NCBI GenBank assembly: GCA_977020255.1 | Contig: CDROCS010001566.1 | Span: 62,001 to 126,000, forward strand | From: Obrimoposthia wandeli | Lineage: Eukaryota | Length of the DNA stretch: 64,000 nucleotides | Direction of reading: 5' to 3' | In this document: piece by piece, positions 1-64,000 of the stretch | How the letters are laid out: each line of letters starts with the position of its first letter | How positions within the stretch are numbered: position 1 is the stretch's first letter | Program-made: the position numbers and the translations under genes | Notes under the pieces: generated by a model | Told to the model about the DNA's origin: nothing | Databases searched by the model: none | Seen by the model: the letters and a program-made list of their open reading frames with translations, nothing else

Positions 1-2
1 AC

Positions 3-52
3 CTCATGATGACCTTAAATGACCTTGATCTCATGATGACCTTAAATGACCT
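3..52. repeat. Short tandem duplication (CTCATGATGACCTTAAATGACCT x2) next to a Polinton TIR segment
   Basis: Two identical 23-mers at 3-25 and 30-52. Confidence 0.85.
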
Positions 53-270
53 TTAAAAGCGTGCATGTGTGTGGAGTGAAATTTCGTATAGGTGTATAGA
101 AAAATTTTCTACCCCCCCCTCCCAAACACTCAAAAAAATAATTAACTCTATATAACACCCTTTAAATTTAAAAATCTCATAATGCTCCCAAAATTTTGAT
201 TAAGGTCCTGAGAGGTCAAAACATTAGAGGAGAGGGGGTGTGTGGATTAGACCGGACACATCCACCTACT
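50..270. repeat. Polinton TIR-derived segment: subterminal module plus inverted terminal 30-mer
   Basis: 50-95 matches 27973-28015. 50-215 matches the reverse complement of about 42455-42628. 241-270 is the exact reverse complement of 27841-27870 (AGTAGGTGGATGTGTCCGGTCTAATCCACA). Confidence 0.9.
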
Positions 271-352
271 TACATTCATTCTATCATCACTATCATCCTC
301 TCAAAAGTAAGTATTTTTAAAATTTATTTTATATTTAATGAATTTATTTTAT

Positions 353-594
353 ATGACGAAAATTATATTCACGAGAAACGGATCGCAAAAGTGGACCATG
401 AAGGGTCCTGTAGATGATGTGGACGATGTCGACTTGGATGCCCCACCGGTTGAAAAAGGTAAATTTTGTTGTTTTTAAAAAATGTAATTTTAATTTAACA
501 ATGATTAGTGCCACAGCGCCAATTTCTATTGCGCCATGGATGTCAAAAACAAATGATGATGATTGAAAAACGCCAAATGACAAGAAAAGCATAA
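353..594 (+). CDS. Putative small spliced ORF of relic 1 (candidate intron 459-508)
   Basis: ATG at 353, open to GAAAAAG|GTAAAT. A 50-nt AT-rich GT..AG stretch follows and the frame continues to TAA. An alternative acceptor exists at 516. Confidence 0.3.
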
Positions 595-759
595 GGAAAC
601 AAAAGTAGAAGAAGAATGCTAAAGTTTTTAATGTCTTCTGAGCAATCTGCTCTGTCTCCACGTCTTCCTTCTACTTCTTCTTCTTCTGTTTTGTCTCCTT
701 ATTCAACTAATTAAAATAACATTTTTAGGATATTAACGACATAAATGATAATTATCCCG

Positions 760-812
760 ACTGCGACAGCTGCCGGTAACGCAGGGCAGTCTAACTCTTG
801 GAATGGGGTCGT
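760..812 (+). ncRNA. Candidate structured RNA / cis element, copy 1
   Basis: GC-rich 53-mer repeated at 5436-5489 with 5 substitutions and 1 indel, all compatible with one pairing model. Confidence 0.45.
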
Positions 813-1541
813 AAGTCAAATAAATCAAGAGGTTACCCCTTACTTTTTAAACCAGGGACACCTGTTGGGTCCCCTGTAAATTCACTAGACAATTTTATTG
901 TAAACGAAATATACTCGGGTTTTGAAAATATCCTATTTAAAAAATATTTTAATCAACTTAAGAAAGTTAAAAATCAAAATATTGATTTAAGTAAACTAAA
1001 AACAAACGGTAAGCGCGGTAAATGATTTCGACAGAAACTACTTAAGTTGAGAAAATTGCCAGCTGATATAACAAGATTTGCAAATTTAGTAGGATCTTGC
1101 AAACCCATTATTATTAGTCCAGGTCTGAAAATTACAGATCTAGCAAATAAATTATATGAAGTCTTTGGGACTGACCAAATTTATTTTAACCGTAACGGTA
1201 TGCCCTTTGAAAAGGAAGCTGTAATAGGCAATGTTTTACATAATGGGGCTATTATCCATGGATACCCTAAAAGTCGTGGAGGAAGTAACTTATGTACATT
1301 GTACAAGAATTACACTAACGTTAATCATGGAATCGAAAGTGTTAGTGTAATGCTTAAATATTATAAATTTAAAAACGGTTTTATTTGTCCTCAATGTGAT
1401 GTGTTATATTGTATTGATTATCATACATTTTATAATGATCATAAGGATCATCTAACGTATTTCCAGTCGAAAAATTCAGCATATAAACGTAAAGTAATGA
1501 GCGTATCAACAATAATCAACAAAAAAATAGTAAAAAAATAA
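798..1541 (+). pseudogene. Ubiquitin-like domain (ends RGG) + B-box-like zinc finger ORF; ORFs 798-1025 and 1047-1541 are in one frame split by TGA 1023-1025
   Basis: IIISPGLKITDLANKLYEVFGTDQIYFNRNGMPFEKEAVIGNVLHNGAIIHGYPKSRGG aligns to the ubiquitin pattern. ICPQCDVLYCIDYHTFYNDHKDH fits CxxCx4CxxC...HxxH with one C>Y change. Confidence 0.6.
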
Positions 1542-1559
1542 TATTTTATCAAATTCGAA

Positions 1560-4500
1560 CATTAATAATTTTGATGAAGAGTTTGATGTGGTAGACTCGC
1601 GGGAACCGGATAGTGTTGTAGAAATTATTACTAATCCTGAAGTTGTAATTAATGAACCTTTAAGCCCTTATCAAATTACTAATGAAATCATAAATAATAA
1701 TAATATTGATGAACGTTTAGACCAGGACGAGTTTATAACAGAAAATGATATTTTCTACTAGCTCCTAACTATTAGGGATGATGACTTTGATATTATTGTT
1801 ACAATTAATTCAGATAATACTTAAAACTTTTAACAATCAAATAGGAGGTGCAATTCAATCAAAACTTGTTTTCGTTGTTAGTGGGTTAAACATGCTTAAG
1901 CTATTCATAACAATACTATGCTAACTGAACTTATTAGCAGTATAGATATGTTTGGTCCCTGTAAAATACAGTTTGGTGTTGAAACCGAATTTGTCAATAA
2001 TAATATTTCTGAACAAGATTTTATCCCAACAAGAACAGTTGAGCTCAACAATAAAATTGAAATTTATAAAGATATGAGCTCGGGATGGTCAGTATTTAAA
2101 ATACTGTTGGTATCCTTTATATTTACTGCACTGTCAAGCGTAGCAGGATCATCATTTATAAAAACCCCTGTTGCACTTGCTAAAACATTATCTATAGTAA
2201 ACGTAAATAATACTGATGATCAGTGTTTTAAATACGCTGTTCTCAGTATCCTACACTATAAAGATCACAATCCAAACAGACATAGAGTTGAAAACTATAA
2301 TGATTATTTAAATGAGCTAATGTGCGAGCCTGGTCCTATGAGGATAGACTGCATCAAGGCGTTTGAAAAACTCAATAATATTGAGATAACAGTATTCCTC
2401 TATAAACCTACAAAGGTAGTCAAAGGTCATCAAGTAGTCATCTAGTGTTTAAAAACCCAGATGTTAACGTTATTTATAGAACAAGTCTTAAGCAGTACGA
2501 AAAAGTAGTGAACTTGTTGCTGTTGGAATATAACGGTAATTATCACTATACAGGGATTACAAACCTGAATAAACTTTTAAATACTCAAAAATATAATGTA
2601 CGTCTCTTTTGGTATGATAAATATTTTTTCGGTTTTCAAACCACGGTCTCATATGACAAACACAGGGCACATTGTAATATTAATACAGATTTAACAACCT
2701 TGTTTACAATGCCTAAAGAGATCAAGTGTCGGTTTACTGATTGATCTAAATCTGTTGCGCCACCATTTGTTGTCTATGCCGTCTTTGAGTCAATACTCGA
2801 GCCGCATAATACTTTCAAACACATTCACAAAGAAATATCTATAGGGATGATTTTGAAAAACAACACTAATAACCCAATAAAATACTTCAGTTATTACGGT
2901 CTGCAGTGTGCTAAAACCTTTGTAGATAAATTATCTAAGTTGATAAATTGTGAAGTTTCAGATTTTTGGATAAATAGTATTAATGTTCCCATGTCTTTTA
3001 TTAATAATGTCATGTTGAACTTTAGAGATTGTACTAATTGCTATATATGTAAAAAATTAAACGATCACATGATTAGAGATCATGATCATATCACGGATAA
3101 ATACTTGGGTGCGGCATGCAACAAATGCAATTTAAATCGCAAGTTTGCCCAGAGACCAGTTTTACCTGTGGTGTTTCATAACCTCATGGGTTATGATATA
3201 AATTATATTTTAAAATATTCTGACTTAAAAGGTAAATCCTTTTTAATTATCCATAAATCAAGTGAAAGGTTCATATCCCTCCGTATAGAGATGAAGAGAG
3301 GGACATTGAAATTCATTGATTCATACCTTTTACAACGTCAAGTCTGGAATCCTTAGTTTCATACTTGCCAAGTTGTCCTTATACTACATAATACCTAAAC
3401 CCTAATATTGCAGCAAGTAAGGTGGTATTTCCATATAAATATATCAGTGGCGTTGATAGGCTTATGGAGAATCAGTTACCTGCTAAATCTGAATTTACAT
3501 CCCGAATCACTGATCAACAATATAATGAAGCCCTAAGGATGTGGACCGTATTAGGGTGTAATACTATTAAAGACTACAAGCTCGAGTATATGAACCTTGA
3601 CGTGTATTTGTTATGTGATGTTTTTGAGGCCTTTAGACAGAAAGTAAGGGATGATGATAGTATCCTCGGTTTCAGTTGGGCTAGTGCATTAAAAACGTTA
3701 GAGTATGACGTATATTTATTTCATGATCCCAAAATGTATAACATGTTTGAGGCAGGGATCCGGGGTGGGATGACTTTCATCAATAAACAATACGTTAAAA
3801 CAACAGATGAAACTTACTCCTATACATTAACACCAATAACCTATATGGCTGAGCCTTGAGTCAACCGTTACCACATACAGATTTTACATGTGTATATGAC
3901 AGTTTTGAAGCGATAATTGAGCTTATAACTGAGAGGGATATTCACAGTAATAGGCAGAACTTAAATCTTAAAGAACATGGATACTTGTTGGAGGTTGATT
4001 TACACATACCCATCCTTATCCATGATACACTTGATGACTTACCGATTGTGCCTAATAGAGAAATCTCTCCCGGCTCAAAAGCTATAACAATAAGTACATC
4101 ATACACTCACAACTACTCAGAGGGTACTACTGCCTTTGATAAAGAGCTTTATAAACTCAAAAAAGAACTCAGAATATGGTAAGACGGTAGAAAATCTTAA
4201 AAAACGTAAATATATTCGTTTTACCAAGAATGGCCGGTAGTTCACTGAACTTGTTTCAAGCCCTTGGTTTAAGAAGCATACCCAAATAACTGACAGTCTC
4301 AATCTTTTATTTATGCAGAAGAAAGAGATTTGTCTGGATCGGTCCTCATATATTGGTCAAGCTGTGTTGGACTTATCTAAACTACATATGTACCAACTAC
4401 AGTACAGTGAGCTTGACTGGTATCGTAAGTAATATCATTGTGATATCAACATAGTTGCGATGAATACAGACTCGTTTTACTTAGAGGGTAAGCATGTAGA

Positions 4501-4915
4501 TAAAGATGTCCTCTTAAAACAAATGATTAAAGATCACATGTTAGATACCAGTTATTACCCACTAACACATGAATTATTTAACTATTCTCATTGAAATGTG
4601 ATTGGAAAGTTTAAGTTGAAACCAAGGGGACAGTGCTTTATGATGAATGGGTATTTCTGAAACCTAAATGCTACTCCTTAAAACGAGTATGAGTGCAAAG
4701 GGTATATCCCTTAAACAAACCGATATCAGCATTAAATCAAGTTTTATATCGAGGATGAAATTATAACTGCCGGTCAGACGCGTAATCATCAATTATTTAC
4801 ATCGTTTAATGATAAAATTGCGTTAAGGTATTGTGACGATAAAAGGGTTTGGATTGAGAAACACAAATCCGTCGCATATGGACACTATAGTCTAAGATAT
4901 GTGTATAAAATCTAG
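1560..4915 (+). pseudogene. POLB: Protein-primed DNA polymerase B (Polinton), many stops and frameshifts
   Basis: Motifs CFKYAVL, VVYAVFES (Exo I), RDHDHITDKYLGAACNKCN, FHNLMGYD, FIDS, DVYLLCDVFEAFR, GIRGG, YGKTVEN, NTDS, KPKCYS and DDKR...AYGH. An acidic N-terminal extension ends at QIGGA. Confidence 0.95.
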
Positions 4916-5146
4916 AGCAACCTCTTGAAAGTATTGATTAATATCCTTTTTCTTATTGTAATAAACAGTCATTGTATATATCTTTTTAAACGTTAGTATG
5001 TATATTTTTATTGATGTTTATTTTTTAATACACTGTATGTATCATAACCATGTCTTGACTTCTTACTAGCTACTCATTTCATTGGATAATTTCAACAAAT
5101 TATCAATATATATATACACCTTTCAATCAATTTCTCATTATTACAA

Positions 5147-5380
5147 ATGACTACTTCAAAAGAGAAATCGCAAGCTTTCCATGATAACCTGAGTCCAACC
5201 TTGATGGCACAGTATTCTGAAACATACTTTCACGTATTTGTTACACCAGAACATTTTGTCAAAAGGATTGAAGAACTTTATATGTATCACCTGCTTAATG
5301 GAGACTTGGAGCCTAAAGTTGCAACAATCATTAAAGTAGAGGAAAGTATGGATTGTGATGATGAATATAATTATGTATAA
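5147..5380 (+). CDS. Hypothetical 77-aa Polinton accessory protein
   Basis: ATG-initiated ORF preceded by ATTGG (5081) and TATATATA (about 5108), like the other Polinton promoters in this window. Confidence 0.5.
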   Translation: MTTSKEKSQAFHDNLSPTLMAQYSETYFHVFVTPEHFVKRIEELYMYHLLNGDLEPKVATIIKVEESMDCDDEYNYV

Positions 5381-5435
5381 ACATAGACATTTTTACTAGA
5401 CTCCTAATATAAACAATAACCTTTGCAAGATTAAA

Positions 5436-5489
5436 ACTGCGATAGCTGCCCGGTTATGCAGGACAGTCTAACTCCTGGAATGGGGTCGT
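5436..5489 (+). ncRNA. Candidate structured RNA / cis element, copy 2
   Basis: Near-identical to 760-812; lies 55 nt after the stop of ORF 5147-5380. Confidence 0.45.
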
Positions 5490-5752
5490 GGTACTAAGTA
5501 AATTAAATAGTTGTACATAAAATCTTGGGACGGTCAATTGTGTTAAATTTCAAAATTTTAATTTAATTGTTAATTTTTAAAATGTATCTACTGTAATAAA
5601 TTTAAAAATCTACGCAAAATGTTATTTACATACAAAATGTCTACGTTAATTTGAATCACTATGCAAAATTTAACTATATACATAATGTGTACGTAAATTT
5701 AACCTACATCATCGTAATTGGAAGCATAAGACCAATCTGTAGAATTGAATAC

Positions 5753-5912
5753 GTAAAGTGTCGGTTCAAAAACAATAGCACACAAAGCACCCCTCCTAGA
5801 ACAAGAACGAAGAGCAAAGTACATCTGGATGCGCTTAGTCATACATATGTATTTCATTCCTTGTTCTAGGAGGGGTGCTTCGTGTGATTTTAATTTAGAA
5901 CCGACACTTTAC
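5753..5912. mobile_element. MITE-like inverted repeat element (about 160 bp)
   Basis: GTAAAGTGTCGGTTC...AAGCACCCCTCCTAGAACAAG pairs with CTTGTTCTAGGAGGGGTGCTT...GAACCGACACTTTAC. Confidence 0.75.
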
Positions 5913-6989
5913 ACTTCTACTGTTGAATATATTTTAGAAGTGTTTAACTCATCTGAAAAAAAATCAGTAAACAATGTAAGAAAAATACAATTCCTATGAC
6001 GTACAGCTAAATCTTGTTATTTTATAACTGCGATATAGTCATTAGAATTATTATTTAAAATAAAAGAAAGTTTAAGCAAATATTCACAAAACTGGTTCTT
6101 ATTGTTTTTTAAAATCCATTTAAACTTAATCAAAATACAGTATTTTATCATAAATCAAAATGAAGTGACAGTTTCAGATATTGTAAAAACTAAAATAAAA
6201 TTTTATGAAAATTCAATTTTGTTCTCAAATTTTTTAAAATCAGAAAGTTAGCAGGCTTTTGATGTCAAGCATTTAGTTGTAGAAAAATTCCACCGCCAGT
6301 TTTAGCTGAGTGGCTTTGTCTATGGGTATTCTTGGCATCAAATTCATCAATGTTCACTATCTGATCTGTAAACAAAAATTCTTTTAAATATAAGGTAAAT
6401 GAAATGTATATAATAAATTGGAGAAGTCATTACAACATAAATCATAACGAGTCTGCCAACTTTTCAAATCTTCCAAAAAAATATTTCACTTTTTTATAAC
6501 AGAGAACACTTCAATTAATTTTCGGCATATCAAAATATTTTTACTATTATTCAGTACAAATTTATTGTTGTCATTTATTATCAAAAAAAATTAATAATAA
6601 TTTCGGTTTTATGAAAAAGTGAAATTTGAGTTTCGAAGTTATTAAGATCGAAAAATTAAGATTTTGTTGTAATAAAAAACCACCTTTATTTTAACCGTAT
6701 ATTGCAACCATTTATAATATTAAAAAAAAGTCTTATCCAATTATCTACAAAAAAATTATAAATAAATATTATTATAAATATGTTATAACCTCATCATCTG
6801 GCGTAAAATGAAAATGTCTGTCAATAGCATTTTTTTAAAATTTCTAAAATATTGAAATTATACAGTCACATAAAATACTTTCAAGCAATCCTTTTATATG
6901 TTAGAATAAGGAAAGTAAAAAATAAAAAATGAATATATATATATATATATATAGACGAGGAATTTCCTCTCAGTAAAGATTATAAATTA

Positions 6990-8519
6990 AAAAAAAAATT
7001 ATTTAAAAAACTAAGTAATTTAAGACTTTGAAAATGTGTTTCTAAGTTAAGCAAAAATTGTAAAAAAGGCCCTTGGAAAAATAGTATTTTGAACGAAATC
7101 TTCAGTAAACAGGGAAGTACACAATCAGCGACACATTCAGTGAAATTGAATGAAATCGCCAGTAAACAGGGAAGTACATTGCACAAGTCAATATTCAGCT
7201 TTAACTAACAAGTGAGGTACAGTCATCCTAATTGCTCTGCTGATAATAGTCATTATAGTATCGCAGCCACACCCGCTCCATCACGCATTACAGTTGTGCC
7301 GAGGATAAACTGACATCCAGCCGGATACTCCAACCGCGAAGTAATAACCAACCTCCGGCCTTCCACCAGAGTCCCTGCACAGCGGTAATCGCGACAGCAC
7401 ACGGTATAAGCTGTCGGATATCGTCAGACCAGTTGAGAGGATCTCAATCAAGTATATAAAGACGATTGTTATTCATTTCATCGCACAATTTTAGATTGTT
7501 ACAATAATTGTAAGTGGAATTTGAATCAAAACAGATAAGTGGAAACAAAAGCAAGCCAGCCGACGAACGCGTTACACATGTGGAAAATCGGAGCCAATCT
7601 ACGTATTGAAGGATTTCACTGAGAAATTGGTATTTACGGACGTATTAAGAAATTAGCAATTATTGTGTTGAACATAAATTGTTCATTTCGTAATCACAAT
7701 CTTACGATCAATTACTTGAAATTGTCGAGCATAAATGGTTCCGATTGAATTAATCATTTGTTTATTAAAATTATTTAACTAGAATAGCACCAGAGGACAA
7801 TCAGATCCAACTACTTGAGACCGAGACTCGAATAAACAGTCTGTTGAAGCTGAGTATAAGAGGATTTAGAAGAAAAAAGTGTAATTGATAGTTAATTTTC
7901 ATCGGATATTCAGTAAAGGAATAACCTGAATAAATAAGTAAAATCTGAAACCATCTGATTGACTTAAGTCTAGCAACGTATCCTATGACAAAGACAAGAG
8001 AAACCAAGTAGAAATTTTAAGAGTATTGCGGCACTCGGATTAAGTTGTGTAAAGGTTTTGTAAACACATTCAGTTATCTTGTATGATAAAATACATTTGT
8101 TTAACCATAAAACGTACAAGTTATTTTAAATCCACTCCCGATTAAGAACGACTAAGATACTTTTTCAAGGTCGAGACATAATTTGTTAGACACTATCCTA
8201 AGTCCTAATATATTCAAAAGGTTACTGTCAGCGCCGATTAAGTCTGGATTAATGTTGCCTATTTTCTAGTCTTGGCTTTGCTAGACTATTTTTGAATTAA
8301 AATAAAATTCAGCAAAAATAGCTTATTGATTCAGCTCCACACAACACAACAATATGTTTAGTGCATTTTACGTTATTCTATGCACTACTCTTAACACATC
8401 ACGAAAGCCTTCAGAGATTAGCATAGGTAGTCCATGTCCATCTGTAAGCATTATGGCTACAGAAGTCACGTAAGGGGCCTCCGTACGAGGATTCTAAAAG
8501 TTAAAAGAAATCCCCAACA
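6990..8519 (+). repeat. Dispersed ~1.5 kb non-coding repeat family (solo-LTR-like), copy D
   Basis: The 3' block GTAAGC..GCTACAGAA.TCACGT.GGGGCCTCCGTACGAGGATT...CCCCAACA is shared with 47757-47880, 56270-56369 and 58999-59090. Start is approximate. Confidence 0.6.
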
Positions 8520-9112
8520 TAAATATACAATTACACACGCTGTTCTTTCAAAAAGTTTTATTTTAAATTGTGATTGACTAGGCTGGGAACATTGATTTAA
8601 GTAAATATATCAATCTTTGGGGAAATTAATTCCTTACTTTTCCCAATTCTAAATTTTTTTAAAAAATCGAGCTCCACCTCATTAATAGAGACTTATTAAA
8701 ACTTATTTGACATAAATATTTGAATATACAGTGGATACTTGACCACCAAACTCGATATATCTATGTACAATGAAAATATTTGGGTGATTTCAAAGAAACA
8801 TGTAGTAGAAAAAAATTCCTGTTTAATAAGTAGTATAAGAAAAAATCTCCTTATATAATCAATAATTTATGTAAGGTCTATTCCAATGCGAATTCACAAA
8901 CCTATACAACTTCGAAGCCAACAAATGAAATATTAAATATGTTATTAATCCTTTTATTCAATTTTAGATGTAAATAAATTAGTAATTATTTATTTTCTGT
9001 TTATTCCAAGTTACACTAAAATTGCGTTCTTATGATACCGTTATTATTTACGTACTTTTGCATTATGTAATTTTCAATCATTATTACTTATGATGTGACA
9101 TCCCTTAACATT

Positions 9113-9168
9113 GTGTGCGCACAAGCGGGGGGGGGTCAAGTGATCTAGACTCCATCCTTCTACATATT
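9113..9168 (-). repeat. Truncated terminal fragment of the 10812-13279 element family
   Basis: GTGCGCACA..GGGGG..CAAGTG..CTAGACTCCATCCTTCTAC matches 13225-13274. Confidence 0.8.
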
Positions 9169-10049
9169 TTTCTGAATATATTTTTGATGAGAATTGGATA
9201 TTATATGTCATAAATTGTTTACACAAAAGTATTATTTAAACTGCGTTTATTTTGAACGTGATTGTAATTTGATATATTTAATAACTGAACACGTAAATTA
9301 TATACGATATAATTGAATATAAAAAAATATTATTGACAGAAGAAAAAAAATCAGAGAAAATAATTTTGCATTATGATAGGAAATAGAATACTCGGAGGAA
9401 ATGAGCGACGTGTCTACGATAGAGTATAATTTATAAATAATAATGTAAATAAAATATGATAAAAAATTAAAATTGATTAATTTTCATAATTCAAAATTTT
9501 TAGTTATCAATTTCAAAATTTCTTACATTAATCATTTTCTTATGTTTAAATATGTAACAATTAATCATATTTCGATGGTTGAATAGCATATAAAGATAAA
9601 TTTAAACTGGAAATTCATTTTGAAATGAGTGTTAAGCTTTTGTTGTGGAACAATCATTTAAGTTTAAATAATATTGCTACTAAATAAAGTTTTGTCAATA
9701 TAAAGTACATTAAGAAAATATAAGCTAAAGAAATGGGATTTTTTTGTGAAAGTTATTTTGGATTCTATATTCAATAAATAATTGTATTTTTTCTTATAAT
9801 TTTACAATTTAAACAATTTAAATGGTAATACAGTAAGAAACATTATATAATTTATAAATATGAATGAAATTTGATAGTAAATACCGTTATTATTTACGTA
9901 ATTTTGCATTAGGTAATTTTCAAATATAAGAACATCCAAAACATTCTTCTCAGATAAATGATTTTTCATTTAAAGATTTTTTTTTTCAAATGCAAACAAA
10001 ACAAGTAATTTAATCAATTGTATAATTTCAGTAATATCAATTTAAATTA

Positions 10050-10185
10050 AACCAGAACCCCGATTTGAGTAGTTGAAATTTTAAACTGATATTCCTTTTT
10101 GCGTCGTTAAATTTCAATTTTCGTTGTTTCGATTTGCGTCGTGTATTTGCAGTACCAATTAAAGACAGAAATCGGGGTTCTGGTG
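10050..10185. mobile_element. Short MITE related to 16883-17257
   Basis: TIRs CCAGAACCCCGATTT / AAATCGGGGTTCTGG; internal TTGCGTCG motifs shared with the longer copy. Confidence 0.65.
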
Positions 10186-10811
10186 GAACTATATTCAAGC
10201 TCAATTTAATTGTAAAAAATAAAGAGCATATATATATATATATTAATAGCTGTTTCTCTACTAAAATATATTTGAAAATTTTCAATATGTGTTAATGAAA
10301 TCTTACTGTTACTCTTTAATTTCATTACCTTAATACTAAGAGCACAAACATTCCAACCTACTAGAAACGCTGAATGCATAAATAAACACAAAAATACTAA
10401 ATAGCCATCAACATAATTAAATTCATTTTTAAAGTTAATAAATTACATGACATAGATCAGTTAATAGATTAACAGAAAAATTAAATTTCATTGTAAACCG
10501 AAATGAATTCAAAATACTAAATACTATTAAAATTTTATTCTGTATCTACGTCATGGCGATACACGTGTTTCTGCTTAATGTCTCAATGAAATTAATAGAA
10601 CACTTGTATGAAAAAAAGTTATAAGGTTACAACAGACAGTCTTTTACTAATAAAGAACTGGCAGAACCTTTTCTACAAAAGCGTATTACAATCACTGTGA
10701 ACTTGCTCCAATAAAAAAGTTTGACCGTAATGACTCACAATTCTTTCAGTATGATCATTTGTATCTAACACAGTATCAAATGAATTCTTATAAAGTTGTA
10801 CATATACTCTC

Positions 10812-13279
10812 AGTAGGTAGAAGGATGGAGTCTAGAACACTTGACACCCTGTGTGTGCACACAAGGTTTAAGGGGGTCACACCCTAAGGGTCTAACTCAG
10901 AAAGGTTATGAAGGTATGGTTGTGACCCTCTATGGTCGGTCAATATACCCAAGGGGTTGTGGTCGTCCATAGATGAAAGGGTCGGACTCAGTTATGACTT
11001 GAAGGTTTGCAGGTATGATTGTGACCATCTATAGGGTTATGGTCGTCCATAGATGAAAGGGTAGGGCTCAGTTATGATTTGAAGGTATAATTGAGGTCAT
11101 CTATAGTTGTCCAACACATCTAAAGGGTTATAGTCGTCCATATATGAAGGGGTCCGGCTAAAGACAAAATCAAGTTTTAAATATCAAGGTTTTAGTACAT
11201 GGTTTGAATCATCTTTAGAAGGAGAATTCAACCATAAAAGTATGGTCGACCATAGATGAAAGGGTTTAAATAAAATTGGAATTTTAAAGTTTTAAGTATA
11301 GGGTTATGATTGTCAAATTTTTTTTATGATCGTTCACAAGTTAAAGGTCATATTTGGAACAAACATGATAATTTTATTACATGGTTGTATTTGTCTATCA
11401 AAATTGAGTTCATAAGTCATGAGTAAGTGAGGAAGTTTATGATAAATGCGAATGTGTGATTTACAAAAGATTAAAGGCAGCCCACATGCAAAATATGATG
11501 GCACGATTACCGAAGTTCAGATTTGAAGAGCCACTTATGGCGTTTGCAAGAGTTGGTGTGGATTTTACGGGACCTTTTTTGACAAAACAAGGTTGAAGAC
11601 AAGTACGAGCCAAAAAAATATGATTGTTTATTTATTAATGTTATTCATTAATTGATAGTATTAATTATTAATTTTATAAACTTTTATTAAAATTTTAGTT
11701 ATTACAAAAGTAAAAGGAAGGGAATAATTAAAGCAAAAAAATTGTAAAAATATGTGCAAGTGAGTTAATATTTTGTATTATTCTATTATTTTTAAATTAA
11801 AAAAAGTATTTTAGTAATTGTTTGTTTTAATTGAGGTACATTTTTTTAATATAATATTTTTTATTCATAAAAAAAACTTGTATATTGTTTTTATTTTAAT
11901 AAATTATTTAAAATTAATATGAATAGTAAAGCATTTGAAATGTAAAATTCTTGACATTGTTTTAATACATTAATTGTAAATAATAAAAATTTTAAAGGTT
12001 TTTTTTAAAGTTTCACTCAGATTTTACAATAATCATATTAGTCTTTGGGATATACGTCGGATATACGTCAATCTTATGAAAATACTTAGAGTAAGTGGAT
12101 TATTTATTAAAAATTGGTAATTATTGCAATTTTTAAATAAATTGTATATTTTTCTTTTATGTTTTAAATCAAATTCGTTTAATTACAGCAATAACAACAA
12201 TAAAAATTTTGTGTACATTTAAATATTTATTATAAATAGTAAAATATTTTGAGTTTATTTAACAATTTTGCTTAAATTTTATATTAAAAAATTTCATTTC
12301 AATATCATATTTTAAAAATATATGTAAAAATAAATTTTGTTTGATGTTTGCGTTTAAAAAAAATGTTTAAATAAACTAATAAAATTAATAAAAATTTTTC
12401 GTAAATTTAAATATTTGTGAAAAAAAAAGAAGTAAAATATTTTTGAGTTTATTAAACATTTTTATCTCATTTTTATATTAAATAATGGTATTTTAATATT
12501 TTATTTTAAAAACCTGTTAAATTAAAATTTGATTAACTTTAACAAAAACTAACAAATTAATTTGGCCCAAATTTAAATTAAAATAAATAAACAAGTATTT
12601 TTATTTTTCAGCAGTACACCTGAACTTATGCATTACTTATGACTTATGAACTCAATTTTGATAGACAAATACAAACATGTAATAAAATTGTTTACATTAT
12701 TAAACGCACAATATTTTGACAATCACAACCATGAACTTAAAATTCTGAAATTCCACTTTTTTAAAACCCTTTCATATATGGTCGGTTTTTCTCCTTCTAA
12801 AGATGATTGAAATCATGTACTAAAACCTTGATTTTGTATTTAGCCCGACCCCTTCATTTATGGACGACCACAACCCTTTAAATGTGATGGCCAATCATAG
12901 TTGACCTCAATTATAACTTCAAACCATCAGTTATATCTAAACCCGACCTCTTCATCTATGGACAATCACAACCTTTTAGAAGTTTTGTCCAACCATACTT
13001 TCAAACCTTCAACTCATAACTGAGCCCAACCCTTTCATCAATGGGTGACCATAACCCTTTAAGTGCGTTGGTCAACTAAAGGTAATTACAACCATACTTT
13101 CAAAGCTTCATAACGTTTCTAAACCAGACCCTTATGGTGTGGCAACCCACCCTTGTGGTATTACACAATTACTCCCGGTATGAAGTAATCACTTTTTGGT
13201 ATGCGCATATATGCATTTGTTAGTGTGCGCACAGGGGTAAGGGGGGACAAGTGTCCTAGACTCCATCCTTCTACCTACT
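10812..13279. mobile_element. Non-autonomous element with ~620-bp TIRs and Polinton-like AGTAGG...CCTACT termini
   Basis: The termini AGTAGGTAGAAGGATGGAGTCTAG are perfect inverted copies. Imperfect inverted similarity extends over about 10812-11430 vs 12625-13279 and includes degenerate ~60-bp subrepeats. The terminus is 19/29 identical, ungapped, to the Polinton terminus at 27841. Confidence 0.8.
11443..11635 (+). pseudogene. BEL/Pao retrotransposon integrase fragment
   Basis: KCECVIYKRLKAAHMQNMMARLPKFRFEEPLMAFARVGVDFTGPFLTKQG*...KK/YDCLF matches the BEL pattern Q-MA-LP...GVDxxGP...KxY-CLF. Confidence 0.8.
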
Positions 13280-13305
13280 GTTTGAACAATTCTTTAATAT
13301 TAATA

Positions 13306-13724
13306 CAGGGTGTCCCATAACGAATTACCCATGTTAAAAAATATTATAAAACGATTATAAATTCGATCAAAATCTTCAAGATTTTTAACTTTGCATGGAG
13401 TATATATTTGCTACACATCCTTATTGTTTCGTTTTACTATATCAATTTTATCAATAAGATATGGCGCCAGAAACAAAACGTGCCCAACTTGTTGCATTAA
13501 AAAATGCTGGAATTTCTAACAGTGATATAGTAAAGCAGCTGGGTGTGTGTCGCAAAACTGTTTTCAACGTCTGGAAACGACATAATGAGGAGGCTACAAC
13601 ATTTGAGAAACCTAATCTAGGACGAAAAAGGTCAATCCGTATAAAACGAGTTGCTGAAGCTGTGATGAAACGAATCAAGAAGGATCCCCATAAAGCTATG
13701 AATATCTCAAAAATTAAAAAATAA
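13306..13724 (+). mobile_element. Tc1/mariner-superfamily 5' fragment (TIR + HTH-domain ORF 13461-13724)
   Basis: TA|CAGGGTGTCCCA terminus; HTH pattern GISNSDIVKQLGVCRKTVFNVWKR...GRKRS. Confidence 0.85.
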
Positions 13725-13830
13725 AAGTACTTTTAGTTACTATTCATAATCCTTCTATTTACACGATAAAAATTAACACAATCGATTGTTTCTTTCTTAA
13801 TTAGTTCGGGAAATTTTTTATCACATCATG
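13705..13830 (-). repeat. Terminal fragment of the mariner family at 56463-57374
   Basis: Reverse complement of about 56463-56580; ends CATG|TA. Confidence 0.75.
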
Positions 13831-14439
13831 TATGAACTGCTAATAGTTAATTAACTTGACAATTGCATTTTTACACAATAGCCATTCATTTGCAAGTAAA
13901 TTTATCAAAATGTATTATTTCTAAGTAAATTTAGTGTTTTTAAATGAATGCTTAAATGTAGAAAAAATTAGAAAAGTTTCCTTCATAAGGTGTCAATAAT
14001 ATTAGGCAACAAACGAGACACTTTCGATTTGCTCTAAATATTTTATACATAACTCCTTAGCGGTGATTTCAAATAAGACTGTTTTGTAATATTCCTAATA
14101 GTTTCAAAGACAATACTAATTAGTTTATATCTAATTAAAGTAAGTATTATATTTTCAAAGGTAATTTAGGTTAATTTTTAAAAAAAATTAATTATCAAAG
14201 AATAATATTAAAAATAACTCTAAATAAATGCAAAAATTACACGAATTGTTTCTTGATACATCTATAATTTTTTTTGATAAAGAAGTTTTTTTGCACGAAA
14301 AAAAAATCATTAAAAACACTTAGAATTTATATTGAAATAAAACATAATTCAATAAAATAATTTCTGTTTATTTCAATTTTTTTCTTCTAATGATGAATAA
14401 ATTTTTAATATTTATTTTGAATAAATTCTTATTGCATGT

Positions 14440-14660
14440 GGAGAAGAACTCTTTGACATAATCTTCAACTTCATAACTCGTGTTAAACATTTTACTGTTC
14501 AAACTATTTTTCATAAACCTAAATCAGTGGTAATCGCTAGGTACCAGGAGAATATGTGGATGTTCAATTGATCTCCATTACAATATTTGAAGAAGTTTAC
14601 GTGTTTGAACACTAACATGTGGCTTAGCATTATCTTGATGGGATAAACCTTTCCCTACTG
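14440..14660 (-). pseudogene. Mariner transposase relic
   Basis: Minus strand reads HQDNAKPHVS..T..LL...W..IEHP....PSDYH (HDNARPH / HPPYSPDLAPSDYH motifs). Confidence 0.65.
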
Positions 14661-15455
14661 ATGCGCGAAAGTATTTTTTCTTTTAAAGCTTTTTTCATGT
14701 TAAATAACAAGTATAAATATATATCACATAGATTGATTATCCTCCAATACTTCGTATTATATAATTCCTTTCATATGCTATCATACGCACAACATTACTT
14801 TCTTCATTGTATATTTTATTTTGCTTGTTTGAAATTTTTCATCATTTTCATAGCAACTTTATTTTCCATTTGATTCTCAAATGTTATTCTATTTACATGT
14901 GATGTTACAATTCTGTAAAAATATTCTTTATTTTTCCACTTAAACCACAATTTTTTGTATGCACTTGCACGATCAACACTTTTCTCACTCCAAACCTGGT
15001 ATCTTATTTCTTTGTCATACTAATACACATTATGGATGGATGAAAATATTAATCCCCCTTCTTTTACCGTTATATGTCTGTAACTTTGTACTTCGATTTT
15101 TAAATTTTGTAGGTTCAAAATCTTTGGTCTGCCACATATGTAAGCATCTTTCATATCATTAACAACGCACTCCAAACATTATAACCATAGCTGAACTACA
15201 CGACGACTAATTTAATTGCTTTTATATGATACATTTATTCTTTTAGTGGTTACATTAGCACTTGAAACTCTTAAACACAGTGTATAATAGACCTAAACTG
15301 AGGTCTATAATAACTCAAATATTATAATGTATATTTATAAATTTACTTTTATAATGTAAATAAATAAGGGACTTAAACAAAATATGAGTCACAAACTTTA
15401 GATTCATTTTTTTAACTTAATTTCAATTATGAAAAAAAACATTTCTAACAACATA

Positions 15456-15677
15456 TTATTTGCAATAAGATCTTTTCCGTTTAAATGAATAATATAATAA
15501 TAGGTTCACAAACCCGTCTTGACTCCTTCTTGGATCTTGGTACAGATCTTTTTCTACATAAGAACTCATCTGGGAGTCCGATGGATTCGGTTCAGGCTCC
15601 ATTCGGAGTTTTCCATCATCTTCGTCGACACTGAGCATACTACCCTTGACAGAGGTCGCAAGCATCAACTCCTCTGG
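15456..15677 (-). CDS. Host gene exon (cytoplasmic tail): PEELMLATSVKGSMLSVDEDDGK...
   Basis: Acceptor TTCTAG| at 15678 is phase 0, matching the upstream exon. The exon may end at donor GG|GTTTGT (15514) or run to the stop at 15456. Confidence 0.65.
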   Translation of the reverse strand, partial: PEELMLATSVKGSMLSVDEDDGKLRMEPEPNPSDSQMSSYVEKDLYQDPRRSQDGFVNLLLYYSFKRKRSYCK

Positions 15678-16408
15678 CTAGAAAAGGCAGAATATGACCA
15701 AGTAACATTTTCTAACTTTTGATCTTTTATACAAATTATTTAAATAAAAACATCAGAAAAATATGGGATGTAAATAAGCTTTTTATGAAATAAAATATAA
15801 ATGAAATTAATACACCTCATTCAGCGCAAAGTGAAGATACTTCAAGTTTCTATTGATATTTTTTGTATGTAACTAATACTTAGTACTTTTAGTTCTAGTA
15901 AAATTAATTTAAAACAATCTATTATATCAATAAATATCCAACATCATTTGCATATTGCGAATGATTAAAGTACGTGTGCATAAATAATAAATTTGTTTTT
16001 CACTCGTAGCTTGTATATGGAAGATTTCTATAGCATTTGTTTGCAATATTTACAGTGATTAACCATGTTTGATCTGATGGAATTTACAAAGTTGATTATT
16101 ATAAATAAAATAGAAAGTAAAAGTCATATTCAAAATTATGTGCAGCTTTATTGAATGGATATAAACAACCATGACTGACGATGAACTCATATAACTCATT
16201 CTGCACAAAAAACAGCACCCATGAGAAGTGTCAAATTTGGAAATATTAGAAAATTAGTGCTCAGGTGCTGGACAATATAGAAGTGATTAGGATACGGCTG
16301 TTCTTGTACAAAACCTAAGTAGCTCACTTTATGCTGCCCATTAAATACGTATTAAGCCATCTAAAATCACATTTCCTGCATTCATACAAGGATATATTTC
16401 TCACTAAC

Positions 16409-16717
16409 CTTGTCTTCTATCACTTCTGCCCGTTTGGCTTTCATTTTCTTGCGAGGCCCAACACGACCACCGCGCGCCAGCAATGATCGCCACGTTAGCA
16501 AGCACCACTCACACGGCCCAAGCCCTATGATATTGATCAGTAGCACCGCAATAAGCATTGAGCTCAGCACCAACATTGTCACTAACGCCACATGCTCCAG
16601 TCGGTCTAGAATTCCCAAGGTGTTCCACATCGACTTGGATGGCTTCAGTTGCTCGTTCCAGCGAAATGAATCATCCAGGATCCTCTCCTCGTCAGGGTTC
16701 CAGCCAACTCCCATCAA
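16409..16717 (-). CDS. Host gene exon with transmembrane helix and basic stop-transfer region
   Basis: TTGCAG| acceptor and AAG|GTTAGT donor, 309 nt phase 0-0, GC-rich against an AT background. Hydrophobic VALVTMLVLSSMLIAVLLINIIG is followed by RKKMKAKR. Confidence 0.8.
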
Positions 16718-16882
16718 CTGCAAGATACAGAGAATCGAATGGGCAGTTATGCAAAACGTTAATAACATTATGCAACGAACTAAAAACTTTCTTTGTTATT
16801 TTCAAATCGGAAAACTATTTTATGATATTCCTAATAGTTTCAAAGATAATACTAATTAATTTATTTCTAATTAAAATAAGTA

Positions 16883-17257
16883 CACCAAAACCTCGATTTG
16901 CGTTGTTAATTGGGACCAGAGAAAGACGACGCAAATAAGTACACCAAAACCTCGATTTGCAGTGTTAATTGGGACCAGAGAAAGACGACGCAATTCAAAA
17001 CAACACAAATCGAATTTTTTTGTGTAAGAAAAATATTTTAACCTTTACATCAGTAATTACCTTTTAAAACAACTTTTTACAGAAAAATTTAACTAATACT
17101 AAATGGGAAATCCTCTTTATAAAAGGGAAATCACCTCTAAACTCTAGCAATGTAATTAAAAATATTAACGGTTTTAAAAAACATATCAACTCGAACGCAA
17201 AGCAAATATAAATTTAACGACACAACTTCGAAAGCGACGCAAATCGGGATTTTGGTG
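16883..17257. mobile_element. TA-targeting MITE with a 59-bp tandem duplication of its left end
   Basis: TIRs CACCAAAACCTCGATTTGCGT / ACGCAAATCGGGATTTTGGTG; 16875-16992 is 2x59 bp; an empty-site paralog of the flanks is at about 14085-14165. Confidence 0.75.
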
Positions 17258-18076
17258 TGCTACATTTTCAAAAGTTCTTTTGTGTTTAAATATTTTTTTA
17301 TATTATCAAAAAATAATTATAAAGTAGCTGCAAATTAAATGTTAAAATGACCCGAATGGTTTCTTTATTCATTTGTTAATTTTATATTCGTAAAAATGAG
17401 CGTTTCCAAGAAATGGAAAGTAATTCGAAAGTTACAGCTTAAAGAAAATATTTTTATCTCTTTTTCTGATTAAGTTATTTAGGAAAATCATGGACTCCAC
17501 AAATGATTTATTTTGCACATTATTAACAGCCTGGTTACGTGAATAAAATGTCATTCGGTATTCTAGGAGTTTAGAGAAAACGCAAAATCACTCAAATGTT
17601 TCTGTAAAGTAATTGAAAGCAAAGAAAAAAAGAAACTAATTACATCAGTTATTCAGATTTTGAATCCTCATACATATTTCAATTTTTTTTCAACAATTTT
17701 TAAATAGTTTATGATGAAAATATATAGAAAAAATGAGGATGAGAAATAATTATAAACATATTAAGTAAATATGACATTTAAGTTTAAGTAAACAGAAAAC
17801 AGAATTATTATATTTGCTTTATTAATGTGCTTAATTAAGGTTATTACTTTAATATAGTTTTTCCCCTCGTTCAATAGAGCTAACTTATTTATAGATGGAT
17901 CAGAAAATAGTATAAAATCAGTACTGCTTAAAAATTACAACGAAAAAAATCAAGTATTGTCGCTTAAACATACTAGAATACGAAAACGTTATCCGAGAAA
18001 ACAATGAAGAATACGAATGGGTTATTTGATTTATTTTTAAAGTTATTGGTATCCTTCTAGGTCAACGAAAAATGTA

Positions 18077-19692
18077 GAGTAAGCCGGGGCCAATTCGTCA
18101 TAGATAAAATAAACATATATACGATTCCTCAGACGTATATAACATTGTATTTGAAGATGTATTGATATTATTATAAGTACTAAATAAATTTTTAAAAATT
18201 GTTTAAAATCTATGCTTACAGTAAAAAAGCAAAATATTAAAATTCTTCACTTTACCGTGACATTTTGTTATTTTCAAATTTTTTCATTAGCACAACTTTG
18301 TATAACGAATTTTGCACGAAATGTAAATGATTATTTATTTTTAAAAAGAAAAATGTATCTCTTATTCATAAAATAATACCTTATATATTTACTATGAAAC
18401 AGATTATTTATATAAAGCACTCAAAATTGTTTAAGATTTGCGGGTTCACTATGTTATGATAATTTATTAATTGCTGATATAACAAAATTTTAAAAAATAC
18501 ATGAAAAATATAAAGGCGCCGTTAACGTTGACATTTAATTGGGATACGACTACATTCCTTCAGTAGTGGAATATTGTACAAGCAAACAGACTGCTGCCAG
18601 AGAAAAGTTGCTTCTAGATTTTAGATGGACACAGCAGCCATACCGAATTTTATGCCTTGGAATTCGCAGTGGAACACAAAATTGAAATAATTTAAACCCC
18701 TTCACACACCTCCCACAGACTGCAGTCATTGGCCACTCATTAAAACGGCCCATTGAAGAAGTTAAGGGAGCAGTTGGTTCATGAACATTTGCGGGAAAAA
18801 GACGATTTTAAATCAATCGATTCGACTTCATCAAGTTTTATCGAGAAACAAAAGATATCATGATGAACAAAAAAGTGATCTAGTCATAAAAGCATTTCAA
18901 CAATGTTGTAATTTTCTCTCAAAAAAACGTAGTACAACACAGAATTTGAAATTTCCTGAAAAATTAATTGTCAACATTGAAATGCGACAAACCATTGCAC
19001 CAGTTGAGAAGGTAACATTCCCCAGTTTAATCAAGAAAGCTTCTTCTGCTCATAAAATACTACATGTCACACAACTTTGTTTATCAAGCAATGTTGTTAA
19101 GAGTAGGTGTAGGTTAACAGCGAAGATGATAAAGCTTCAAAAGAAGACATCTAATTCTCAAGAAAGCAAGCCAACTACATCGATGACAGGTGATTTTCCA
19201 TCTGCTTCAGACATCAACGTCAAAGGCCATTAGAATACCTTACAGGTTGCTATCTTGTAAAGAAGATTTAGCTTCGAGAAGTTCTTGTGCGAAGGGTATA
19301 TTCGTCATTCTTGTAAAGAACCATGAAAGGTGAAAAGCATGGTAGATTTTTACAAATGTATTATTTGACAATGGAATTGCGAAGACAGCTTTGAGGTTGA
19401 AAGATGTATATTATGTATGTAAATATGACTGTTACTGATATTTTAAACTATGTACGTAGTAATTTAGTATATTTTATATACAAAAACGTATCTATGCTGC
19501 ATATATCAGTATCGTTATATTATTGACGGATTGACCCCAGGCTTACGGCCAAAAGATAAGCGTTTGTTTACATTTACTATTTATCATTTTAAGATTATGA
19601 ATATATTTTCTTGTTACAATCATTGTGGAGTGTCTTTGACATATTATTCAGTATAAATTTATCAAATATGACGAACTGCCCCCGGTCTACCC
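18077..19692 (+). mobile_element. pogo/Fot1-like DNA transposon, internally deleted and degraded
   Basis: TIRs G(A/G)GTA..CCGGGGC..TTCGTCAT flanked by TA. Transposase motifs ILDGHSSH and PSHTSHRLQSL (PPHTSHxLQPLD); C-terminal FPSLIKKA and Cys-rich remnant. Confidence 0.85.
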
Positions 19693-20129
19693 TACCAAAT
19701 ATGTATTTTATTTAGGTTTGGGATTTTAGAGCTATTCTAAATCATTTTAATAAACGAGAATGGCTAATACGAGAAACTATTTGAATGTTCGCTTCAAGTC
19801 AAGACGTTCTTTTTTCAACTTCAAAGTGCATATTCCAAAAAATCACAAAACACAGTTTTAGTTCCTTCCTTCGTTTGTGGCCTTTGACTAAGGATATCAT
19901 GTAATAATTAAGTTATTGACTTTTAGTATTTTAATATAATTCATTTGTATTTCAGCCATTTCATATAGAATGTTCAGATTATAAAAGTTACTCTTAGAGA
20001 ATCAAAGTTTTACAGCTTAGGGATGGATATGTGATGATGTTTAGGTCTATTTCTTATGATGGTTAAGTAAATATAAATATTATTGAAAATAGATTGATGA
20101 CAATAAACCTGCACATACCTGATAATTAT

Positions 20130-20330
20130 GTCTTCAGAAAAATGTAAAGGAATCCAAAGAAAAATATAATTTGACTACAAGACAATGCTAGACCTGATAC
20201 AGTTTCAAAGTTGTCGATTTTTTCAGATCCAAACATATAATTCTTATCTTTTGGCCTGCATATTCTCGATTCATTTAGAACAATTGCGTAGAAAAAGTTA
20301 GATTATGCTTTACGAGACCACAGTAGATGG
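20130..20330 (+). pseudogene. Mariner transposase relic
   Basis: LQDNARPD motif at about 20178-20200. Confidence 0.4.
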
Positions 20331-20829
20331 TTTTATATTATTATACCCTGAATTCAAAAATGTAGCTCAGTAGTTTGTATCACATCGTCATTTTTAAAAA
20401 CTGTCAAAAAATATAAATAAACATACATGGATTGATAAGAATAGTTCATATGTCTTATTCTTTATTCAACTACAATCAAAACTAAAATCATAAAATTCGA
20501 CTTCAAAAATATACTGTACAATTATATCATCAAAACAACATCAACCTATTATTGGTCTATTCAAATTAATCGCTGATTAACAATACATTATCAATATACC
20601 CTTCACCATAATCAGATCTAATCATTAACCTAAATCAGACAAACCACCAAAGCTCTCATCTGAGCAACAACAAATAAACAGGCTCGGGACCCTATTGTAC
20701 CACTTCCAAACCACTTCCAAACACTTCATCTACCACGTTACCCACACAACGATATATTGAGCTTACTATCCTCTGAACACTTTAGCAACTCTGTTAAAAT
20801 CGTTTTAACCAAAACCTAATTTGATAATT

Positions 20830-23560
20830 CTTGTTAATTTTCATTTTCCCTCTTCATACTTTTTATTCAGAATCATCGCTATTTCATTAAGTTTCTATGG
20901 CTTCTTTTCCTCCAACCACTTTTTACTTGCTGACCACATTGGCACTACTTCTTTCATCTCAAACATTCATAACAACCTCCACTTATCTCTAATATTTTTT
21001 CCTTCTTCTACTAATCTCACAACAGGTAATCAAGTAATAAAAATGTTTTGGGTGTCGTAATTTCTTACACTTTTCTGTCCATGCTCATGTAGTTAATTGG
21101 GCGATAATTTACTATCTGTTCTACTTTATTCAATATTGTCGCATCATCTTATAAATCCGCTTGTTTCTAATACCTGCATCATAACTTGAATAACTGATTT
21201 TATCATTATCTCAAAACTTTACCATCTTTCGGTGCAATAGAAGGGTTCAAAATCCATCTGATTTAGTTGCTCGTCAATTCTTTTTTTATCGTATAGCTAT
21301 CAATCATTATCTCTTTGATATCTCCAACAGTACCTACGAAATTGGAAATAATAGTCACTGTCTTATTCGTCGTCGCACAAACACTTTAAACATATTAAAA
21401 AACGTATCTGCGTCAATCTGTATGCCATTTTTCAAATTTATTATTCGCAGTTGCAGAAAAATAAACATGCATAAATATCGTTTTCTCCTAATCTTTCTTC
21501 TACCTTACTTAGTTAAAAATGCTCATAGGAATTTTGGTAACTTATATTTGTTGTTCTATATGTCGCGGTTTTTACCGTTTACACGATACATAATGGATAC
21601 CAACCTTTATTTTTAGCTGTCTCACCTTTAAGATGCAAAACATTTTTTGAAGTTGGCTTAATGCATATTGGATACTTGTTCAATGTCAATATTTTCTATA
21701 TTAGTATCGTACAATCAGTCTACTCAACCAACTTCTTTCTGATGACACTATGAAGTATTTAGTGTCAAAAACTAAACATACTGCTCACTAACATATAATC
21801 GTATAGAAATTGTTTAAATCTTTGTATTTTACTTTTCTTTGATACAGCTTCATCTTTTTGTATACTTTTGACTTTCTCTGGAAATAACTTCAATAGATTT
21901 CCCTTAATTAGATATCGTATTGAAAATTTAATTTCATCCAGCCTCAGCTCTTCTTGTCTTCATTTTTCTTGAGGTTTTGACAATTCAAGATGAAACGAGT
22001 TATCATGCTTTAATTTGTTTTAACTTCGAAAACGTTTCAATCTCCAAAAAAATTCTACTACAGCTTCTTTTAGTGGTAAAAAACACATCTCCAGTGATAT
22101 CGCTGTTGCCATCTCATTCACTAAATCGAGGAATTATTGGCGATTTTCTTATGTTTAACTAGGAATTCAGACAATTTCATTTTTCTGTAACTCAGTAAGT
22201 TCTACAGCCCCAATTCTCGTGACAACACATCCACAGAATTTTTCTTTATGGAACATACCTTCGCTGATTTGGTTCTTTTACCCCCAAAATGATTACTCAC
22301 TCGGTTTACGACAAATGGTTTATAATATCTCCATGGTTGTTTGATCCACCACAACACATATTCACTATCTAAGCAAAAAGTTAAGTTTTTGATAAATCTA
22401 CCCACTGTGTTTGAGAACCTATGCCTATTTTAAACCTTTGCAAGCTACCATAAATTCTAACCTTGGAATACTAATTAGTTTTAATGGAGTTACTCTGTCT
22501 TTTTCCATTTTTAATAATACATCAATTTCGTTCTGGTGAACACTTCTTACATATTCTACAGACCTAAGCGCACCATGACCCATCCACAAACCCATATACA
22601 TTTTGTCTGTCATATTTTGTTTTTCATAATACATCTAGGTTTTCTTAATTTCTGCAACGTCTCACATTACGAAATCAAAGAATGAGCGTTTCTCTCTAAT
22701 GGACTTTTAATAACTTCATACTAATTCATTCCACCTAACCAAATCTTTTGCACTAAAACTTTAGCACACATTATAAATGAACCCAAAATCCCAAGGGTTA
22801 AGATACTAAGAAATTGTCTTTTAGTCATATATATTTTTGCAATTTCTTATATTACTTTTAAGTGTGATATAGTCCTCTACATCATTCCATTTTTTTTCCT
22901 CAACGTTCTTATCTCTCTAATTTCAACTTGAATTTGCAATATACTTGCTGGTCGAATAATGGAATCGTATCATTGACTATTTTACTGTTTAATACCCACT
23001 TTTTAGCTTGCATTCCACTCCTTTCCCGTCCTCTTTTTATTCTGCAATCTTTCTTACATATATATCTGCCGTATCTACTGCAAACATTATCCATATACAT
23101 AGAGTCTAATATGAATTTTATGCTTTCTGGATATTCTTGTTGTAATTATTGTGCATTTTCATGCACCATAATCTGTACCAAAAATGGAGAAACATTTATG
23201 CCAAATACCAATCATTCATACTCATAAGCAATGGCACTGTTATTTTGTCCGAACAGCAGACATCCCAACATGATTGATTTCTTTCACTACTGCAAATCTC
23301 TTGTCTCTGGATCATCGTATCTTAATCAAGTTACTTTCGAATTTTGGCCAACTATAAATTATGGAATTCAAATACATTTCACTGGTGAGTCAAAAACAAT
23401 TCGAACCTTGGTTGTTTCTTTGTCTCAACGTAATAAAGGAAAATGTGATGGATACCAACGAGGATTTTGTTACAAATGTATACAAAAAAACATATAATTT
23501 GCACATATATATTTTGGGGGTTATAAATTCACCCAACCATGTTTTCACAATATATCAATA
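20830..23560 (-). mobile_element. BEL/Pao LTR retrotransposon pol relic (RT, RNase H, integrase remnants)
   Basis: YMDN (RT), FG..SPFL, KDRVTPLKLISIPRLE, LDSEYVLWWIK...FVVNRV and KNSVDVLSR (NPADxxSRG). A PPT-like GAAGAGGGAAAA followed by TG lies at 20843-20855. Confidence 0.85.
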
Positions 23561-23799
23561 AAGTATTACACGATGGTCACAAAGTTAACCACACAAAAAT
23601 CCATATAAGTTTACTACTATTCTCTCAAAACACCTCCAACTGTGTTTTTTTACAAAAATCTTGATGTGATAGCAAAACATTGAAATAGTTTTGAAATCAG
23701 CACTAAAATGCTTATAGAATATTATAATGAATTTTTGTAAATTCAAACCATGTATATTAAGGTAAATAGAGAACGTGTTGAAGATTTTTAAATATTTGA

Positions 23800-25154
23800 T
23801 ATATAGCGGGTCTGATTTATGTGGCAGAAGTGATCTAATCGTGACAAAATCAATTATAATCCTTTGAAAATAAAACGGCTATATGAGAATATTATTGGAT
23901 AATATTTAAAGATTCTTGTGAGTAAAAAGGATTTAATGCAAAATGAAATAAATAAAATATGATAAAAATATGTTTGTATCTTATTTGCGTTTTGAATTTT
24001 GAATTTTAATTCATATATGTTTTTTGAAAATCCACTTTTTCATGTTTATGCAATGATATTGTTGTGGCAACTAAAATATTATGAGCATAAATTGTTTTGT
24101 GTAGCATTTCAACAACAATAAAAAGTAAAACAATATGAATTAAGATTATACTCCAAAACGTTTTTAGACAATACTATTCTTAAGGGTTTTAAAGCTCTAC
24201 ACATTTTCCCCTGTGAACTATAATGGTAAAGGTTTGGAGTAGTGAGCGATCAGACAAATTTTAAGAAGGGATTTAAGCATTAATTAAAAGTAATATAAAT
24301 TACATACATTAGAACATATTTTGCCTATACTTATAGAAACATTCTGTGGGTTTTCAACCAAAATAATGAAATTTGTATGTTTTGATTTTAAATGATTTCG
24401 ACTGTTAGGAACATGGATAATTTTGAAGGTTATTTTAATAAAGTGATTAGATATATTTATAGTATTAAATCTTTTAGGTGAAAAATGATACTAGATGGAT
24501 GCATTTTTAAATGATTCTTCAGTTTTTCGGTCATAACTTTAGTTATCATAAATTTTTAAAAACATAATAATGCTGTTTGCTTTGTCTAACACTACGATCG
24601 CATGGTAAATTGTCCATAAAATTAAATATATATTATAAAAAGTAATTTATAAATATTTGGCTCCTTAGATCAAATATTTGGTGTATACTTTGTTCAGCAA
24701 TTTTTGACTGTAATAAAACTTTTATTACTGATATTTTCCTTTAAAAATTCCCTTATATGTGAAGCAACAATTTAGTTTGATGAACGTATGCCAGTTTTCT
24801 TTGATATAAGGCGATAGAAGGACAAAATAATATTTTAACATTAATGATTTAAAATGAGTACAGCAGTTTTACTGGTTTTGCTAATTTGTTATTTTACAAT
24901 TTTAAAATACGGTATTTCAATGATAAAATCTCAGAGAACTCTTCTAATATTATTTGACAAAACTACAATAGCATGGTTTGTTGTAACTCAATATTTTTTT
25001 AACGGATTTCTTTAGTAAATCCTAAAACTGTACTAATTTTGATTCATAAATAAAAATACATTAAATTATGTTTGATTCTAGTTATTTTTAAATTTACCCC
25101 TTTAATCCCGAGTGTCTCAAGGTTCACGAGTAAAAAGGTTTGGGAACCACTGGT
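23800..25154 (+). mobile_element. Highly degraded hAT transposon relic
   Basis: DTRW motif at about 24488; the end AAAAAGGTTTGGGAACCACTG resembles Charlie/hAT TIRs. Confidence 0.45.
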
Positions 25155-25438
25155 ATAGAGAATTTATCAGATATTGTTTTTACATAAAAATGAGTGCTTT
25201 AAACTTGAGACAAATGAAAGAAATTGTAATATAGATTATCCTATAACTGAGAAATAAATAAATATTAAAATTGATACACAACATATGAGAAGAAAATGTT
25301 TTTTAACGAGGAATAAAATCGATTTTAGAACATAATGCAAATGTGTAATAATGATTCAACATTTGAATTGTTATTAGATTTACCTTTCTAAAAAATGTTG
25401 GTTACAAAAAATTTGTAATATTTTTATACGGTCTTTAA

Positions 25439-25546
25439 TGTATCATACGCTTAGAAGAACACATCGAAGTTGTATTTCTCCCATGTAAAACATGTTCATT
25501 TAAATTGAAAACATGTCTAATATGTAAATGTTTAATTGGACCTTGA
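25439..25546 (+). pseudogene. IAP-type C3HC4 RING finger remnant
   Basis: CIIRLEEHIEVVFLPC-KTCSFKLKTCLICKCLI resembles CxICxxxxxxVVFLPCGHxxxCxxCAxxLxxCPICR with the GHxxxC part deleted. Confidence 0.5.
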
Positions 25547-26339
25547 GTTAGAAATATAAGATTTCATGATATAAACAACAAAATTCGTATCGGTTATAAG
25601 AAAAAGAATGCTGGTTATGAAATTAAGAATGGGACAAATAGAAAACTGTAATTTAAATCAAAACCCTGTTATAGCAATTGTTTGCAGTCAAGTATGTCGA
25701 GGCGTCAAATATGAACAAACAATCCAAGAATCGTCAATATCAACAAAATCTCTCTCTCTTCATCATGACATCAAGTTCAGTGTTTAATTTAATGTACTTG
25801 TATATAGTAATTAACCATATGTTAAAATATTTTTTTAACTTAATTTCTTTTAATTATGTATGGAATATGTTGAAAATCATAAAGATGAATTATACTTTCC
25901 GAAAGTAAAAGTTTAAAATCTAAATTAAAGTTTAAAGAAAATTAGGTCTAAAAAATAATAAAATGATAAAGAAAAAAATTTTCAATTGCAAAATGGAAAA
26001 TTTAACGGGTTCTTAATATACCTTAAAAGATAACTTAAATATAATCAGTCGTATGATCAACTAGTCTGCCTCCAAAATAGCAATTGTTCAGGAGGCACAA
26101 AACAATTTCTTGATTTACTTACTGTTTTTTCTTATGATATTATTTTATAACTTGCATATGCCTTCTACACAGTAGATATATTATATAGTTTAAAAAATAC
26201 AATAAGTCAATCGAATTTTTGTGTCTCCAGAACAATTGTCACTTTGGAGATTGGATATTTGATCACGGAACTGACAATATGTAACATTGAAATATTCAAG
26301 AAAACATGTGTTAGATTAGGAATTTTTTTTAAATCGAAG

Positions 26340-27200
26340 GTTAAAATAAGTAATTAAATGAAAATATGTTCAAAATAAATTGAGATTAATTAAAGAGAGA
26401 TCATAAAGTAATTAAATTGAAGTTGAATCATAAAGTAATTGATTTGAATTATTACATCATAAAATAATTGAATTGATTCTAAAGTATTGTCTTAAAATAA
26501 TTGAATTGAATTAAAATGTATTGTATCGTAAAGTAATTGTATCGAAGTTTTATATCATAGAGTAATTGAATCAAAGTTTTATATTATAAAGTAATTGAAT
26601 CGAAGTTTTATGTCATAAAGTAATTTAATTTAAGTATTACATCATAAAATAATTGGATTGAATTAAAAGGTATTGTATCATAAAATAATTGGAATGAATT
26701 TTAACGAATGTTACTGATTAAGGTTAGAGTGTCACCGTCTCTTGTTGTCTAGAATGAATTAATTGCGAGTTTATGTTATAGACTAAAAGTTAGTGCGTGT
26801 ACTTTAGTAGAAATAAAATAATTTCTAAATTAGTTCCCGAATAAAGTCTTAATAAATCCCAAACCGAACTAGGACAATTGAAAGTTTGAATCGAAAGAAC
26901 TAAACCATAGGTAAGCAGAGAGTTAACCCACGTGACGGTGTTCCAAACCCTGGTGTACTCTGAAGATTTATAAGCCCTGATAAATTCAGAGGAGTATCGC
27001 CAGCGTCGATTGGTTCCGAATTAGTTTTGCCTATTTCTGGTCTTGGTTTAGCCAGACCATTTTTAAATCTAAAATCTTCACCAGCCTAACCGGCTTAATA
27101 CATCAGCCCCACACAACATAACAATAGTTTTAGGAACCGTCCAGTTATCCTACACACAATCCCGATACACAACACAAAAACGTTAACAAAACCTTCAGAT
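26340..27200 (+). repeat. ~1.5 kb repeat family, partial copy E, with a ~30-bp degenerate minisatellite (26390-26700)
   Basis: 26975-27200 matches the reverse complement of about 59100-59340; repeated ATCATAAAGTAATTGAATTGAA-like units. Confidence 0.65.
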
Positions 27201-27535
27201 AAGTGAATATATCAATTCATTAAGAGATGTTGTTTGTATAAGAGACTATACGAAGTTTATTAATAAAGAGGATGAGTTGTTTTTAAACTTACAAAAGGAT
27301 TCATATGGTGCAATTAGTCAATGCTTAAGTCAAAAAAGACGATTTGAGTGTAAAAGAAAAAGAAATGAAGACATGATATATGAGTGCATATATGATACAA
27401 GCCTCGAATTGAAACCAAGAAAATAGCAGAGGCTTGTATATCAAGTACTCGAGAAAAGTTTAAAAAATACTTAATATTGATAATAATAAAGAAATTCTGT
27501 CAAAATCATCAATTGCATTAGGTATAAGCAAGTTA

Positions 27536-27840
27536 TTGTCAAATGCAAAATCAACACTGCATAATGATATAGAAAATTCTGATGGCCCATTATGTTTACA
27601 CTTTGATAGTAAACGACATTTTGATAAATGTATTTGTAAAATGGTAGAAAGATTAGTGATATGCGTTTCTGGAAAAATTACTCAAAATTATTGGCTGTTA
27701 GGACTCTTCATAATGGAAAAGGTAAAACCATATACGATTCGCTAAAGTCCGTAGTTGTTGAATTTAATTTAGCTGAAAAAATCGTGATGAAAATATGCGA
27801 TACTACATATGAAAACACTGGGATTCGCGGAGCTGTAACA
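27536..27840 (+). pseudogene. DDE DNA transposase fragment truncated by the Polinton (superfamily uncertain)
   Basis: LHFDSK...VERLVICVSG...KLLAV..L.NGKG...CDTTYENTG; the coding remnant stops where the AGTAGG terminus begins. Confidence 0.6.
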
Positions 27841-28020
27841 AGTAGGTGGATGTGTCCGGTCTAATCCACAACCTCACTGTCCTTTAAAACCGTGTATGTG
27901 TGTGAAGTGAAATTCCGTGTATGTGTGTAGGAAAAAAATTAAAATAAGCAACGAATAGGAGGGGGTACCACTGTCCTTTAAAACCGTGCATGTGTGTGGA
28001 GTGAAATTTCGTATATATGT
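27841..28020 (+). repeat. Left TIR with tandem duplication of the subterminal module (27875 and 27969)
   Basis: CACTGTCCTTTAAAACCGTG(T/C)ATGTGTGTG occurs twice, 94 bp apart; the inverse is at 42575-42633. Confidence 0.9.
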
Positions 28021-28303
28021 GTCTCCATTCCACTCCCTCTTCACCCACATTTTTAAAAATTTTACTTTGAAATTTACCACGAATCTTGAAAGTGGTTAGA
28101 GAAGACTACGGAAATCCATATTGGACACGGCGGCTTATCGCAGACGAGATTTTAAATAATATATTACTACTATTTTTAAGAAAAATTTTAGATTACTACA
28201 TGTTAAATATTTAGGTCAGATTTATAAGATAAAAATTAGATCACTATATAATTTAGAGGAGTAAAAACAAAATACGAGTCAAAATTATTTTTCAAAACAT
28301 TTA

Positions 28304-28738
28304 TTAAACATAAAACAACATATTGGCTTCACTCAAAGTCCAAAGAGGCTGCATTTTCTCATCATCAGCAAAATATCCATTGAGACGTATTGATATATTC
28401 CATAGTTCTTCATCTAGAATTGGAGCAATCAAATATCCTAGATCATCTTTAAAATCCAGACTGGGATCAGTTTCAAGCTGGAAACAATTTCCTTCATATA
28501 CATAATCAGGAATGTAAAATCCCAAAATATTTTTCAATTGATCAATATCAGATGTTGTTAAAATTTCGATGAAAGATTTATTCTCCACTTTTGATATTTT
28601 CCCAGGATTCATAACTCGTATAATTTGATGCCTCTTTAATATATTACATAGTTTTCCTTTTGAAATTCTTTCTGGATAATAAAAATTTCCTACACATCTC
28701 TTATCCATACTAAAATAAGGAAACTGATTAAAAAACAA
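28304..28738 (-). CDS. Hypothetical 144-aa protein, paralog A (possible OB-fold/SSB-like)
   Basis: Intact ORF (true start may be an internal ATG); its C-terminal half aligns with the neighbouring ORF at 28851-29333. Confidence 0.75.
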   Translation of the reverse strand: MFFNQFPYFSMDKRCVGNFYYPERISKGKLCNILKRHQIIRVMNPGKISKVENKSFIEILTTSDIDQLKNILGFYIPDYVYEGNCFQLETDPSLDFKDDLGYLIAPILDEELWNISIRLNGYFADDEKMQPLWTLSEANMLFYV

Positions 28739-28850
28739 CGTTTATAAAAAAATACATATAAGATACAAATATTTTAAAAATAAAACTGAATATTAAATGA
28801 AAGAAACATAGTAAAACCGATTACAATTTATTATATGCAAAAGAAAAAAG

Positions 28851-29333
28851 TTAAAACATAGAAATATGAGCACGTTCAATTTTCCACATAGGTAACTTTG
28901 TCCCCATTTCATCTGTCTTGTAACCATAAAGTCGAATTGTTACAGTCCAATGCTTCTTTTTCTAAAACGCATCAATATCAACATATCTTCCATAGTCATC
29001 TAGAAATGCTTCATCGGGTCCTCGGATATAAAATTCGTTCTTATTGAAAGTAAAATTTGGAACTGCCTTTTCAACTTTCTGTTTAAGATATTGAAAATCT
29101 GGTTTTTGAATATTTCATAGATAGTAGCTGAACTTTCTTCTTTCAATTGTCACAGGATTTACTAATGCAATCAGTTGAGCCTTCTTCAAGAATCTGACTT
29201 AGTATTTGAAATATTGTTTCACTTCTTCATACATATCCTTATCCGATTCTTCAAACATTTCTAAATCTTCGTCACCGCTTAATATCCGTTGGCTATCGTC
29301 CATCATTGATAATTGTCTTTGATATGAATGCAT
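28851..29333 (-). pseudogene. Hypothetical protein, paralog B of 28304-28738, with stops (missed by the ORF track)
   Basis: Manual translation: ...PDFQYLKQKVEKAVPNFTFNKNEFYIRGPDEAFLDDYGRYVDIDAF*KKKHWTVTIRLYGYKTDEMGTKLPMWKIERAHISMF*. Confidence 0.75.
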
Positions 29334-29394
29334 TTACTGTGATTTTTCCTTCAATGGCGCATTCTTTTATTCTAATTTCTAACAAAGACATGAA

Positions 29395-29555
29395 TCTCAT
29401 TGGTTAATATAACTAAAGCATTGAATTTGATTGGACTAAATCCATATTAAAAATCAAATTTGATTGGAAGAAATATATTATCCAATTATCATAGGTTTGC
29501 AAGATAATTACAAGAAACGTGCAATAAAAAAGCAGGTTCAGACATATATAAAGAA
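29395..29555. promoter_or_regulatory. Divergent promoter with four CCAAT boxes and a TATA box
   Basis: ATTGG at 29399, 29430 and 29463; CCAAT at 29482; TATATAAA at 29545-29552 upstream of ATG 29583. Confidence 0.65.
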
Positions 29556-29582
29556 GATTTTATAGAATACAATTTTAGTCTA

Positions 29583-30079
29583 ATGAAACTCGTAAATATA
29601 AATTATAAAGGTAGAACAGAAGATGATGTTTCGTACTTACCATTCAATGAATGGAAACCGAAACAATATGTGAAAAAGTTTGACAATTTCACAGTTGTTA
29701 TGTTTCCAACAGGTTAGTTTTTTAATTTTCATATTGAATTCTTTTAGGAAATTGTCGTGTTATGGTATGCAAAGTACCTATTATTGGGTTCAATTTACCA
29801 TTTGGAATTCGAATCACTGCAATACAATCAATACATATTTCGGCTAATCTTGGGAAACAGATAAATCTTTTTAAAACTGCAGAGAAAATGAAAAAAGAAT
29901 GTATGTTTGAACCAGAAATTTTTCCTGCTCTCAGTTATTTGAAGTTTAAACCGCTATGTGTAAATATATTTTCCAGTGGTAAAGTTATGATATTTGGATT
30001 GAAAATTTTTGATTATCCAGACATTGTTGATTTGATTTTAGAAAATATATCTTATTACATCTTGTTATCTTTTCTATAA
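29583..30079 (+). CDS. TATA-binding protein-like, 153 aa; join(29583..29712,29748..30079), 35-nt intron
   Basis: The C-terminal repeat FEPEIFPALSYLKFKPLCVNIFSSGKVMIFGLK matches TBP YEPELFPGLIY...LLIFVSGKVVLTGAK. Splicing AG|GTTAGT..TTTTAG|G restores the N-repeat TVVMFPTGNCRV. The spliced ORF has no lesions. Confidence 0.85.
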
Positions 30080-30098
30080 ACAAACAAGTTTAAACTTA

Positions 30099-30380
30099 TT
30101 GTTTCAAATGAATAATACTATAAATAGAGACAATGAAGTGGATAGTCTTGCGAACGAAATATTTTCTGGAAAAATTAAGGGTAAAGACATTTTATCAGAA
30201 TTAAAAAATAATGATATAACAAGAGATAACATTGAAATATTGGTTAGATCACACATTATTCGAGAATTTAGAAATCGTACACAAATAAATAAAATTATAG
30301 CCAAATATTCATTAATTAATTTTTGTATTTCATCTACAATAGCTCTAACATTGTACATTTCAATAAGGAAACTTCTATGA
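30099..30380 (+). CDS. Hypothetical 93-aa protein with a C-terminal hydrophobic segment (ATG probably 30108)
   Basis: Intact ORF between the TBP-like gene and the ATPase; YSLINFCISSTIALTLYISI is hydrophobic. Confidence 0.6.
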   Translation: MFQMNNTINRDNEVDSLANEIFSGKIKGKDILSELKNNDITRDNIEILVRSHIIREFRNRTQINKIIAKYSLINFCISSTIALTLYISIRKLL

Positions 30381-30417
30381 TAATATAAACAATATTTAAA
30401 ATGAAAGAGTATATGCA

Positions 30418-31067
30418 ATGGAGTTAAATATTAATGCTGTATTTCAAATAGTTGGTCTCAGTGGAAGTGGAAAGACACATTTCGTATGTAAATTGTTGCA
30501 AAATGAATCTCTTTTCAAATCTAGTTTCAAAAATAAATTTATTGGCATCATGGTGGAGGAGGGGAAAGTGGATTAACCAAAACAGAAGTTTGCAAGTTGA
30601 AGGGAATACAATTTATTGAAGGATTTGATGCAAATTGGTGTGAAAGATTGAAAAAAGAAGATGTAATAATAATTGATGATTTGTATGAGGAGGCTAACAA
30701 GGAATCGGACTTTAAAAATTTATTTACAAAGATTGCAAGACATCGTGAAGTAACAGTTATATTTATCACTCAAAATCTTTTTCATCAAGGAAGTCACCAT
30801 AGAACTAGAAATCTTAATGTACATTACTTAGTTTTATTTTAAAATCCTAGAGATCAAACAGTTGTTGATTTCGTGGCCAGACAGACGTTTCCTCAAAATA
30901 AGAACTTTCTAGTTGATTCATTCCACGATGCTGCTAAAAAAGCATATGGGTATATATTTATTGACTTTACACAAGCTTGCCCAGATGATTTACGTGTTTT
31001 AACCGACATATTTAGTTCTAAGGGATTAACTGTTTATAAACAAATAGAGAACAATCATAAAAGATAA
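30418..31067 (+). pseudogene. ATP: A32-like FtsK/HerA genome packaging ATPase (frameshift near 30540, TAA at 30840)
   Basis: Walker A GLSGSGKT, Walker B VIIIDD, ITQNLF, VLF*NPRD and YGYIFIDF. Confidence 0.95.
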
Positions 31068-31244
31068 ATTTACAATACCTTTTAAGAAGTTGAAAGTAAA
31101 GCGTAAAGCAAAGCCTAAAAAATCAAAAAAAGAATCATTAAGAAAAAAGAAGTGAAAAAATTAATCAAATCTGTAGTTAGAAATAAAAAAAAACTTAAAT
31201 GGCTTCAAATATAAACAATATTCAAATTGAACCTTTTTATTAAA

Positions 31245-31500
31245 ATGAAGAAAATACAAAAAAGCATACCCTATTTTAAAGCTTTAGTCAAAGCCTCTTC
31301 TCATAAGAGAATTATTATTCTTAAAGCATTTTCATCTTTTGTTGTAGATGATTTATTGGAAGTTTTGTATAATATTGTTTTGGATCGAGTAAAAGTTGGA
31401 AATCGGAAAAATATATTAAAGAAATATAGAAAAACTCTTCTAGATATTGCTAGATACGTTCATAAACAATTATTTCTAAAATCAGCTAAAGATATGGGTG
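31245..31500 (+). pseudogene. Basic Polinton core-like protein, C-terminus apparently lost
   Basis: KALVKASSHKRIIILK....VDDLLEVLYNIV....LKKYRKTL fits a recurrent Polinton ORF pattern; a Lys-rich remnant lies upstream at about 31070-31215. Confidence 0.55.
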
Positions 31501-31551
31501 CTAACCCTTCTTTACCTAAATTTAAATTTTCTTTCTATTCAAATTGTTGTA

Positions 31552-32575
31552 ATGTAGAAGATATGGTTCAATCCAAAAGATCCAATTGGCTACACGGGAG
31601 TTTCAAAATTAGCAAAAGAACAAAACAAAATTACAAGAAAACGCAGAAATGGCTGAGTGGTCAGTTAGCCTTCAGTCTGAACAAGCCGATGAAAAGAAGG
31701 TTTCCAACTAGAGCTTACAAAACCAACGGTCCTAATAATTTATGGCAAATGGATTTGATGGAGATGATCCCATATTCTTCCATTAATAAGGGATATCGAT
31801 ATATTTTAACATGTATTGATGTATTTAGCAGGTTTGCTCGTGTATTTCCAGTCAAAGCAAAGTCTTCAATAGCTATGCTTGAAGCCATTAAAGAAATATT
31901 AAAAGAGGACATTCCACAAAATGTACAAACTGATTTAGGAAAATAATTTTATAATTAGCAAGTTCAATCATTATTTAAGCAAAATAATATAAATCACTAC
32001 TCTGTGTTTTCACAGTACAAAGCAGCAGTAGTAGAAAGATTTAATCGTACTTTAAGAGATCGAATAAAAAAGTATTTCACGAAAGAAGGAAATAAAAAAT
32101 GGATCCAAGTTTTACCTAAAATAATACATGCATATAATCCCTCTGAACACATAGGTCTCAAGAGAATGAGACCTGTTGATGTTACTAATAAAAACTCTAT
32201 GGATATTTGGATGGACAAGAATAAAAAAGAAAATACTAAAAAACCTAAATATAAGAAAAACGAATATGTTCGAATTTCGAAAATTAGCTCTACTCCATTT
32301 ATTAAAAACTTTGATCAGAATTGGAGCGATGAAATATTTTATATAAGTAAAATTGATCAAAAGAGTAATCCAATAATGTATACTATTGAAGATGCTGACA
32401 ATAATATCTTTCACGGTAAATTTTACGAGAACTACAAGTAATATCTAATAAACCTAGCGTTTTCCGTATTCAAAAAATATTAAAATCTAAGGGTGCCAGT
32501 AAACATAAACAATACTTTGTTAAATGGCATGGTTATTCAGACCCAACTTAGATATCAGCATCTAAAATAATATGA
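31552..32575 (+). pseudogene. INT: Retroviral-type DDE integrase with C-terminal chromodomain (about 6 lesions)
   Basis: WFNPKDPIGYTG, WQMDL, IDVFSR, QTDLGK*F, VVERFNRTL, NWSDEIF and chromodomain YFVKWHGY. Confidence 0.95.
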
Positions 32576-33614
32576 AGTCTATGTATATGGTGTTACCTAG
32601 TAACGGATGCCTGAAGACTCAACCAGATAATGACGCTAGTAACTTTATTATCGATTGGGAAAATCCTATAAATCTCCAAGGATTCGGGAAGCGGCTTTAA
32701 CATATTTTTTTTATTATTCTCCAATTACTATTAGAAAAAACTCACATATTTCGTTTACAAAAGTAAATCAACTGAAGTTGTGATTGGTTTTGATAGTAAA
32801 GGACAATTCTATTACAATTGTATAGATAAAGAAGTGAAAGTAATACTAGAAAATAACAAAGTCAGATGTAAAAATCGATTAAAATATCTTCAAGTTATTA
32901 AAATTAACTTTGAATCTAAAAAAGAAGCTCTTCAATTCAGTTTTGATAGTGAATAAACAGTAGCTCGTAATAAACGGGATATAGTCTCATATAAATCGGT
33001 TAGAAATGTTCCTGGTAAAGTAGCAAAAGTGATGTTACTTGAAACGAGACCAAAGACTGTAGTGGAACTGAAAAAGTTTTCAAAAGATTATAAAATAGAT
33101 AGTGAAGTAGGATTTATGTAAATTAATACAGAACGAATGTAGTGAATATTTCGATAAATGTGAAACATTAAATGGTAAATTAATGTTTACAGTAAAGAGC
33201 AATATAAAACGAGTTTCATTTGATGATAAACTTGCTAAAAACCTTGGTTTAAACAGAAATACCTTTGAAACCCATACAATAAAAACCATAAAAGCTAAAA
33301 ATAAGGCAAAACTTTTAAATGCTGTTAATAATTTATATATTTATACTAATTTAATAGAACCAACGCTTGTAGGAGGACAGCGAGTTCCACTTTTGAGAAC
33401 AATATGGATATCTAAAAATGAAACTAGATATGGGGACGCTGTCGGTATGTGTATAGATCAACCAATGTATCTTCCAGTTTCTCTCTTTTCTTTAAACAAT
33501 ATTGAAGTAAATATTAGAGATGATTCCGGACAACTAATAGATTTCACGTACGGGGCCAACACAAGTTTAACAATACATTTAAGAAAACAAAATGACGAAT
33601 CTAGCATTAATTGA
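32572..33614 (+). pseudogene. PX: Minor capsid protein (penton, single jelly roll), frameshifted
   Basis: N-terminus YMVLPSN...PDNDASNF; C-terminus LYIYTNLIEPTLVGGQRVPLLR...PMYLPV...IEVNIRDDSGQLIDF...TIHLRK. Confidence 0.9.
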
Positions 33615-33960
33615 GGCTTATAGTCAAAGCCAACAAGGTGGAGAATTACCATATTTTGTTGGTAAACAATATGGATCTGGCTGGCTTAGAACATTAGTTA
33701 GATTTGCCTTTCCTCCTTTAAAGAGACTCGGGCGAATTATATCAAAATTAGGAAAGTATTACCTTTCATCCAAGGACAATAAACTAATACCAACTTTTAA
33801 GAAGCATACACTTGATAATGTTTTACCTGAAGTTGCTAATTTGATTAGAAAACATAAATCAAATAAAAGCCAAGAAAGTAGTGGATTTAAACGTAAAAAG
33901 AAGCAAAAAATCAATATAAACAAACATAAGAAAGTTCAAGGAACAATATTTGCAAAATGA
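33592..33960 (+). CDS. Conserved Polinton virion core-type protein (QxGG / GxG motifs, amphipathic helix, basic tail)
   Basis: YSQSQQGGELPYFVGKQYGSGWLRTLVRFAFPPLKRLG; sits directly before MCP with an ATGA overlap. Confidence 0.8.
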   Translation: MTNLALIEAYSQSQQGGELPYFVGKQYGSGWLRTLVRFAFPPLKRLGRIISKLGKYYLSSKDNKLIPTFKKHTLDNVLPEVANLIRKHKSNKSQESSGFKRKKKQKININKHKKVQGTIFAK

Positions 33961-35186
33961 GTTGCGCCAAAACCGAATTGTGTATTTTTGATAAACCACT
34001 TCCACAAGTAGTTGTAGATAATGCTTCCTTTGAAGAAATATTTCTAGTTAACTCAGTTTCAGGAACCACTTTAACCGATTTAGAATTTAATATTAATGGT
34101 TCCAATAGGGAATATTTAGATTTGAATGATACTTTGCTTTATGTTCAAATAAAAGTATTAAATCGGGATGGTACTAATTTAGAGGAAAATTCCGATGTAA
34201 CACCTGTAAATTATCTCTTTAATTCTTTATTTAGTGTTGCCATTGTTACTCTAAATAATGTCAAAATTGAAGGTGGAAATTATTCCTATGCTCATAAAGC
34301 TTTGATTGAACGTCTTTTGAATTATAGTACTGATACTCAAAATACTAATTTGGCAACCATTGGTTATGATAAAACAGTTGCAACTCGCAAAGAATGGATT
34401 GCGGGTTCTAAAGCTTACGAAATGTGTGGGTCTTTGAGATTAAATTTCTTTGAACAACCGAAATATTTAATTCCCGGTGTTAATGTACATCTTCGTTTGA
34501 AACGTAATAAATGGAATTTTTCTTTGATAAGCACAGACGTTCTAAAACCTAGACTTGATATTTTGGATGCAAAATTGTATATCCGAAGAGTTAAAACGGA
34601 GCAATCAGTTTTAATGGCATCTAATATAGGAATGGAAAAAAACAATGCTTGTTATCCTATTAGAGAAACTAAACTTATATCCTATTCTTTAGGTACGGGT
34701 ACACAAGCTTTTCATAAGAATCAAATATTTGGTGATGTAAGAATACCGAAATTCATTTTAATTTCTTTTCAAATAACTGCAAAATTTCTAGGAAATTATA
34801 CGACAGATGCAACTCAATTTGACAATCTTAATGTAGGTTCAGTGACACTTTCAAGAAATACTGATTATCGCGAAACATATAAAACAGATTTCGAAGGTAA
34901 CGCTTATGCTTTGGCTTATACGCAATCTTTTATTCGGAATTTGGGTCAACTAGATAAAAATATAAACAATGGTATTTCTTTCACTGACTTTAAAACTGGC
35001 TGCCCGTTCTTCACATTTGTTTTGGCACCAGACTTTGATATAAACCAATGCCAACTACCAAAGGATGGAAATTTACGACTAGAAATTAAGTTCAATGCAG
35101 CTTTAACACATCCTACTACGGTTCTTATTTACGGAGTGTTTGATTCGGAAATACAAATCAATAAAAACAGAACTGTCATATTATAG
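33957..35186 (+). CDS. PY: Major capsid protein (double jelly roll), 409 aa, open ORF
   Basis: CAKTELCIF..P.PQ, LEFNING...YLDLNDTLLYVQIK, ERLLNYS, QPKYLIPGV and LRLEIKF..AL......IY. Confidence 0.95.
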   Translation: MSCAKTELCIFDKPLPQVVVDNASFEEIFLVNSVSGTTLTDLEFNINGSNREYLDLNDTLLYVQIKVLNRDGTNLEENSDVTPVNYLFNSLFSVAIVTLNNVKIEGGNYSYAHKALIERLLNYSTDTQNTNLATIGYDKTVATRKEWIAGSKAYEMCGSLRLNFFEQPKYLIPGVNVHLRLKRNKWNFSLISTDVLKPRLDILDAKLYIRRVKTEQSVLMASNIGMEKNNACYPIRETKLISYSLGTGTQAFHKNQIFGDVRIPKFILISFQITAKFLGNYTTDATQFDNLNVGSVTLSRNTDYRETYKTDFEGNAYALAYTQSFIRNLGQLDKNINNGISFTDFKTGCPFFTFVLAPDFDINQCQLPKDGNLRLEIKFNAALTHPTTVLIYGVFDSEIQINKNRTVIL

Positions 35187-35187
35187 A

Positions 35188-35552
35188 ATGAAGTAAGACA
35201 TTTTTAAAATTTATATTTATTATTTTTTATTTAGTTCAGTACAAGTACAAGAATCAGCATAAAGGTCCTGGGTGATAAATTCAATGGAGTTTATCCAATT
35301 GATATGATCCCATTTTTTCAATCTGGAGGTTACATTATCAATACTCATACTTCGAATTTACCGGGAGAACATTGGATAGCTATTTATGTTAGAGAGTGGA
35401 CAATACATGTATTTGATCCACTTACAATGTATTATCCACATAAAATTGTTTCAACTATTCAAAAAGGATGAAGAAGAGTATTTTACAACAAGATACAATA
35501 TCAGGATCCTGCAACGAGAAACTGTGGAAATTTATGTATTTTATGGTTATCG
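35188..35552 (+). pseudogene. PRO: Adenain-like cysteine protease with a 42-nt intron (35193-35234), a 1-nt deletion and one TGA
   Basis: FNGVYPID, IINTHTSNLPGEHWIAI, VFDP and QYQDPATRNCG (His/Asp/Gln/Cys). ATGAA|GTAAGA..TTTAG|T gives MNSVQVQESA. Confidence 0.9.
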
Positions 35553-35829
35553 TTGCAAAACGATTAGTGTGTTATAAAAATAAATATTTTAAATGTTTTA
35601 TTTTGAATTATTTTTTTTAAATCCCTAAAAAATATAAGGTAAAATAATAAAAGACATAAGACGAATTTTTTTTAATACATTTATTAAACACAACATCACA
35701 ATGAGATCTGTCAGCAAAGATAAGGCCCAACCTAAAAATGTATTGAAATAACAAAAAGTTAGAGTCAATGTGCCATAGGGATCTAAAATTTTAAAAATTA
35801 AACTAAAAAAATCAAAAAATGAAAACCGT

Positions 35830-38800
35830 TTAAATTCGGAAGTGTCCATAAGCCAGGCTAGCGTTCTTTTCTACTTAAAAGCGCTTGTCGTCATTACTAC
35901 TCAAAGCGATTTTGGTTGATTTATGGGAATACAGTTGATGGGCTCTTGAAATAAATCTAGTTTGCTCAACGCTTTCAATACACCCAGTATCATAAACATT
36001 CCGGTAGGCCCCATGTGTAAGATTGTTTCTTCCCACACCCTTTGCTCTCATTGAACATGTATTATTAGATGCATGTAAACTGTAGCATTTAGGGCGTAGG
36101 AAAATACAATCCTCATACGAAACCTGTCCCTCGCTTTCATCTTTAAATTTCCCGATAATATATTTTAAACCCATAGAGTGTAGAGGATGGTTAGCGGGGT
36201 ATTTATGGGTATCTAGTAAGTTGTCCCTAAACATTGTTGGTAATAATTGATTATTTAAACTAACATTCCTACATTCTAAAAAGAAAGAGTCAGTGTCCCC
36301 AGCTGTGAATTTGATCTCACAATTGAATTCTTGTCGATATTTCTCTAATTCTATGTATTGAAGCTCGTACATTCTGAGTTTAGAAATGCCTAAAACCGTT
36401 TGACCTATATAACTCGGTCGATCGAGACAAATACTCTGTTTTCCTAATAACACTGCTACCAAGTCATTTGCAATTGTAAAACTACGATTGAAGTTGTACT
36501 TGCTAGTATATGTTATTAGTTTACGCTCATCATTGCAAAACCGTAGACAAATACGTTTCCGCAAGTCCTCTACTGTTTTTCCAAAGAGACTATTACTTTT
36601 TAATTTATAAATATCCCGATCGAATTTGCTAGTGGCCAAATTACGTTTTCTAGAATTCTTCTCAATATAGTCTTTAAACACAAAGTGTTGACTGAAGCTT
36701 ATAGCACGATGAATTCAAGTGACTTTCGCTTCCAACTTAAAGTAGAATTGAAGAAGCCGCCAATGCACTACATAATTCAGCTTATCTTCATGTGTTAACA
36801 ATAATTTCTTAACCTTTGAATTAGGTGGACATTGATGAACAGGCGCTACTGGAAGATCATTTAATTTATCATGCACATTGGGAGGGATTTTTAAGTCAAC
36901 CTCAACCAAATAGCCGACGTCAGCTGAAACTGTATCAACAGTAGCCAAATCTGTCATCAACTTATTCAACTCTTCCTCATCATAAACCCACTTAAAGTTG
37001 GCATGAGGTAGAGGTTGAGTAAGCGCCCACCCATACAAATTATTGATGTCGATGTACAGAATCTCCGTGGATTGATTTTTGACAACATGATGTTTGTTGA
37101 CAAAAGTCATTCCACCGCGTATACCATAATCATACATTTGATACATCGCGGGATCTTGCAGTAACTCGATATTAATTTCAAGAGTTTTATTGCCGTTGCC
37201 CATGAAAGACCAGGTAAACTAAAGATATGCATGGGATCTAGCCCATCTTCTGCTAAAGATTTTACACGAAAGGACTCAAAAACATCAGCTAAAAGATAAA
37301 TGTCTAACTTCATATAATAAAGCATATATTCTAAAAAATTTCGACAATTATTCGCCCAAAATGTACGGGCCTCATTATAGTCTTGAAGACTTACATCCTC
37401 AAATTCAGTTATGGATGAGATTTCAGTAGTATTTTCAAAATCTGCAAAGGTTTTCGCAAATTTATACGGAAAAATCCCCTTATCATTAACCGAAGCTGAG
37501 AACACTGACTGTGTGATTGACCATGCATTTAAAGATGCCGTTAAATTTTTTAAAGACCCACTCAAAACCTGCAGAGAATCTATGAATCTTAAACTGCAGA
37601 ATTCAGTATATGCAGTTACAGATAAATATTTCTCTGAAGTTTGAGGTATACATGAAATTTCCCAAGAGCTTAATGTACCAAACGCATATTTAAGTATATG
37701 ATGCAAATCATATCCTTTGAGGTTATGAAACACGATGGGAATGCGTGGTTTTTTAGGGAGACGACAGCCAAGGTCACAGAGGTTGCACGCCGCTCCCAAG
37801 TATCGCCCCGTAACATGATCGTAATCTCTGACTAACTTAGACTGGGTTCCACACAAATAACATAATCTACAAGAATTAAAATTAACCCAGTCTATGCCTG
37901 TCATGATCATTGCTTGATGAGCATTAAGATCATACCACTGTTTGACAATTGTTGTTCCTAATTCTTCTAATTTCAACATAAAATCTAAAATACAATTTTG
38001 ACCGGAAAATTTATGATACTGTATAATATTGGGGCCTAAGAATAGTAGTCCTGCCGAAGCCGGTAGGTGAATACTCTCATACTGGTCGTGCAATGCTAAA
38101 ATTGACTCAAAATCTGCATACACCCTGAATTCCACGGGTATGCATTTTGCCCAATCCCTGAATTTTAAATCCTTATCCTTAGGCATGCTGTATAGCGTAT
38201 TGTCATCAGGATTCAGTGAACATAATGTCAGATATTTGCTGTAAGAGAGCTCGGATCGGAATCCATGTAAACATCTATGACACCACTAACACTTTATCCT
38301 AACCGGTAAGGCTCCATTATATAAATTTAGAAGACGATCTAAATTGGGAATTGTAGCATAATGGAATTTTTTATTATGTTCGAGCAAAATTAAGTTGACC
38401 TGAGTCCCCTCATCTTTGCTCCTATAAATTACATCTACAAAAGGATTTTGAAAAATTTCTTCATCTGTTACATTAACTGGGATATCAGTATTATATTTAA
38501 ATACATTAATACTCAATTTATTAAGGTGTTCAATTCTTGATATCGCAGTTAATTTAACAGGAAAATCTATTCCAAGATACTGCAATTCATTTAAAAAAGG
38601 GGTATATTTACTGACACGCTCTCTATGCTCAGTAATTACATCCCTTTTGAGGATGGCCAACACGCTATACATAAAGCAAAGGTTATCACTGTTTTGTACG
38701 TTAACAATGGAACGTGAAAGTTGAAGAGATCTAGGCGAAGGAATGTATGAACTCCCCGAAAGATATATCATGTCAGTGAACTTTGTTAGAACAAAGGTAA

Positions 38801-39203
38801 CATCGTGAATTCTAACTAGAGTCCATCCACTATTTAAACCGCTATAATTAGCAATTTTTTCATCTAGGTTTCTTCCAATTTCAGTTACAAAATTATCATA
38901 GAAAACAGTTGCTTTATGTAAAATTACCCAAGTTTTAGTCTCCTCATTGACATTTTTAAACTGCACTGTTGCGCAAATTTGAACCTTAGCCTGTTCTAAT
39001 TTAGTCACTTCTGATTTTAAAAGATTTTCAATATTTGAATCTACACCTACGTTTAATAAACTTTTATTTCCTAATGGCACCTTAACTATAACATATTTAT
39101 TATTTAGGTGATACTCTATAGTAGCACCGTTTTCTCTACGTTTTTTTGGTGGAACTTTATTAAGAAATTGGCCTCGCCTCTTTTTACCTACATTCACTGA
39201 CAA
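35830..39203 (-). pseudogene. POLB: Protein-primed DNA polymerase B (TAG 38286, frameshift near 37190, TGA 36715, TAA 35875)
   Basis: VYADFES, RDYDHVTG, FHNLKGYD, FIDS, GIRGG, YIDINNLYG, KLKSNSLFGK, GDTDSFF, RPKCY and DDKR..AYGH; the four ORF-track pieces join through three in-frame stops and one frameshift. Confidence 0.97.
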
Positions 39204-39700
39204 ACCTCCCCCTAATTGAACGGGAAGACAACTAGTTATATTAATAGCAGCTGAGGTGGAAGGTGCTGCTAATGGTGATGCTGCTGATGTTGAGGCAATC
39301 GCAGCTGTAGTAGTATATGATGCTGTAGTAGATGCTACCGCAGATGATGAGACAGTAGATGCTGCATTTGAAGTAGGAGTAGCTGAGGTAGGAGTTGACC
39401 TTACCGATGAAGAAGCGGCTGTTGCAGAAATTGAGGCTGCTGAAATAAATATATTAAAAAATAAATATAATTTTAAAAATTATTACCTCCAGGCGTGCTA
39501 ACATCGATGTAGGCACTCGCGATGGTGGAGGCATAGCTGTCGTAGCAGATGACGGCTGTATCAAGGTACTTCCTGAAGAAAAAAAAATATAGATATAATA
39601 AAAAATAAAATATATATAATTACAATTTTAAAAAAATAAATAAAAAAAACCTAATGAAGGCAATCTAACTGTAGCTGGTTGGAAGTCCCAAAGAAAGTGT
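39204..39700 (-). other. Putative spliced Ser/Thr/Ala-rich N-terminal extension of pPolB (candidate introns 39440-39486 and 39573-39650)
   Basis: The frame is open upstream of 39203 (AASISATAASSS...QLGGGLS). Two AT-rich GT..AG blocks separate GC-richer segments. Frame continuity across exons is ambiguous. Confidence 0.5.
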
Positions 39701-40907
39701 TTGCTTATATACTAAAATTTATGCACACATGCTCTTTTCTTATTGGATGAAAAATTGATTTTATTCCTCCACTGAGAAGGATTGTTTATCTGTTATTGGT
39801 TGATAATATTATTTTTAATATTTTTTATTCCTCCAATTAAAAGGCTTATTTGTAATTGGATGAAAAATTTATTTTAAAAATAATGAATTTCTCCAATTAG
39901 AAGAATTGTTTATCTACATGTCAAATAATAATAAGATAGACTTAAACATTTTTTATATGCGCAATGGTCACCATGACTACGACATGGACAGCAAATATTT
40001 CGTGGAATTTCAAGGTACTTCTTGAAGAAAAAAAAATATAGATATAATAAAAAATAAAATATATATAATTACAATTTTAAAAAAATAAATAAAAAAAACC
40101 TAATGAAGGCAATCTAACTGTAGCTGGTTGGAAGTCCCAAAGAAAGTGTTTGCTTATATACTAAAATTTATGCACACATGCTCTTTTCTTATTGGATGAA
40201 AAATTGATTTTATTCCTCCACTGAGAAGGATTGTTTATCTGTTATTGGTTGATAATATTATTTTTAATATTTTTTATTCCTCCAATTAAAAGGCTTATTT
40301 GTAATTGGATGAAAAATTTATTTTAAAAATAATGAATTTCTCCAATTAGAAGAATTGTTTATCTACATGTCAAATAATAATAAGATAGACTTAAACATTT
40401 TTTATATGCGCAATGGTCACCATGACTACGACATGGACAGCAAATATTTCGTGGAATTTCAAGGTACTTCTTGAAGAAAAAAAAATATAGATATAATAAA
40501 AAATAAAATATATATAATTACAATTTTAAAAAAATAAATAAAAAAAACCTAATGAAGGCAATCTAACTGTAGCTGGTTGGAAGTCCCAAAGAAAGTGTTT
40601 GCTTATATACTAAAATTTATGCACACATGCTCTTTTCTTATTGGATGAAAAATTGATTTTATTCCTCCACTGAGAAGGATTGTTTATCTGTTATTGGTTG
40701 ATAATATTATTTTTAATATTTTTTATTCCTCCAATTAAAAGGCTTATTTGTAATTGGATGAAAAATTTATTTTAAAAATAATGAATTTCTCCAATTAGAA
40801 GAATTGTTTATCTACATGTCAAATAATAATAAGATAGACTTAAACATTTTTTATATGCGCAATGGTCACCATGACTACGATATGGACAGCAAATATTTCG
40901 TGGAATT
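39561..40907. repeat. Near-perfect tandem triplication of a 449-bp unit containing the pPolB promoter
   Basis: Units start at 39561, 40010 and 40459; I saw only two single-base differences. Confidence 0.95.
39700..39900. promoter_or_regulatory. CCAAT-rich divergent promoter (first of three copies)
   Basis: ATTGG at 39742, 39795 and 39855; CCAAT at 39833 and 39893; minus-strand TATATAA at about 39705-39711. Confidence 0.6.
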
Positions 40908-41640
40908 TTTAATAGATGATCACGAGAAATATTTAAAGTATTCAACCTCAATTTGGGAAAATATATTTTTAAAGTCTTATACTTTTTGCCATCCATTTCA
41001 TCTAAAACATAAAAAATTCCATTTTCAATATCAAAATTAGATTTTATTATATCGAAAATACATATTTCAAAAAAAGCCTTATGACCTTCTTTCCATTTTA
41101 ATAAATGGAAATAATTAGTTAGATATAAATTAGTAAATTTTTATTTATAATCTAAACTTCTAAATGGGATATTTATATTTATATGAAATGCAAAGGATGA
41201 AAAACGTCGCATACATCCATAATACATAATTCTTTTATAATATGATCACCATTTTTGTTAACGAAAGCCTCAAAATCTATGATGTATTCCTGCATAATTA
41301 CCCAAATTTGTATCCAATCCCTTTGTTTATAACGAATAAAAAAATCATTAATCAAAAATTTATTAAAATAACAAATCAGGATTCAGTCTTTCATGTTAAG
41401 ATTGGTATATATTGTCAATTATCCTATGAATATAAAATAAATTATATTAAACATACCTAAATATTTCGAAATTAAATTACATATTTTATCTTCAATGATT
41501 TCCGGACTATTATTTTCTGAAAAGTAATTTTTTTTATAATCTTCCTTTAAATCTGGAGATAATTTTATGTATAATTTATTCCAATTTTTATTATCCATTT
41601 TACAAAAAACATTATATAAATTTATTTATATTTAGACAAT
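40817..41640 (+). pseudogene. Degraded hypothetical Polinton accessory gene
   Basis: ATG TCA AAT start, open for about 75 codons, then stop-interrupted pieces including ORF 41242-41460; its 5' end is duplicated in the 449-bp repeats. Confidence 0.45.
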
Positions 41641-41713
41641 TATGTAACATAATAAATAAAGACAAAATAATATTCAAAAAATTAATTTTTTTGTGGAAGG
41701 ACCCTCTACCTGT

Positions 41714-41998
41714 TTAATCTGGAGGATTCTCTTTCTTGCTACTCGCCGAACATCCTCCACCTCTTCTTTTTTCATCCACCTTCCTTTTTTCCAATTCGAT
41801 CTTCTTGTTCCACTCCACGCACCGACGTCGTTCTGCTAGCCGCCTATCTTGTATCTCCACCCGGCGATTCCACTCGGTCGCGACAGCAGCATACAAATTT
41901 TGATTGAGGACCCTCTTTCTTAAGTCTCCTTTCTTCTCATTTATTCTGATGTTTGCTTCCATCTTCGTTACCAAACCTTGCAATTTAATGAATTCCAT
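41714..41998 (-). CDS. Hypothetical 94-aa charged, coiled-coil-like protein
   Basis: Intact ATG ORF, R/K/E-rich; TATA-like tract at about 42030 and CCAAT at 42168 upstream. Confidence 0.65.
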   Translation of the reverse strand: MEFIKLQGLVTKMEANIRINEKKGDLRKRVLNQNLYAAVATEWNRRVEIQDRRLAERRRCVEWNKKIELEKRKVDEKRRGGGCSASSKKENPPD

Positions 41999-42454
41999 TT
42001 TTAATTATGAAGAGGTTAATAAATTTGAACCTATATATATAAATTTAAGATATTTTTAATTCAATCACAGGCAATTAAACGATATATTTTTATTTATCAA
42101 ATTAGAGTTTAATAAATCATTGCATTTATATTTAATCCTAAAATAATTTAAATGATTCCTTATTAATCCAATCACAGTCGAATAAATTTACTATTTTTTT
42201 CTTCTTAATATTTTAATGTTAAATAAATATTAAGAAGAAAACACATGAAATTAATTTTTATAAATTATATTCTTAAAAATCTTTACAAAGTAAAAAAAAA
42301 ACTAGCCTTTTGAATGTATCTGGATATAAATTTCTCGCGTACAATTATTCACGCCCGCAGGTATTGTCATATACAATTTTTCGCGACCCTGTATATATAT
42401 GTATTGCTCGTCAAACCACCGCGGGCCCGGAGGGCACGCGTTGGCCCCTTAGAC

Positions 42455-42633
42455 GGCCTCTCAGGACCTTCTTCACGTTTTTGGGAGCACTATGAGATTT
42501 TCAATTTTAAAGGGTATTATATGGGGTTAATTAGTTTTTTTTGAGTGTTGGGGGGGGGGAAGGGGTAGAAAATTTATCTTTACACACATGCACGAAATTA
42601 AACTCCACACACGCACGGTTTAAAAGGACAGTG
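42455..42633 (-). repeat. Right TIR/subterminal region, terminal ~34 bp missing
   Basis: Reverse complement matches 27875-27930 and 50-215. Confidence 0.9.
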
Positions 42634-43449
42634 GGGGAGATGGCTTTGTTTTAATTGTTTAATAATTTAAGAGTACATAATTTGTCTTTGTGTGTAAGAA
42701 AGTAATGAAACCAGAACTTATTTGTCATTCAATCATTTTTAATTTAAAAATACAATAAGCTAATTGATGTGATTATATTGTTTAAATTTAAAAATTAAAC
42801 AAACAAATTAAACGCTAAAAACGCTACTTAAGTTGACTCTCATAATCTTGAACAATTTAACGAATAAGAAATAACTTTTAGAAAAAGAATATTTACAACC
42901 TGAAGTAGAAATTTATAATTAAATTTTAAAATTTAAGAAAATAATAGGCTTGTTTAATGTTTAGATAGAAACATTGTATTGCTGATAGACAGATTAAATA
43001 AAGCACATTTCTGTATTAAATATATGTTTAATGAAAGGTATATAAAATTTTAATATTTTTTCATACATTAAGATTTTTGTTGTTGAATTAAGTGTATTTT
43101 AAAGTAATTTAAATCCATCTTGTTTTTAATTTTAAAAATCATTTTTTCAATTAAACACAAAATGTAGTTTACACATTATTTTTATTGGAAAATTTAAGAA
43201 AACGATTTTGTGAAAGAAAATAGAAAATTAAAACTCAAACAGAATTAAATAGAAAACTGTCTGTTTATTTGGTATAAGTCATTAAGTCATTAAATATCAA
43301 ACCAATGTGCCGAATCTGTAATCAACTACAGTTTTCAAGTACAACTTTACAAGACATCACATGGTAAAACATCAAACTTTTGTAAATACCTACCCATTAT
43401 TGTCAGAGGCCAGGCAAATAAAGCTGAAGTAGGTGATGTTTTCGAATTT

Positions 43450-43675
43450 AGGTAATAATGGCACAGGTAAAAATGGTACAAATAAAAAAAGGAAGGAAAT
43501 GGCACAAGAAAAAAAACTTAACCAATGACAACTAAATCAGGATTAGAGTTACTGGTTTGAAATTTATTTTATTCAGGATTTATTAAAAAGATAAAGTGTG
43601 GTTTTTTTTCGTTCTGCCATTTTTTTCTTACTTATGCCATTTTACCGTTTCCTTTTTACCTGTGCCGTTATAACT
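43450..43675. mobile_element. MITE-like inverted repeat
   Basis: TAATGGCACAGGTAAAAATGG vs CCTTTTTACCTGTGCCGTTA. Confidence 0.5.
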
Positions 43676-43859
43676 GAGTTCCGACATTTTCATATGAGAA
43701 AGGGTTTTTTCTTTGAACATTTATTTGTATTCTCTATTTTATTTTCCTTCATGTAGTTCACTTAATGGTAAGTTACAAACATAACTTGAGAGAGCAACAG
43801 CTGCGTCTTTCCATGTAACCAGAATTTTTAAAAAAGAAAACGTTCATGGATACAGAAGT

Positions 43860-44600
43860 TCTCAGTAGTGTAGGCCTAGATGAAAATACAACATTTACCG
43901 TTTGCCCTGCAGTTCAACAAGTTCCACTAACAGATACTACCACAATTCTAAGAGTAAAACGTTTGGAAAATTATGTTTTTGAAACTTTTAAATCCCATCT
44001 TCAAAATGTTACTTTTCATTAGCAGTTGATGAAAGTACAGATAAAAGTGACGTTTCGCATCTGCGTATATATAAGATATCTAGATGAAGTTTTGTTAAAT
44101 AATATTCAATATATTTTTAAAACGAATGATATTGGCATTGCCAAGGTCTCACCTTTGGTTACTAATAGCGATATGTATAATGACGGGCAAAGCTATTCTA
44201 GAAAATACCATCAAAATTATAAATCTTAAACCGTCAACATCAAGTCTACATCATCGCTTATTCAGACAATTAAAATTGGATCAAACAGCAGAATATCAGG
44301 ACTAATTATTTTACAATAATCTAGAAGAGCAGTGGAACAATTTGAAAAATTGAAAGAAATATTAATGTTTCATGATGAAATATATACGAAAATTGCCGAG
44401 TCTTAAAAATTTGACCAATGACAATACCTATTATGGAGATATTTGTTTATTGCGTGGCATTTTTGAACATCTAAATATCCTGAATCTTCAATTGCAGAGC
44501 AGAAGTAATTTGACTTGGTTGAAAATTTCAATAGAATTCATAAGAAAATTGCTATATTCATAGTTCATCTGTTTTGGAATTTCAGTACACATTTGAGTTA
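43860..44600 (+). pseudogene. hAT (Charlie-like) transposase relic
   Basis: FSLAVDESTDKSDVSHLRIY (DESTD motif) and GIFEHLNILNLQLQS. Confidence 0.75.
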
Positions 44601-47600
44601 CTTTAAAATACCTAAAGAAGTCTTTTCATTTGTGTAAATTCCGTTTCATGTTTATAAGACTCGTGAATTTTCGTCAAGCGTAAATAATATAACCAATAAT
44701 GTTGAGAGACAAGTACAATTAGAATTGATTTATTGAGTTCAGATATGTGCTTTTGTTATTAGCATTTTCTTATGGTAATACTTTTTATTTACACCCTGTA
44801 TAGTACAGTGTATACTGCAGTGACGGAAGGGGCAATTAAGTATATAAATACATGTGAAAAACATTTTTACACTCTAAACATTTTTGACTTTATTGTGTGC
44901 ACGAATGCTTTTGTTTGTACTTTTGTAGGTTATATTATTTGGTTGTGAATTTTACTGATCGATCAGTTTATTTCGATTTCTAATTGGCAGCTTAGCTGCA
45001 TTCAAAATTGGAATATTAAAATATATTGATGTGTCAGAAAAATATTTTGATTCCAATATCTCGACTATAAATTTAAAATTCTTTCTATTAGCTTTCTTAA
45101 CAAGAAACGGCTCAAAATATGCTACCTTATACTGCATATACTACGAGATAATGTTTACTATCTAGAATTATCGGAGGGGTAAAATAATAACTGCTACGGT
45201 ATTTGTAGTATCCCAAACAATAAGCAATTATAGAAGGTAACCGATACATTTAGATTTCCCAGATGTAGGATCAATTTACTGTAAACTGTCGCCGCCACTA
45301 TACGCCCAACTACAATGTCTTCGCTTTTATTAATGACCATATCAAGAAACTATCAGAAACAGAGGTAAACTGCAACAGCTAGGTAGAATAATTGTGTTAC
45401 TCTGGATCCTTAGCTACTACAGCGTGATGGGGAATGAATGAGTACCAGTCGCTGCAACTTTGGGCATAGGCTCAGCACATAAACCCAGTATAAAAGGGTT
45501 CTTGGATGTTAACAAATCTTGCGCACCCAAAGAACGAGGACCATCGGACATGGTAGTACTGGAGAAGCATTGGCGAGGAGCTTAGGAGCAGCTGATCGAA
45601 AAGTGAACCTATTAGTTCCAAGATGTTTCATATGAGACACTGGCTAAAGCTTACGAGCTACTTCAAGTATATAGGGTTCCATGAGAAAAGATACTTAATG
45701 AAATAGTGCAGATTGCAATGCCAAAGTGAAATATATTTCAATAGATAGTTGACATCGAATACAAACATTATTCACTAAACAATTTTTAAAACTCGTTAGT
45801 TATAGTGTTAATTATTAGTCTACATTTTAAATTTAGATGTGTATAGAAATTGTTTAAATTTTCACAAGCATGCTCACAATATGTGGGAGAAAACAGATGC
45901 ATATCGTTAATGACGATTGAAACCCGTCTCTAAATTATAGTTTACTTTGTTTATTATATATTTGTATGTGTTTATAAGGAGCTGCCAGCTGCTAAAACAA
46001 TAAACATTATAGAAACAGTTCAATATATAGGCCAAATCTACGCGAGTCTCTTCTCCATGCCGTAACAAAGTGACAGTCTACTTCTATTATATTTTAAAAT
46101 TAGCTCACTATAGAGTTCATTTTACAGCTTACATGTCAGTATTGCGGGTACTATAGATGATTTTGGTGTGTGTTAGTATCTAATAAAATGCCTAGTACAA
46201 ATATAATTAATTATTAAAGAGCTCGATATGCTATTTAGAAAATGTGATATGCTATTTAGAAAATGTTCAGGATACTTAAGTACAATAATAATCATTATAG
46301 ATACCATAATAAGCTCATTATTACTTAAAATCAATCCCAGTCCTTGATTGTACCAACTGCCCCGAGACAAAAGATGACTCCGAATTTAGGATGGATATGT
46401 GTACAGAGATAGCATCAGGCGTCAATCTCGAAGCCAGTGCAACAGAACCTGAGGTCAAAGAGCCCAACCAACAATACGGGGGACTCAGCAGATGGCTCAG
46501 CTTGCCCCCAGCGTGGCGCGATGGAAGGAGTATGTATGTAATTACAGGCCCAACCTCTCACACACAAACATTCATCCCGTGCCGAGCCAGCGTGTCAGTC
46601 ATCTTATCAGTACGTCAGTATCCAGCACAATAGCCTCCGATGATAGCAGCGTACATTGTTAAGAGCTGCATTAGATGATAATAATCTGAACCATCAATAG
46701 CTACTGATGACAATGGGTCGCTGCAAAAGTCCCACCTCAAATATCTGGACTGATAAAAAACTTTTCTCATGCAATCAAATCGGGGGACACTTTCTCTCTA
46801 TTCAGACTTGTAATTACTTTATTAGTTCCACCCGTCAATTAAACAATCAAGACTGGAACAAATGCAAAATATAGCTTTGAACCGATTCCATAATCTGATA
46901 AAATGACAATAAGAAATTCCATTTGCAGTCTGGAAATGTTTAATCTTCAAACTGATACTTACTTGAAATAAAGAAGGAAAAATAAACAAAAACTTTTCAA
47001 ACAGAATTAAGTTGGAATATGAATCAATTGTGAGAAAATATTTTGAACACATGCTCTAACTGATAGAGTCTAACTGATATCTTTCAATGATATATTTGTC
47101 AATGAATTGTTGAGATGCGTTTATTTATATGGCATGATAATAAATTGAAAATATACAATTTTCTGAATAAAATTAACTATCATTATATTTAATTTATTTT
47201 AAAGTCAGAACTATTCTAATTTTAATAAATTATTTAAATATTTTTGAGGGTCATATGTTTAGATATTTAGGTCTTTAACTGTTCTTGGTTGCCTAAGTCT
47301 GATTTATATAGTAAAAAGCGTATTACAAAAACTAATTGTTTGTTATAAACACGTGTTCTCTAAACTTTTCAGAAACTTTATCAAAAGCTATACTATAAAA
47401 GAAAAATACTTTTGTTTCTTATAAAAAAAATCAAAGGTTTTTGGCTTTTACAATGTACATATATAGTCAAATCTAACAATAACTATTAAATATTTACAGT
47501 GTTATTAAAAATAAATAATTTATTTAAATTTAAACAGTCAATATTTTAGAAATAAATTATAACTACGATTATACACAAGAATCATATCATGTTAAATCTT

Positions 47601-47756
47601 TAAAAAATCCTTAGCATGTCCAATGCTCTTTACTTCTGTATTGTTAAGAAATATAATATGTATTTCCGTCTTTTCCATTTACCACTTTGTTTTTCTACTT
47701 TATGATTTTAATGACTAAAATTACATTTCTGAAATATAAATTCTTATTAATGAATT

Positions 47757-49140
47757 TGTTGGGGTTTCTAATTGAAACTAGATCCTCGTATGGATGTCCC
47801 CAGCTGGAGTTCTGTAGCAATAGGGCTTACATATGGATGTGGCCTATTTATTGGGTTTATCTTACTTACTTAGTCTCACCTCTGAAGGTTTTTGTGCTAA
47901 TGTGTTGTGGGGTGTGTAAAGTGTTGTGTTCACCAGATACTGAAAATGGTTTCCGCTAATGAAGTGTCGTGTGTAGAGGGATTCGTATTGTTCTATTCCT
48001 AGATGTGGTTAACCGAAATAACTCTATTCGATTTGTAGGAAAACGCTATATTATTTCACACTAACTAAAAAGATTTCAAAAAGTTGACAAGTAGATTGTC
48101 TTCTAATACTCGATTCAAACTCACTTTAAACAACGATGACCTTAGGCTAACGTATTGATTTTAATATCTACCTAGTGATTCAGAGATTGGGTTTTACGTT
48201 CCGTAGTTGCTGGCTTCCTATTTAATTTTAATCCGTCAAGTCCAAATTGAATGATTTACTTTTATTGAATATGACAACCTTACTTTTACTTCAATGTTAG
48301 GTCAACAACTTGTATTTGACTTCAAAGGCGTTATCGAAACCTACTTGTATTTCTAATTCAATATTATATCAATAATTTTTACTTTGAAACAACATTTAAT
48401 TCAAATGCAATGTTTACTTTGATGGTCAAAAACTAGTTTCAAATTTGATGTTTAAATAATTACAATACTGTCTTTACTTTTAACTACGCAACGTTCACTT
48501 TGATTTCAAAAGCTATTTTCAAATTTAATGTTTAATTCAATTCACACACTCCTCGCCGATGATCCTGATAGTCCCGGTGGCTTGGTTCCTCGTTCCTTGT
48601 CATGTCTCAGTTCCGTTAGTTGGACTCCGACACGGTCCACTTCAGTTCAAATGATTCCGAGACTCTTTGAAATTTCTCCACTGGTACTCCACTTGTCTTG
48701 TTAGGCTTACTTCTGAATTTTGTATTCGTTATTCGATACTCTTATAGTCGAAATTACCTTTGTTTGCTTCTTCGATTGTGGGTTCGCGGCTGCTGGTTTA
48801 TCGAAATCTATTTTCCAATGATTTTCACAATTGAGTCCAAACTTCAGATTTTCTGCCATTGAACACTCTAATTTTGTGTTTCTACTTTTATGTGGATCGA
48901 CTAATCGATTCACTCGATTTGTTAATGGATTTTTCCTTTTAGTAAGTTGTTGCAGCTGCAAATTCGTAGACAGCACTTATCTTATCGTCGATTAATGCCG
49001 GTTGGTGTTGATCCCGCGATTCGTTAATTAATCTTTTTACCACTTGATTTTTCAGTTTCTTATTTGTGTCGTTAATTTGACTTTAACTTACCTATATATA
49101 ACGCAACACACATGCCTTCTTCAAAGTCCTAAAATATTTT
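47757..49140 (-). repeat. ~1.5 kb repeat family, copy B
   Basis: TGTTGGGGTTTC end, GAGTTCTGTAGCAATAGGGCTTACA...GTGGCCTAT core and GGACTTTGAAG leader. Confidence 0.7.
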
Positions 49141-49779
49141 GGTTTTGTTATTTTTGATTTAATTTTATTATTTTTAATTTTTATTTAACCTTTAATTCAA
49201 GGTTTCCTTTTTTCTATAAATAGTTAATTTTCAGTTTTATAAATTCCTAATCTTAACAAAAAACCTATATAAATGAAATGAAGACAATTGAAAATGAATA
49301 AAAATAAAACTGAGGCTGTATTTTTTGGATTTAATAATAATTAAAACCCTGTATTAAATAAAAAAGAGTTTCAAATATGTCGGTGACGATATTTTTCAAT
49401 TAAAAAGTTTGAATAATACCAAATACAATAGAATTCAGAAGTATATTGACATTTATTTGCAAGAGTTCTTTTCTATATCGGAGACAGTTTTTATCAATCA
49501 TATAGAGGGAGAAAAATTCAAACATACACGCAACATACAATATTTTATACACATAAGTTGTTTTCATATGGTTATCTAATTGTGTACTTAGTAAGTTACG
49601 TTTTATTATAATATTGCATAATTATTTAATTTAAGTGAAAATTATATTGATACTACACCATATAAAATGTTAAATTAATCCTAATAAAAAGTTAAATAAC
49701 AACATTGGTTATGTCTTCCATGAAAACATTACAATTAATTGTAAAATTAGTAAAGTGATAAGAATATGCAACAGTTATA

Positions 49780-50660
49780 TCAAAAAGATTTATCTAATAA
49801 GAAAATACCCTACCACTGAAATAACTACAATGCCAAAGCATGCGATTTTTACATAAGGACTTGATTTTCTAAATTCTTTACTGTTTAATATTCCACCTTT
49901 TCAATTAAATTGCATGCAAAACATTTTAAACAAAATCGTTAAAATTATATTCAAACTTGCAAAAAATGATAGTACAAGTGAACATTTAAAGATGCTCCAT
50001 TTGTTACCGATTAATGCCAGAATTGAATTCAAGTTTCTACTTTTTATCAAAAAAAAACAACCAAAAGCCAACTATCTACATGATCTTCTTGACCATAGTG
50101 AAGTGAGTATGCGTATGCACAGGCCCTGTAAGAGCCACTTGGAGGCTCATGTCAGGTAATAAATGTGGCTCTCTTTATACTGAAAACAAAGTAAAATTTG
50201 TACGTTTTTATTGGCAATTAGTTGTTCAACGAAAAAAAATATTTGAGGGAAGTGAAAGTAGAATTACTCCAAAAATTAAGGCCTCTCATAGTTGTATTAG
50301 ATTTAATTATAAGGATATTTTTTGTTGCTCTACATAAAAATATTAAATAATTTGTTAAAATAGTTTGCATAGTTTGCTATACAATTTATATCTAAATTTT
50401 GGAGGCCCTTTGAATTCAGAGGCCCATGTCAAACGACCAATTGTCCCTCTCTTACAGGCCCTGCATATGCATATTAGGAGCAACGATGATTACTGTAGAT
50501 TAATTAATAAATTAACCAAATAACAAATACAGTGATGTACTAATTTAAAATTTTTCCCAGAATCTTTACAACAATCTACTGATAAATAGAACCCTTAATA
50601 ATGTTGAAAAATTCAAGAAGCAAGTGAAGACTTTACAATTTAGAAAATTTTACAAAGAAA
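49780..50660 (+). mobile_element. CR1/L2-like LINE 3' fragment interrupted by a hAT MITE
   Basis: Colinear with 61830-62300; LHLLPINARIEFK motif. Confidence 0.75.
50120..50463. mobile_element. hAT-type MITE with 8-bp TSD
   Basis: TIRs CAGGCCCTGTAAGAG / CTCTTACAGGCCCTG (14/15); flanks CGTATGCA / CATATGCA; empty site GTATATGCAA at about 62130. Confidence 0.85.
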
Positions 50661-50730
50661 AATGGAAAGCTGAAAACGCGTTTGAGTAACAAGTCATAGA
50701 TTTATTAAACATTGCGCTATTTTAATTATA

Positions 50731-51336
50731 TTATTGTTACTATAATTATTGTAGATATTTGTAATAAATTCTACATGCAGTTGTTATTGATCCAGACACA
50801 TATTTGTAATTTCAAAGTTGCATTGTTAGAAGAACATTGTCAAGTTTGAATAGGCTTCAAAAAATTGTTAATTTAACTTTATTAAAGTGGAGACAAAAAG
50901 ACCAATAAGTATTAAAAACTTATTATGCACAAACTTTACACTACTCGTAAATCTAAACAAATTATGGAAGTAGTATATCACATGAAAAATACTACCTACA
51001 AAAACAACACAATTATAAATTGTAATGAATATATAAATTATTGTTACTATAATTATTGTAGATATTTGTAATAAATTCTACATGCAGTTGTTATTGATCC
51101 AGACACATATTTGTAATTTCAAAGTTGCATTGTTAGAAGAACATTGTCAAGTTTGAATAGGCTTCAAAAAATTGTTAATTTAACTTTATTAAAGTGGAGA
51201 CAAAAAGACCAATAAGTATTAAAAACTTATTATGCACAAACTTTACACTACTCGTAAATCTAAACAAATTATGGAAGTAGTATATCACATGAAAAATACT
51301 ACCTACAAAAACAACACAATTATAAATTGTAATGAA
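50731..51336. repeat. Near-perfect tandem duplication, 307-bp period
   Basis: Copies start at 50731 and 51038. Confidence 0.95.
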
Positions 51337-51719
51337 GATTTTAGATTAGTTTATATTAGGTCACAAAAAATTACTGAGTTGGCTTAATTTAATTTATCTC
51401 CAATTTATAATTTGTATACTTATAACTGAAATTTAGCTTCAAATATAATTGTTAAATATTGAAAGTTTAAGAAATTACTTCTGGTAGGCCGCATTTATTG
51501 AGCTAAACTTATATTCTTCGCTGAAAAAAGATATTGTCTAGAAGGGTTAAATGGATAAAATCATTATTGCTACGATGAAAGATTTAGAAAATTAACTTCT
51601 GACAAATGGAGCTTTATAAAATATGTAATAATGCGCATGATATCAAATTCAGGATACATTACATTATAATTCATCGATGCAAAACCAAATAAGACGGAAT
51701 ATGTTTATGCCAAATAATT

Positions 51720-51930
51720 TTCACTTCCAGTGAGATAACGCAAGGCCACACGTCGCTAAATATACTATCTTGGTTAGATGAAAATAATACTGCTAATTCT
51801 AATTCCACATACGTCAATATTTTAAAAATAATTTGGGAAATTTTCTCAAATAAAATTTACACGAATAATTCTAATTACGAAGACGTTGAAAGCTTGAAAG
51901 GCGCAATTATAAAGGAGTGAAATCGGTTAA
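51720..51930 (+). pseudogene. Tc1/mariner transposase relic
   Basis: FQ*DNARPHVAK motif. Confidence 0.45.
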
Positions 51931-52553
51931 CTGTAAACGGTTCATTTTTGATTAAATGAATGTTGTTACTTCAGCTTTTTGTTTATATTATGTGAAAATA
52001 TGTCATATGGATATATTTGGGACAATTTAATTTTAGAAATTTATTATTTCGTTTTATTAATATAGCTAAGCAGAACTTAAGAAAATATGTCTTTCAATGA
52101 AAATAAACATTAATGTTATCTCGAACATATTTAAATTTCTAGTTAGTACAGTATAAATTTGTAAGAGTCCATACAGAAATCCTGATATGGTAGACATAGC
52201 ATACATACAGGTTTTGCCAGAATCTGCAATTTGTTTTGTTAGGTTATTTATTTTATTTAAAAAATATTTACCTGTACTCTAATTATTTATTTTAATTGTT
52301 TGGTTAGAAATGTCTAAATTTTACAAACCCTGTAACTTTCTATTTTATGAATATTCCTCAAATATTGTTTTTACATTTTATGGTATACTTGCTGAAATAG
52401 TTTCATAAAAGAGATAGCCACATGTTTATTTGAAATATTTAAAACTACAAATCGAAATACCCAAGAGACAAAACAATTTTAACGGGTACTCCTTAATTTC
52501 GATTAATCTTCTTTGAGAGCTTGGTATCAGAACACACACAGAGACGCACCGAC

Positions 52554-52830
52554 CTTGAGTCGCTGCTCGTCGTTCAGATTGACTCCAGTTCCGGCAGAAC
52601 CCGGCTCGGAGGTGAGTTCGTCGCACGAGACAGCAAGCAGCACGCAGGCGGCCGTGTGTCTCGCGATTCCGGAGCATCGACCAGACACAGTGCAGACCCT
52701 TGTGCGCACCATCTGACCACCGAGACCACAGCTGCGACTGCATACCGTCCAGGGCGACCAGGATGACCACTCCGGTCGACGAGGTGGCACCTCACAGTCG
52801 CGGCCGGAGAAACCCGCAATACAGGTGCAG
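52554..52830 (-). CDS. Host gene exon: end of an EGF domain + thrombospondin type 1 repeat
   Basis: GTCAG|C TGC ACC TGT acceptor; CTCIAGFSGRDCE and WSSWSPWTVCSRSCGLGGQMVRTRVC; donor AAG|GTCGGT; GC-rich island. Confidence 0.9.
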
Positions 52831-53829
52831 CTGACACAGACCGGGAGAACTGACTTATTTGGGAGCACAAATACGAGACGTTCAACGAATTGTAGTACTA
52901 CAGATTAAGCTAGAATTATATTTACTCTTTGTTGTTTAGTTTTCTAAAATTTAAAAAGAATTTTATTATGATAAAGCATTATATTTTAATTTCTTAAAAT
53001 AATTTTAATGGTATAGCCCGGGATAAACTGAAAGATTCGGCTTTTATTTTTGTACCAATATGAATTTAAAAATTGTTTCGTTTATTTTTTATGTTATAAA
53101 TACTATTTTCATACTCTGTTGTATTATTTTTATCAAATTTAGTTCATACAACTTGTATTTGAACTGGCTTGTATTTAAAGAAAAAAATCTTTAATTCGAT
53201 ATCAAAGCAATAAATCTGATAATTTTCCCAATGGAAAAACCCAACTGGGCCCCAGCATGAACATATTTTCAATTTTCAGGACACTGGGGAATAGCTGGAC
53301 ATTATTACTTCGGCACTACAAAAATATGCAGGAACAAATCCATTAATATATCCATTGCTCAATATTTGCCCAGAATTATCCAGCTCGTATTTTCAATTTG
53401 TCCAGTTAAATACGTTCTAAACTTGAGGCACATGTGAGCCTCAGTTAAACACCAGAAAGAAAAAAAATCTGCATTTAATGAACATTAAGCCGTGTCGAAT
53501 TAATCAACAAATGATTGATCGTCAGCCATAAAGCCAATGAGCTTTCTGTTGGGCATTTGTTAGAATATAGTTTTCTTGATATCCTGTTAAATTATAATTA
53601 TCTTCTTGCAGGCATAGCATACTTATTGCTATAAGGTGTGAGATTTGATACTGTTAGTTCAATTCAAATGGTATATGAACAATCTATCTTTTGTTATGTA
53701 CCTAAGTAAAACCATTAAAATTACGGTGTTTCTCGGCATGTGTTAAGACACCTGAAAACTAAATTTTGATTTTATACAGAGACTTTATATAAAACACAAT
53801 ATGTTATACATAGCTTTTATTCAACAATA

Positions 53830-54030
53830 TCCCCAAAATTATCGTCCCGCTCAAATTGTACAGTGGATAGCCGTTTAGCCATAAGAACAATCATGTCATC
53901 ATCGCCTTTCTTGTTGCTATTATCTGATCAGATCTGCCTCAATATCGTCCATTTCATTGCTGATACAGCATTTTTTTAAAGACCTGGTCACTGTATGAAG
54001 CAGTTCCATCCATGCTTTTAAGACTCACCT
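53830..54030 (-). pseudogene. pogo-like transposase C-terminal relic
   Basis: SLKKCCISNEMD resembles FKKCGISNALDG. Confidence 0.4.
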
Positions 54031-54703
54031 GTACACATTATTCATGAAATTGTCTCATATATTTGTATCGAGAGTACTTTCCAATCATAAAATCAGAGAA
54101 ATTGTAAGAAACTATTTAAATGAGCTACAATTAAGCTTAACTTAAATTTACTTTCAATTAAGTAAACATTCGAAATCACATTATTTTATGCTACTATTAA
54201 ATATTTTGTATTTCTTTTTAATATTTAAATTGAATTTTCGTTTACCTTTCTAAATTGCTTCACAAAATTTCCGTTTTCTCGTGTTATAAAAATTTTATTG
54301 AATAATTTTAAATACGATGCTATGTATTTTTGTTATTTTACTACAGTTCTAAGATGACACAAGTTTCTCCATTGTATTCTGCATTACACACATGACAGTT
54401 AAATTTGTAGATTAAATCGTATTGCATTAATAAAGGAACATGTGATTGTTTGCTGAAATAGTTAATAACTTTTTGATTTAAAATATTACTCTATGTTGAA
54501 TATTGAATTAGTTAAGAACAAAGTGTCAATGTGTTTTTTGCAATAATTTGCTATTTTAAAATTTTACTTTATGAAGTTGTTAGGATTGGGAATTGTATAA
54601 TTATTTAAATTAAAACTATTTATAAGAAAAATAGAACCCTGAAATAAAGGGCAAATAAAATAAAATAAATTAATTAACATTTTTAAATTAAAATAAAATC
54701 GAA

Positions 54704-56369
54704 TGTAATTAGATTAGAATAATTTTAGGACCTTGAGAGGTCGTGTTTGTTGTGTAAGTATATAAGAGTTTAAATTATAAGAAAGGCCCCCCATAAAGAA
54801 TTCAAATAAATTACGACAGTCAATTAAGAATAAGCAAGAAGAGAGAAGCACTTAAGGAAATAATACGCAGTCAATTAAGAAGAAGGTATCACAGAAAGGA
54901 AACGAAGAAGTCAAAGAAGTCAGGGACCAAGGGCTAGACGCTGGGAATCAAGCAGCCGTCCAGACATCAGCCATTAGAGAGCAGATTCGAGACAACTGAC
55001 GGTAAGTGGCATTTAGCTAAGTAATAGTAAGCTAATTGTCTTTTCAGGAATTCGATATAAAATGCGAGGAGTGATTTACAGAAAATCATTATTGGAAATA
55101 AGTGAAGTTCATAAAATGGAAAGTATAGATCTATATAAAAGACGAGAAGTGATTTACAGTAAAATTTAGCTAAGTACTATTAAGCTTATTGTCTTTTCAG
55201 GAATTCGATATAAAAGCCGATGAATTAATTTATAGTAAATTATTATTGGAAATAAGTGAAGTTCATAAAATGGAAAGTATAGATCTATATAAAAGACGAG
55301 AAGTGATTTACAGTAAAATTTAGCTAAGTACTATTAAGCTTATTGTCTTTTCAGGAATTCGATATAAAAGCCGATGAATTAATTTATAGTAAATTATTAT
55401 TGGAAATAAGTGAAGTTCATAAATTGGAAAGTACAGAAGGTATGGAAAAACTAACAAACTGCATAAAACCATAATTAAAGGAAAAATATGCAGACGCCAA
55501 ACTGGAACCCTCGACTTTTGAAAGGGGCTAGAAACCGAGGATTTTGTCAGAGGGATCAACGCATTGGATTTTGAGTACCAACCAGCAATAGGGGATAGAG
55601 TGATCTCGAAAAGAGATCACAGTGAGAGTTTTTTGTGAATTTATAATTTATAATTGATATTTTATTGTTTTAAGAAAACGTTTAACTTTTGCGACTTGAA
55701 ATCGATAATTTATCGTCTTAAAAAAAGTATAATTTTGTGAATTTATAATTGATTTTTGATCGTTTTAAAAAAACGTATAACTTTTGCGACTTTGAAATCG
55801 ATAATTTATCTTCTTAAAAAGAGTATAATTTTGTGAATTTATAATTGATAATTGATCGTCTTAAGAAAAAAGATAATTTTTGTGAATTTATAATTTATAA
55901 TTGTTTTGATCATTTTAAGAAAAAAAGGAGCTTTTAATTTTACTAAGCCACATTAAATACGTTAGATACGTTAGACTAAGGACATCCTCATTTAGTGTGT
56001 GTTTGAATAAAGTGTCATAGGATTAGTTGTCTGTTAATTTTTAGAAAACATATTTAGTGTTAAATAAATAATATATATTTCCTACAAACATGTAGCGTTA
56101 TATTGAACAACCCACATAGGATTAGAACGATATCAATCCATCCACACACCACACTACACTAAGGGAACTCTTTCAGTACATTGTGCACACAACTCTGTAC
56201 ACATCTCGCACTACACAAACACAAAACCTTCAGACTTGAGACTAAATTGAGTAAGATAAAATCTAAATAGGCCACATACATCTGTAAGCCCTATTGCTAC
56301 AGAACTCACGTTGGGGGCCTCCATAAGAGGATCTAATCGAATCGAAGCTTTCAATTAGAAACCCCAACA
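54704..56369 (+). repeat. ~1.5 kb repeat family, copy A (TG...CA ends) with internal tandem arrays
   Basis: Starts TGTAAT and ends CCCCAACA; about three 153-154 bp units at 55010-55440; shorter TTTGTGAATTTATAATT units at 55630-55920. Confidence 0.75.
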
Positions 56370-56418
56370 AAGTAATTTTTAATGGATCGATTGATTTGTG
56401 TAATTTAATTATGCTATA

Positions 56419-56462
<44 letters not shown>

Positions 56463-56465
<3 letters not shown>

Positions 56466-57374
56466 GGTGCGATCCGAAATTTCCCGGACTAATTAAGAAA
56501 GAAACAATCGATTGTGAAATGTTTTATCGTGTAAATATAAGGTTTATTAATAGTAATTAAAAGTATTTTAATTTTTTTAATTTATTGATTTTAATCTAAA
56601 TTTAAGGCTTATAAGTTAAATTATAATAAAATAAAGAAAATTGAGTATATATCGGTAAGAAGAATGACTTGTGCTTCCGAATGTTTAAAGGTTACTGAAC
56701 AATATAATGAAGTGTTCTAGAACAATATAATTACAGAATATGAAACTCCTTTATCCCTATATTTATCAGAAACAAAAAGGCAATCGGCTCAATGGAAAAA
56801 GAAGGATGACCAGCGTCCAAAATGTTAAAGACAGGAAATTCTCAAATACGACAATTGATGCTTTCTGATTTTTTGGAATAATAAAGGAGTTTTAAAGTTA
56901 GATTTCTTAGAGAATCCGTATACAATTAATGCTGAATATTATTTTGAGATCTTAAAGGAAGTTCGAAAGTGTACAAGAAAAATTAAAAATGTTCCTTTGT
57001 AGTAATTGCATGATAATGCACCAATCCATACGGCTAAGAAAACTTTAGAAACAATAATCAACTGTAAATTTGAATTTCTATCACATCCTCCATATAGCCC
57101 AGATATCGCTCCTAGCTACTTTATCTATTCCAGTGGATGAAAACGATTATTAGAGGTACTAAGTTTAGTGATTCTGAAGAGATCAAGGAAGCAGTTACTA
57201 CCTGGTTTAACTCTCAAGACGAAGCTTTCTTTTCAAAAGCCTCCCAGGAACTTCTTAATGGTTGGAATACAATTTTTGATGTTAACGGTTCATATATTAA
57301 AATAAAATATATTTGTTTTTTTTAATTCTTTTATTCTTTCTTAATTAATTTGGGACATTTTGGATGATACCATG
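56463..57374 (+). mobile_element. Mariner (DD34D-type) element, internally deleted, TA-flanked next to a (TA)n tract
   Basis: TIRs CATGGT..ATCC.AAAT.TCCC..A.TAATTAAGAAAGAA; motifs LHDNAPIH and HPPYSPDIAPS.FYLF. Confidence 0.92.
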
Positions 57375-57436
57375 TATATAAGGCGTTTTCGCAGGACCTA
57401 CAATGGGAAAGAACCCTCAAAATCTTTCATTCTCAC

Positions 57437-57553
57437 TTGTATGGAAGGGATCGCGGATTGAGTGGGTCAGGTGTCAGATCATGACAGACTCCGCCATGCT
57501 GACAAGGCATATCCATGCACTCGTCCACATTCATGCAACGCGGTTCGAAGTCA
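57437..57553 (-). CDS. Host gene exon: calcium-binding EGF-like domain (not in the ORF track)
   Basis: GGCAG| acceptor and AA|GTGAGA donor; DFEPRCMNVDECMDMPCQHGGVCHDLTPDPLNPRSLPY. The phase-2 end joins the 52830 exon to give YNCTCIAGFSGRDCE and completes the six-Cys EGF. Confidence 0.9.
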
Positions 57554-58063
57554 CTGCCAAGAAATGAGTATAGTCAATAAGATATTGATTTGCTGACTTG
57601 AGATTTTGACTAACCGTCCGTATAAAATCATATGAATAATTTTATTTTTATTCAAGTTTTGATATTAGATACAAAATCGGTAATATACTCTTTTTTGATA
57701 ATATTCTAATATTCGTCTAGCTTTAATTAAGAAAAATATATTAAGTTAGAGCAGAGGTAAATCTAGATTCAATTGTGTTTAGATTATCCATAGATGACTA
57801 GAATAAAATATTGAACGATTTTGAAGTTCAGCTTCAAACAAAATAGTAAAGAGTTTGCTATAGCTGATTATGATTATTTGTCTTAATTAACTTTCCTGGT
57901 GCTCTTTTCATAACGTGCTGAGAGAGGCTTTGTTAAAGCAGAAGTGGTTATAAAAGTAATCAAATTTATATGCATGATAAATATTTATTTTGAATACTTT
58001 TAGTTTTTTGCTAATTAAAATTTGATTGGCTAAATTTTTCTTCTTAAACTTTATAGTTGTATA

Positions 58064-58900
58064 CAGGGTTGTCCAAATAAAATGTGTGTAGGTGACAAAA
58101 ATATTTTTATCCTACAATTATAAGAAAAAAGTACTACTTTGTTGGACGAACAAACATGTGAATAAACATTGATTAGTACCATTACCATATCTAAAATGTA
58201 AACTAACAAAAGCCTTTCGAAAAAGGGCAATGTCCATGTATTTCAAAAATTTGTCAAACTTGGTATATTATCGTTGTATTGATGTAAAATTTTAGTTATA
58301 AAGTAAATCTCTCGAGTGCTCCATAAATAGAAGTTAAGGGGCATTCGATCCAGAGATCCTGGAGGGTATTCAAGAAAAGTTGCTCTTCGTTCAATCAAAC
58401 GATTTTTTACTTTATCATTCAGTAGCTCACGAATTTACTAATAATAATGAGGTGGTGCACTGTCTTGCCGGTATAAATTAGGAGGATTATCCTCATTGTA
58501 TAGAATTACCTTGGTATATAGCAATCGCAAGTATTTATCATCATTCATAATGCGATCAAAACCTAGCATAACCCAAACAGTAAGATTATAAGTATGTATG
58601 TAGGTTGTTGATGCTGTAATAACGTATGTTGTACAGATTAGCAACACCTGATAAATAGAACGTAGCTTTATCAGAGTAGAGAATATGTTTGAATATATAT
58701 CTTTATTTTCCAAATCTTTCCAGTATTGCCTGACAAAATTAAATCCTCTTGTCTTGAAACCACATCGTATAATTTTTGCCCCCTTTCAAACTTGTATGGT
58801 TGATACCCAAGTGATGCCTTTAATTTGTGGACAGTTGTGTTACTATTGTCAAGTTCAATAGACAACATTCACTCAGATATTATAGGGTCCAATTGAACAG
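58064..58900 (-). mobile_element. Tc1/mariner-superfamily relic
   Basis: TA|CAGGGTTGTCC TIR; YRQDSAPPHY (FQQDGAPPH) and YPPGSLDRMPLNFYLW (WPPRSPDLTPLDFFLW). Confidence 0.75.
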
Positions 58901-58998
58901 ACTCATCTACTAATTTTATGTTGTCATCCCCACCTTTTGCAGATTTCCCTTTCAGATCCACATTCCAATTCCCCTTCTATGTTTTCATTTGTTAATGG

Positions 58999-60560
58999 TG
59001 TTGGGGTTTTCTATTGGAACCCAGAATCCTCGTACGGAGGCCCCCAACGTGAGTTCTGTAGCGATAGGGCTTACATATATATGTGGCCTATCTGTTCTAA
59101 TATCTGAAGATTTTTCCTAGTTTCTGAAGGTTTGTTGTATTGTAGAGTAGAGTCTGTGATTAGGATAACTTGATAGCCCTAAAACTATTGTTGGGTTGTG
59201 TAGGGCTGATGTAATAAGCCGGTTAGGTCAATTGGATTTTAATTCAAAAATGGTCTGACAACAACCAAGACCAGAAATAGGTAAAAATAAGCCGGAATCA
59301 ATCGATGTCAACGATAATTTTCTGAATGTATCAGGGCTTAGATTACAGTATCATTGATTAACTTTCGGCCCAAGTGGTACTTCTTAATTGCTATAATTCG
59401 ATACTATGTTAGGGGTGGTCAATACCAGAACTTAGGTTATTGTATCAGAAACCTTATTGACTATCCTACACAGTTATATGTTAAACAAAACTATTTGCGT
59501 AAACAGGGTGACATTCTATAATGTGGGATCGTGATTCTAAAATTTACAATACCTCAATGATTGGTTAAATATTATATTGGTAATTAGTTTCTTTCAATAG
59601 TCTATTCACCACTTATTATTTCCTGTAATATATTCTTACGTTTATCTTCGATTATTAATACACTTCCCGTAGCTTTTAAATATATAAATATAAGTAGCTT
59701 CAAATCGTTAAGCTTAAATATGAATACTTTCAATAACTTCAAATGATCACAATTCAATTTCTACGCTACATATTAAGATTCAAATTTTTATACTTGGAAT
59801 GATTATAATTCAATTTCTACACTCTTACGAATAATTCCCATAGTTTAGTTTCACTGGGTGGTCGAGTTGGCCGTGATCGCCGTGTTTCGTCTTCTCTGCT
59901 TTGATCATTCAATCTAGTAAGAAATTGCGCTCGAGGGTGTGCTTCACCTTTCTGGTATAATCAATAAGATCTTTGTCCTTTTCACTACTTTGGGTTCTCT
60001 GAGTTCTGTTAATTTAACTTTCTGCACAATGATAAAAATTGTTTAAATTGTTCTGTGGTATTTCTACAAGTCGGATACTTTGTATTTTCATGATCTGTTT
60101 CTTACGTTCTACTGTCATTTAAAGTTTCTACACACTGTAATCAATCGGATCCTTGTCCTTTTCACAACTTTCAATATCTACAAAATTTGCGTTCCTAAAA
60201 CTTTTGTTCAAATAATGTGAAAGAACGTCGTTTATTACCGATTCGGCGATCAAATCTTAATGCAGGATAATTGGTCGATGTTGGATGCTACCGCGATGTG
60301 ATTCCCACACGACTTGTGGAATCACTAATTTAATTGTGGCTTGATACCGGACGTGATTAAATCCCTGTTTAAGTCACTGATTGTCGCTGATTGTTGCTCG
60401 TTGGGATTGGGAATGGTTGATGTGGATTTTCTACCACTCAACTAAATATGTACTTTTCCCGAGGCTCTAAATTTTAATGAATACTCTTTCCTCGGCATAT
60501 TTTTACATTTTTCTGCCTCACATATAAACACATTTTAATGACCTTCAAGGTCTCAAATTA
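58999..60560 (-). repeat. ~1.5 kb repeat family, copy C
   Basis: TGTTGGGGTTTT end, conserved core at 59025-59090 and GACCTTGAAGGTC leader. Confidence 0.7.
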
Positions 60561-61039
60561 ATTAGTTTTTTTTATTTTAAAATTTATTATCTCATTGAGA
60601 GGTTATTTATAGCCTATATTTATATTTTTCTAATTATTTATTTTAAACTTTTTTATTCTAACGATGGCAAGGAACTGGTACATTCAGATTTTTTGAGTAA
60701 CTCTGGATTTGGGCATCAAAACTTTTAAAAGCAATTATACAAGCTGTTGCGAATACTCAGGTTCTCAGTAAACATATTGATGTACGAAAGTCCAATGAAT
60801 AGCCATGGGCCAGATTTATATTTCATTGTTTATTGTAATATATGAACTATCATTATTAACTAAATGGACATGTTTACAAAAATTCGTTAAGCATATTAAA
60901 TTTGAACCCCTCTGTATGTATAACAAAGGTTAGCAACGTTGTTTCATCGAGCGTTTGCTGCTACTTTTGTCGGCAATAAAGTAGAAATATATGTAATATA
61001 ATGTAAATTTTAAAATGTATATCTCAATCTAAGTCTATT

Positions 61040-62300
61040 TGAACTTTGTATAGATTTAGTAGTTAAATATTGCTTAACAATTTTAATTTCTATTGAATGT
61101 TCTTGGAAAATTGTTTTCAATACAGTTAATTAGTTATTTAGAAAGAAATAATTTACTCCCATTTAATCAATCAGATTATAAAAGTTTTCATTCAACTGAA
61201 ACAAAATTGAATATCGTAAAAAATGTATTAAATTCTTTAAATAATGGTAAATGTCTACTTATGATATTCCTAGATCTATATGCAGCATTTGACAATTTCA
61301 AATAAAAAATATTATTAAAAGATTTGAAAAAGATTGAAATTATTCGAAGTGAACTGAATTGGTTTAAAATTTATTTTGTTTAAGATCCTGAATGTGTTGT
61401 TCTCAAGGGATCGATTCTTGATCCAATCCTATTTTCGATTTATATTTCGTCCATTGTAGAGATTATTAATCAATACAATTTCCATTTCCATCTTTATGCT
61501 GATGATACATATTTTATATTGATTTCGATTGTAATGACTTTTAAATCACATTTTCTAACATGGAATTGTATTATTTAAATATCTATACTGAGGAAATCAA
61601 GACAATTGAAGATGAATAAAAATGAAACCGATGCTATACTATTTGGATATAAGAAAAATAAAAATCGTATTAAAGGTAAAAGAGTTACGGACATGAAAAT
61701 AATATGAATTTAAAAAGTAAAATAAAGACATTGGTAAAATCCTCGATGAAAACATTACAATGAATTTTCAAATTAATAATGGGATAAGAACATGCAACAG
61801 CGAATATCAAAGATATATAACTAATGAGAAAATACCTTACTACTGAGATAACTACAATACTAACACATGTAATTATTATATCAGAACTTGATTTGCAAAA
61901 TTCTTTACTGTTTAATATTCCAGATTATAAATTAAATCGTTTACAAACAATTTTAAACAAAGTCGTCAGAGTTAGCGAAAAATACTAGTACAAGTGAACA
62001 TTTAATGATGCACTATTCGCTACCGATTAATGCCAGACTTGAATTCAAGTTACTACTTATTATCAAAAAATGTATTATATCACAAAGCCAACTATTTATA
62101 TGATCTTCTCATGTCTGATGCAGTGAGTATGTATATGCAACTAGAAAGCAACTATAATGACTGCAGTTCGTTTAAAATAATTTTTAAACCGTGATAAAAT
62201 ATATGAAATTTATACTCCAAATCTTTAAAATTTACCAATGAATATAATTCAAACTGAAAATTCAAGAAGCAACTGATGACTTTTCTGTTCAGAAACTATT
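61040..62300 (+). mobile_element. CR1/L2-like LINE reverse transcriptase relic
   Basis: QSDYKSFHSTET, FLDLYAAFD, QGSILDPILF and HLYADD motifs. Confidence 0.9.
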
Positions 62301-63034
62301 ACAAAGAATAATTATAATATTTATTTTATTGAATAATAACATTTCTCATTTTTTAATACTGAAATATCCCTATTTTATTATCAGCAAAATGATCCTATTT
62401 ATGTTAGACTCAGTTGACTGACAAATTTGTCTCTACTGGAAGAAACTACATATTTACAATCCAAAAATAATAAGTCCTATCAAATTCCAGAACAAAATTT
62501 CGCGTTACAACTTGTTAATCATTGAAGTAAGATTTAAATCGTGTGATATTTACAAATTCTCCAAGTAAATTAAACAGTTTTCTAATTATAATTGAAGTCA
62601 AGTAGAAATCGATCCATATTTTCTTAAAAGTGAAAAGCAATTTTGTAGTAGACAGCTTATTAATATTCCAAACGATGGAAATATGATTTTTGAAATTCAG
62701 AGAAATAAACAATTCTTGCTGCCTGAATGAATGCGAAAACAAATTATTCGGAACTAGAAGTAGAATTGTCACACAGACCCAAGTATCGTTCAGGGTAACT
62801 TGCATTGATTGTAACATCTATTGTAGCAACGTATTATCACCTTTTGTGTTGGAAGTTCAGATAGATTCAATTTGACAGATGAAATAAAACCTATTTGAAG
62901 TAAAAGCTAGAGATTTATCATTTCAACTTTCAAATTAAAAATATACAATTGAAACACTAAATACCAAATTGACAAAAGTAAAAATGTATTTGATTCGTTG
63001 CTAATATTTCTGCTGTGTAGTAACAAAAACATTT

Positions 63035-63600
63035 ATAGGGTGGTTCGTAATTATTAGTGTATTTTGAAGCCCAATTTCCACACAAAAATAAAATGACAGT
63101 ATACATAAATTCCAATAGTATTTTGTATCAACCATAGAAATTCAATTATTTACAAAAGTGTTATGCCTATATACAAACATTTATTTAACATAATGACCAT
63201 CTTGATCGATGACTGCCCTCTATCAACATAGTGAAATGCTTGTCCATCATTTCCTTGGTGAATGTAGGAAGTTGATTTACCAAGAATTCTTGTAGGTCCT
63301 CTTTGTCATTAAAATCTGGATTATTTCCTTGAAGTGTTCCAGTCGTGGAGAAATAAATCGGTCACACATATTGGTGTCTGGTGAGTAGAGAAAATCCTAA
63401 ATGTATCAATCAACAGAAATAAGTTACAGATTTTTATGTTAAATAAATGTTTTTATATCGGCAAAACACTTTTGTAAATATTTTAAATTTTATAATTAAT
63501 ACAAAATCACTATTGCAATTGATGTATACTGTCGTTTTATTTATTTGTGGAAATTGGGTTTTATAAATACATTATTAATTATATATCGGTCTTATGTAAA
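63035..63600 (-). mobile_element. Tc1/mariner-like deleted element with TIRs
   Basis: Inverted repeats 63035-63110 vs 63520-63600; YSPDTNMCDR...VIDQDGHY remnant. Confidence 0.65.
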
Positions 63601-64000
63601 AATTTTAAAATAAAAAATATGTAAATGGAGTCAAAGAAAAAGATAAAATTTCTTTAAATATTCTAAATAGTGCTGATGTAATTTTTAACTAAATAATCTT
63701 TGGTTGTAAGAGATTTATGAGATTTTTAATGATAATTTAAGTTTATTTATTACAAATATTAATTCACCTCATGAAATTATAAATTCAAAGTTTTGTTGAC
63801 AAGTTAATTATTTTTATTTGGTTAATTTTTGGAAGAAAAAAAATCGCTTGTTATGAAGTAGCTGGAGTTAATACAAGAAGGCAACGACAAGGAGAGTGGC
63901 GTACACTTCTGAAATGCCCTGAAGCACATGATGTGATTTTGAACTTAACATACCGACAGGATAGATGATGCTGCCGTCAAAGTGGATGCCATGAAGAGAA

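Follow-up and report, generated by a model that had tools for sequence, protein, structure and literature searches.

A GC-rich motif in the terminal repeats and the pPolB frame of one Polinton family of Obrimoposthia wandeli, a candidate TATA-driven RNA cassette

The motif, its carrier and its surroundings

The window, as we call the whole stretch of 64,000 nucleotides of Obrimoposthia wandeli DNA that was analysed (contig CDROCS010001566.1, positions 62,001 to 126,000), carries two plus-strand copies of a GC-rich motif at 760-812 and 5436-5489. These are identical in 48 of 54 aligned columns (E about 1e-14) and are separated by five substitutions and one indel, exactly as counted in an earlier note made from the sequence alone; no third copy was found in the 64-kb window. 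The complete motif is 57 nt long and has about 56% GC within DNA of 30-34% GC. A pattern search of the genome for more copies, as that note had proposed, returned 3,351 matches against 5 for a reversed control, and 2,344 genomic matches combine the motif with the word TATAAACA directly upstream (control, 1).

All of the motif copies examined belong to a single Polinton family, family A, which bears out the earlier assignment of the motif to a Polinton. The element is ~15.5 kb long and contains a TBP homologue, an ATPase, an integrase, capsid-like genes, a protease-like gene, pPolB and small ORFs, the capsid-like and protease-like names being given from gene order and motifs, with no Pfam hit. 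Integrase, ATPase, capsid-like and protease-like genes, pPolB and terminal inverted repeats (TIRs) are shared with the Polinton/Maverick (adintovirus) elements described in the passages of PMC8502044. Two of five larger regions hold a complete element, whose TIRs measure 551-583 bp and are 93-97% identical, and each full element has three copies of the motif: one in the left TIR, one at an internal site in the pPolB frame (site A) and one in the right TIR, the two TIR copies pointing outward. The remaining three regions hold site A and the right copy only, and site A was present in all 30 loci fetched via downstream pPolB DNA. Family A is young and star-like, with few lineage-level changes. 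Of the older, decayed element in the window, only the right part is present (Table 1).

Table 1. Features of the decayed family-A element in the window (positions of the window)
Feature	Position	Strand	Remark
Low-complexity N-terminal pPolB leader with a short intron at about 459-508; the 'small ORF' of the earlier note; broken here	353..759	+	splice sites deduced from the sequence
TATA-like word (TATTAAC in this copy), 29 nt upstream of site A	731..737	+	also coding, hence ambiguous
Motif, decayed site A copy in pPolB frame, lacking one base, with two private changes and a short deletion directly 3'	760..812	+	ATG at 803-805
pPolB relic starting at the motif ATG, with stops and frameshifts; ubiquitin-like N-terminal part followed by DNA_pol_B_2	803..4915	+	
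Small ORF between pPolB and TIR	5147..5380	+	sister copy has a TATA-type word about 40 nt upstream of the ORF
TATAAACAA, promoter-like word, 28 nt before the TIR copy	5408..5416	+	inner TIR boundary of older copies is the first T of the word
Right terminal inverted repeat of family-A Polinton, with terminal ~160-nt palindrome (5753-5912)	5408..5918	.	
Motif, right-TIR (site B) copy, outward-pointing	5436..5492	+	ATG at 5480, opening just five codons
Poly(A)-signal-like hexamers 3' of the TIR copy	5502..5521	+	ATTAAA at 5502-5507; second place CATAAA here, AATAAA in most copies

This anatomy replaces the earlier picture of two copies that bracket pPolB, each behind a small ORF: the second copy lies inside the right TIR, the first inside the open pPolB frame, and the left TIR holds a third. 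A miniature transposon with target-site duplications, which the earlier note had named as the contrary case, was rejected because the examined copies occupy the same fixed places of one Polinton family. The motif is a real, uncatalogued cis-element of that family, and its anatomy is now clearer than in the earlier note.

Several other features were recorded in passing. The palindrome at the extreme end of the TIR is near-perfect in young copies. A second, different Polinton family (B) occupies window 27840-42640, with TBP (29738-30079, plus strand), ATPase, integrase, capsid-like and protease-like genes and pPolB on the minus strand; it lacks the motif, and a fragment of its end lies at 47-271. 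The family-B end at 42390-42475 has a palindromic TATA followed, about 27 nt on, by an unrelated GC-rich two-hairpin block that is conserved among copies and whose fold does not exceed shuffles (z +0.4, -1.1); an E2F-like TTTTCGCG lies on the inner side of this end. A pair of long inverted arms at 10909-13104, spaced about 2.2 kb and containing internal repeats, is probably a separate TIR transposon, and exact tandem repeats of 449, 307 and 154 nt lie at 39561-40900, 50727-51333 and 55011-55437.

Site A and the promoter-like word

At site A the pPolB frame runs open across the motif. Ten site A copies were selected for long open frames, nine of them with the motif inside the fetched stretch, and 115-129 open codons precede the motif ATG in eight of these nine, a count that is partly by construction. 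In the four copies in which a donor was found, a 42-nt intron joins an upstream exon in frame to the motif ATG (one of the four has a stop in the exon), and the upstream 'small ORF' therefore reads as a spliced, low-complexity pPolB leader. These leader exons contain trinucleotide runs (Asp, Ser), which reach hundreds of bases in some copies (locus L106, 1370-1800; also L043, L040 and L012). An intron directly 3' of the motif ATG was dropped as a candidate, since copies do not share its donor and the frame needs no intron to stay open. The motif codons at site A are atypical, with G or C at 12 of 18 third positions versus a fraction of 0.29 in pPolB (p 0.0009), so that protein coding alone is insufficient to explain the site; in the TIR the same ATG opens five codons. 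The pPolB linker around site A tolerates large indels. By eye, the pPolB N-terminus (window 1026-1290; locus L103, 2196-5276) contains a ubiquitin-like stretch ending in LRGG and, later, an IGG/A site resembling an adenain cut site, with no Pfam hit; as a query against proteins of near length this N-terminus returned no relatives.

With respect to transcription signals, the gene strand of one element has 13 occurrences of TATAAACA and the opposite strand has one, where 1.4 per strand are expected; this lone minus-strand occurrence is that of the left TIR copy. The word precedes the ATG by 31-47 nt in 8 of 18 plus-strand ORFs and in none of 10 minus-strand ORFs, and families B and C as well as all six of the closest metagenomic relatives also have it on the gene strand. 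Both the family-A Polintons (locus L102, 4041-4343) and the family-B element of the window (29738-30079) encode a TBP homologue (Pfam TBP, E 8e-11), and a metagenomic relative has both a TBP homologue and TATAAACA; an element-encoded TBP with its own TATA variant may be worth a study of its own.

The TIR copies of the motif begin 28-29 nt behind TATAAACA. With the first base of the motif as +1, 58 of 65 TIR copies have TATAWR at -28/-29. At site A, 44 of 90 copies have it at -29; the word is also coding there and is canonical in only about half of the copies. Given a consensus TATA position of -32 to -28 in the passages of PMC5580651, the predicted start is the first base of the motif. Homology between site A and TIR copies begins abruptly at this predicted +1, the spacer upstream being unalignable; older left TIRs end exactly at the motif's TATA, and the TATA block is the least variable part of 94 old TIR copies (minor frequency 0.011). 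Behind the motif, ATTAAA is present in 57 and AATAAA in 53 of 65 TIR copies, and at site A a poly(A)-like hexamer, again also coding, lies at +65 in 76 of 90 copies. TATAAA itself is able to act as a poly(A) signal as well as a promoter word; that two or more TATAAACA sites are hundreds of bases away from the nearest gene end argues for a promoter. In the one element checked, the terminal genes end 56-87 nt upstream of the motif with no AATAAA in between, and they therefore probably read through the motif as 3' UTR. Among the TATAAA[C/T]A sites listed, the most stable following 57-mers are those of the TIRs (-22.6; all others -12.8 or weaker). Three read runs of uncertain kind, when aligned, carried the same variants with no GT..AG joint and were uninformative on expression. 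In planarians, smedwi-2 knockdown data show Polintons to be de-repressed (passages of PMC8532177).

Possible constraint, predicted folds and searches for relatives

Comparison of motif and flanks suggests that the motif is under constraint, although this evidence for selection is modest and shrinks with more data. In old TIR copies (30 found by flanks alone plus one young copy), common variants affect 3 of 54 motif columns versus 83 of 328 flank columns (p 0.0007). In 94 old TIR copies with poorly aligned flanks masked, the counts are 5/54 versus 15/90 (p 0.32), or 4/32 versus 9/22 when only G/C columns are considered (p 0.024). At site A, inherited variants fall in 3 of 54 motif columns versus 45 of 124 columns of the upstream linker, in a set partly chosen by the motif, and there is no clear conservation gap between the motif and downstream coding DNA (p 0.10-0.71; in another set, p 0.18 and 0.022). 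Six of 30 flank-pattern loci, five of them chance matches and one true but truncated, were left out of the analysis behind the former range because they had no pPolB downstream. Between site A and TIR, 3 of 54 motif columns differ versus 4 of 18 in the co-duplicated tail (p 0.06).

The two window copies fold no better than shuffles (z +0.40, -0.88). Majority copies are predicted to form a nested three-way junction, at -27.5 kcal/mol for site A and -22.6 kcal/mol for the young TIR, with z against shuffles of -3.56, -3.00 and -2.44. The earlier note had instead drawn a pseudoknot of four helices, P1 to P4. All four can indeed be drawn, but the pairing probability of P1 and P3 is ~0 in majority copies, where P1 and P3 together contribute -3 to -5 kcal/mol, a local hairpin that competes with them -10 to -13 and the nested fold in full -23 to -28 (energies computed without pseudoknot scoring); the nested helices of the earlier drawing sum to -3 to -11. 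In its original register P4 has a C-A mismatch in young TIR copies, which a shifted register removes. The arrangement of four helices in HDV order arose in 2/600 and 1/600 shuffles under search rules tailored after seeing the motif.

The substitutions had also been offered as structural support, since all appeared to fall in loops or to keep pairing. This argument loses its force across the family: the changes at columns 10, 30 and 42 are private or minor variants, and of the five only the loop changes at columns 22 and 24 of alignment A1 are true site differences (86/102 versus 96/126 copies). The pseudoknot pairs 98% of cells, is compatible with all common variants and has the variable columns 29, 30 and 57 outside its helices, while the three-way junction pairs 95% of cells and has pairs broken or shifted by common variants at columns 30, 50 and 57. 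Covariation, which the earlier note had put forward as a check, does not exceed shuffles for the pseudoknot (106/500 as high) or for the junction (score 0.066; 276/500 as high), and the 94 copies show 16 double changes in the junction against 13.9 expected, 5 of them still paired. Covariation cannot decide between the folds because family A is too young. On energy and covariation the pseudoknot of the earlier note is not supported, though its tolerance of the common variants makes it a conceivable fold.

Folded as DNA, the two strands of the motif are alike in how far they depart from shuffles (z -2.7 to -3.3), so that RNA is not singled out; as RNA, the plus strand is weakly favoured by its G-U-rich helices (z -3.4/-2.3 versus -2.2/-1.8). 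Separately, loop columns 19-24 (window 775-780 and 5452-5457), which differ between the sites, have a perfect 6-nt complement at +78 in 72 of 102 site A copies and at -20 in 40 of 126 TIR copies, the latter older ones; such complements have a chance of about 4-5% each and were spotted after the fact.

Searches against catalogued RNAs were negative. No Rfam hit covered the motif in window 1-8000 at E up to 5, in agreement with the earlier failure to match hammerhead, twister, pistol or hatchet, and Rfam covariance models gave no match over the motif in three undecayed loci at E up to 10. A tRNA or mascRNA type was rejected: ARAGORN made no call in any of three sources, a 7-bp closing stem exists in TIR copies only, with column 57 varying in 33% of 94 copies, and the motif loop lacks the UUC that a canonical T loop contains. 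Elements of the TURBS or HCV-IRES type pair through a loop to 18S helix 26, and the h26 region of the host showed no complementarity to the motif loop in three of three 18S copies, the best matches being of 8 nt and elsewhere. Likenesses to a myristoylation signal, a 2A peptide, a frameshift site, SL RNA, U1, 5S and HCV IIIe/IIIf were dropped on inspection.

Outside family A, the other Polinton families of the same genome gave one hit, in a locus also holding family-A DNA, and no motif of their own. The exact pattern had no match in viral or metagenome contigs and one chance-like match in bacterial genomes; BLAST against phages yielded only matches of 22-23 nt (E 2-6), and in viral contigs no relative came up with pPolB or capsid-like queries. 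Two motif models run on 80 of 482 metagenomic integrase loci gave a partial best hit at E 0.048, and nothing with the sequence-only model; the six closest loci lack the TIR and the pPolB 5' region, which makes this a weak test. A description of a structured RNA cassette in Polinton TIRs was found neither among the hits of the open-literature searches nor in passages of PMC8502044, PMC11071296 and PMC8547959. The terms 'promoter', 'noncoding', 'VA RNA' and 'ribozyme' are absent from the Polinton/Maverick (adintovirus) paper PMC8502044, and conserved promoter words are known from related virophages, according to passages of PMC8547959. The core of the earlier proposal, a Polinton cis-element, probably RNA-acting, that matches no catalogued family, holds as far as it is testable.

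A candidate RNA cassette and its alternatives

What the sequence shows is the triple occurrence of the motif in an element, where its copies lie, the upstream TATA with its spacing, the hexamers behind and the in-frame site A; transcription, fold and function of a cassette are inferred. Our tentative preference is for a TATA-driven structured RNA anchored at +1 and having a regulatory role, as opposed to a ribozyme. Transcription would start from the TATA box 28-29 nt upstream, such that the motif forms the first bases of the RNA, and this RNA would fold into a compact three-way junction of the regulatory, protein-binding kind. Each TIR cassette would then give rise to an outward-directed ~100-nt capped and polyadenylated non-coding RNA, and the two terminal genes would also carry the cassette as 3' UTR. 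More speculatively, the internal copy might mark a second start that yields a shorter pPolB mRNA, whose translation the fold would restrain, its AUG being placed where loop meets stem in one arm, and TIR RNAs would be potential competitors for any factor bound to the internal fold.

A serious though less likely rival, and the first to be weighed, is that the motif acts as DNA: inverted CTGC/GCAG half-sites in the TIR would serve a transcription or replication factor, the fold would be a by-product of the dyad, and site A would be a second site or a passenger. Adenovirus ITRs, whose distal part is GC-rich, offer a comparison. The position of the motif in the TIR, the equal DNA z values on both strands, the lack of covariation, the fact that the same repeated 4-mers generate both candidate folds, and the TATA with its unrelated GC-rich block at family-B ends all fit such an element. 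Three points speak against it: at both sites the homology begins, on its 5' side, with the very base predicted as transcription start; the directional TATA word faces outward, with poly(A)-like hexamers behind the motif; and the G-U-rich helices weakly favour plus-strand RNA.

Passive duplication is also a serious rival, but a weaker one that we consider rather unlikely. Some 75-100 bp would have been copied between TIR and indel-tolerant linker of pPolB not long before the expansion of the family, and their similarity would reflect youth and not function. The extension of similarity about 18 nt beyond the motif is consistent with this, as are the young, star-like family, the large indels of the linker and the weak result of the larger constraint test (94 copies); the lower divergence of the motif than of its tail (p 0.06) and the unalignable upstream spacer speak against it, and it leaves a CpG-rich island of 56% GC in AT-rich DNA unexplained at either place.

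A 3'-end, stability or nuclease-blocking (xrRNA-like) element that both terminal transcripts would carry in their 3' UTRs, TATAAA being a poly(A) signal or incidental, is very doubtful as an account of the motif. The closely spaced terminal genes without AATAAA in the one element checked, and the three-way junction with its sharp 5' edge, would suit it, and a 3'-end role for the TIR copies is possible. The P1-P2-P3 junction of flavivirus class 1 xrRNAs may have a counterpart in the motif, one predicted from energy and showing no covariation, and according to the passages of PMC7749634 these RNAs need a long-range pseudoknot of loop L3 and conserved 5' bases that pair into the junction. For the motif, a search of the flanks of 102 + 126 copies for exact words gave no conserved complement to the third-arm loop, and no conserved bases lie 5' of the first helix, the 5' flank differing between the sites. 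Site A, moreover, lies mid-ORF, and the distance of at least two TATAAACA sites from gene ends argues against a poly(A) signal.

A novel ribozyme, one of the two options of the earlier note and taken here as self-cleaving with an HDV-like double pseudoknot, fares worst. Helix order in the earlier drawing is the feature held in common with HDV-like ribozymes; it is rare in shuffles, its pairs accommodate the common variants, and 4 of 4 double changes in the 94 copies stay paired, as any double transition in a C-G pair would. HDV-like ribozymes have a 7-bp P1 starting G1-Y, a P1.1 formed by CC in L3 with GG after P1, and U..CG in L3 (passages of PMC6326823), with the catalytic C first in a J4/2 of C-R-R-A (passages of PMC6326823 and PMC10879173). 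The P1 of the motif has 4 bp (5 at most) and A as its first conserved base, the bases after P1 are C-U, L3 is purine-rich, and J4/2 is 0 nt with no C in the register that fits all copies, which confirms the earlier remark that the J4/2 catalytic strand and a pyrimidine-rich L3 are absent. With this core missing, the pseudoknot outcompeted in silico, no Rfam ribozyme matched and cleavage at site A expected to split the pPolB mRNA inside its coding frame, a ribozyme is highly improbable.

For the candidate regulatory cassette, three named systems serve as working analogies, and the motif is a member of none of them. HIV-1 TAR, ~57 nt long and encoded in terminal repeats, is a structured RNA that opens a TATA-driven transcript at +1, and the motif resembles it in length, predicted +1 place, TATA and terminal repeats, by analogy only; unlike TAR, it belongs to a DNA element, points outward, is predicted to be branched as opposed to a hairpin, has a third copy in a coding frame and has no known ligand. 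Adenovirus VA RNA is a Pol III product of ~160 nt with A and B boxes and a three-way junction, made by a linear, protein-primed dsDNA element. A small structured RNA (predicted here), a three-way junction and a linear protein-primed dsDNA element are points in common, whereas the motif has TATA and poly(A)-like signals, an A-box of at best 7/9, no clear B box and no Rfam match. The T4 gene 43 translational operator is a stem-loop with a UAAC loop near the start codon of a family-B DNA polymerase (passages of PMC3014915). The cap loop of site A also contains UAAC, a four-base match seen after the fact that we treat as a lead and not as evidence; the operator follows bacterial ribosome-binding logic in a hairpin of 16-18 nt, and the TIR copies of the motif have UUAU at that place.

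Extended one step further, the preferred cassette would combine a small non-coding RNA from both TIRs with a fold over an internal pPolB start codon into a decoy/operator circuit that sets replication timing, its ligand being the polymerase or an element-encoded RNA-binding protein. We regard this extension as unlikely; it would be the first RNA regulator of a Polinton. Gene control in Polintons is almost undescribed in the literature searched. Family A provides a promoter word, a TBP homologue that it encodes itself and about 3,350 genomic copies of a cassette; an RNA made from it, should one exist, would represent a small RNA of an endogenous adenovirus-like element, and the host genome would then have over two thousand outward-facing promoters.

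Follow-up and report, generated by a model that had tools for sequence, protein, structure and literature searches.

Two classes of promoter-like boxes, the canonical TATA box and a variant box, YATAAAC, differ in gene assignment and were traced by spacing and orientation in the Polinton lineage found in the window, the 64,000-nucleotide stretch of DNA analysed here. The preferred reading, with a probability of about 65%, is that host TBP and NF-Y would drive the early genes and that a TBP-like protein encoded by the element would then drive the genes carrying the variant box.

The element and its genes

The segment 27841..42633 is a broken-down, virus-like Polinton copy in an animal genome. 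The alignment of its sister copies starts at 27840, and of the terminal repeats the left end is present and the right end is truncated. The comparison set comprised four diverged families (A-D) in the same genome, with the window copy belonging to family A, while a fragment of a fifth family (C549) was left out of the counts.

27841..28060: left terminal repeat, begins AGTAGG, right boundary approximate
28304..28708, minus strand: L1, 134 aa, without Pfam match, distant paralogue of L2
28853..29333, minus strand: L2, disrupted in the window, 160 aa long in several sister copies, 3' end approximate
29583..30079, plus strand: compact TBP-like gene (exon 1 29583-29712, predicted 35-nt intron 29713-29747, exon 2 29748-30079)
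Start 30108, plus strand: small ORF
30418..31067, plus strand: packaging ATPase, broken, Pox_A32 match weak in the window pieces
Start 31245, plus strand: PZ-like gene, weak Adeno_PX match (E 0.014)
Start 31494, plus strand: Met-Gly ORF, overlaps the integrase start
31552..32575, plus strand: integrase of retroviral type, broken, rve E 1.9e-7
32572..33614, plus strand: putative minor capsid protein (mCP), broken, named by position, without Pfam match
33592-33960, plus strand: PW-like gene
33957..35186, plus strand: putative major capsid protein (MCP), 409 aa, named by size and position, without Pfam match
35188..35567, plus strand: putative maturation protease (PRO), predicted 42-nt intron 35193-35234
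35577..35700: convergence gap, AATAAA on both strands
35700..39689, minus strand: protein-primed PolB (pPolB), broken, PF03175 E 4e-12, 5' exons missing, 3' end approximate
39561..40908: 449-bp triplication that takes in the pPolB promoter and the last part of the exonuclease-like gene
40808..41295, minus strand: exonuclease-like ORF, DFE motif, without Pfam match
41714..41998, minus strand: R1 coiled-coil-like ORF, canonical TATA near 42034-42041
42314..42633: right terminal repeat remnant, truncated

The plus-strand block runs in the order TBP, small ORF, ATPase, PZ-like gene, integrase, putative mCP, PW-like gene, putative MCP and putative PRO, and meets the minus-strand pPolB head-on, as the original prediction had described. 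Two AATAAA and two TTTATT words fall in the gap between them, though both are common across the window (176 and 162). The short gene overlaps it had pointed out were also recovered, with ATGA shared by integrase and mCP (32572) and by PW and MCP (33957), a 23-nt overlap of mCP and PW, and a gap of 1 nt between MCP and PRO.

L2, ATPase, integrase, putative mCP and pPolB are all broken in the window copy. About 570-670 bp including the first pPolB exons are missing at 39689 and about 110 bp at 31452, and the triplication was not seen in any of the six sister copies spanning 39561-40908. The family B ATPase passes the Pox_A32 cut-off, and the window pieces are 65-75% identical to it; the rve score of the window integrase fragment lies just under the cut-off. 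Pfam searches returned no match for the putative MCP, mCP and adenovirus-type protease or for the small ORFs of the element. The names of these three proteins are our assumption from size, order and known motifs, and 40808..41295 is presumed exonuclease-like from its DFE motif. The putative PRO has the same start layout in families B, C and D. As a weak lead, L2 could be an ssDNA-binding-like protein.

Two classes of promoter-like boxes

The canonical TATA and CCAAT features of the window copy are:

29364..29371, minus strand: TATA box of L2, eroded here
29399..29486: four CCAAT/ATTGG (29399, 29430, 29463, 29482) between two divergent TATA boxes
29545..29552, plus strand: canonical TATA box of TBP, 38 nt upstream of the start
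39704..39897, minus strand: tandem pPolB promoter-like region, TATATAAG at 39711-39704 and five CCAAT/ATTGG

The region 29333-29583 is promoter-like and divergent, with the leftward gene L2 starting at 29333, and the first three of its CCAAT/ATTGG words are 31 and 33 nt apart. A canonical TATA box was found upstream of the L2 start in 29 of the 30 family loci where the start was matched, the eroded one being that of the window, and upstream of TBP in 8 of 9 family A copies as well as at 35 nt in families B, C and D.

Gene blocks had been proposed to radiate from two divergent CCAAT-dense regions. Both dense stretches exist, with four words at 29399-29486 and five at 39742-39897, but only the left one is divergent. 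The stretch at 39700-39900 is a tandem promoter for pPolB, because its right-hand neighbour, the exonuclease-like gene (41295->40808), is likewise minus-strand and terminates at the cluster; the stretch thus lies between two minus-strand genes, inside the triplication. A further TATA/CCAAT set placed at 42030-42170 did not hold up, as 42042-42200 has a single CCAAT and the TATA there serves a minus-strand gene. Each cluster alone is borderline against chance (P 0.072 and 0.056 from 500 order-1 Markov samples of the element), families B and D have none before TBP, and metagenome loci carry 0.46 CCAAT per 220 nt vs a background of 0.51. The CCAAT clusters are a trait of family A. Plain CCAAT density, borderline and family-specific, was dropped as proof of NF-Y use.

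An extended CCAAT box of the NF-Y type separated the two gene classes more clearly. Across the four families it marked 7 of 12 canonical-TATA genes vs 0 of 27 variant-box genes (p 5e-5), and in metagenome loci 17 of 43 vs 2 of 97 (p 1.5e-8), p values that overstate the difference because orthologous genes are not independent. The box is missing from 5 of the 12 canonical genes, including TBP in families B and D.

Variant boxes in the window copy are:

28746-28740, minus strand: YATAAAC core 38 nt upstream of L1, full box in 9/10 copies
30075..30082, plus strand: TATAAACA, TBP stop codon within, 33 nt before the small ORF at 30108
30384..30391, plus strand: 34 nt before the ATPase start at 30418
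31035..31042, plus strand: 40 nt before a short basic ORF, 6/6 copies
31210..31217, plus strand: 35 nt before the PZ-like gene at 31245, 11/11 copies
31461..31468, plus strand: CATAAACA, 33 nt before the Met-Gly ORF at 31494
32504..32511, plus strand: in the last part of the integrase gene, 68 nt ahead of the putative mCP start
33915..33922, plus strand: within the PW-like gene, 42 nt ahead of the putative MCP, present in each of the four families at 39-44 nt
41331-41324, minus strand: 36 nt upstream of the exonuclease-like ORF

YATAAACA was present 30-50 nt upstream of 27 of the 59 gene starts in the four families vs 9 of 2100 other ATGs, and ATAAACA was the top 7-mer in a de novo search. The distance from box to start codon was 31-47 nt, the box was present in 207 of 213 copies, 61 and 27 boxes lay 30-49 nt before a downstream ATG, and none of 316 was found in reverse orientation. 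Most boxes (68/96) fall outside called ORFs. No enrichment was seen for the forkhead-type words GTAAACA, ATAAATA and GTAAATA, and no initiator motif was found at a fixed distance past the box. The box at 32504..32511 may reflect coding constraint, and the integrase starts 91 nt downstream of the box at 31461..31468.

The same pattern was found in a metagenome set of 80 loci, which held 44 TBP lineages (<70% identity) on contigs of 27-47% GC. YATAAAC preceded the ATPase in 24 of 27 loci (18 of 21 lineages; null 109/11348), MCP in 4 of 10, mCP in 3 of 8, PRO in 1 of 7, and pPolB and integrase in 0 of 6 and 0 of 9. TBP itself never carried the variant box at promoter distance (0/4 families; 0/72 metagenome starts), and self-regulation as put forward in the original prediction, taken as autoregulation, is therefore not supported. 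Its suggestion that host Pol II and NF-Y serve early genes and the element TBP the capsid block gained support from the NF-Y-type box, often found with canonical-TATA genes and almost never with variant-box genes, and from the conserved TATA variant of the morphogenesis block. The plus block does not appear to be one unit on the promoter at 29400, as internal boxes precede most of its genes. Neither box class was found at 30-55 nt before 20 of the 59 starts (including integrase in 4/4, mCP in 4/4 and PRO in 3/4 families), one of the 20 being L2, a canonical gene, at a mis-set start. The variant-box class also holds non-structural genes (exonuclease-like, L1 and the family C IAP), so that "late" is a guess for it.

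Scans of IMG/VR with TBP, MCP and ATPase and a prokaryote-genome scan (2 contigs) yielded no TBP-less Polinton as a control, and searches of the same genome with distant ATPase and MCP gave only matches of 30-37% identity. A contig found by its MCP (L262) carried both the family TBP and the boxes, with an ATPase lacking an intact box.

The compact TBP-like protein

The TBP-like gene that had been predicted was confirmed by Pfam (PF00352, E 8.4e-11 in the window), with 42 bits for window exon 2 and 63.8 for family B vs a curated cut-off of 22.9. The 144-154 aa protein is kept in four families that are about 50% identical, and pN was 0.13-0.19 vs a pS of 0.69-1.10 in a 31-codon block. The GT-AG insert at 29713-29747 is missing from full-length outside homologues and from family B, and families C and D have it at the same codon position. 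Four sequencing runs over 29300-30500 covered the promoter as well as the genes, and none of the 15 joints listed, out of 231, matched the insert, which carries no weight either way.

The family B model is a predicted two-repeat saddle fold (pLDDT 92.6) that matches human TBP over 144/144 residues (VIA Z 12.7, rmsd 2.6 A). Its sheet is complete, while helices occur in the second repeat only, both first-repeat helices being gone. In 47 compact rows, numbered in what we take to be yeast TBP numbering, the DNA-facing substitutions were V71N (38), V122R (42), T124M (45), N159S (45) and I194R (44), while E186 (47), E188 (45), F116 (42) and F190 (47) were kept. N69 and F207 are also retained, although F207 and N205 were fixed beforehand by the row filter. 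With F99 absent and N159 a serine in 45/47, the full set of four intercalating phenylalanines and the central asparagine pair is not kept, and DNA binding could be weak because F99 and one central asparagine are lost. TBP and TFIIB form a DNA-dependent pair, and E186/E188 are presumably the TFIIB-contact glutamates of the C-terminal stirrup. The alignment indicates that these glutamates are retained and that the DNA-facing surface is remodelled. A quick tree placed a long branch between compact and cellular-type TBPs, including a host TRF (SH-aLRT 99); only this split was used because the compact, long and cellular labels are imperfect (9 family-like rows were labelled cellular).

A candidate late switch and related systems

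In the preferred reading, host TFIID and NF-Y would transcribe the canonical-TATA genes (TBP, pPolB and accessory genes), after which the element TBP would bind YATAAAC through its altered concave face and recruit host TFIIB-Pol II through the retained EPE stirrup, probably without partners that dock on the missing helix. Each variant-box gene would be transcribed separately, with a short leader, from a box that often lies within the last part of the preceding gene, and genes without a close box (integrase, PRO, often PW) would depend on an upstream transcript or have a longer leader. TBP, pPolB and accessory genes would come first, and packaging and putative capsid genes would be switched on later, in a feed-forward cascade rather than a positive loop. 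The wider proposal of a widespread Polinton lineage with a one-protein late switch, made up of a ~150-residue altered-specificity TBP that has lost the first-repeat docking helix, private YATAAAC promoters in upstream gene tails and host TFIIB-Pol II, has about an even chance on the sequence patterns.

That YATAAAC is a promoter read by the host, through a TBP/TRF paralogue or forkhead factor, while the element TBP, for example, soaks up TFIIB or damps host transcription, is unlikely. In favour of this reading, five or more loci of the TBP family, divergent TRFs among them, lie in the host genome, ATAAACA matches the consensus for forkhead proteins, conservation is stronger at the TFIIB-contact glutamates than at the DNA-facing residues, and the title of PDB entry 1QN3 describes cellular TBP on a C(-25) TATA variant. 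Against this stand the same box and the same altered residues recurring across 44 TBP lineages from contigs of 27-47% GC, and a decoy would have no need of a conserved new set of DNA-facing residues. At locus L249, whose TBP falls on the cellular-type side of the tree, none of the listed genes is preceded by the box (n=1). A forkhead reader in particular is disfavoured by the unenriched other forkhead words and the strict orientation.

That the box acts at the RNA level between genes, as a signal for 3' ends, for the processing of long transcripts or for restarting translation, is quite improbable. Genes are tightly packed, a clear AATAAA cluster ends the block, and the box often sits at the end of the upstream gene, where it can include a TAA stop (30075). 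Its distance, however, is fixed to the downstream ATG, and in family D it also stands before the leftward ORF next to the divergent region. No box was seen at the ends of PRO and pPolB, the terminal genes, in family A, and the box differs by a single base from TATAAAA, in an element with a TBP gene of its own. We would give very little credence to the layout of the original prediction, in which a few CCAAT/TATA promoters drive long divergent units resolved by processing or coupled translation, with TBP merely supporting. The left region is truly divergent, and the ATGA overlaps and the box-less integrase, mCP and PRO suggest some coupled translation, but the second region is tandem, and gene order and CCAAT clusters vary by family while the internal boxes stay.

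If the wider proposal is true, the system would switch viral promoters with a far smaller device than that of herpesviruses, reached convergently, and would be a natural orthogonal TBP-box pair with a TBP of shifted specificity. It would be a sign of an autonomous nuclear virus cycle without a helper virus, and bears on the timing of Polinton virion genes and on whether animal Polintons form particles alone. TBP with the matching box could mark activated elements in RNA data. In the freely accessible article texts searched, no description of a Polinton TBP and box system was found beyond a figure label, and the terms TBP and TATA did not occur in the text of four recent papers.

With the cellular TBP/TRF family (PF00352) the element protein shares the saddle fold, F116/F190/F207, N69 and E186/E188, and differs in the lost helices, the lost F99 and the remodelled DNA face. 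Its BFVD matches include TBP homologues encoded by Nucleocytoviricota, the giant viruses. Most of these viruses have an RNA polymerase of their own, whereas the window element encodes none. The pPolB, integrase, ATPase, PZ/PW-like genes, putative capsid and protease genes and terminal repeats are shared with Polintons/Mavericks and adintoviruses; compared with the eight intron-free ORFs given for vertebrate Polintons in PMC8097293 and PMC8502044, the window lineage adds TBP and short predicted introns. Some polintoviruses carry the late factor VLTF3, according to PMC11131425, while the factor of the window element would be TBP.

Late transcription in beta- and gamma-herpesviruses uses a vTBP (KSHV ORF24, EBV BcRF1) with a TATT box, as outlined in PMC7498053. 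Both systems combine a viral TBP-like gene with a one-base TATA variant at structural genes and canonical TATA at early genes, here as a sequence pattern, and host Pol II is presumed for both. ORF24 has an N-terminal Pol II-binding domain and needs five more viral proteins, whereas the element TBP has no extra domain and aligns over its whole length to the TBP core. The element TBP also keeps the TFIIB stirrup, unlike the herpesvirus vTBP, its box is YATAAAC rather than TATT plus RVNYS, and the fold likeness to BcRF1 is weak (E 2e-3). By analogy, the element TBP system would work like the herpesvirus late system without being a member of it.

Layout of the element and its TBP gene

The predicted feature is real; the original prediction partly misdescribed its layout, yet its core claim is stronger than was stated there. 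The element and its TBP-like gene are located as follows.

27841-42633: decayed copy of the abundant Polinton family A
29583-29712: exon 1 of the TBP-like gene
29748-30079: exon 2 of the TBP-like gene, after a 35-nt insert across which full-length outside homologues match

Family A has at least 150 matches in the 1.35-Gb AT-rich genome; families A, C, and D reach at least 150 each at 91% or more identity, and TBP-like queries gave 20,000-32,000 first-look candidates. Both the short GT-AG inserts and the TBP genes of the host indicate an animal. In the window copy, pPolB, integrase, and TBP were confirmed by Pfam, as was an A32-like ATPase in a sister family. The names MCP, mCP, protease, PZ, and PW are putative, being assigned from size, order, and motifs only. 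Relative to ten sister copies, two stretches are absent from the window copy, ~110 bp at 31452 and another of 570-670 bp at 39689; it also carries a 449-bp triplication at 39561-40908. Gene order differs among families A-D, with TBP always upstream of ATPase-PZ-INT-mCP-PW-MCP-PRO.

As claimed, the element has a TBP gene, a convergent gene arrangement, an AATAAA gap, and ATGA overlaps. Of the two regions described as divergent, 29333-29583 is so, since both strands have a TATA box and four CCAAT boxes lie between the two. Region 39700-39900 is not divergent: the right-hand gene lies on the minus strand and ends at the cluster, and the TATA box faces pPolB. Plain CCAAT clusters are of borderline significance when compared with shuffles (P 0.06-0.07), and neither families B and D nor the metagenome relatives have kept those upstream of TBP.

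In families C and D the 35-nt insert sits at the same codon position; family B has no such insert. The strict patterns set for the start and the splice sites fit 17 of 37 family A loci, both exons being open in 16 of these 17. TBPs of the four families are ~50% identical, and between families the conserved block has pN 0.13-0.19 against pS 0.69-1.10. A search of 1.84 billion representatives returned 136 proteins at E 1e-10 or better, and the family's C-terminal strand motif occurs in 110 of 158 aligned rows. For the intronless family B TBP (predicted structure, pLDDT 92.6), all 144 residues align to TBP with Z 12.7, and helices appear in the second repeat only. Among 47 compact rows (residues numbered as in yeast), the glutamates of the stirrup are conserved, as are three of the four Phe; the changes V71N, V122R, T124M, N159S, and I194R each recur in 38-45 of the 47, and L205N in 47/47 is a product of the row filter. 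In a quick tree, the element TBPs are separate from cellular-type TBPs, so the family is not a recent copy of the host gene. The host itself has a head-to-head pair of TBP genes on a single contig, and divergent TRF-like genes as well (L031-L039).

Several neighboring features were also observed. In three sister copies of 39300-39990 (L113, L121, and L127), the first exon of pPolB is three codons long and is joined by short predicted introns; a Cys/His module comes next, together with acidic Trp repeats. This part of the gene is absent from the window copy. In families A-D, a 72-85 aa ORF in a different frame overlaps the start of the integrase gene (window 31494 onward; L082:4660-4875); it has an initial or early Met-Gly and a Cys-Cys motif and is a possible candidate for a myristoylated virion protein. 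Positions 1-5000 hold one end, decayed, of a second Polinton that appears to belong to family C; it has plus-strand pPolB pieces and a terminal-repeat-like start related to the element at 27841. An element at 10811-13280, between inverted repeats beginning CAGTAGGTAG and with many internal inverted repeats, is possibly a non-autonomous Polinton derivative.

Two box classes in families A-D

After the motif had been noticed, 59 gene starts were set by N-terminal patterns and scored in 1-11 copies each. The variant box YATAAACA was found 30-50 nt upstream of 27 starts (range 31-47, median 36) and a canonical TATA box alone at 12, while 20 had neither, including the ORF L2, whose corrected start is canonical. 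The variant box preceded only 9 of 2100 other ATGs. The four reference copies hold 55 variant sites, 27 of which lie ahead of a defined start (expected fraction 0.011), and ATAAACA was the top 7-mer de novo. The genes divide as follows.

Canonical TATA: TBP (A-D); pPolB (A, D); the ORF R1; the L2-like ORF and last ORF of C
Canonical TATA, family D: IAP; phosphatase-like gene; orfX
Variant box: ATPase, MCP, and basic/PZ in all four families
Variant box: small ORF after TBP in three families; exonuclease-like gene in three; others

The INT, mCP, and most PRO and PW starts are without a close box, and several have one 56-101 nt upstream. A BIR/IAP-like gene adjoins TBP in families C and D (L055, L057, L145, and L167) and family D also has a phosphatase-like gene, both labeled from motifs; the box before IAP differs between the two families, being canonical in D and variant in C.

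The NF-Y-type box was scored 45-160 nt upstream by its extended consensus, CCAATSR. It marks the canonical class, occurring in 7/12 canonical-class against 0/27 variant-box genes in families A-D and in 17/43 against 2/97 at metagenome loci. The proposed role of NF-Y is thus better supported by this box than by the CCAAT clusters.

Metagenome relatives as an independent test

Automatic ORF calls were made for 80 of 137 confirmed metagenome loci, 75 of which had a callable TBP ORF, representing 44 lineages. Upstream of non-TBP ORFs, ATAAACA again ranked first among the words (80/316, 3.5 expected). Against a null of 1%, YATAAAC preceded 24/27 ATPase, 9/16 exonuclease-like, 4/10 MCP, 3/8 mCP, and 1/7 protease genes, and 0/9 integrase, 0/6 polymerase, and 0/72 TBP genes. 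The box is strand-specific (reversed 0/316), its distance peaks at 30-49 nt, and 68 of 96 variant boxes lie outside called ORFs. Other forkhead-type words and TATAAAA/T/G had no comparable share upstream at these loci.

Locus L262, found via its MCP, has the family TBP and boxes, though none before its ATPase. L262 and L263 are variant-box Polinton contigs within bacterial metagenome-assembled genomes, probably through binning contamination. The Polinton-like contig L249 carries a full-length TBP of another type, from the cellular-type clade and possibly an independent capture, and no YATAAAC was found before its genes.

Proposed cascade and known systems

We favor a feed-forward cascade, at a probability of roughly 0.65, in which every binding, recruitment, and timing step is inferred. 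Expression of TBP, pPolB, and accessory genes would depend on host TBP and NF-Y; the element TBP would then bind YATAAAC and recruit host TFIIB-Pol II, and the packaging and particle genes would be transcribed from promoters that lie inside the genes upstream of them. It is unlikely, though the least so of the rivals, that a host factor reads the variant box and the element TBP is a decoy. That the box acts as an RNA signal is improbable, and transcription of long units from few promoters is less probable still.

In the text of the Polinton literature covered, no promoter analysis was found; a TBP-like gene appears there only as a legend label in a MELD-virus map (PMC8502044; also a preprint). 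Within the TBP fold family, the element TBP is a divergent member lacking the full set of four Phe and twin Asn. The nearest functional parallel is the herpesvirus vTBP/TATT system (PMC7498053). The cascade proposed here would work alike, yet the element is no member of that system, its TBP being without the Pol II-binding domain and its box being different.

What the first reader, a model, noticed from the sequence alone, without database searches (positions are those of the whole stretch)
29583..30079. Polinton encodes an intact, spliced TATA-binding protein (TBP)-like gene
Seen: removing a 35-nt GT-AG intron (29713-29747) gives a 153-aa ORF with two TBP-like repeats, MKLVNINY...WKPKQY...TVVMFPTGNC and IQSIHISANLG...FEPEIFPALSY...VNIFSSGKVMIFGLK. 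Three of the four TATA-intercalating Phe positions appear to be Phe and one Tyr. The N-terminal repeat is shortened. Known: TBP homologs occur in large NCLDVs; TBP is not among the standard Polinton genes (POLB, INT, ATP, PRO, PX, PY, PW, PZ), and I know of no described Polinton TBP. Inference: a 15-kb virus-like element carrying its own basal transcription factor, as the first gene of the plus-strand block that runs ATPase to protease. It could act as a late-gene activator or as a dominant-negative host TBP mimic.
Basis: partly seen in the sequence, partly recalled or inferred. Interest (0 to 1): 0.92.

Follow-up and report, generated by a model that had tools for sequence, protein, structure and literature searches.

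The report
Mini TATA-binding protein gene in Polintons
A decayed 15-kb virus-like Polinton in an animal genome carries a short relative of the cell's TATA-binding protein, and every related Polinton examined has the same gene, so this group of small elements appears to bring its own transcription-start factor.

Summary
Removing the 35-nt GT..AG interval 29713-29747 joins 29583-29712 to 29748-30079 into a 153-aa ORF with no internal stop. Exon 2 alone passes Pfam TBP (42 bits, cut-off 22.9). Intronless relatives run straight across the junction.

The gene is not a one-off host retrocopy. It belongs to a large family of about 150-aa "mini-TBPs" (1035 clusters). All eight related Polinton contigs examined carry it, five of them chosen by capsid gene alone.

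AlphaFold2 models (pLDDT 96.8 for a relative, 92.6 for the window's exon 2) return only TBPs as top PDB matches. The architecture is reduced:
- The C-terminal repeat is complete, with an invariant EPE(L/I)FPA motif.
- The N-terminal half is strands only, with no helices.
- Three of the four DNA-kinking Phe positions are invariant.

Caveats:
- The window copy is decayed: six other genes carry frameshifts or stops.
- Two near-invariant residues of the TBP-like protein are changed.
- No relative shares this intron, though one has a 40-nt GT..AG interval elsewhere in the gene.
- A 2021 paper already labels a "TBP" gene in Polinton-like viruses.

Function as an element-specific promoter factor is inferred, not shown.

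The parts
27875..42634 (+). Whole Polinton-type element (about 14.8 kb), a decayed endogenous copy
   Evidence: Bounded by inverted repeats. Its gene order is colinear with relatives L002, L003, L004, L006 and L009. No target-site duplication could be read.
27875..28022 (.). Left terminal inverted-repeat region, with the repeat unit present twice in tandem
   Evidence: blastn: 27875-27929 and 27968-28022 both match 42581-42634 in inverted orientation at 84-85% over 55 nt.
42581..42634 (.). Right terminal inverted repeat
28863..29147 (-). Small conserved gene, transcribed divergently from the TBP-like gene
   Evidence: tblastn match to the genes at the same position in L002 (6796-7125, minus) and L004. 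No Pfam family.
29545..29552 (+). TATA-like box (TATATAAA), 38 nt before the start codon
   Evidence: A TATA-like box lies at -34 to -50 before all 10 TBP-like genes read. The chance of a match per 16-nt window is 0.061, and P is about 1e-10 for 9 of 10.
29583..29712 (+). TBP-like gene, exon 1 (43 codons plus the first base of a split Gly codon): the strand-only N-terminal half
   Evidence: It is 58% identical to P0002 residues 1-44.
29713..29747 (+). Candidate 35-nt GT..AG intron (phase 1)
   Evidence: tblastn with intronless relatives leaves about 32 nt of extra DNA and no missing residues. Not seen in any relative and not tested by RNA.
29748..30079 (+). TBP-like gene, exon 2 including the stop codon: end of the N-terminal half plus the complete C-terminal TBP repeat
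29819..30004 (+). Stretch matched by Pfam TBP (PF00352), holding the EPEIFPA motif and the Phe before SGK
   Evidence: residues 24-85 of the exon-2 translation.
30108..30380 (+). Open 90-aa ORF between the TBP-like gene and the ATPase, function unknown
   Evidence: No Pfam hit. Not matched by relatives' genes.
30418..31046 (+). Packaging ATPase gene, broken (1 frameshift, 1 in-frame stop)
   Evidence: Walker A motif. 71% identical to the L002 ATPase. Relatives carry faint Pox_A32 hits.
31558..32572 (+). rve integrase gene, broken (1-2 frameshifts, 3 in-frame stops)
   Evidence: Pfam rve at 31.6 bits on one piece..
32548..33587 (+). Penton-like (minor capsid) gene, broken (at least 1 frame change)
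   Evidence: tblastn to the 346-370-aa genes of L003, L004 and L011. The capsid role is inferred from position only.
33592..33960 (+). Small conserved 122-aa ORF, open
33957..35186 (+). Major capsid protein gene (409 aa), open
   Evidence: 151 relatives at E <= 1e-10, up to 60% identical. The capsid assignment rests on size and position, and no fold test was made.
35238..35558 (+). Adenain-like protease gene, 1 in-frame stop
   Evidence: tblastn to relatives whose products carry weak Peptidase_C5 hits.
35836..39203 (-). [quoted passage not shown]
   Evidence: Pfam DNA_pol_B_2 on three ORF pieces, best 46.5 bits..
39913..41295 (-). Homologue of a conserved 150-165-aa gene of the relatives, broken several times and spread over 1.4 kb
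   Evidence: In L003 and L011 this gene is the direct neighbour of the TBP-like gene.

Best explanation
Shown: the gene encodes a member of a large, previously unanalysed family of about 150-aa 'mini-TBPs', which is a standing gene of one clade of Polinton/adintovirus-like elements. The protein keeps the curved TBP sheet. Its C-terminal repeat is complete (strand, helix, strands, helix). Its N-terminal half keeps the strands but has lost both helices. Three of the four DNA-kinking phenylalanines and the (Y/F)EPE(L/I)FPA hairpin of the C-terminal repeat are invariant or nearly so. In the window the gene sits in a decayed endogenous copy within an animal genome. It is interrupted by a 35-nt interval that looks like a spliceosomal intron, and removing that interval restores exact colinearity with intronless relatives.

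Inferred: the gene has its own ordinary TATA-box promoter, about 38 nt before the start codon, and the host transcribes it from there. The product sits on AT-rich promoter DNA of the element through the sheet. Through the conserved C-terminal hairpin it recruits host TFIIB and RNA polymerase II. In cellular TBP that hairpin is the TFIIB contact (established knowledge). The result would be transcription of the densely packed structural genes without TFIID. The missing helices are the surface on which host regulators of TBP act, so the factor would escape them. In this particular copy the function is probably lost or was never under host selection.
For: TBP homology:
- Pfam TBP at 42.1 bits against a cut-off of 22.9.
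- Solved TBPs at E 3.3e-12, or 2.2e-22 with the family profile.
- AlphaFold2 of relative P0002 at pLDDT 96.8, pTM 0.87. The top 44 PDB matches are all TBP at probability 1.0 and TMq 0.64-0.73, aligned over the whole TBP core.
- The window's own exon 2 gives pLDDT 92.6 and the same hits.

Architecture:
- DSSP shows no helix in residues 1-60 of the model.
- The N-terminal half aligns to the C-terminal half by hhalign at probability 89.7%, E 1.8e-6.

Conservation:
- F41, F102 and F118 are Phe in 43 of 43 relatives. E98, P99, E100, F102, P103 and A104 are kept in 39-43 of 43.
- The window keeps 23 of 25 conserved columns.

Lineage-wide gene:
- It is present within the ATPase-integrase-capsid block in L002, L003 and L004, which were chosen by TBP.
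- It is present in 5 of 5 long contigs chosen by capsid protein alone, with capsid identity down to 45%: L006, L009, L011, L012 and L013.
- The family has 1035 clusters at E <= 1e-8 and 206 representatives at E <= 1e-10.

Own promoter: a TATA-like box lies at -34 to -50 in 10 of 10 genes, P about 1e-10.

Intron: GT..AG ends, a pyrimidine tract, exact colinearity, and a second short (40-nt) GT..AG interval at another site of the L006 gene.
Against: - There is no expression, binding or interaction evidence of any kind.
- The fourth kinking Phe is absent and the N-terminal helices are missing, so binding to a classical TATA box is not assured.
- I found no motif shared by the upstream regions of the structural genes, and most lack a positioned TATA box. 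The target promoters are therefore unknown.
- The window copy is decayed, with at least 13 breaks in six genes, none beside a homopolymer run.
- The window protein has Val for a 98%-conserved Gly and Ser for an 86%-conserved Arg.
- None of the nine relatives read shares the 35-nt interval, and the other genes of this element show plain frameshifts, not introns.
Confidence: 0.55

Rival explanations
1. Host-directed mimic. The mini-TBP competes with cellular TBP for TATA boxes or soaks up TFIIB. It would act as a dominant-negative factor that damps host transcription rather than activating the element's own genes.
For: It keeps the DNA-facing sheet and the TFIIB-type hairpin but lacks the helices that cellular partners use. 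That is the design expected of a competitor. No element-specific promoter motif was found.
Against: A pure inhibitor would not need 43 of 43 conservation of three kinking Phe together with a precisely conserved hairpin. The gene's constant place at the head of, or directly after, the structural block fits a role in the element's own programme. Nothing tests either reading directly.
Confidence: 0.2
2. In this copy the gene is a dead relic. The 35-nt interval is one more decay lesion, a small insertion that happens to begin GT and end AG, and not an intron.
For: Six other genes of the element are broken. With about 1.4 breaks per kb, an unbroken 462-nt ORF is expected about half the time, by my estimate. 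Two near-invariant residues are changed. The interval is absent from all nine relatives.
Against: The other lesions are 0-5-nt frame changes and point stops, while this one is 35 nt. It has GT..AG ends, a GTTAGT start, seven pyrimidines before the AG, 17% G+C, and loses or gains no residue. My rough estimate puts the chance of that combination well below 1 in 1000. L006 shows that short GT..AG intervals occur in this gene family in an otherwise open element.
Confidence: 0.25
3. Non-transcriptional DNA bender. The TBP fold is used to bend or mark the element's own DNA, for example at its ends or origin for protein-primed replication or packaging.
For: The fold is a general minor-groove DNA-bending device. 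The gene neighbours the packaging ATPase in most relatives.
Against: The strongest conservation lies in the hairpin that contacts TFIIB in cellular TBPs (established knowledge). A pure DNA bender would have no reason to keep it. In L003 and L011 the gene is not next to the ATPase.
Confidence: 0.08
4. A host TBP paralogue or retrocopy that merely lies inside the element.
For: The 35-nt GT..AG interval in the gene is the only feature that looks host-like.
Against: All eight related Polinton contigs carry the gene in conserved synteny. Identity to cellular TBP cores is only 19-26% over the whole model. A retrocopy would lack an intron.
Confidence: 0.01

Closest known systems
Cellular TATA-binding protein (Pfam PF00352; e.g. 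PDB 1cdw, 1ytb, 1mp9, 2z8u as returned by the tools)
   Same: Homologous by sequence in the C-terminal repeat and by fold over the whole core. It keeps the sheet, three kinking Phe positions and the EPE-x-FP hairpin of the C-terminal repeat.
   Different: It is about 150 aa against a core of about 180 aa. The N-terminal half has no helices. One kinking Phe is missing. Identity is only 19-26%. It is encoded by a mobile virus-like element, not a host locus.
TBP homologues of giant viruses (Nucleocytoviricota), e.g. Heterosigma akashiwo virus, mimivirids, the asfarvirus B263R homologue, as returned from BFVD
   Same: These are virus-encoded TBP-fold proteins. They are the best viral structural matches, at E 2e-8 to 1e-4.
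   Different: Those viruses carry their own RNA polymerase and have genomes of hundreds of kb. This element is 15 kb and has no polymerase subunit, so the factor would have to work with host Pol II. The giant-virus proteins are longer (186-500 aa) and only 10-20% identical.
'TBP' gene labelled in MELD (Polinton-like) viruses by Starrett et al. 2021, Virus Evolution 7:veaa055 (PMC8502044), Fig. 5 legend
   Same: A TBP-like gene in a midsize linear dsDNA element with an adintovirus-like PolB. TRAF-like genes are listed in the same legend, and L002 and L006 carry MATH/TRAF genes next to the mini-TBP.
   Different: That paper gives only a label in a legend. It offers no family, architecture, conservation or distribution analysis. 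The figure itself is not held, so I could not check whether it is the same lineage.
Late-gene 'viral TBP' of beta- and gammaherpesviruses (BcRF1 / U58 family)
   Same: It is an analogue in how it would work: a virus-encoded TBP-fold protein that brings host Pol II to viral late promoters (established knowledge). There are weak fold hits, E 1e-3 to 4e-3 and TMq 0.37.
   Different: It is not a member. No sequence similarity was found, those proteins are much larger (577-1005 aa), and they act within a six-protein complex.

Membership tests
TBP (PF00352) | Significant match to the TBP repeat profile | tested here: met
   Exon 2 scores 42.1 bits against a gathering score of 22.9, E 7.6e-11. The family profile against solved TBPs gives E 2.2e-22.
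TBP (PF00352) | Two tandem homologous repeats forming one saddle | tested here: met
   Foldseek aligns the whole model to both repeats of TBP, 174-183 columns, probability 1.0. The N-terminal half aligns to the C-terminal half by hhalign at probability 89.7%. By sequence alone only the C-terminal repeat matches. The whole-protein fold test was made on relative P0002 (53-59% identical to the window exons), because the joined window protein has no reference to hand to the tool.
TBP (PF00352) | Each repeat carries two helices on the convex face (four in all) | tested here: not met
   DSSP of the model shows helices only at 86-96 and 136-154. Residues 1-60 have none.
TBP (PF00352) | Two pairs of phenylalanines that kink the TATA box | tested here: not met
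   Three positions are Phe in 43 of 43 relatives. The fourth is P/K/T/S, and Lys in the window.
TBP (PF00352) | Acidic hairpin of the C-terminal repeat that contacts TFIIB | tested here: met
   The (Y/F)EPE(L/I)FPA motif is kept in 39-43 of 43 relatives and in the window. It aligns to the EPE-x-FPG stretch of archaeal TBPs. Only sequence conservation was tested, and the contact itself was not.
TBP (PF00352) | Binds TATA-box DNA and nucleates a pre-initiation complex | not testable with these tools
   No binding or interaction evidence exists.
Polinton / Maverick (the element) | [quoted passage not shown] | tested here: met
   DNA_pol_B_2 at 46.5 bits, and rve at 31.6 bits (just under the 32.6 cut-off) on a broken piece. 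Relatives' integrases carry full rve hits.
Polinton / Maverick (the element) | Capsid module (double jelly-roll major capsid, penton), packaging ATPase, adenain-like protease | tested here: inconclusive
   Gene order and sizes match. The ATPase has a Walker A motif, and relatives show faint Pox_A32 and weak Peptidase_C5 hits. The capsid folds were not tested.
Polinton / Maverick (the element) | Terminal inverted repeats and a 6-bp target-site duplication | tested here: inconclusive
   Inverted repeats of 55 nt at 84-85% identity flank the gene set. No matching duplication could be read at the ends.
Herpesvirus late-gene viral TBP | Homology to the BcRF1/UL87/ORF24 family | tested here: not met
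   Only weak fold hits, E 1e-3 to 4e-3 and TMq 0.37. No sequence hit.

The most novel reading that the evidence does not exclude
The mini-TBP is a core, ancient gene of a whole clade of animal-associated Polintons and is the smallest natural TBP architecture known: one full repeat plus a strand-only half. It would let a 15-kb element with no polymerase of its own start Pol II transcription without TFIID and beyond the reach of the host's TBP regulators. Short spliceosomal introns in this gene, at two different sites in two elements, would show that these elements are processed as ordinary nuclear genes.
Probability: 0.3. Interest if true: 0.8.

Novelty: new variant of a known kind. Interest (0 to 1): 0.62.

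Why it matters
How Polintons and their free-living relatives express their genes is essentially unknown, and the standard gene list holds no transcription factor. A conserved TBP homologue in a whole clade gives a concrete candidate for that missing step. It also links these small elements to the strategy of giant viruses and herpesviruses, which supply their own TBP-like factor.

The reduced architecture is a natural experiment on which parts of TBP are needed for promoter recognition and which for regulation. More than a thousand database entries are machine-labelled as cellular 'TBP, component of TFIID and TFIIIB'. These are probably viral, which matters for annotating metagenomes.

Tried and rejected
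- PHROGs on seven element ORFs gave nothing useful.
- Exon 1 alone has no meaningful Pfam hit.
- The IMG/VR scan failed twice: with the alignment no stretch was conserved enough, and with P0002 no confirmed locus came back.
- An exact look-up of the window's capsid protein found it not on record, so no other copy from the same genome could be read and the intron could not be checked in sister copies.
- Rfam and tRNA scans of the window were empty, so they give no clue to the host. The host stays 'an AT-rich animal genome' (TSP_1 and Pao peptidase hits).
- A literature search for the sample accessions found nothing.
- Kapitonov and Jurka 2006 is not held, so I could not check whether one of their unnamed Polinton proteins is this family.
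- The idea that family hits starting at 'MGCK' mark a shared intron was rejected for the one case I could read. In L004 the upstream part is contiguous and simply lacks a called start codon.
- The idea that the other interrupted genes of the element also hold short introns was rejected. Their frame changes leave 0-5 nt between aligned pieces.
- The idea that the frameshifts are homopolymer sequencing errors is not supported. None lies beside a homopolymer run.
- A scan for a TATA box before every gene of the relatives showed positioned boxes only for a subset (the TBP-like, TRAF-like and a few small genes). No motif was common to the structural genes.
- The origin of the family (archaeal-like, eukaryotic or giant-virus) cannot be resolved. 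Profile scores differ little: 82 bits archaeal against 68-76 bits eukaryotic.
A close relative and the window's exon 2 were modelled instead.

Full report
**1. The observation**

The sequence is as described.
- An ATG at 29583 opens a frame that stops after 44 codons.
- The interval 29713-29747 is 35 nt. It begins GTTAGT, ends with seven pyrimidines and AG, and has 17% G+C.
- Joining 29583-29712 to 29748-30079 gives 462 nt and 153 codons with no internal stop. A Gly codon is split across the junction.
- A TATATAAA box lies at 29545-29552, 38 nt before the ATG.

**2. Is it TBP?**

- The exon-2 product alone (109 aa) passes Pfam TBP at 42.1 bits against a cut-off of 22.9, E 7.6e-11.
- It matches solved archaeal and eukaryotic TBPs at E down to 3.3e-12.
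- Its AlphaFold2 model, built with a family alignment, has pLDDT 92.6. The top 44 PDB matches are all TBPs, rmsd about 2.4 A over about 82 columns at 28-40% identity.
- Exon 1 has no sequence match to TBP.

**3. The splice model**

- A first protein search found three uninterrupted relatives of 146-157 aa, about 50% identical. Their sequences run straight through the junction.
- Exon 1 aligns to their first 44 residues at 58% identity. Exon 2 aligns from the next residue but one, with the split Gly filling the single column between.
- tblastn with ten relatives gives two pieces in two frames, with about 32 nt of extra DNA and no residue lost.
- A family HMM built without the window scores the joined product 170 bits as one stretch over positions 1-149. 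The two exons apart score 37.5 and 118.5 bits.
- The join therefore tests well. It rests on signal shape and colinearity only. None of the nine relatives whose DNA I read has an interval at this site, and no RNA evidence is available.
- One relative, L006, has a 40-nt GT..AG interval in phase 0 at a different site of its gene, again exactly colinear, in an element whose other genes are open.

**4. The family**

- A profile search of 1.84 billion representatives found 1516 hits at E <= 0.001, 206 at E <= 1e-10 and 36 at E <= 1e-30. Most are 140-180 aa and are matched end to end.
- A second search found 1035 clusters at E <= 1e-8. Nearly all come from metagenomes. Where a source names them, it is the automatic label 'TATA-box binding protein (TBP) (component of TFIID and TFIIIB)'.

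**5. Architecture**

- AlphaFold2 on relative P0002 with 45 sequences gave pLDDT 96.8 and pTM 0.87.
- Residues 1-60 form strands only. Residues 66-154 form the full strand-helix-strands-helix repeat.
- Foldseek against the PDB returned 44 TBP chains first, at probability 1.0 and TMq 0.64-0.73. They align over the whole TBP core at 19-26% identity, and nothing else scores below E 0.06.
- In the viral library the best matches are giant-virus TBPs. Herpesvirus late-gene TBP-like proteins appear only weakly.
- The family's N-terminal half aligns to its own C-terminal half by profile-profile comparison, window residues 26-54 to 103-131, at probability 89.7% and E 1.8e-6. The N-terminal half is therefore a truncated repeat, not an unrelated extension.

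**6. Key residues**

- Among 43 relatives, F41, F102 and F118 are Phe in all.
- The motif around F102, (Y/F)EPE(L/I)FPA, is kept in 39-43 of 43.
- The N-terminal partner of F102 is residue 25 by the repeat alignment. It is Lys in the window and P/K/T/S in the family.
The family therefore has three, not four, kinking aromatic positions.
- The window keeps 23 of the 25 columns that are at least 85% conserved. It has Val for a 98%-conserved Gly and Ser for an 86%-conserved Arg.

**7. The element**

- Pfam finds a protein-primed PolB on the minus strand (35836-39203) and an rve integrase.
- tblastn with the genes of related contigs gives this colinear map:
  - a small minus-strand gene at 28863-29147;
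  - the TBP-like gene;
  - a 90-aa ORF;
  - the ATPase at 30418-31046;
  - the integrase at 31558-32572;
  - a penton-like gene, to 33587;
  - a 122-aa ORF;
  - the 409-aa capsid gene at 33957-35186;
  - the protease at 35238-35558;
  - PolB on the minus strand;
  - a conserved 150-aa gene on the minus strand at 39913-41295.
- Inverted repeats of 55 nt (84-85% identical) lie at 27875-28022 and 42581-42634. The left unit is duplicated in tandem. This gives an element of about 14.8 kb. I could read no target-site duplication.

**8. State of this copy**

The following counts come from comparison with open relatives, with places not listed:

| Gene | Frameshifts | In-frame stops |
|---|---|---|
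| PolB | 1 | 2 |
| ATPase | 1 | 1 |
| Integrase | 1-2 | 3 |
| Protease | 0 | 1 |
| Penton-like gene | at least 1 frame change | 0 |
| 150-aa gene | several breaks | at least 1 |

- None of the close-range frame changes lies beside a homopolymer run, so they are probably real.
- The capsid gene, the 122-aa ORF and the TBP-like gene (given the intron) are open.
- At about 1.4 breaks per kb, an unbroken 462-nt gene is expected about half the time. Its openness therefore says nothing about selection.

**9. Host**

The window is about 30% G+C. Outside the element it holds:
- a thrombospondin type 1 exon (31 bits);
- a Pao retrotransposon peptidase (22.8 bits);
- a weak reverse-transcriptase hit;
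- a transposase-type helix-turn-helix.

The host is an animal. I could not narrow it further.

**10. Is the gene a fixture of related elements?**

Yes.
- Contigs chosen through the TBP-like protein place it inside the ATPase-integrase-capsid block. In L002 and L004 it lies a few genes upstream of the ATPase, as in the window. In L003 it follows the protease and the 150-aa gene.
- Contigs chosen through the capsid protein alone, at 46-58% capsid identity, all carry a Pfam-TBP gene: L006, L009, L011, L012 and L013, which is 5 of 5.
- Nine further contigs of at least 5 kb appear with the same length in both the capsid hit list and the TBP hit list. This suggests co-occurrence, but I did not verify it.
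- The retrocopy reading is therefore refuted.

**11. Promoter**

- All 10 TBP-like genes read have a TATA-like box at -34 to -50 from the start codon, and 9 of 10 at -34 to -43.
- A 16-nt window in these loci holds such a match with probability 0.061, so P is about 1e-10. The motif set was chosen after looking.
- CCAAT/ATTGG boxes lie upstream in 5 of 10.
- In the relatives a positioned TATA box also precedes the TRAF/MATH genes and some small genes. It does not precede the ATPase, integrase, capsid or protease genes, which are tightly packed or overlapping.

**12. How it most likely works**

This section is inference.
- The host machinery transcribes the gene from its own TATA promoter.
- The protein binds AT-rich promoter DNA through the sheet. 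Through the conserved C-terminal hairpin, which contacts TFIIB in cellular TBP (established knowledge), it brings in host TFIIB and Pol II to transcribe the element's other genes.
- Loss of the N-terminal helices removes the surface on which cellular TBP regulators act (established knowledge of TBP complexes), so the factor may be unregulated by the host.
- The rival readings are a competitor of host TBP, a non-transcriptional DNA bender, and, for this copy alone, a dead relic whose 35-nt interval is an insertion.

**13. What is known**

- Full-text searches for Polinton, Maverick or adintovirus together with TBP terms found one relevant source. Starrett et al. [quoted passage not shown] 5, on MELD viruses with adintovirus-like PolB genes. 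'TRAF' appears in the same legend.
- The 2024 structural survey of Polinton proteins (PMC11161782) mentions no such factor.
- The gene has therefore been glimpsed but not analysed. The family, its reduced architecture, its lineage-wide presence and its promoter are, as far as I could find, undescribed.

- Twice in my reasoning I began to recall stretches of canonical (human and yeast) TBP sequence from memory, to place the Phe residues. None of it went into a tool, a note or this report, and the residue statements here rest on tool alignments.
- Once in my reasoning I worked out from the ORF list where one in-frame stop of the ATPase lies. That place is not repeated in the notes or the report.

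Noticed in passing
window 2080-4630 (+): A second, separate protein-primed PolB fragment: 5 aligned pieces in 3 frames, with an Endonuclease_7-like stretch at 2847-3353. No capsid block or TBP-like gene lies beside it, and it shares almost no nucleotide similarity with the main element.
   Followed up: partly
L006 4989-5454: The TBP-like gene of this otherwise open relative has its own 40-nt GT..AG interval in phase 0, at a different site from the window's. The same element was assembled from three independent runs (L006, L007, L008).
   Followed up: partly
L002 854-1858 and 5476-6447; L006 3952-4941: MATH/TRAF-domain genes lie just upstream of the mini-TBP, each with a TATA box about 35-37 nt before its start. 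'TRAF' is also in the legend of Starrett et al. 2021.
   Followed up: no
L013 1649-2092; L004 1446-1868: Other accessory genes lie near the mini-TBP in relatives: a dUTPase in L013 and a RING-finger protein in L004.
   Followed up: no
window 39913-41295 (-); L003 5813-6307; L011 10736-11215: A conserved 150-165-aa protein with no Pfam family is the direct neighbour of the mini-TBP in L003 and L011. In the window it is broken and spread over 1.4 kb, possibly with a partial duplication.
   Followed up: partly
window 27875-28022: The left terminal repeat unit is present twice, 93 nt apart, and the right end has one copy.
   Followed up: no
window 29400-29480: Two TTTGATTGG repeats (inverted CCAAT boxes) lie in the divergent promoter region. 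CCAAT/ATTGG boxes also lie upstream of the gene in L001, L002, L011 and L012. Background is 0.41 per 130 nt.
   Followed up: partly
window 30066-30117: An imperfect palindrome lies directly after the stop codon of the TBP-like gene and overlaps the start of the next ORF.
   Followed up: no
window 52527-52868 (-): A G+C-rich host exon encodes an EGF-like stretch and a thrombospondin type 1 repeat (TSP_1, 31 bits) in otherwise 30% G+C DNA.
   Followed up: partly
window 13461-13724 (+), 22202-22634 (-), 58438-58713 (-), 61093-61305 (+): Remains of other mobile elements: a transposase helix-turn-helix, a Pao/BEL peptidase, a mariner-like C-terminus (read by eye only) and a LINE-type reverse transcriptase.
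   Followed up: partly
L009 1-2421; L013 9926-13786: The PolB genes of relatives carry an Endonuclease_7 domain hit, as does the second PolB fragment in the window.
   Followed up: no

Follow-up and report, generated by a model that had tools for sequence, protein, structure and literature searches.

Whether Polintons, whose core genes are described as uninterrupted, can carry introns for the host spliceosome to remove is the question raised by a decayed element in the stretch of 64,000 nucleotides of DNA analysed here (the window). As far as the accessible text of the respective reports goes, intact vertebrate Mavericks have no introns (PMC8097293), nematode Mavericks combine intronless core genes with intron-bearing cargo (bioRxiv 10.1101/2022.07.12.499685), and gene calling of endogenous viruses assumes that introns are absent (PMC10120064, PMC9356565). 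In the window, the ATG of a protease gene at 35188 lies one base past the capsid stop codon (35184-35186) and is parted from the body of the gene by a short GT-AG block, and a preliminary description of this DNA had proposed spliceosomal mini-introns here, in a TBP-like gene, in the pPolB 5' region and in an ORF of a relic element. The reading reached here, predicted from the DNA and given a probability of roughly 0.9, is that the AT-rich GT-AG blocks of the protease, TBP-like and polymerase genes are U2 spliceosomal introns that the host would splice. The blocks are very likely introns because they occupy the same site and phase in diverged lineages, have free interiors, are missing from intronless relatives, and fit the short class of host introns.

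The window lies in a 1.35-Gb, AT-rich animal assembly. Between 27841 and about 42636 it holds pPolB, integrase, ATPase, TBP-like and capsid-position genes together with terminal inverted repeats (TIRs), a Polinton of what is called here family A (Table 1). The polymerase matches PF03175 (best E 4e-12, Pfam), the integrase matches PF00665 (E 2e-7, one bit below the cut-off, on a broken piece), and the packaging ATPase matches PF04665 (E 0.006 on a fragment, weak alone, with a P-loop piece upstream and a frame that is whole in relatives). The putative double jelly-roll major capsid protein gave no Pfam hit; in Atlas it scored 0.97 against clusters in which 15-22% of members carry PF21738, a recognition below the mark of that tool. 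Both ends, starting with AG, and a 6-bp target-site duplication occur together in a single one of ten fetched sister copies, the 14.4-kb L065+L066, and the window itself shows the repeats. By exact flank patterns, the family A protease region exists in at least 3,082 genomic copies, an unusually large expansion for a Polinton. Family B, to which the window's relic-1 (303-5500) belongs, and family C, identified via its TBP-like gene, are also multi-copy, and most Polinton copies in the genome are decayed. One family-B copy nonetheless keeps a pPolB open frame of 1,551 codons; the terminal repeats of this family were found, its outer ends lying beyond the reach of the comparison.

Table 1. Features of the window and their predicted exon-intron structure
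Feature	Positions	Strand	Remarks
Relic-1 predicted 5'-UTR intron, family B	307..352	+	just before pPolB start; acceptor decayed; 39-51 nt in sisters
Relic-1 predicted coding intron, pPolB leader, family B	459..498	+	donor intact, acceptor decayed; 40-45 nt in sisters
Family A Polinton copy, decayed	27841..42636	.	left TIR from 27841; right TIR truncated, 42570-42636
TBP-like exon 1	29583..29712	+	130 nt, phase 1
TBP-like predicted intron, 35-nt GT-AG	29713..29747	+	phase 1 in Gly of first F-x-S/T-G motif
TBP-like exon 2	29748..30079	+	PF00352 E 8e-11
ATPase, integrase and minor-capsid-position genes	30400..33614	+	decayed; no conserved intron-like block on coding strand
Putative major capsid protein	33957..35186	+	one open frame, no intron
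Protease exon 1	35188..35192	+	start codon plus two bases
Protease predicted intron, 42-nt GT-AG	35193..35234	+	phase 2 of codon 2; site common to seven lineages
Protease exon 2, adenain-like cysteine protease	35235..35567	+	broken in window copy: stop and frame break near 35260, further stop near 35470
Main pPolB exon	35875..39439	-	PF03175; with stops and frame breaks
pPolB leader predicted intron, 47 nt	39440..39486	-	34-47 nt in sister copies
Small pPolB leader exon	39487..39572	-	phase 1-1; out of frame in window copy
pPolB leader predicted intron, 78 nt	39573..39650	-	69-97 nt in sisters; upstream exon deleted in window copy

Further features of the window and of the assembly call for a few remarks of their own. 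Positions 1-270 are the right end of another family-A element, abutting the family-B relic directly, and two minus-strand segments (52527-52904 and 16382-16795) are probable host exons, the first resembling EGF and thrombospondin by eye. A small accessory gene on the minus strand contains a 33-nt GT-AG block (41424-41456) that measures 40 nt in all five sister copies covering it. A 45-nt intron candidate at 28711-28755 (minus) was not supported, since the frame before it ends in a stop and the one after it has a Met of its own. The assembly is mixed: given a second animal's cox1 (L221, G000:C5352) and many bacterial oxidase genes, it contains other organisms' DNA, and bacterial contigs are present too. 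A multi-copy cox1 insert encodes lysine at three sites that are asparagine in the cox1 of another animal in the assembly, and the cox1 copy on contig C289, which also carries family-A elements, has asparagine at two of those sites under table 9, the mitochondrial code used by flatworms and echinoderms. On this basis the host is likely a rhabditophoran flatworm.

The protease intron is the best documented of the set. In the window the 42-nt block has an AT content of 90%, compared with 68% for the coding DNA on either side, and in a DNA search its length and both its GT and AG recurred in 20/20 loci, with exon 2 open in 14 of these. At DNA level the block first described from a single copy is confirmed. 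A larger sample of 80 family-A loci, 77 of them mappable (a few are duplicates, and 60 came from protein searches that favor intact frames), gave lengths of 42 nt in 72 loci, 41 nt in four and 39 nt in one, with GT at the donor in 75 and AG at the acceptor in all 77; without splicing, the protease reading halts at codon 3 in 76 of the 77. Genome-wide, exact flank patterns were separated by 30-60 nt at 3,016 places and by 23-29 nt at another 66, and among these 3,082 matched copies there was neither a precisely intronless protease nor a gap shorter than 23 nt. The protein itself is recognizable, the family profile matching adenovirus protease 1avp (E 2.8e-6) with the His, Asp, Gln and Cys columns kept. 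As a separate observation, 14 of the 66 short matches share variant bases around an intron of ~28 nt (e.g., C863:13755-13807 and C1219:11198-11250), which indicates that a sub-lineage with this intron has spread; an intron of ~28 nt may approach the minimum that the host can splice, or its carriers may have been copied in trans.

The comparison across lineages carries the greater weight. The family B protease (55-57% identity) has, in 9/9 copies, a 42-43-nt GT-AG block of different sequence with codon and phase unchanged, and the family C protease (55-58% identity) has a 39-40-nt block at the same site in all four gene-bearing copies among six fetched, its donor being of the weaker GTAAT type and lost in one of the four. 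A metagenome scan yielded 30 loci, of which three lay too close to a contig end and 27 were readable; seven of these, representing four lineages at 45-53% protease identity (L145/L155, L147, L149/L150 and L151/L152), carry a 39-43-nt block at the same site. Two of them, L149 (4372-6446) and L150, also have two tandem minor-capsid-like genes. Donors are GTRAG in six lineages and of the GTAAT type in the seventh. Across all seven, intron lengths of 39-43 nt cover all three frames modulo 3, and interiors are no more alike than shuffles: of the 36 pairs that nine element introns form, two reach p<=0.05. Position is conserved among homologous Polintons down to codon and phase, as the preliminary description had suggested should be checked, and both length and interior are free. 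The remaining 20 of the 27 metagenomic loci, including the close relatives L143 and L144, have no block and start in frame at this point; that intronless relatives read straight through supports the interpretation of the blocks as spliceosomal introns.

A skeptical account would hold that the block is an AT-rich spacer, that protease translation starts from a Met within the body of the gene or from a codon other than AUG, and that nothing is spliced. Blocks of the GTRAG type are indeed cheap: one was seen per element against 1.3 expected in 100 shuffles (about 4e-5 per position), and given that one per element is expected by chance, the weight of the evidence lies in the fixed position in seven lineages and not in the block. 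Family A moreover offers an internal Met, the first in exon 2, at residue 24. That Met sits behind the part aligning with the adenovirus protease, however, so that a start there would forfeit adenain-like sequence, and in family B exon 2 contains no Met in 9/9 copies, from which it follows that splicing is needed for its protease. Intronless homologs mostly start two or three residues before exon 2, a stretch equal to the contribution of exon 1, and their ATG sits exactly where exon 1 would provide it. The splice ends, finally, are kept over seven lineages and the middle is not. An unspliced spacer is consequently judged very improbable.

Interpretation as introns also has consequences for databases. 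Four database proteins (P0002, P0004, P0005 and P0013) have F/Y/L/I-rich leaders ahead of the exon 2 point and four more (P0001, P0003, P0006 and P0015) have late starts; as compared at protein level, such odd leaders and late starts would fit ORF-only calling across an intron of this kind. The earlier warning that annotation restricted to open reading frames fails on these genes was well founded, for ORF-only callers mis-call these proteases. A scan of IMG/VR gave 20 pattern matches, none confirmed; a word-indexed homolog search returned one protein only, and a genome search with P0002 recovered mainly family A.

Whether introns this small are ordinary for the host was approached through its myosin genes, from which 38 introns were inferred by homology in 11 stretches (seven of the 38 are from a GC-richer contig, possibly of another organism). 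Eleven of the 38 measure 36-51 nt and the remainder 78-3,123 nt, the long ones being less certain. The element introns match the short class. The idea of a host with very short introns thus holds in part: a short class exists, but given the many long introns the genome as a whole does not deserve that description. Nor can the protease intron be an adaptation to this host alone, as had been supposed, since it is shared with elements of unrelated metagenomes.

The distribution of the protease intron points to its history. All 11 intron-bearing rows of a 30-row capsid tree, which is midpoint-rooted, carries long-branch warnings and leaves out family C and short loci, fall inside one 13-row clade with support of 100/100; the other two members are the intronless L144 and an element whose protease lay outside the fetched stretch, and none of the 17 rows outside the clade has the intron. 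The simplest reading, and a likely one, is that the protease intron was gained once near the base of this clade and lost in one branch. Real introns might instead have been gained several times in parallel at a favorable site after the start codon. The unrelated interiors would suit such a history, as would the nesting of the intronless lineage of L143 and L144 within the clade, weakly supported at 82/85, and the tree as labelled needs three changes, one of them owing to the row for which no protease sequence was fetched. Unrelated interiors are nevertheless expected after one old gain, because short AT-rich introns lose similarity fast, and the intron occurs in 7/8 lineages inside the clade against 0/18 readable loci outside it, a contrast that renders repeated gain unlikely. 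The intronless relatives have blocks of their own elsewhere: a 43-nt GT-AG block closes the protease gene of L144 (L144:1838-1880), in a lineage without the codon-2 intron, and further 43-nt blocks lie in accessory regions of L143 and L144.

A third possibility is that the blocks are mobile inserts of the introner type that landed in integrated copies after insertion. A precedent exists in dinoflagellate viral elements, of which 25% are described, in the accessible text, as having introners, mostly gained after integration (PMC12166617). Here, by contrast, all 3,082 matched copies have the intron, the same site is used in unrelated samples, and the introns of the element are unlike each other, so that an introner origin is judged very improbable. 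Single, ancient gain of the protease intron remains the preferred reading.

The TBP-like gene, a class of gene named on MELD viruses in a figure legend of one report (PMC8502044), presents a similar picture on a narrower scale. The 35-nt intron proposed for it is present in 7/8 covering family-A copies and extends to diverged families, with 35-47 nt in 10/10 family-B copies (GT in nine); another diverged element, located next to L093/L094, has one of 46 nt. All TBP-like introns found interrupt the Gly codon of the first F-x-S/T-G motif in phase 1. In family C (7/15 loci), L149 and L153 the intron is absent and the motif is read straight through. It might be imagined that the intron arrived with a captured host TBP gene, given that the gene is TBP-like and that host-derived cargo with introns is known from nematode Mavericks. 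In the host TBP genes examined (L236 and L237, as well as L239 and L240) no intron interrupts the motif, however, nor does one in the intronless element genes just named, and capture together with the intron is accordingly regarded as quite implausible. Two host TBP genes stand head to head, ~1.2 kb apart (G000:C238:871798-874002), and two more diverged, one-exon TBP-like genes lie at C60:132396-132908 and C1092:86720-87232. The family-B intron (L101-L110) contains a 4-base microsatellite whose length differs among copies. Among the joints listed, none of 15 (2,158 more exist) matches the TBP-like intron; the read contigs concerned, on 28250-35100, come from one sample and four runs of unspecified kind and are no evidence either way.

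In the polymerase gene, the introns precede the main exon. The 47- and 78-nt blocks of the window prove to flank a pPolB exon that is kept in frame, measuring 87 nt in 6/7 informative sister copies (eight examined) between two phase-1 introns. In family B the leader coding exon is 106-124 nt long and of length 3n+1 in 7/7 matched copies (ten examined). In both families the leader introns vary in length while the leader exons keep the frame, an argument from frame logic in low-complexity sequence that has no alignable intronless homolog. The 50-nt intron originally drawn in relic-1 has to be redrawn: the donor at 459 stands, whereas the acceptor at 508 lies 10 nt past the site matching the sister copies and in the wrong frame. 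Separately, positions 39550-40900 of the window consist of three tandem copies of ~449 bp, each with the 78-nt intron. L149, which has the protease intron, has a one-frame TBP-like gene and a pPolB frame of 1,304 codons. The TBP-like and pPolB introns are narrower in distribution and are likely later gains than the protease intron. In a survey of families A and B, the coding strands of the ATPase, integrase and capsid genes contained no conserved intron-like block, a survey that is not exhaustive since its filter missed the family B protease intron.

The elements described here can be set beside known systems. With vertebrate and nematode Mavericks, as described in the accessible text on these, they share pPolB, integrase, ATPase, an adenain-like protease, putative capsid genes, TIRs and a 6-bp target-site duplication; they differ in that the core genes of the former are intronless whereas core genes here carry short introns fixed by lineage. 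Where PMC8097293 describes intronless core genes, the protease and pPolB are split here, and the capsid, integrase and ATPase genes are not. An intronless core is a described trait of Polintons and not a defining gene, and its breach marks a variant. Dinoflagellate Polinton-like elements likewise have introns of spliceosomal type, but according to the accessible text these are young mobile inserts (PMC12166617), whereas here one site is fixed across copies and lineages without shared sequence. Protist PLVs also have introns in Polinton-like genomes, one class adjoining the capsid gene, although these are described in the text at hand as self-splicing group I introns of 309-376 nt (PMC12220804), in contrast to the 35-97-nt GT-AG introns predicted here. 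At title and abstract level, no report of fixed spliceosomal introns in Polinton core genes was found; an earlier note may exist, with Repbase and supplements beyond the scope of the search.

How such introns would operate can be outlined. The element genes would be transcribed in the nucleus by host RNA polymerase II, their introns would be removed by the host U2 spliceosome, and the element would be copied from DNA to DNA, a mode of copying by which introns would pass to every new copy. Given that the unspliced protease frame ends after two codons, splicing is likely required for the protease to be made. Whether or not a lineage carries the intron, the stop of its capsid gene abuts or overlaps the start of its protease gene, and this contact suggests, speculatively, a transcript shared by capsid and protease. 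Translation of the protease from such a transcript would proceed by stop-restart, and the intron, 1-7 bases behind the capsid stop, would act as a splice switch that turns a two-codon stub into a maturation protease and sets the timing or amount of the enzyme. This is a tentative proposal, and on balance a doubtful one. Adenoviruses have a related protease and pPolB, are transcribed in the nucleus and use host splicing; theirs is a long-range alternative splicing of large units, whereas the introns here, predicted from DNA, are single, small and host-like. If the switch were true, it would foreshadow, on a small scale, the control of late genes in adenoviruses, and retention of the intron across the clade would mean that the elements still depend on particle maturation.

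Callers that are ORF-only or prokaryotic, as used in surveys of Polintons and related viruses (PMC10120064, PMC9356565), truncate or mis-start three genes in this clade, those for the protease, the TBP-like protein and the polymerase, as several database proteins appear to show. Splice junctions would serve as copy-independent markers that separate real expression from read-through of thousands of dead copies. The clade also supplies intron gains that are dated and one loss. Most broadly, the maintenance of an intron in the protease that matures the capsid is an indirect sign of nuclear transcription of the morphogenesis genes and of continued selection on them, and it bears on the question of whether animal Polintons form particles.
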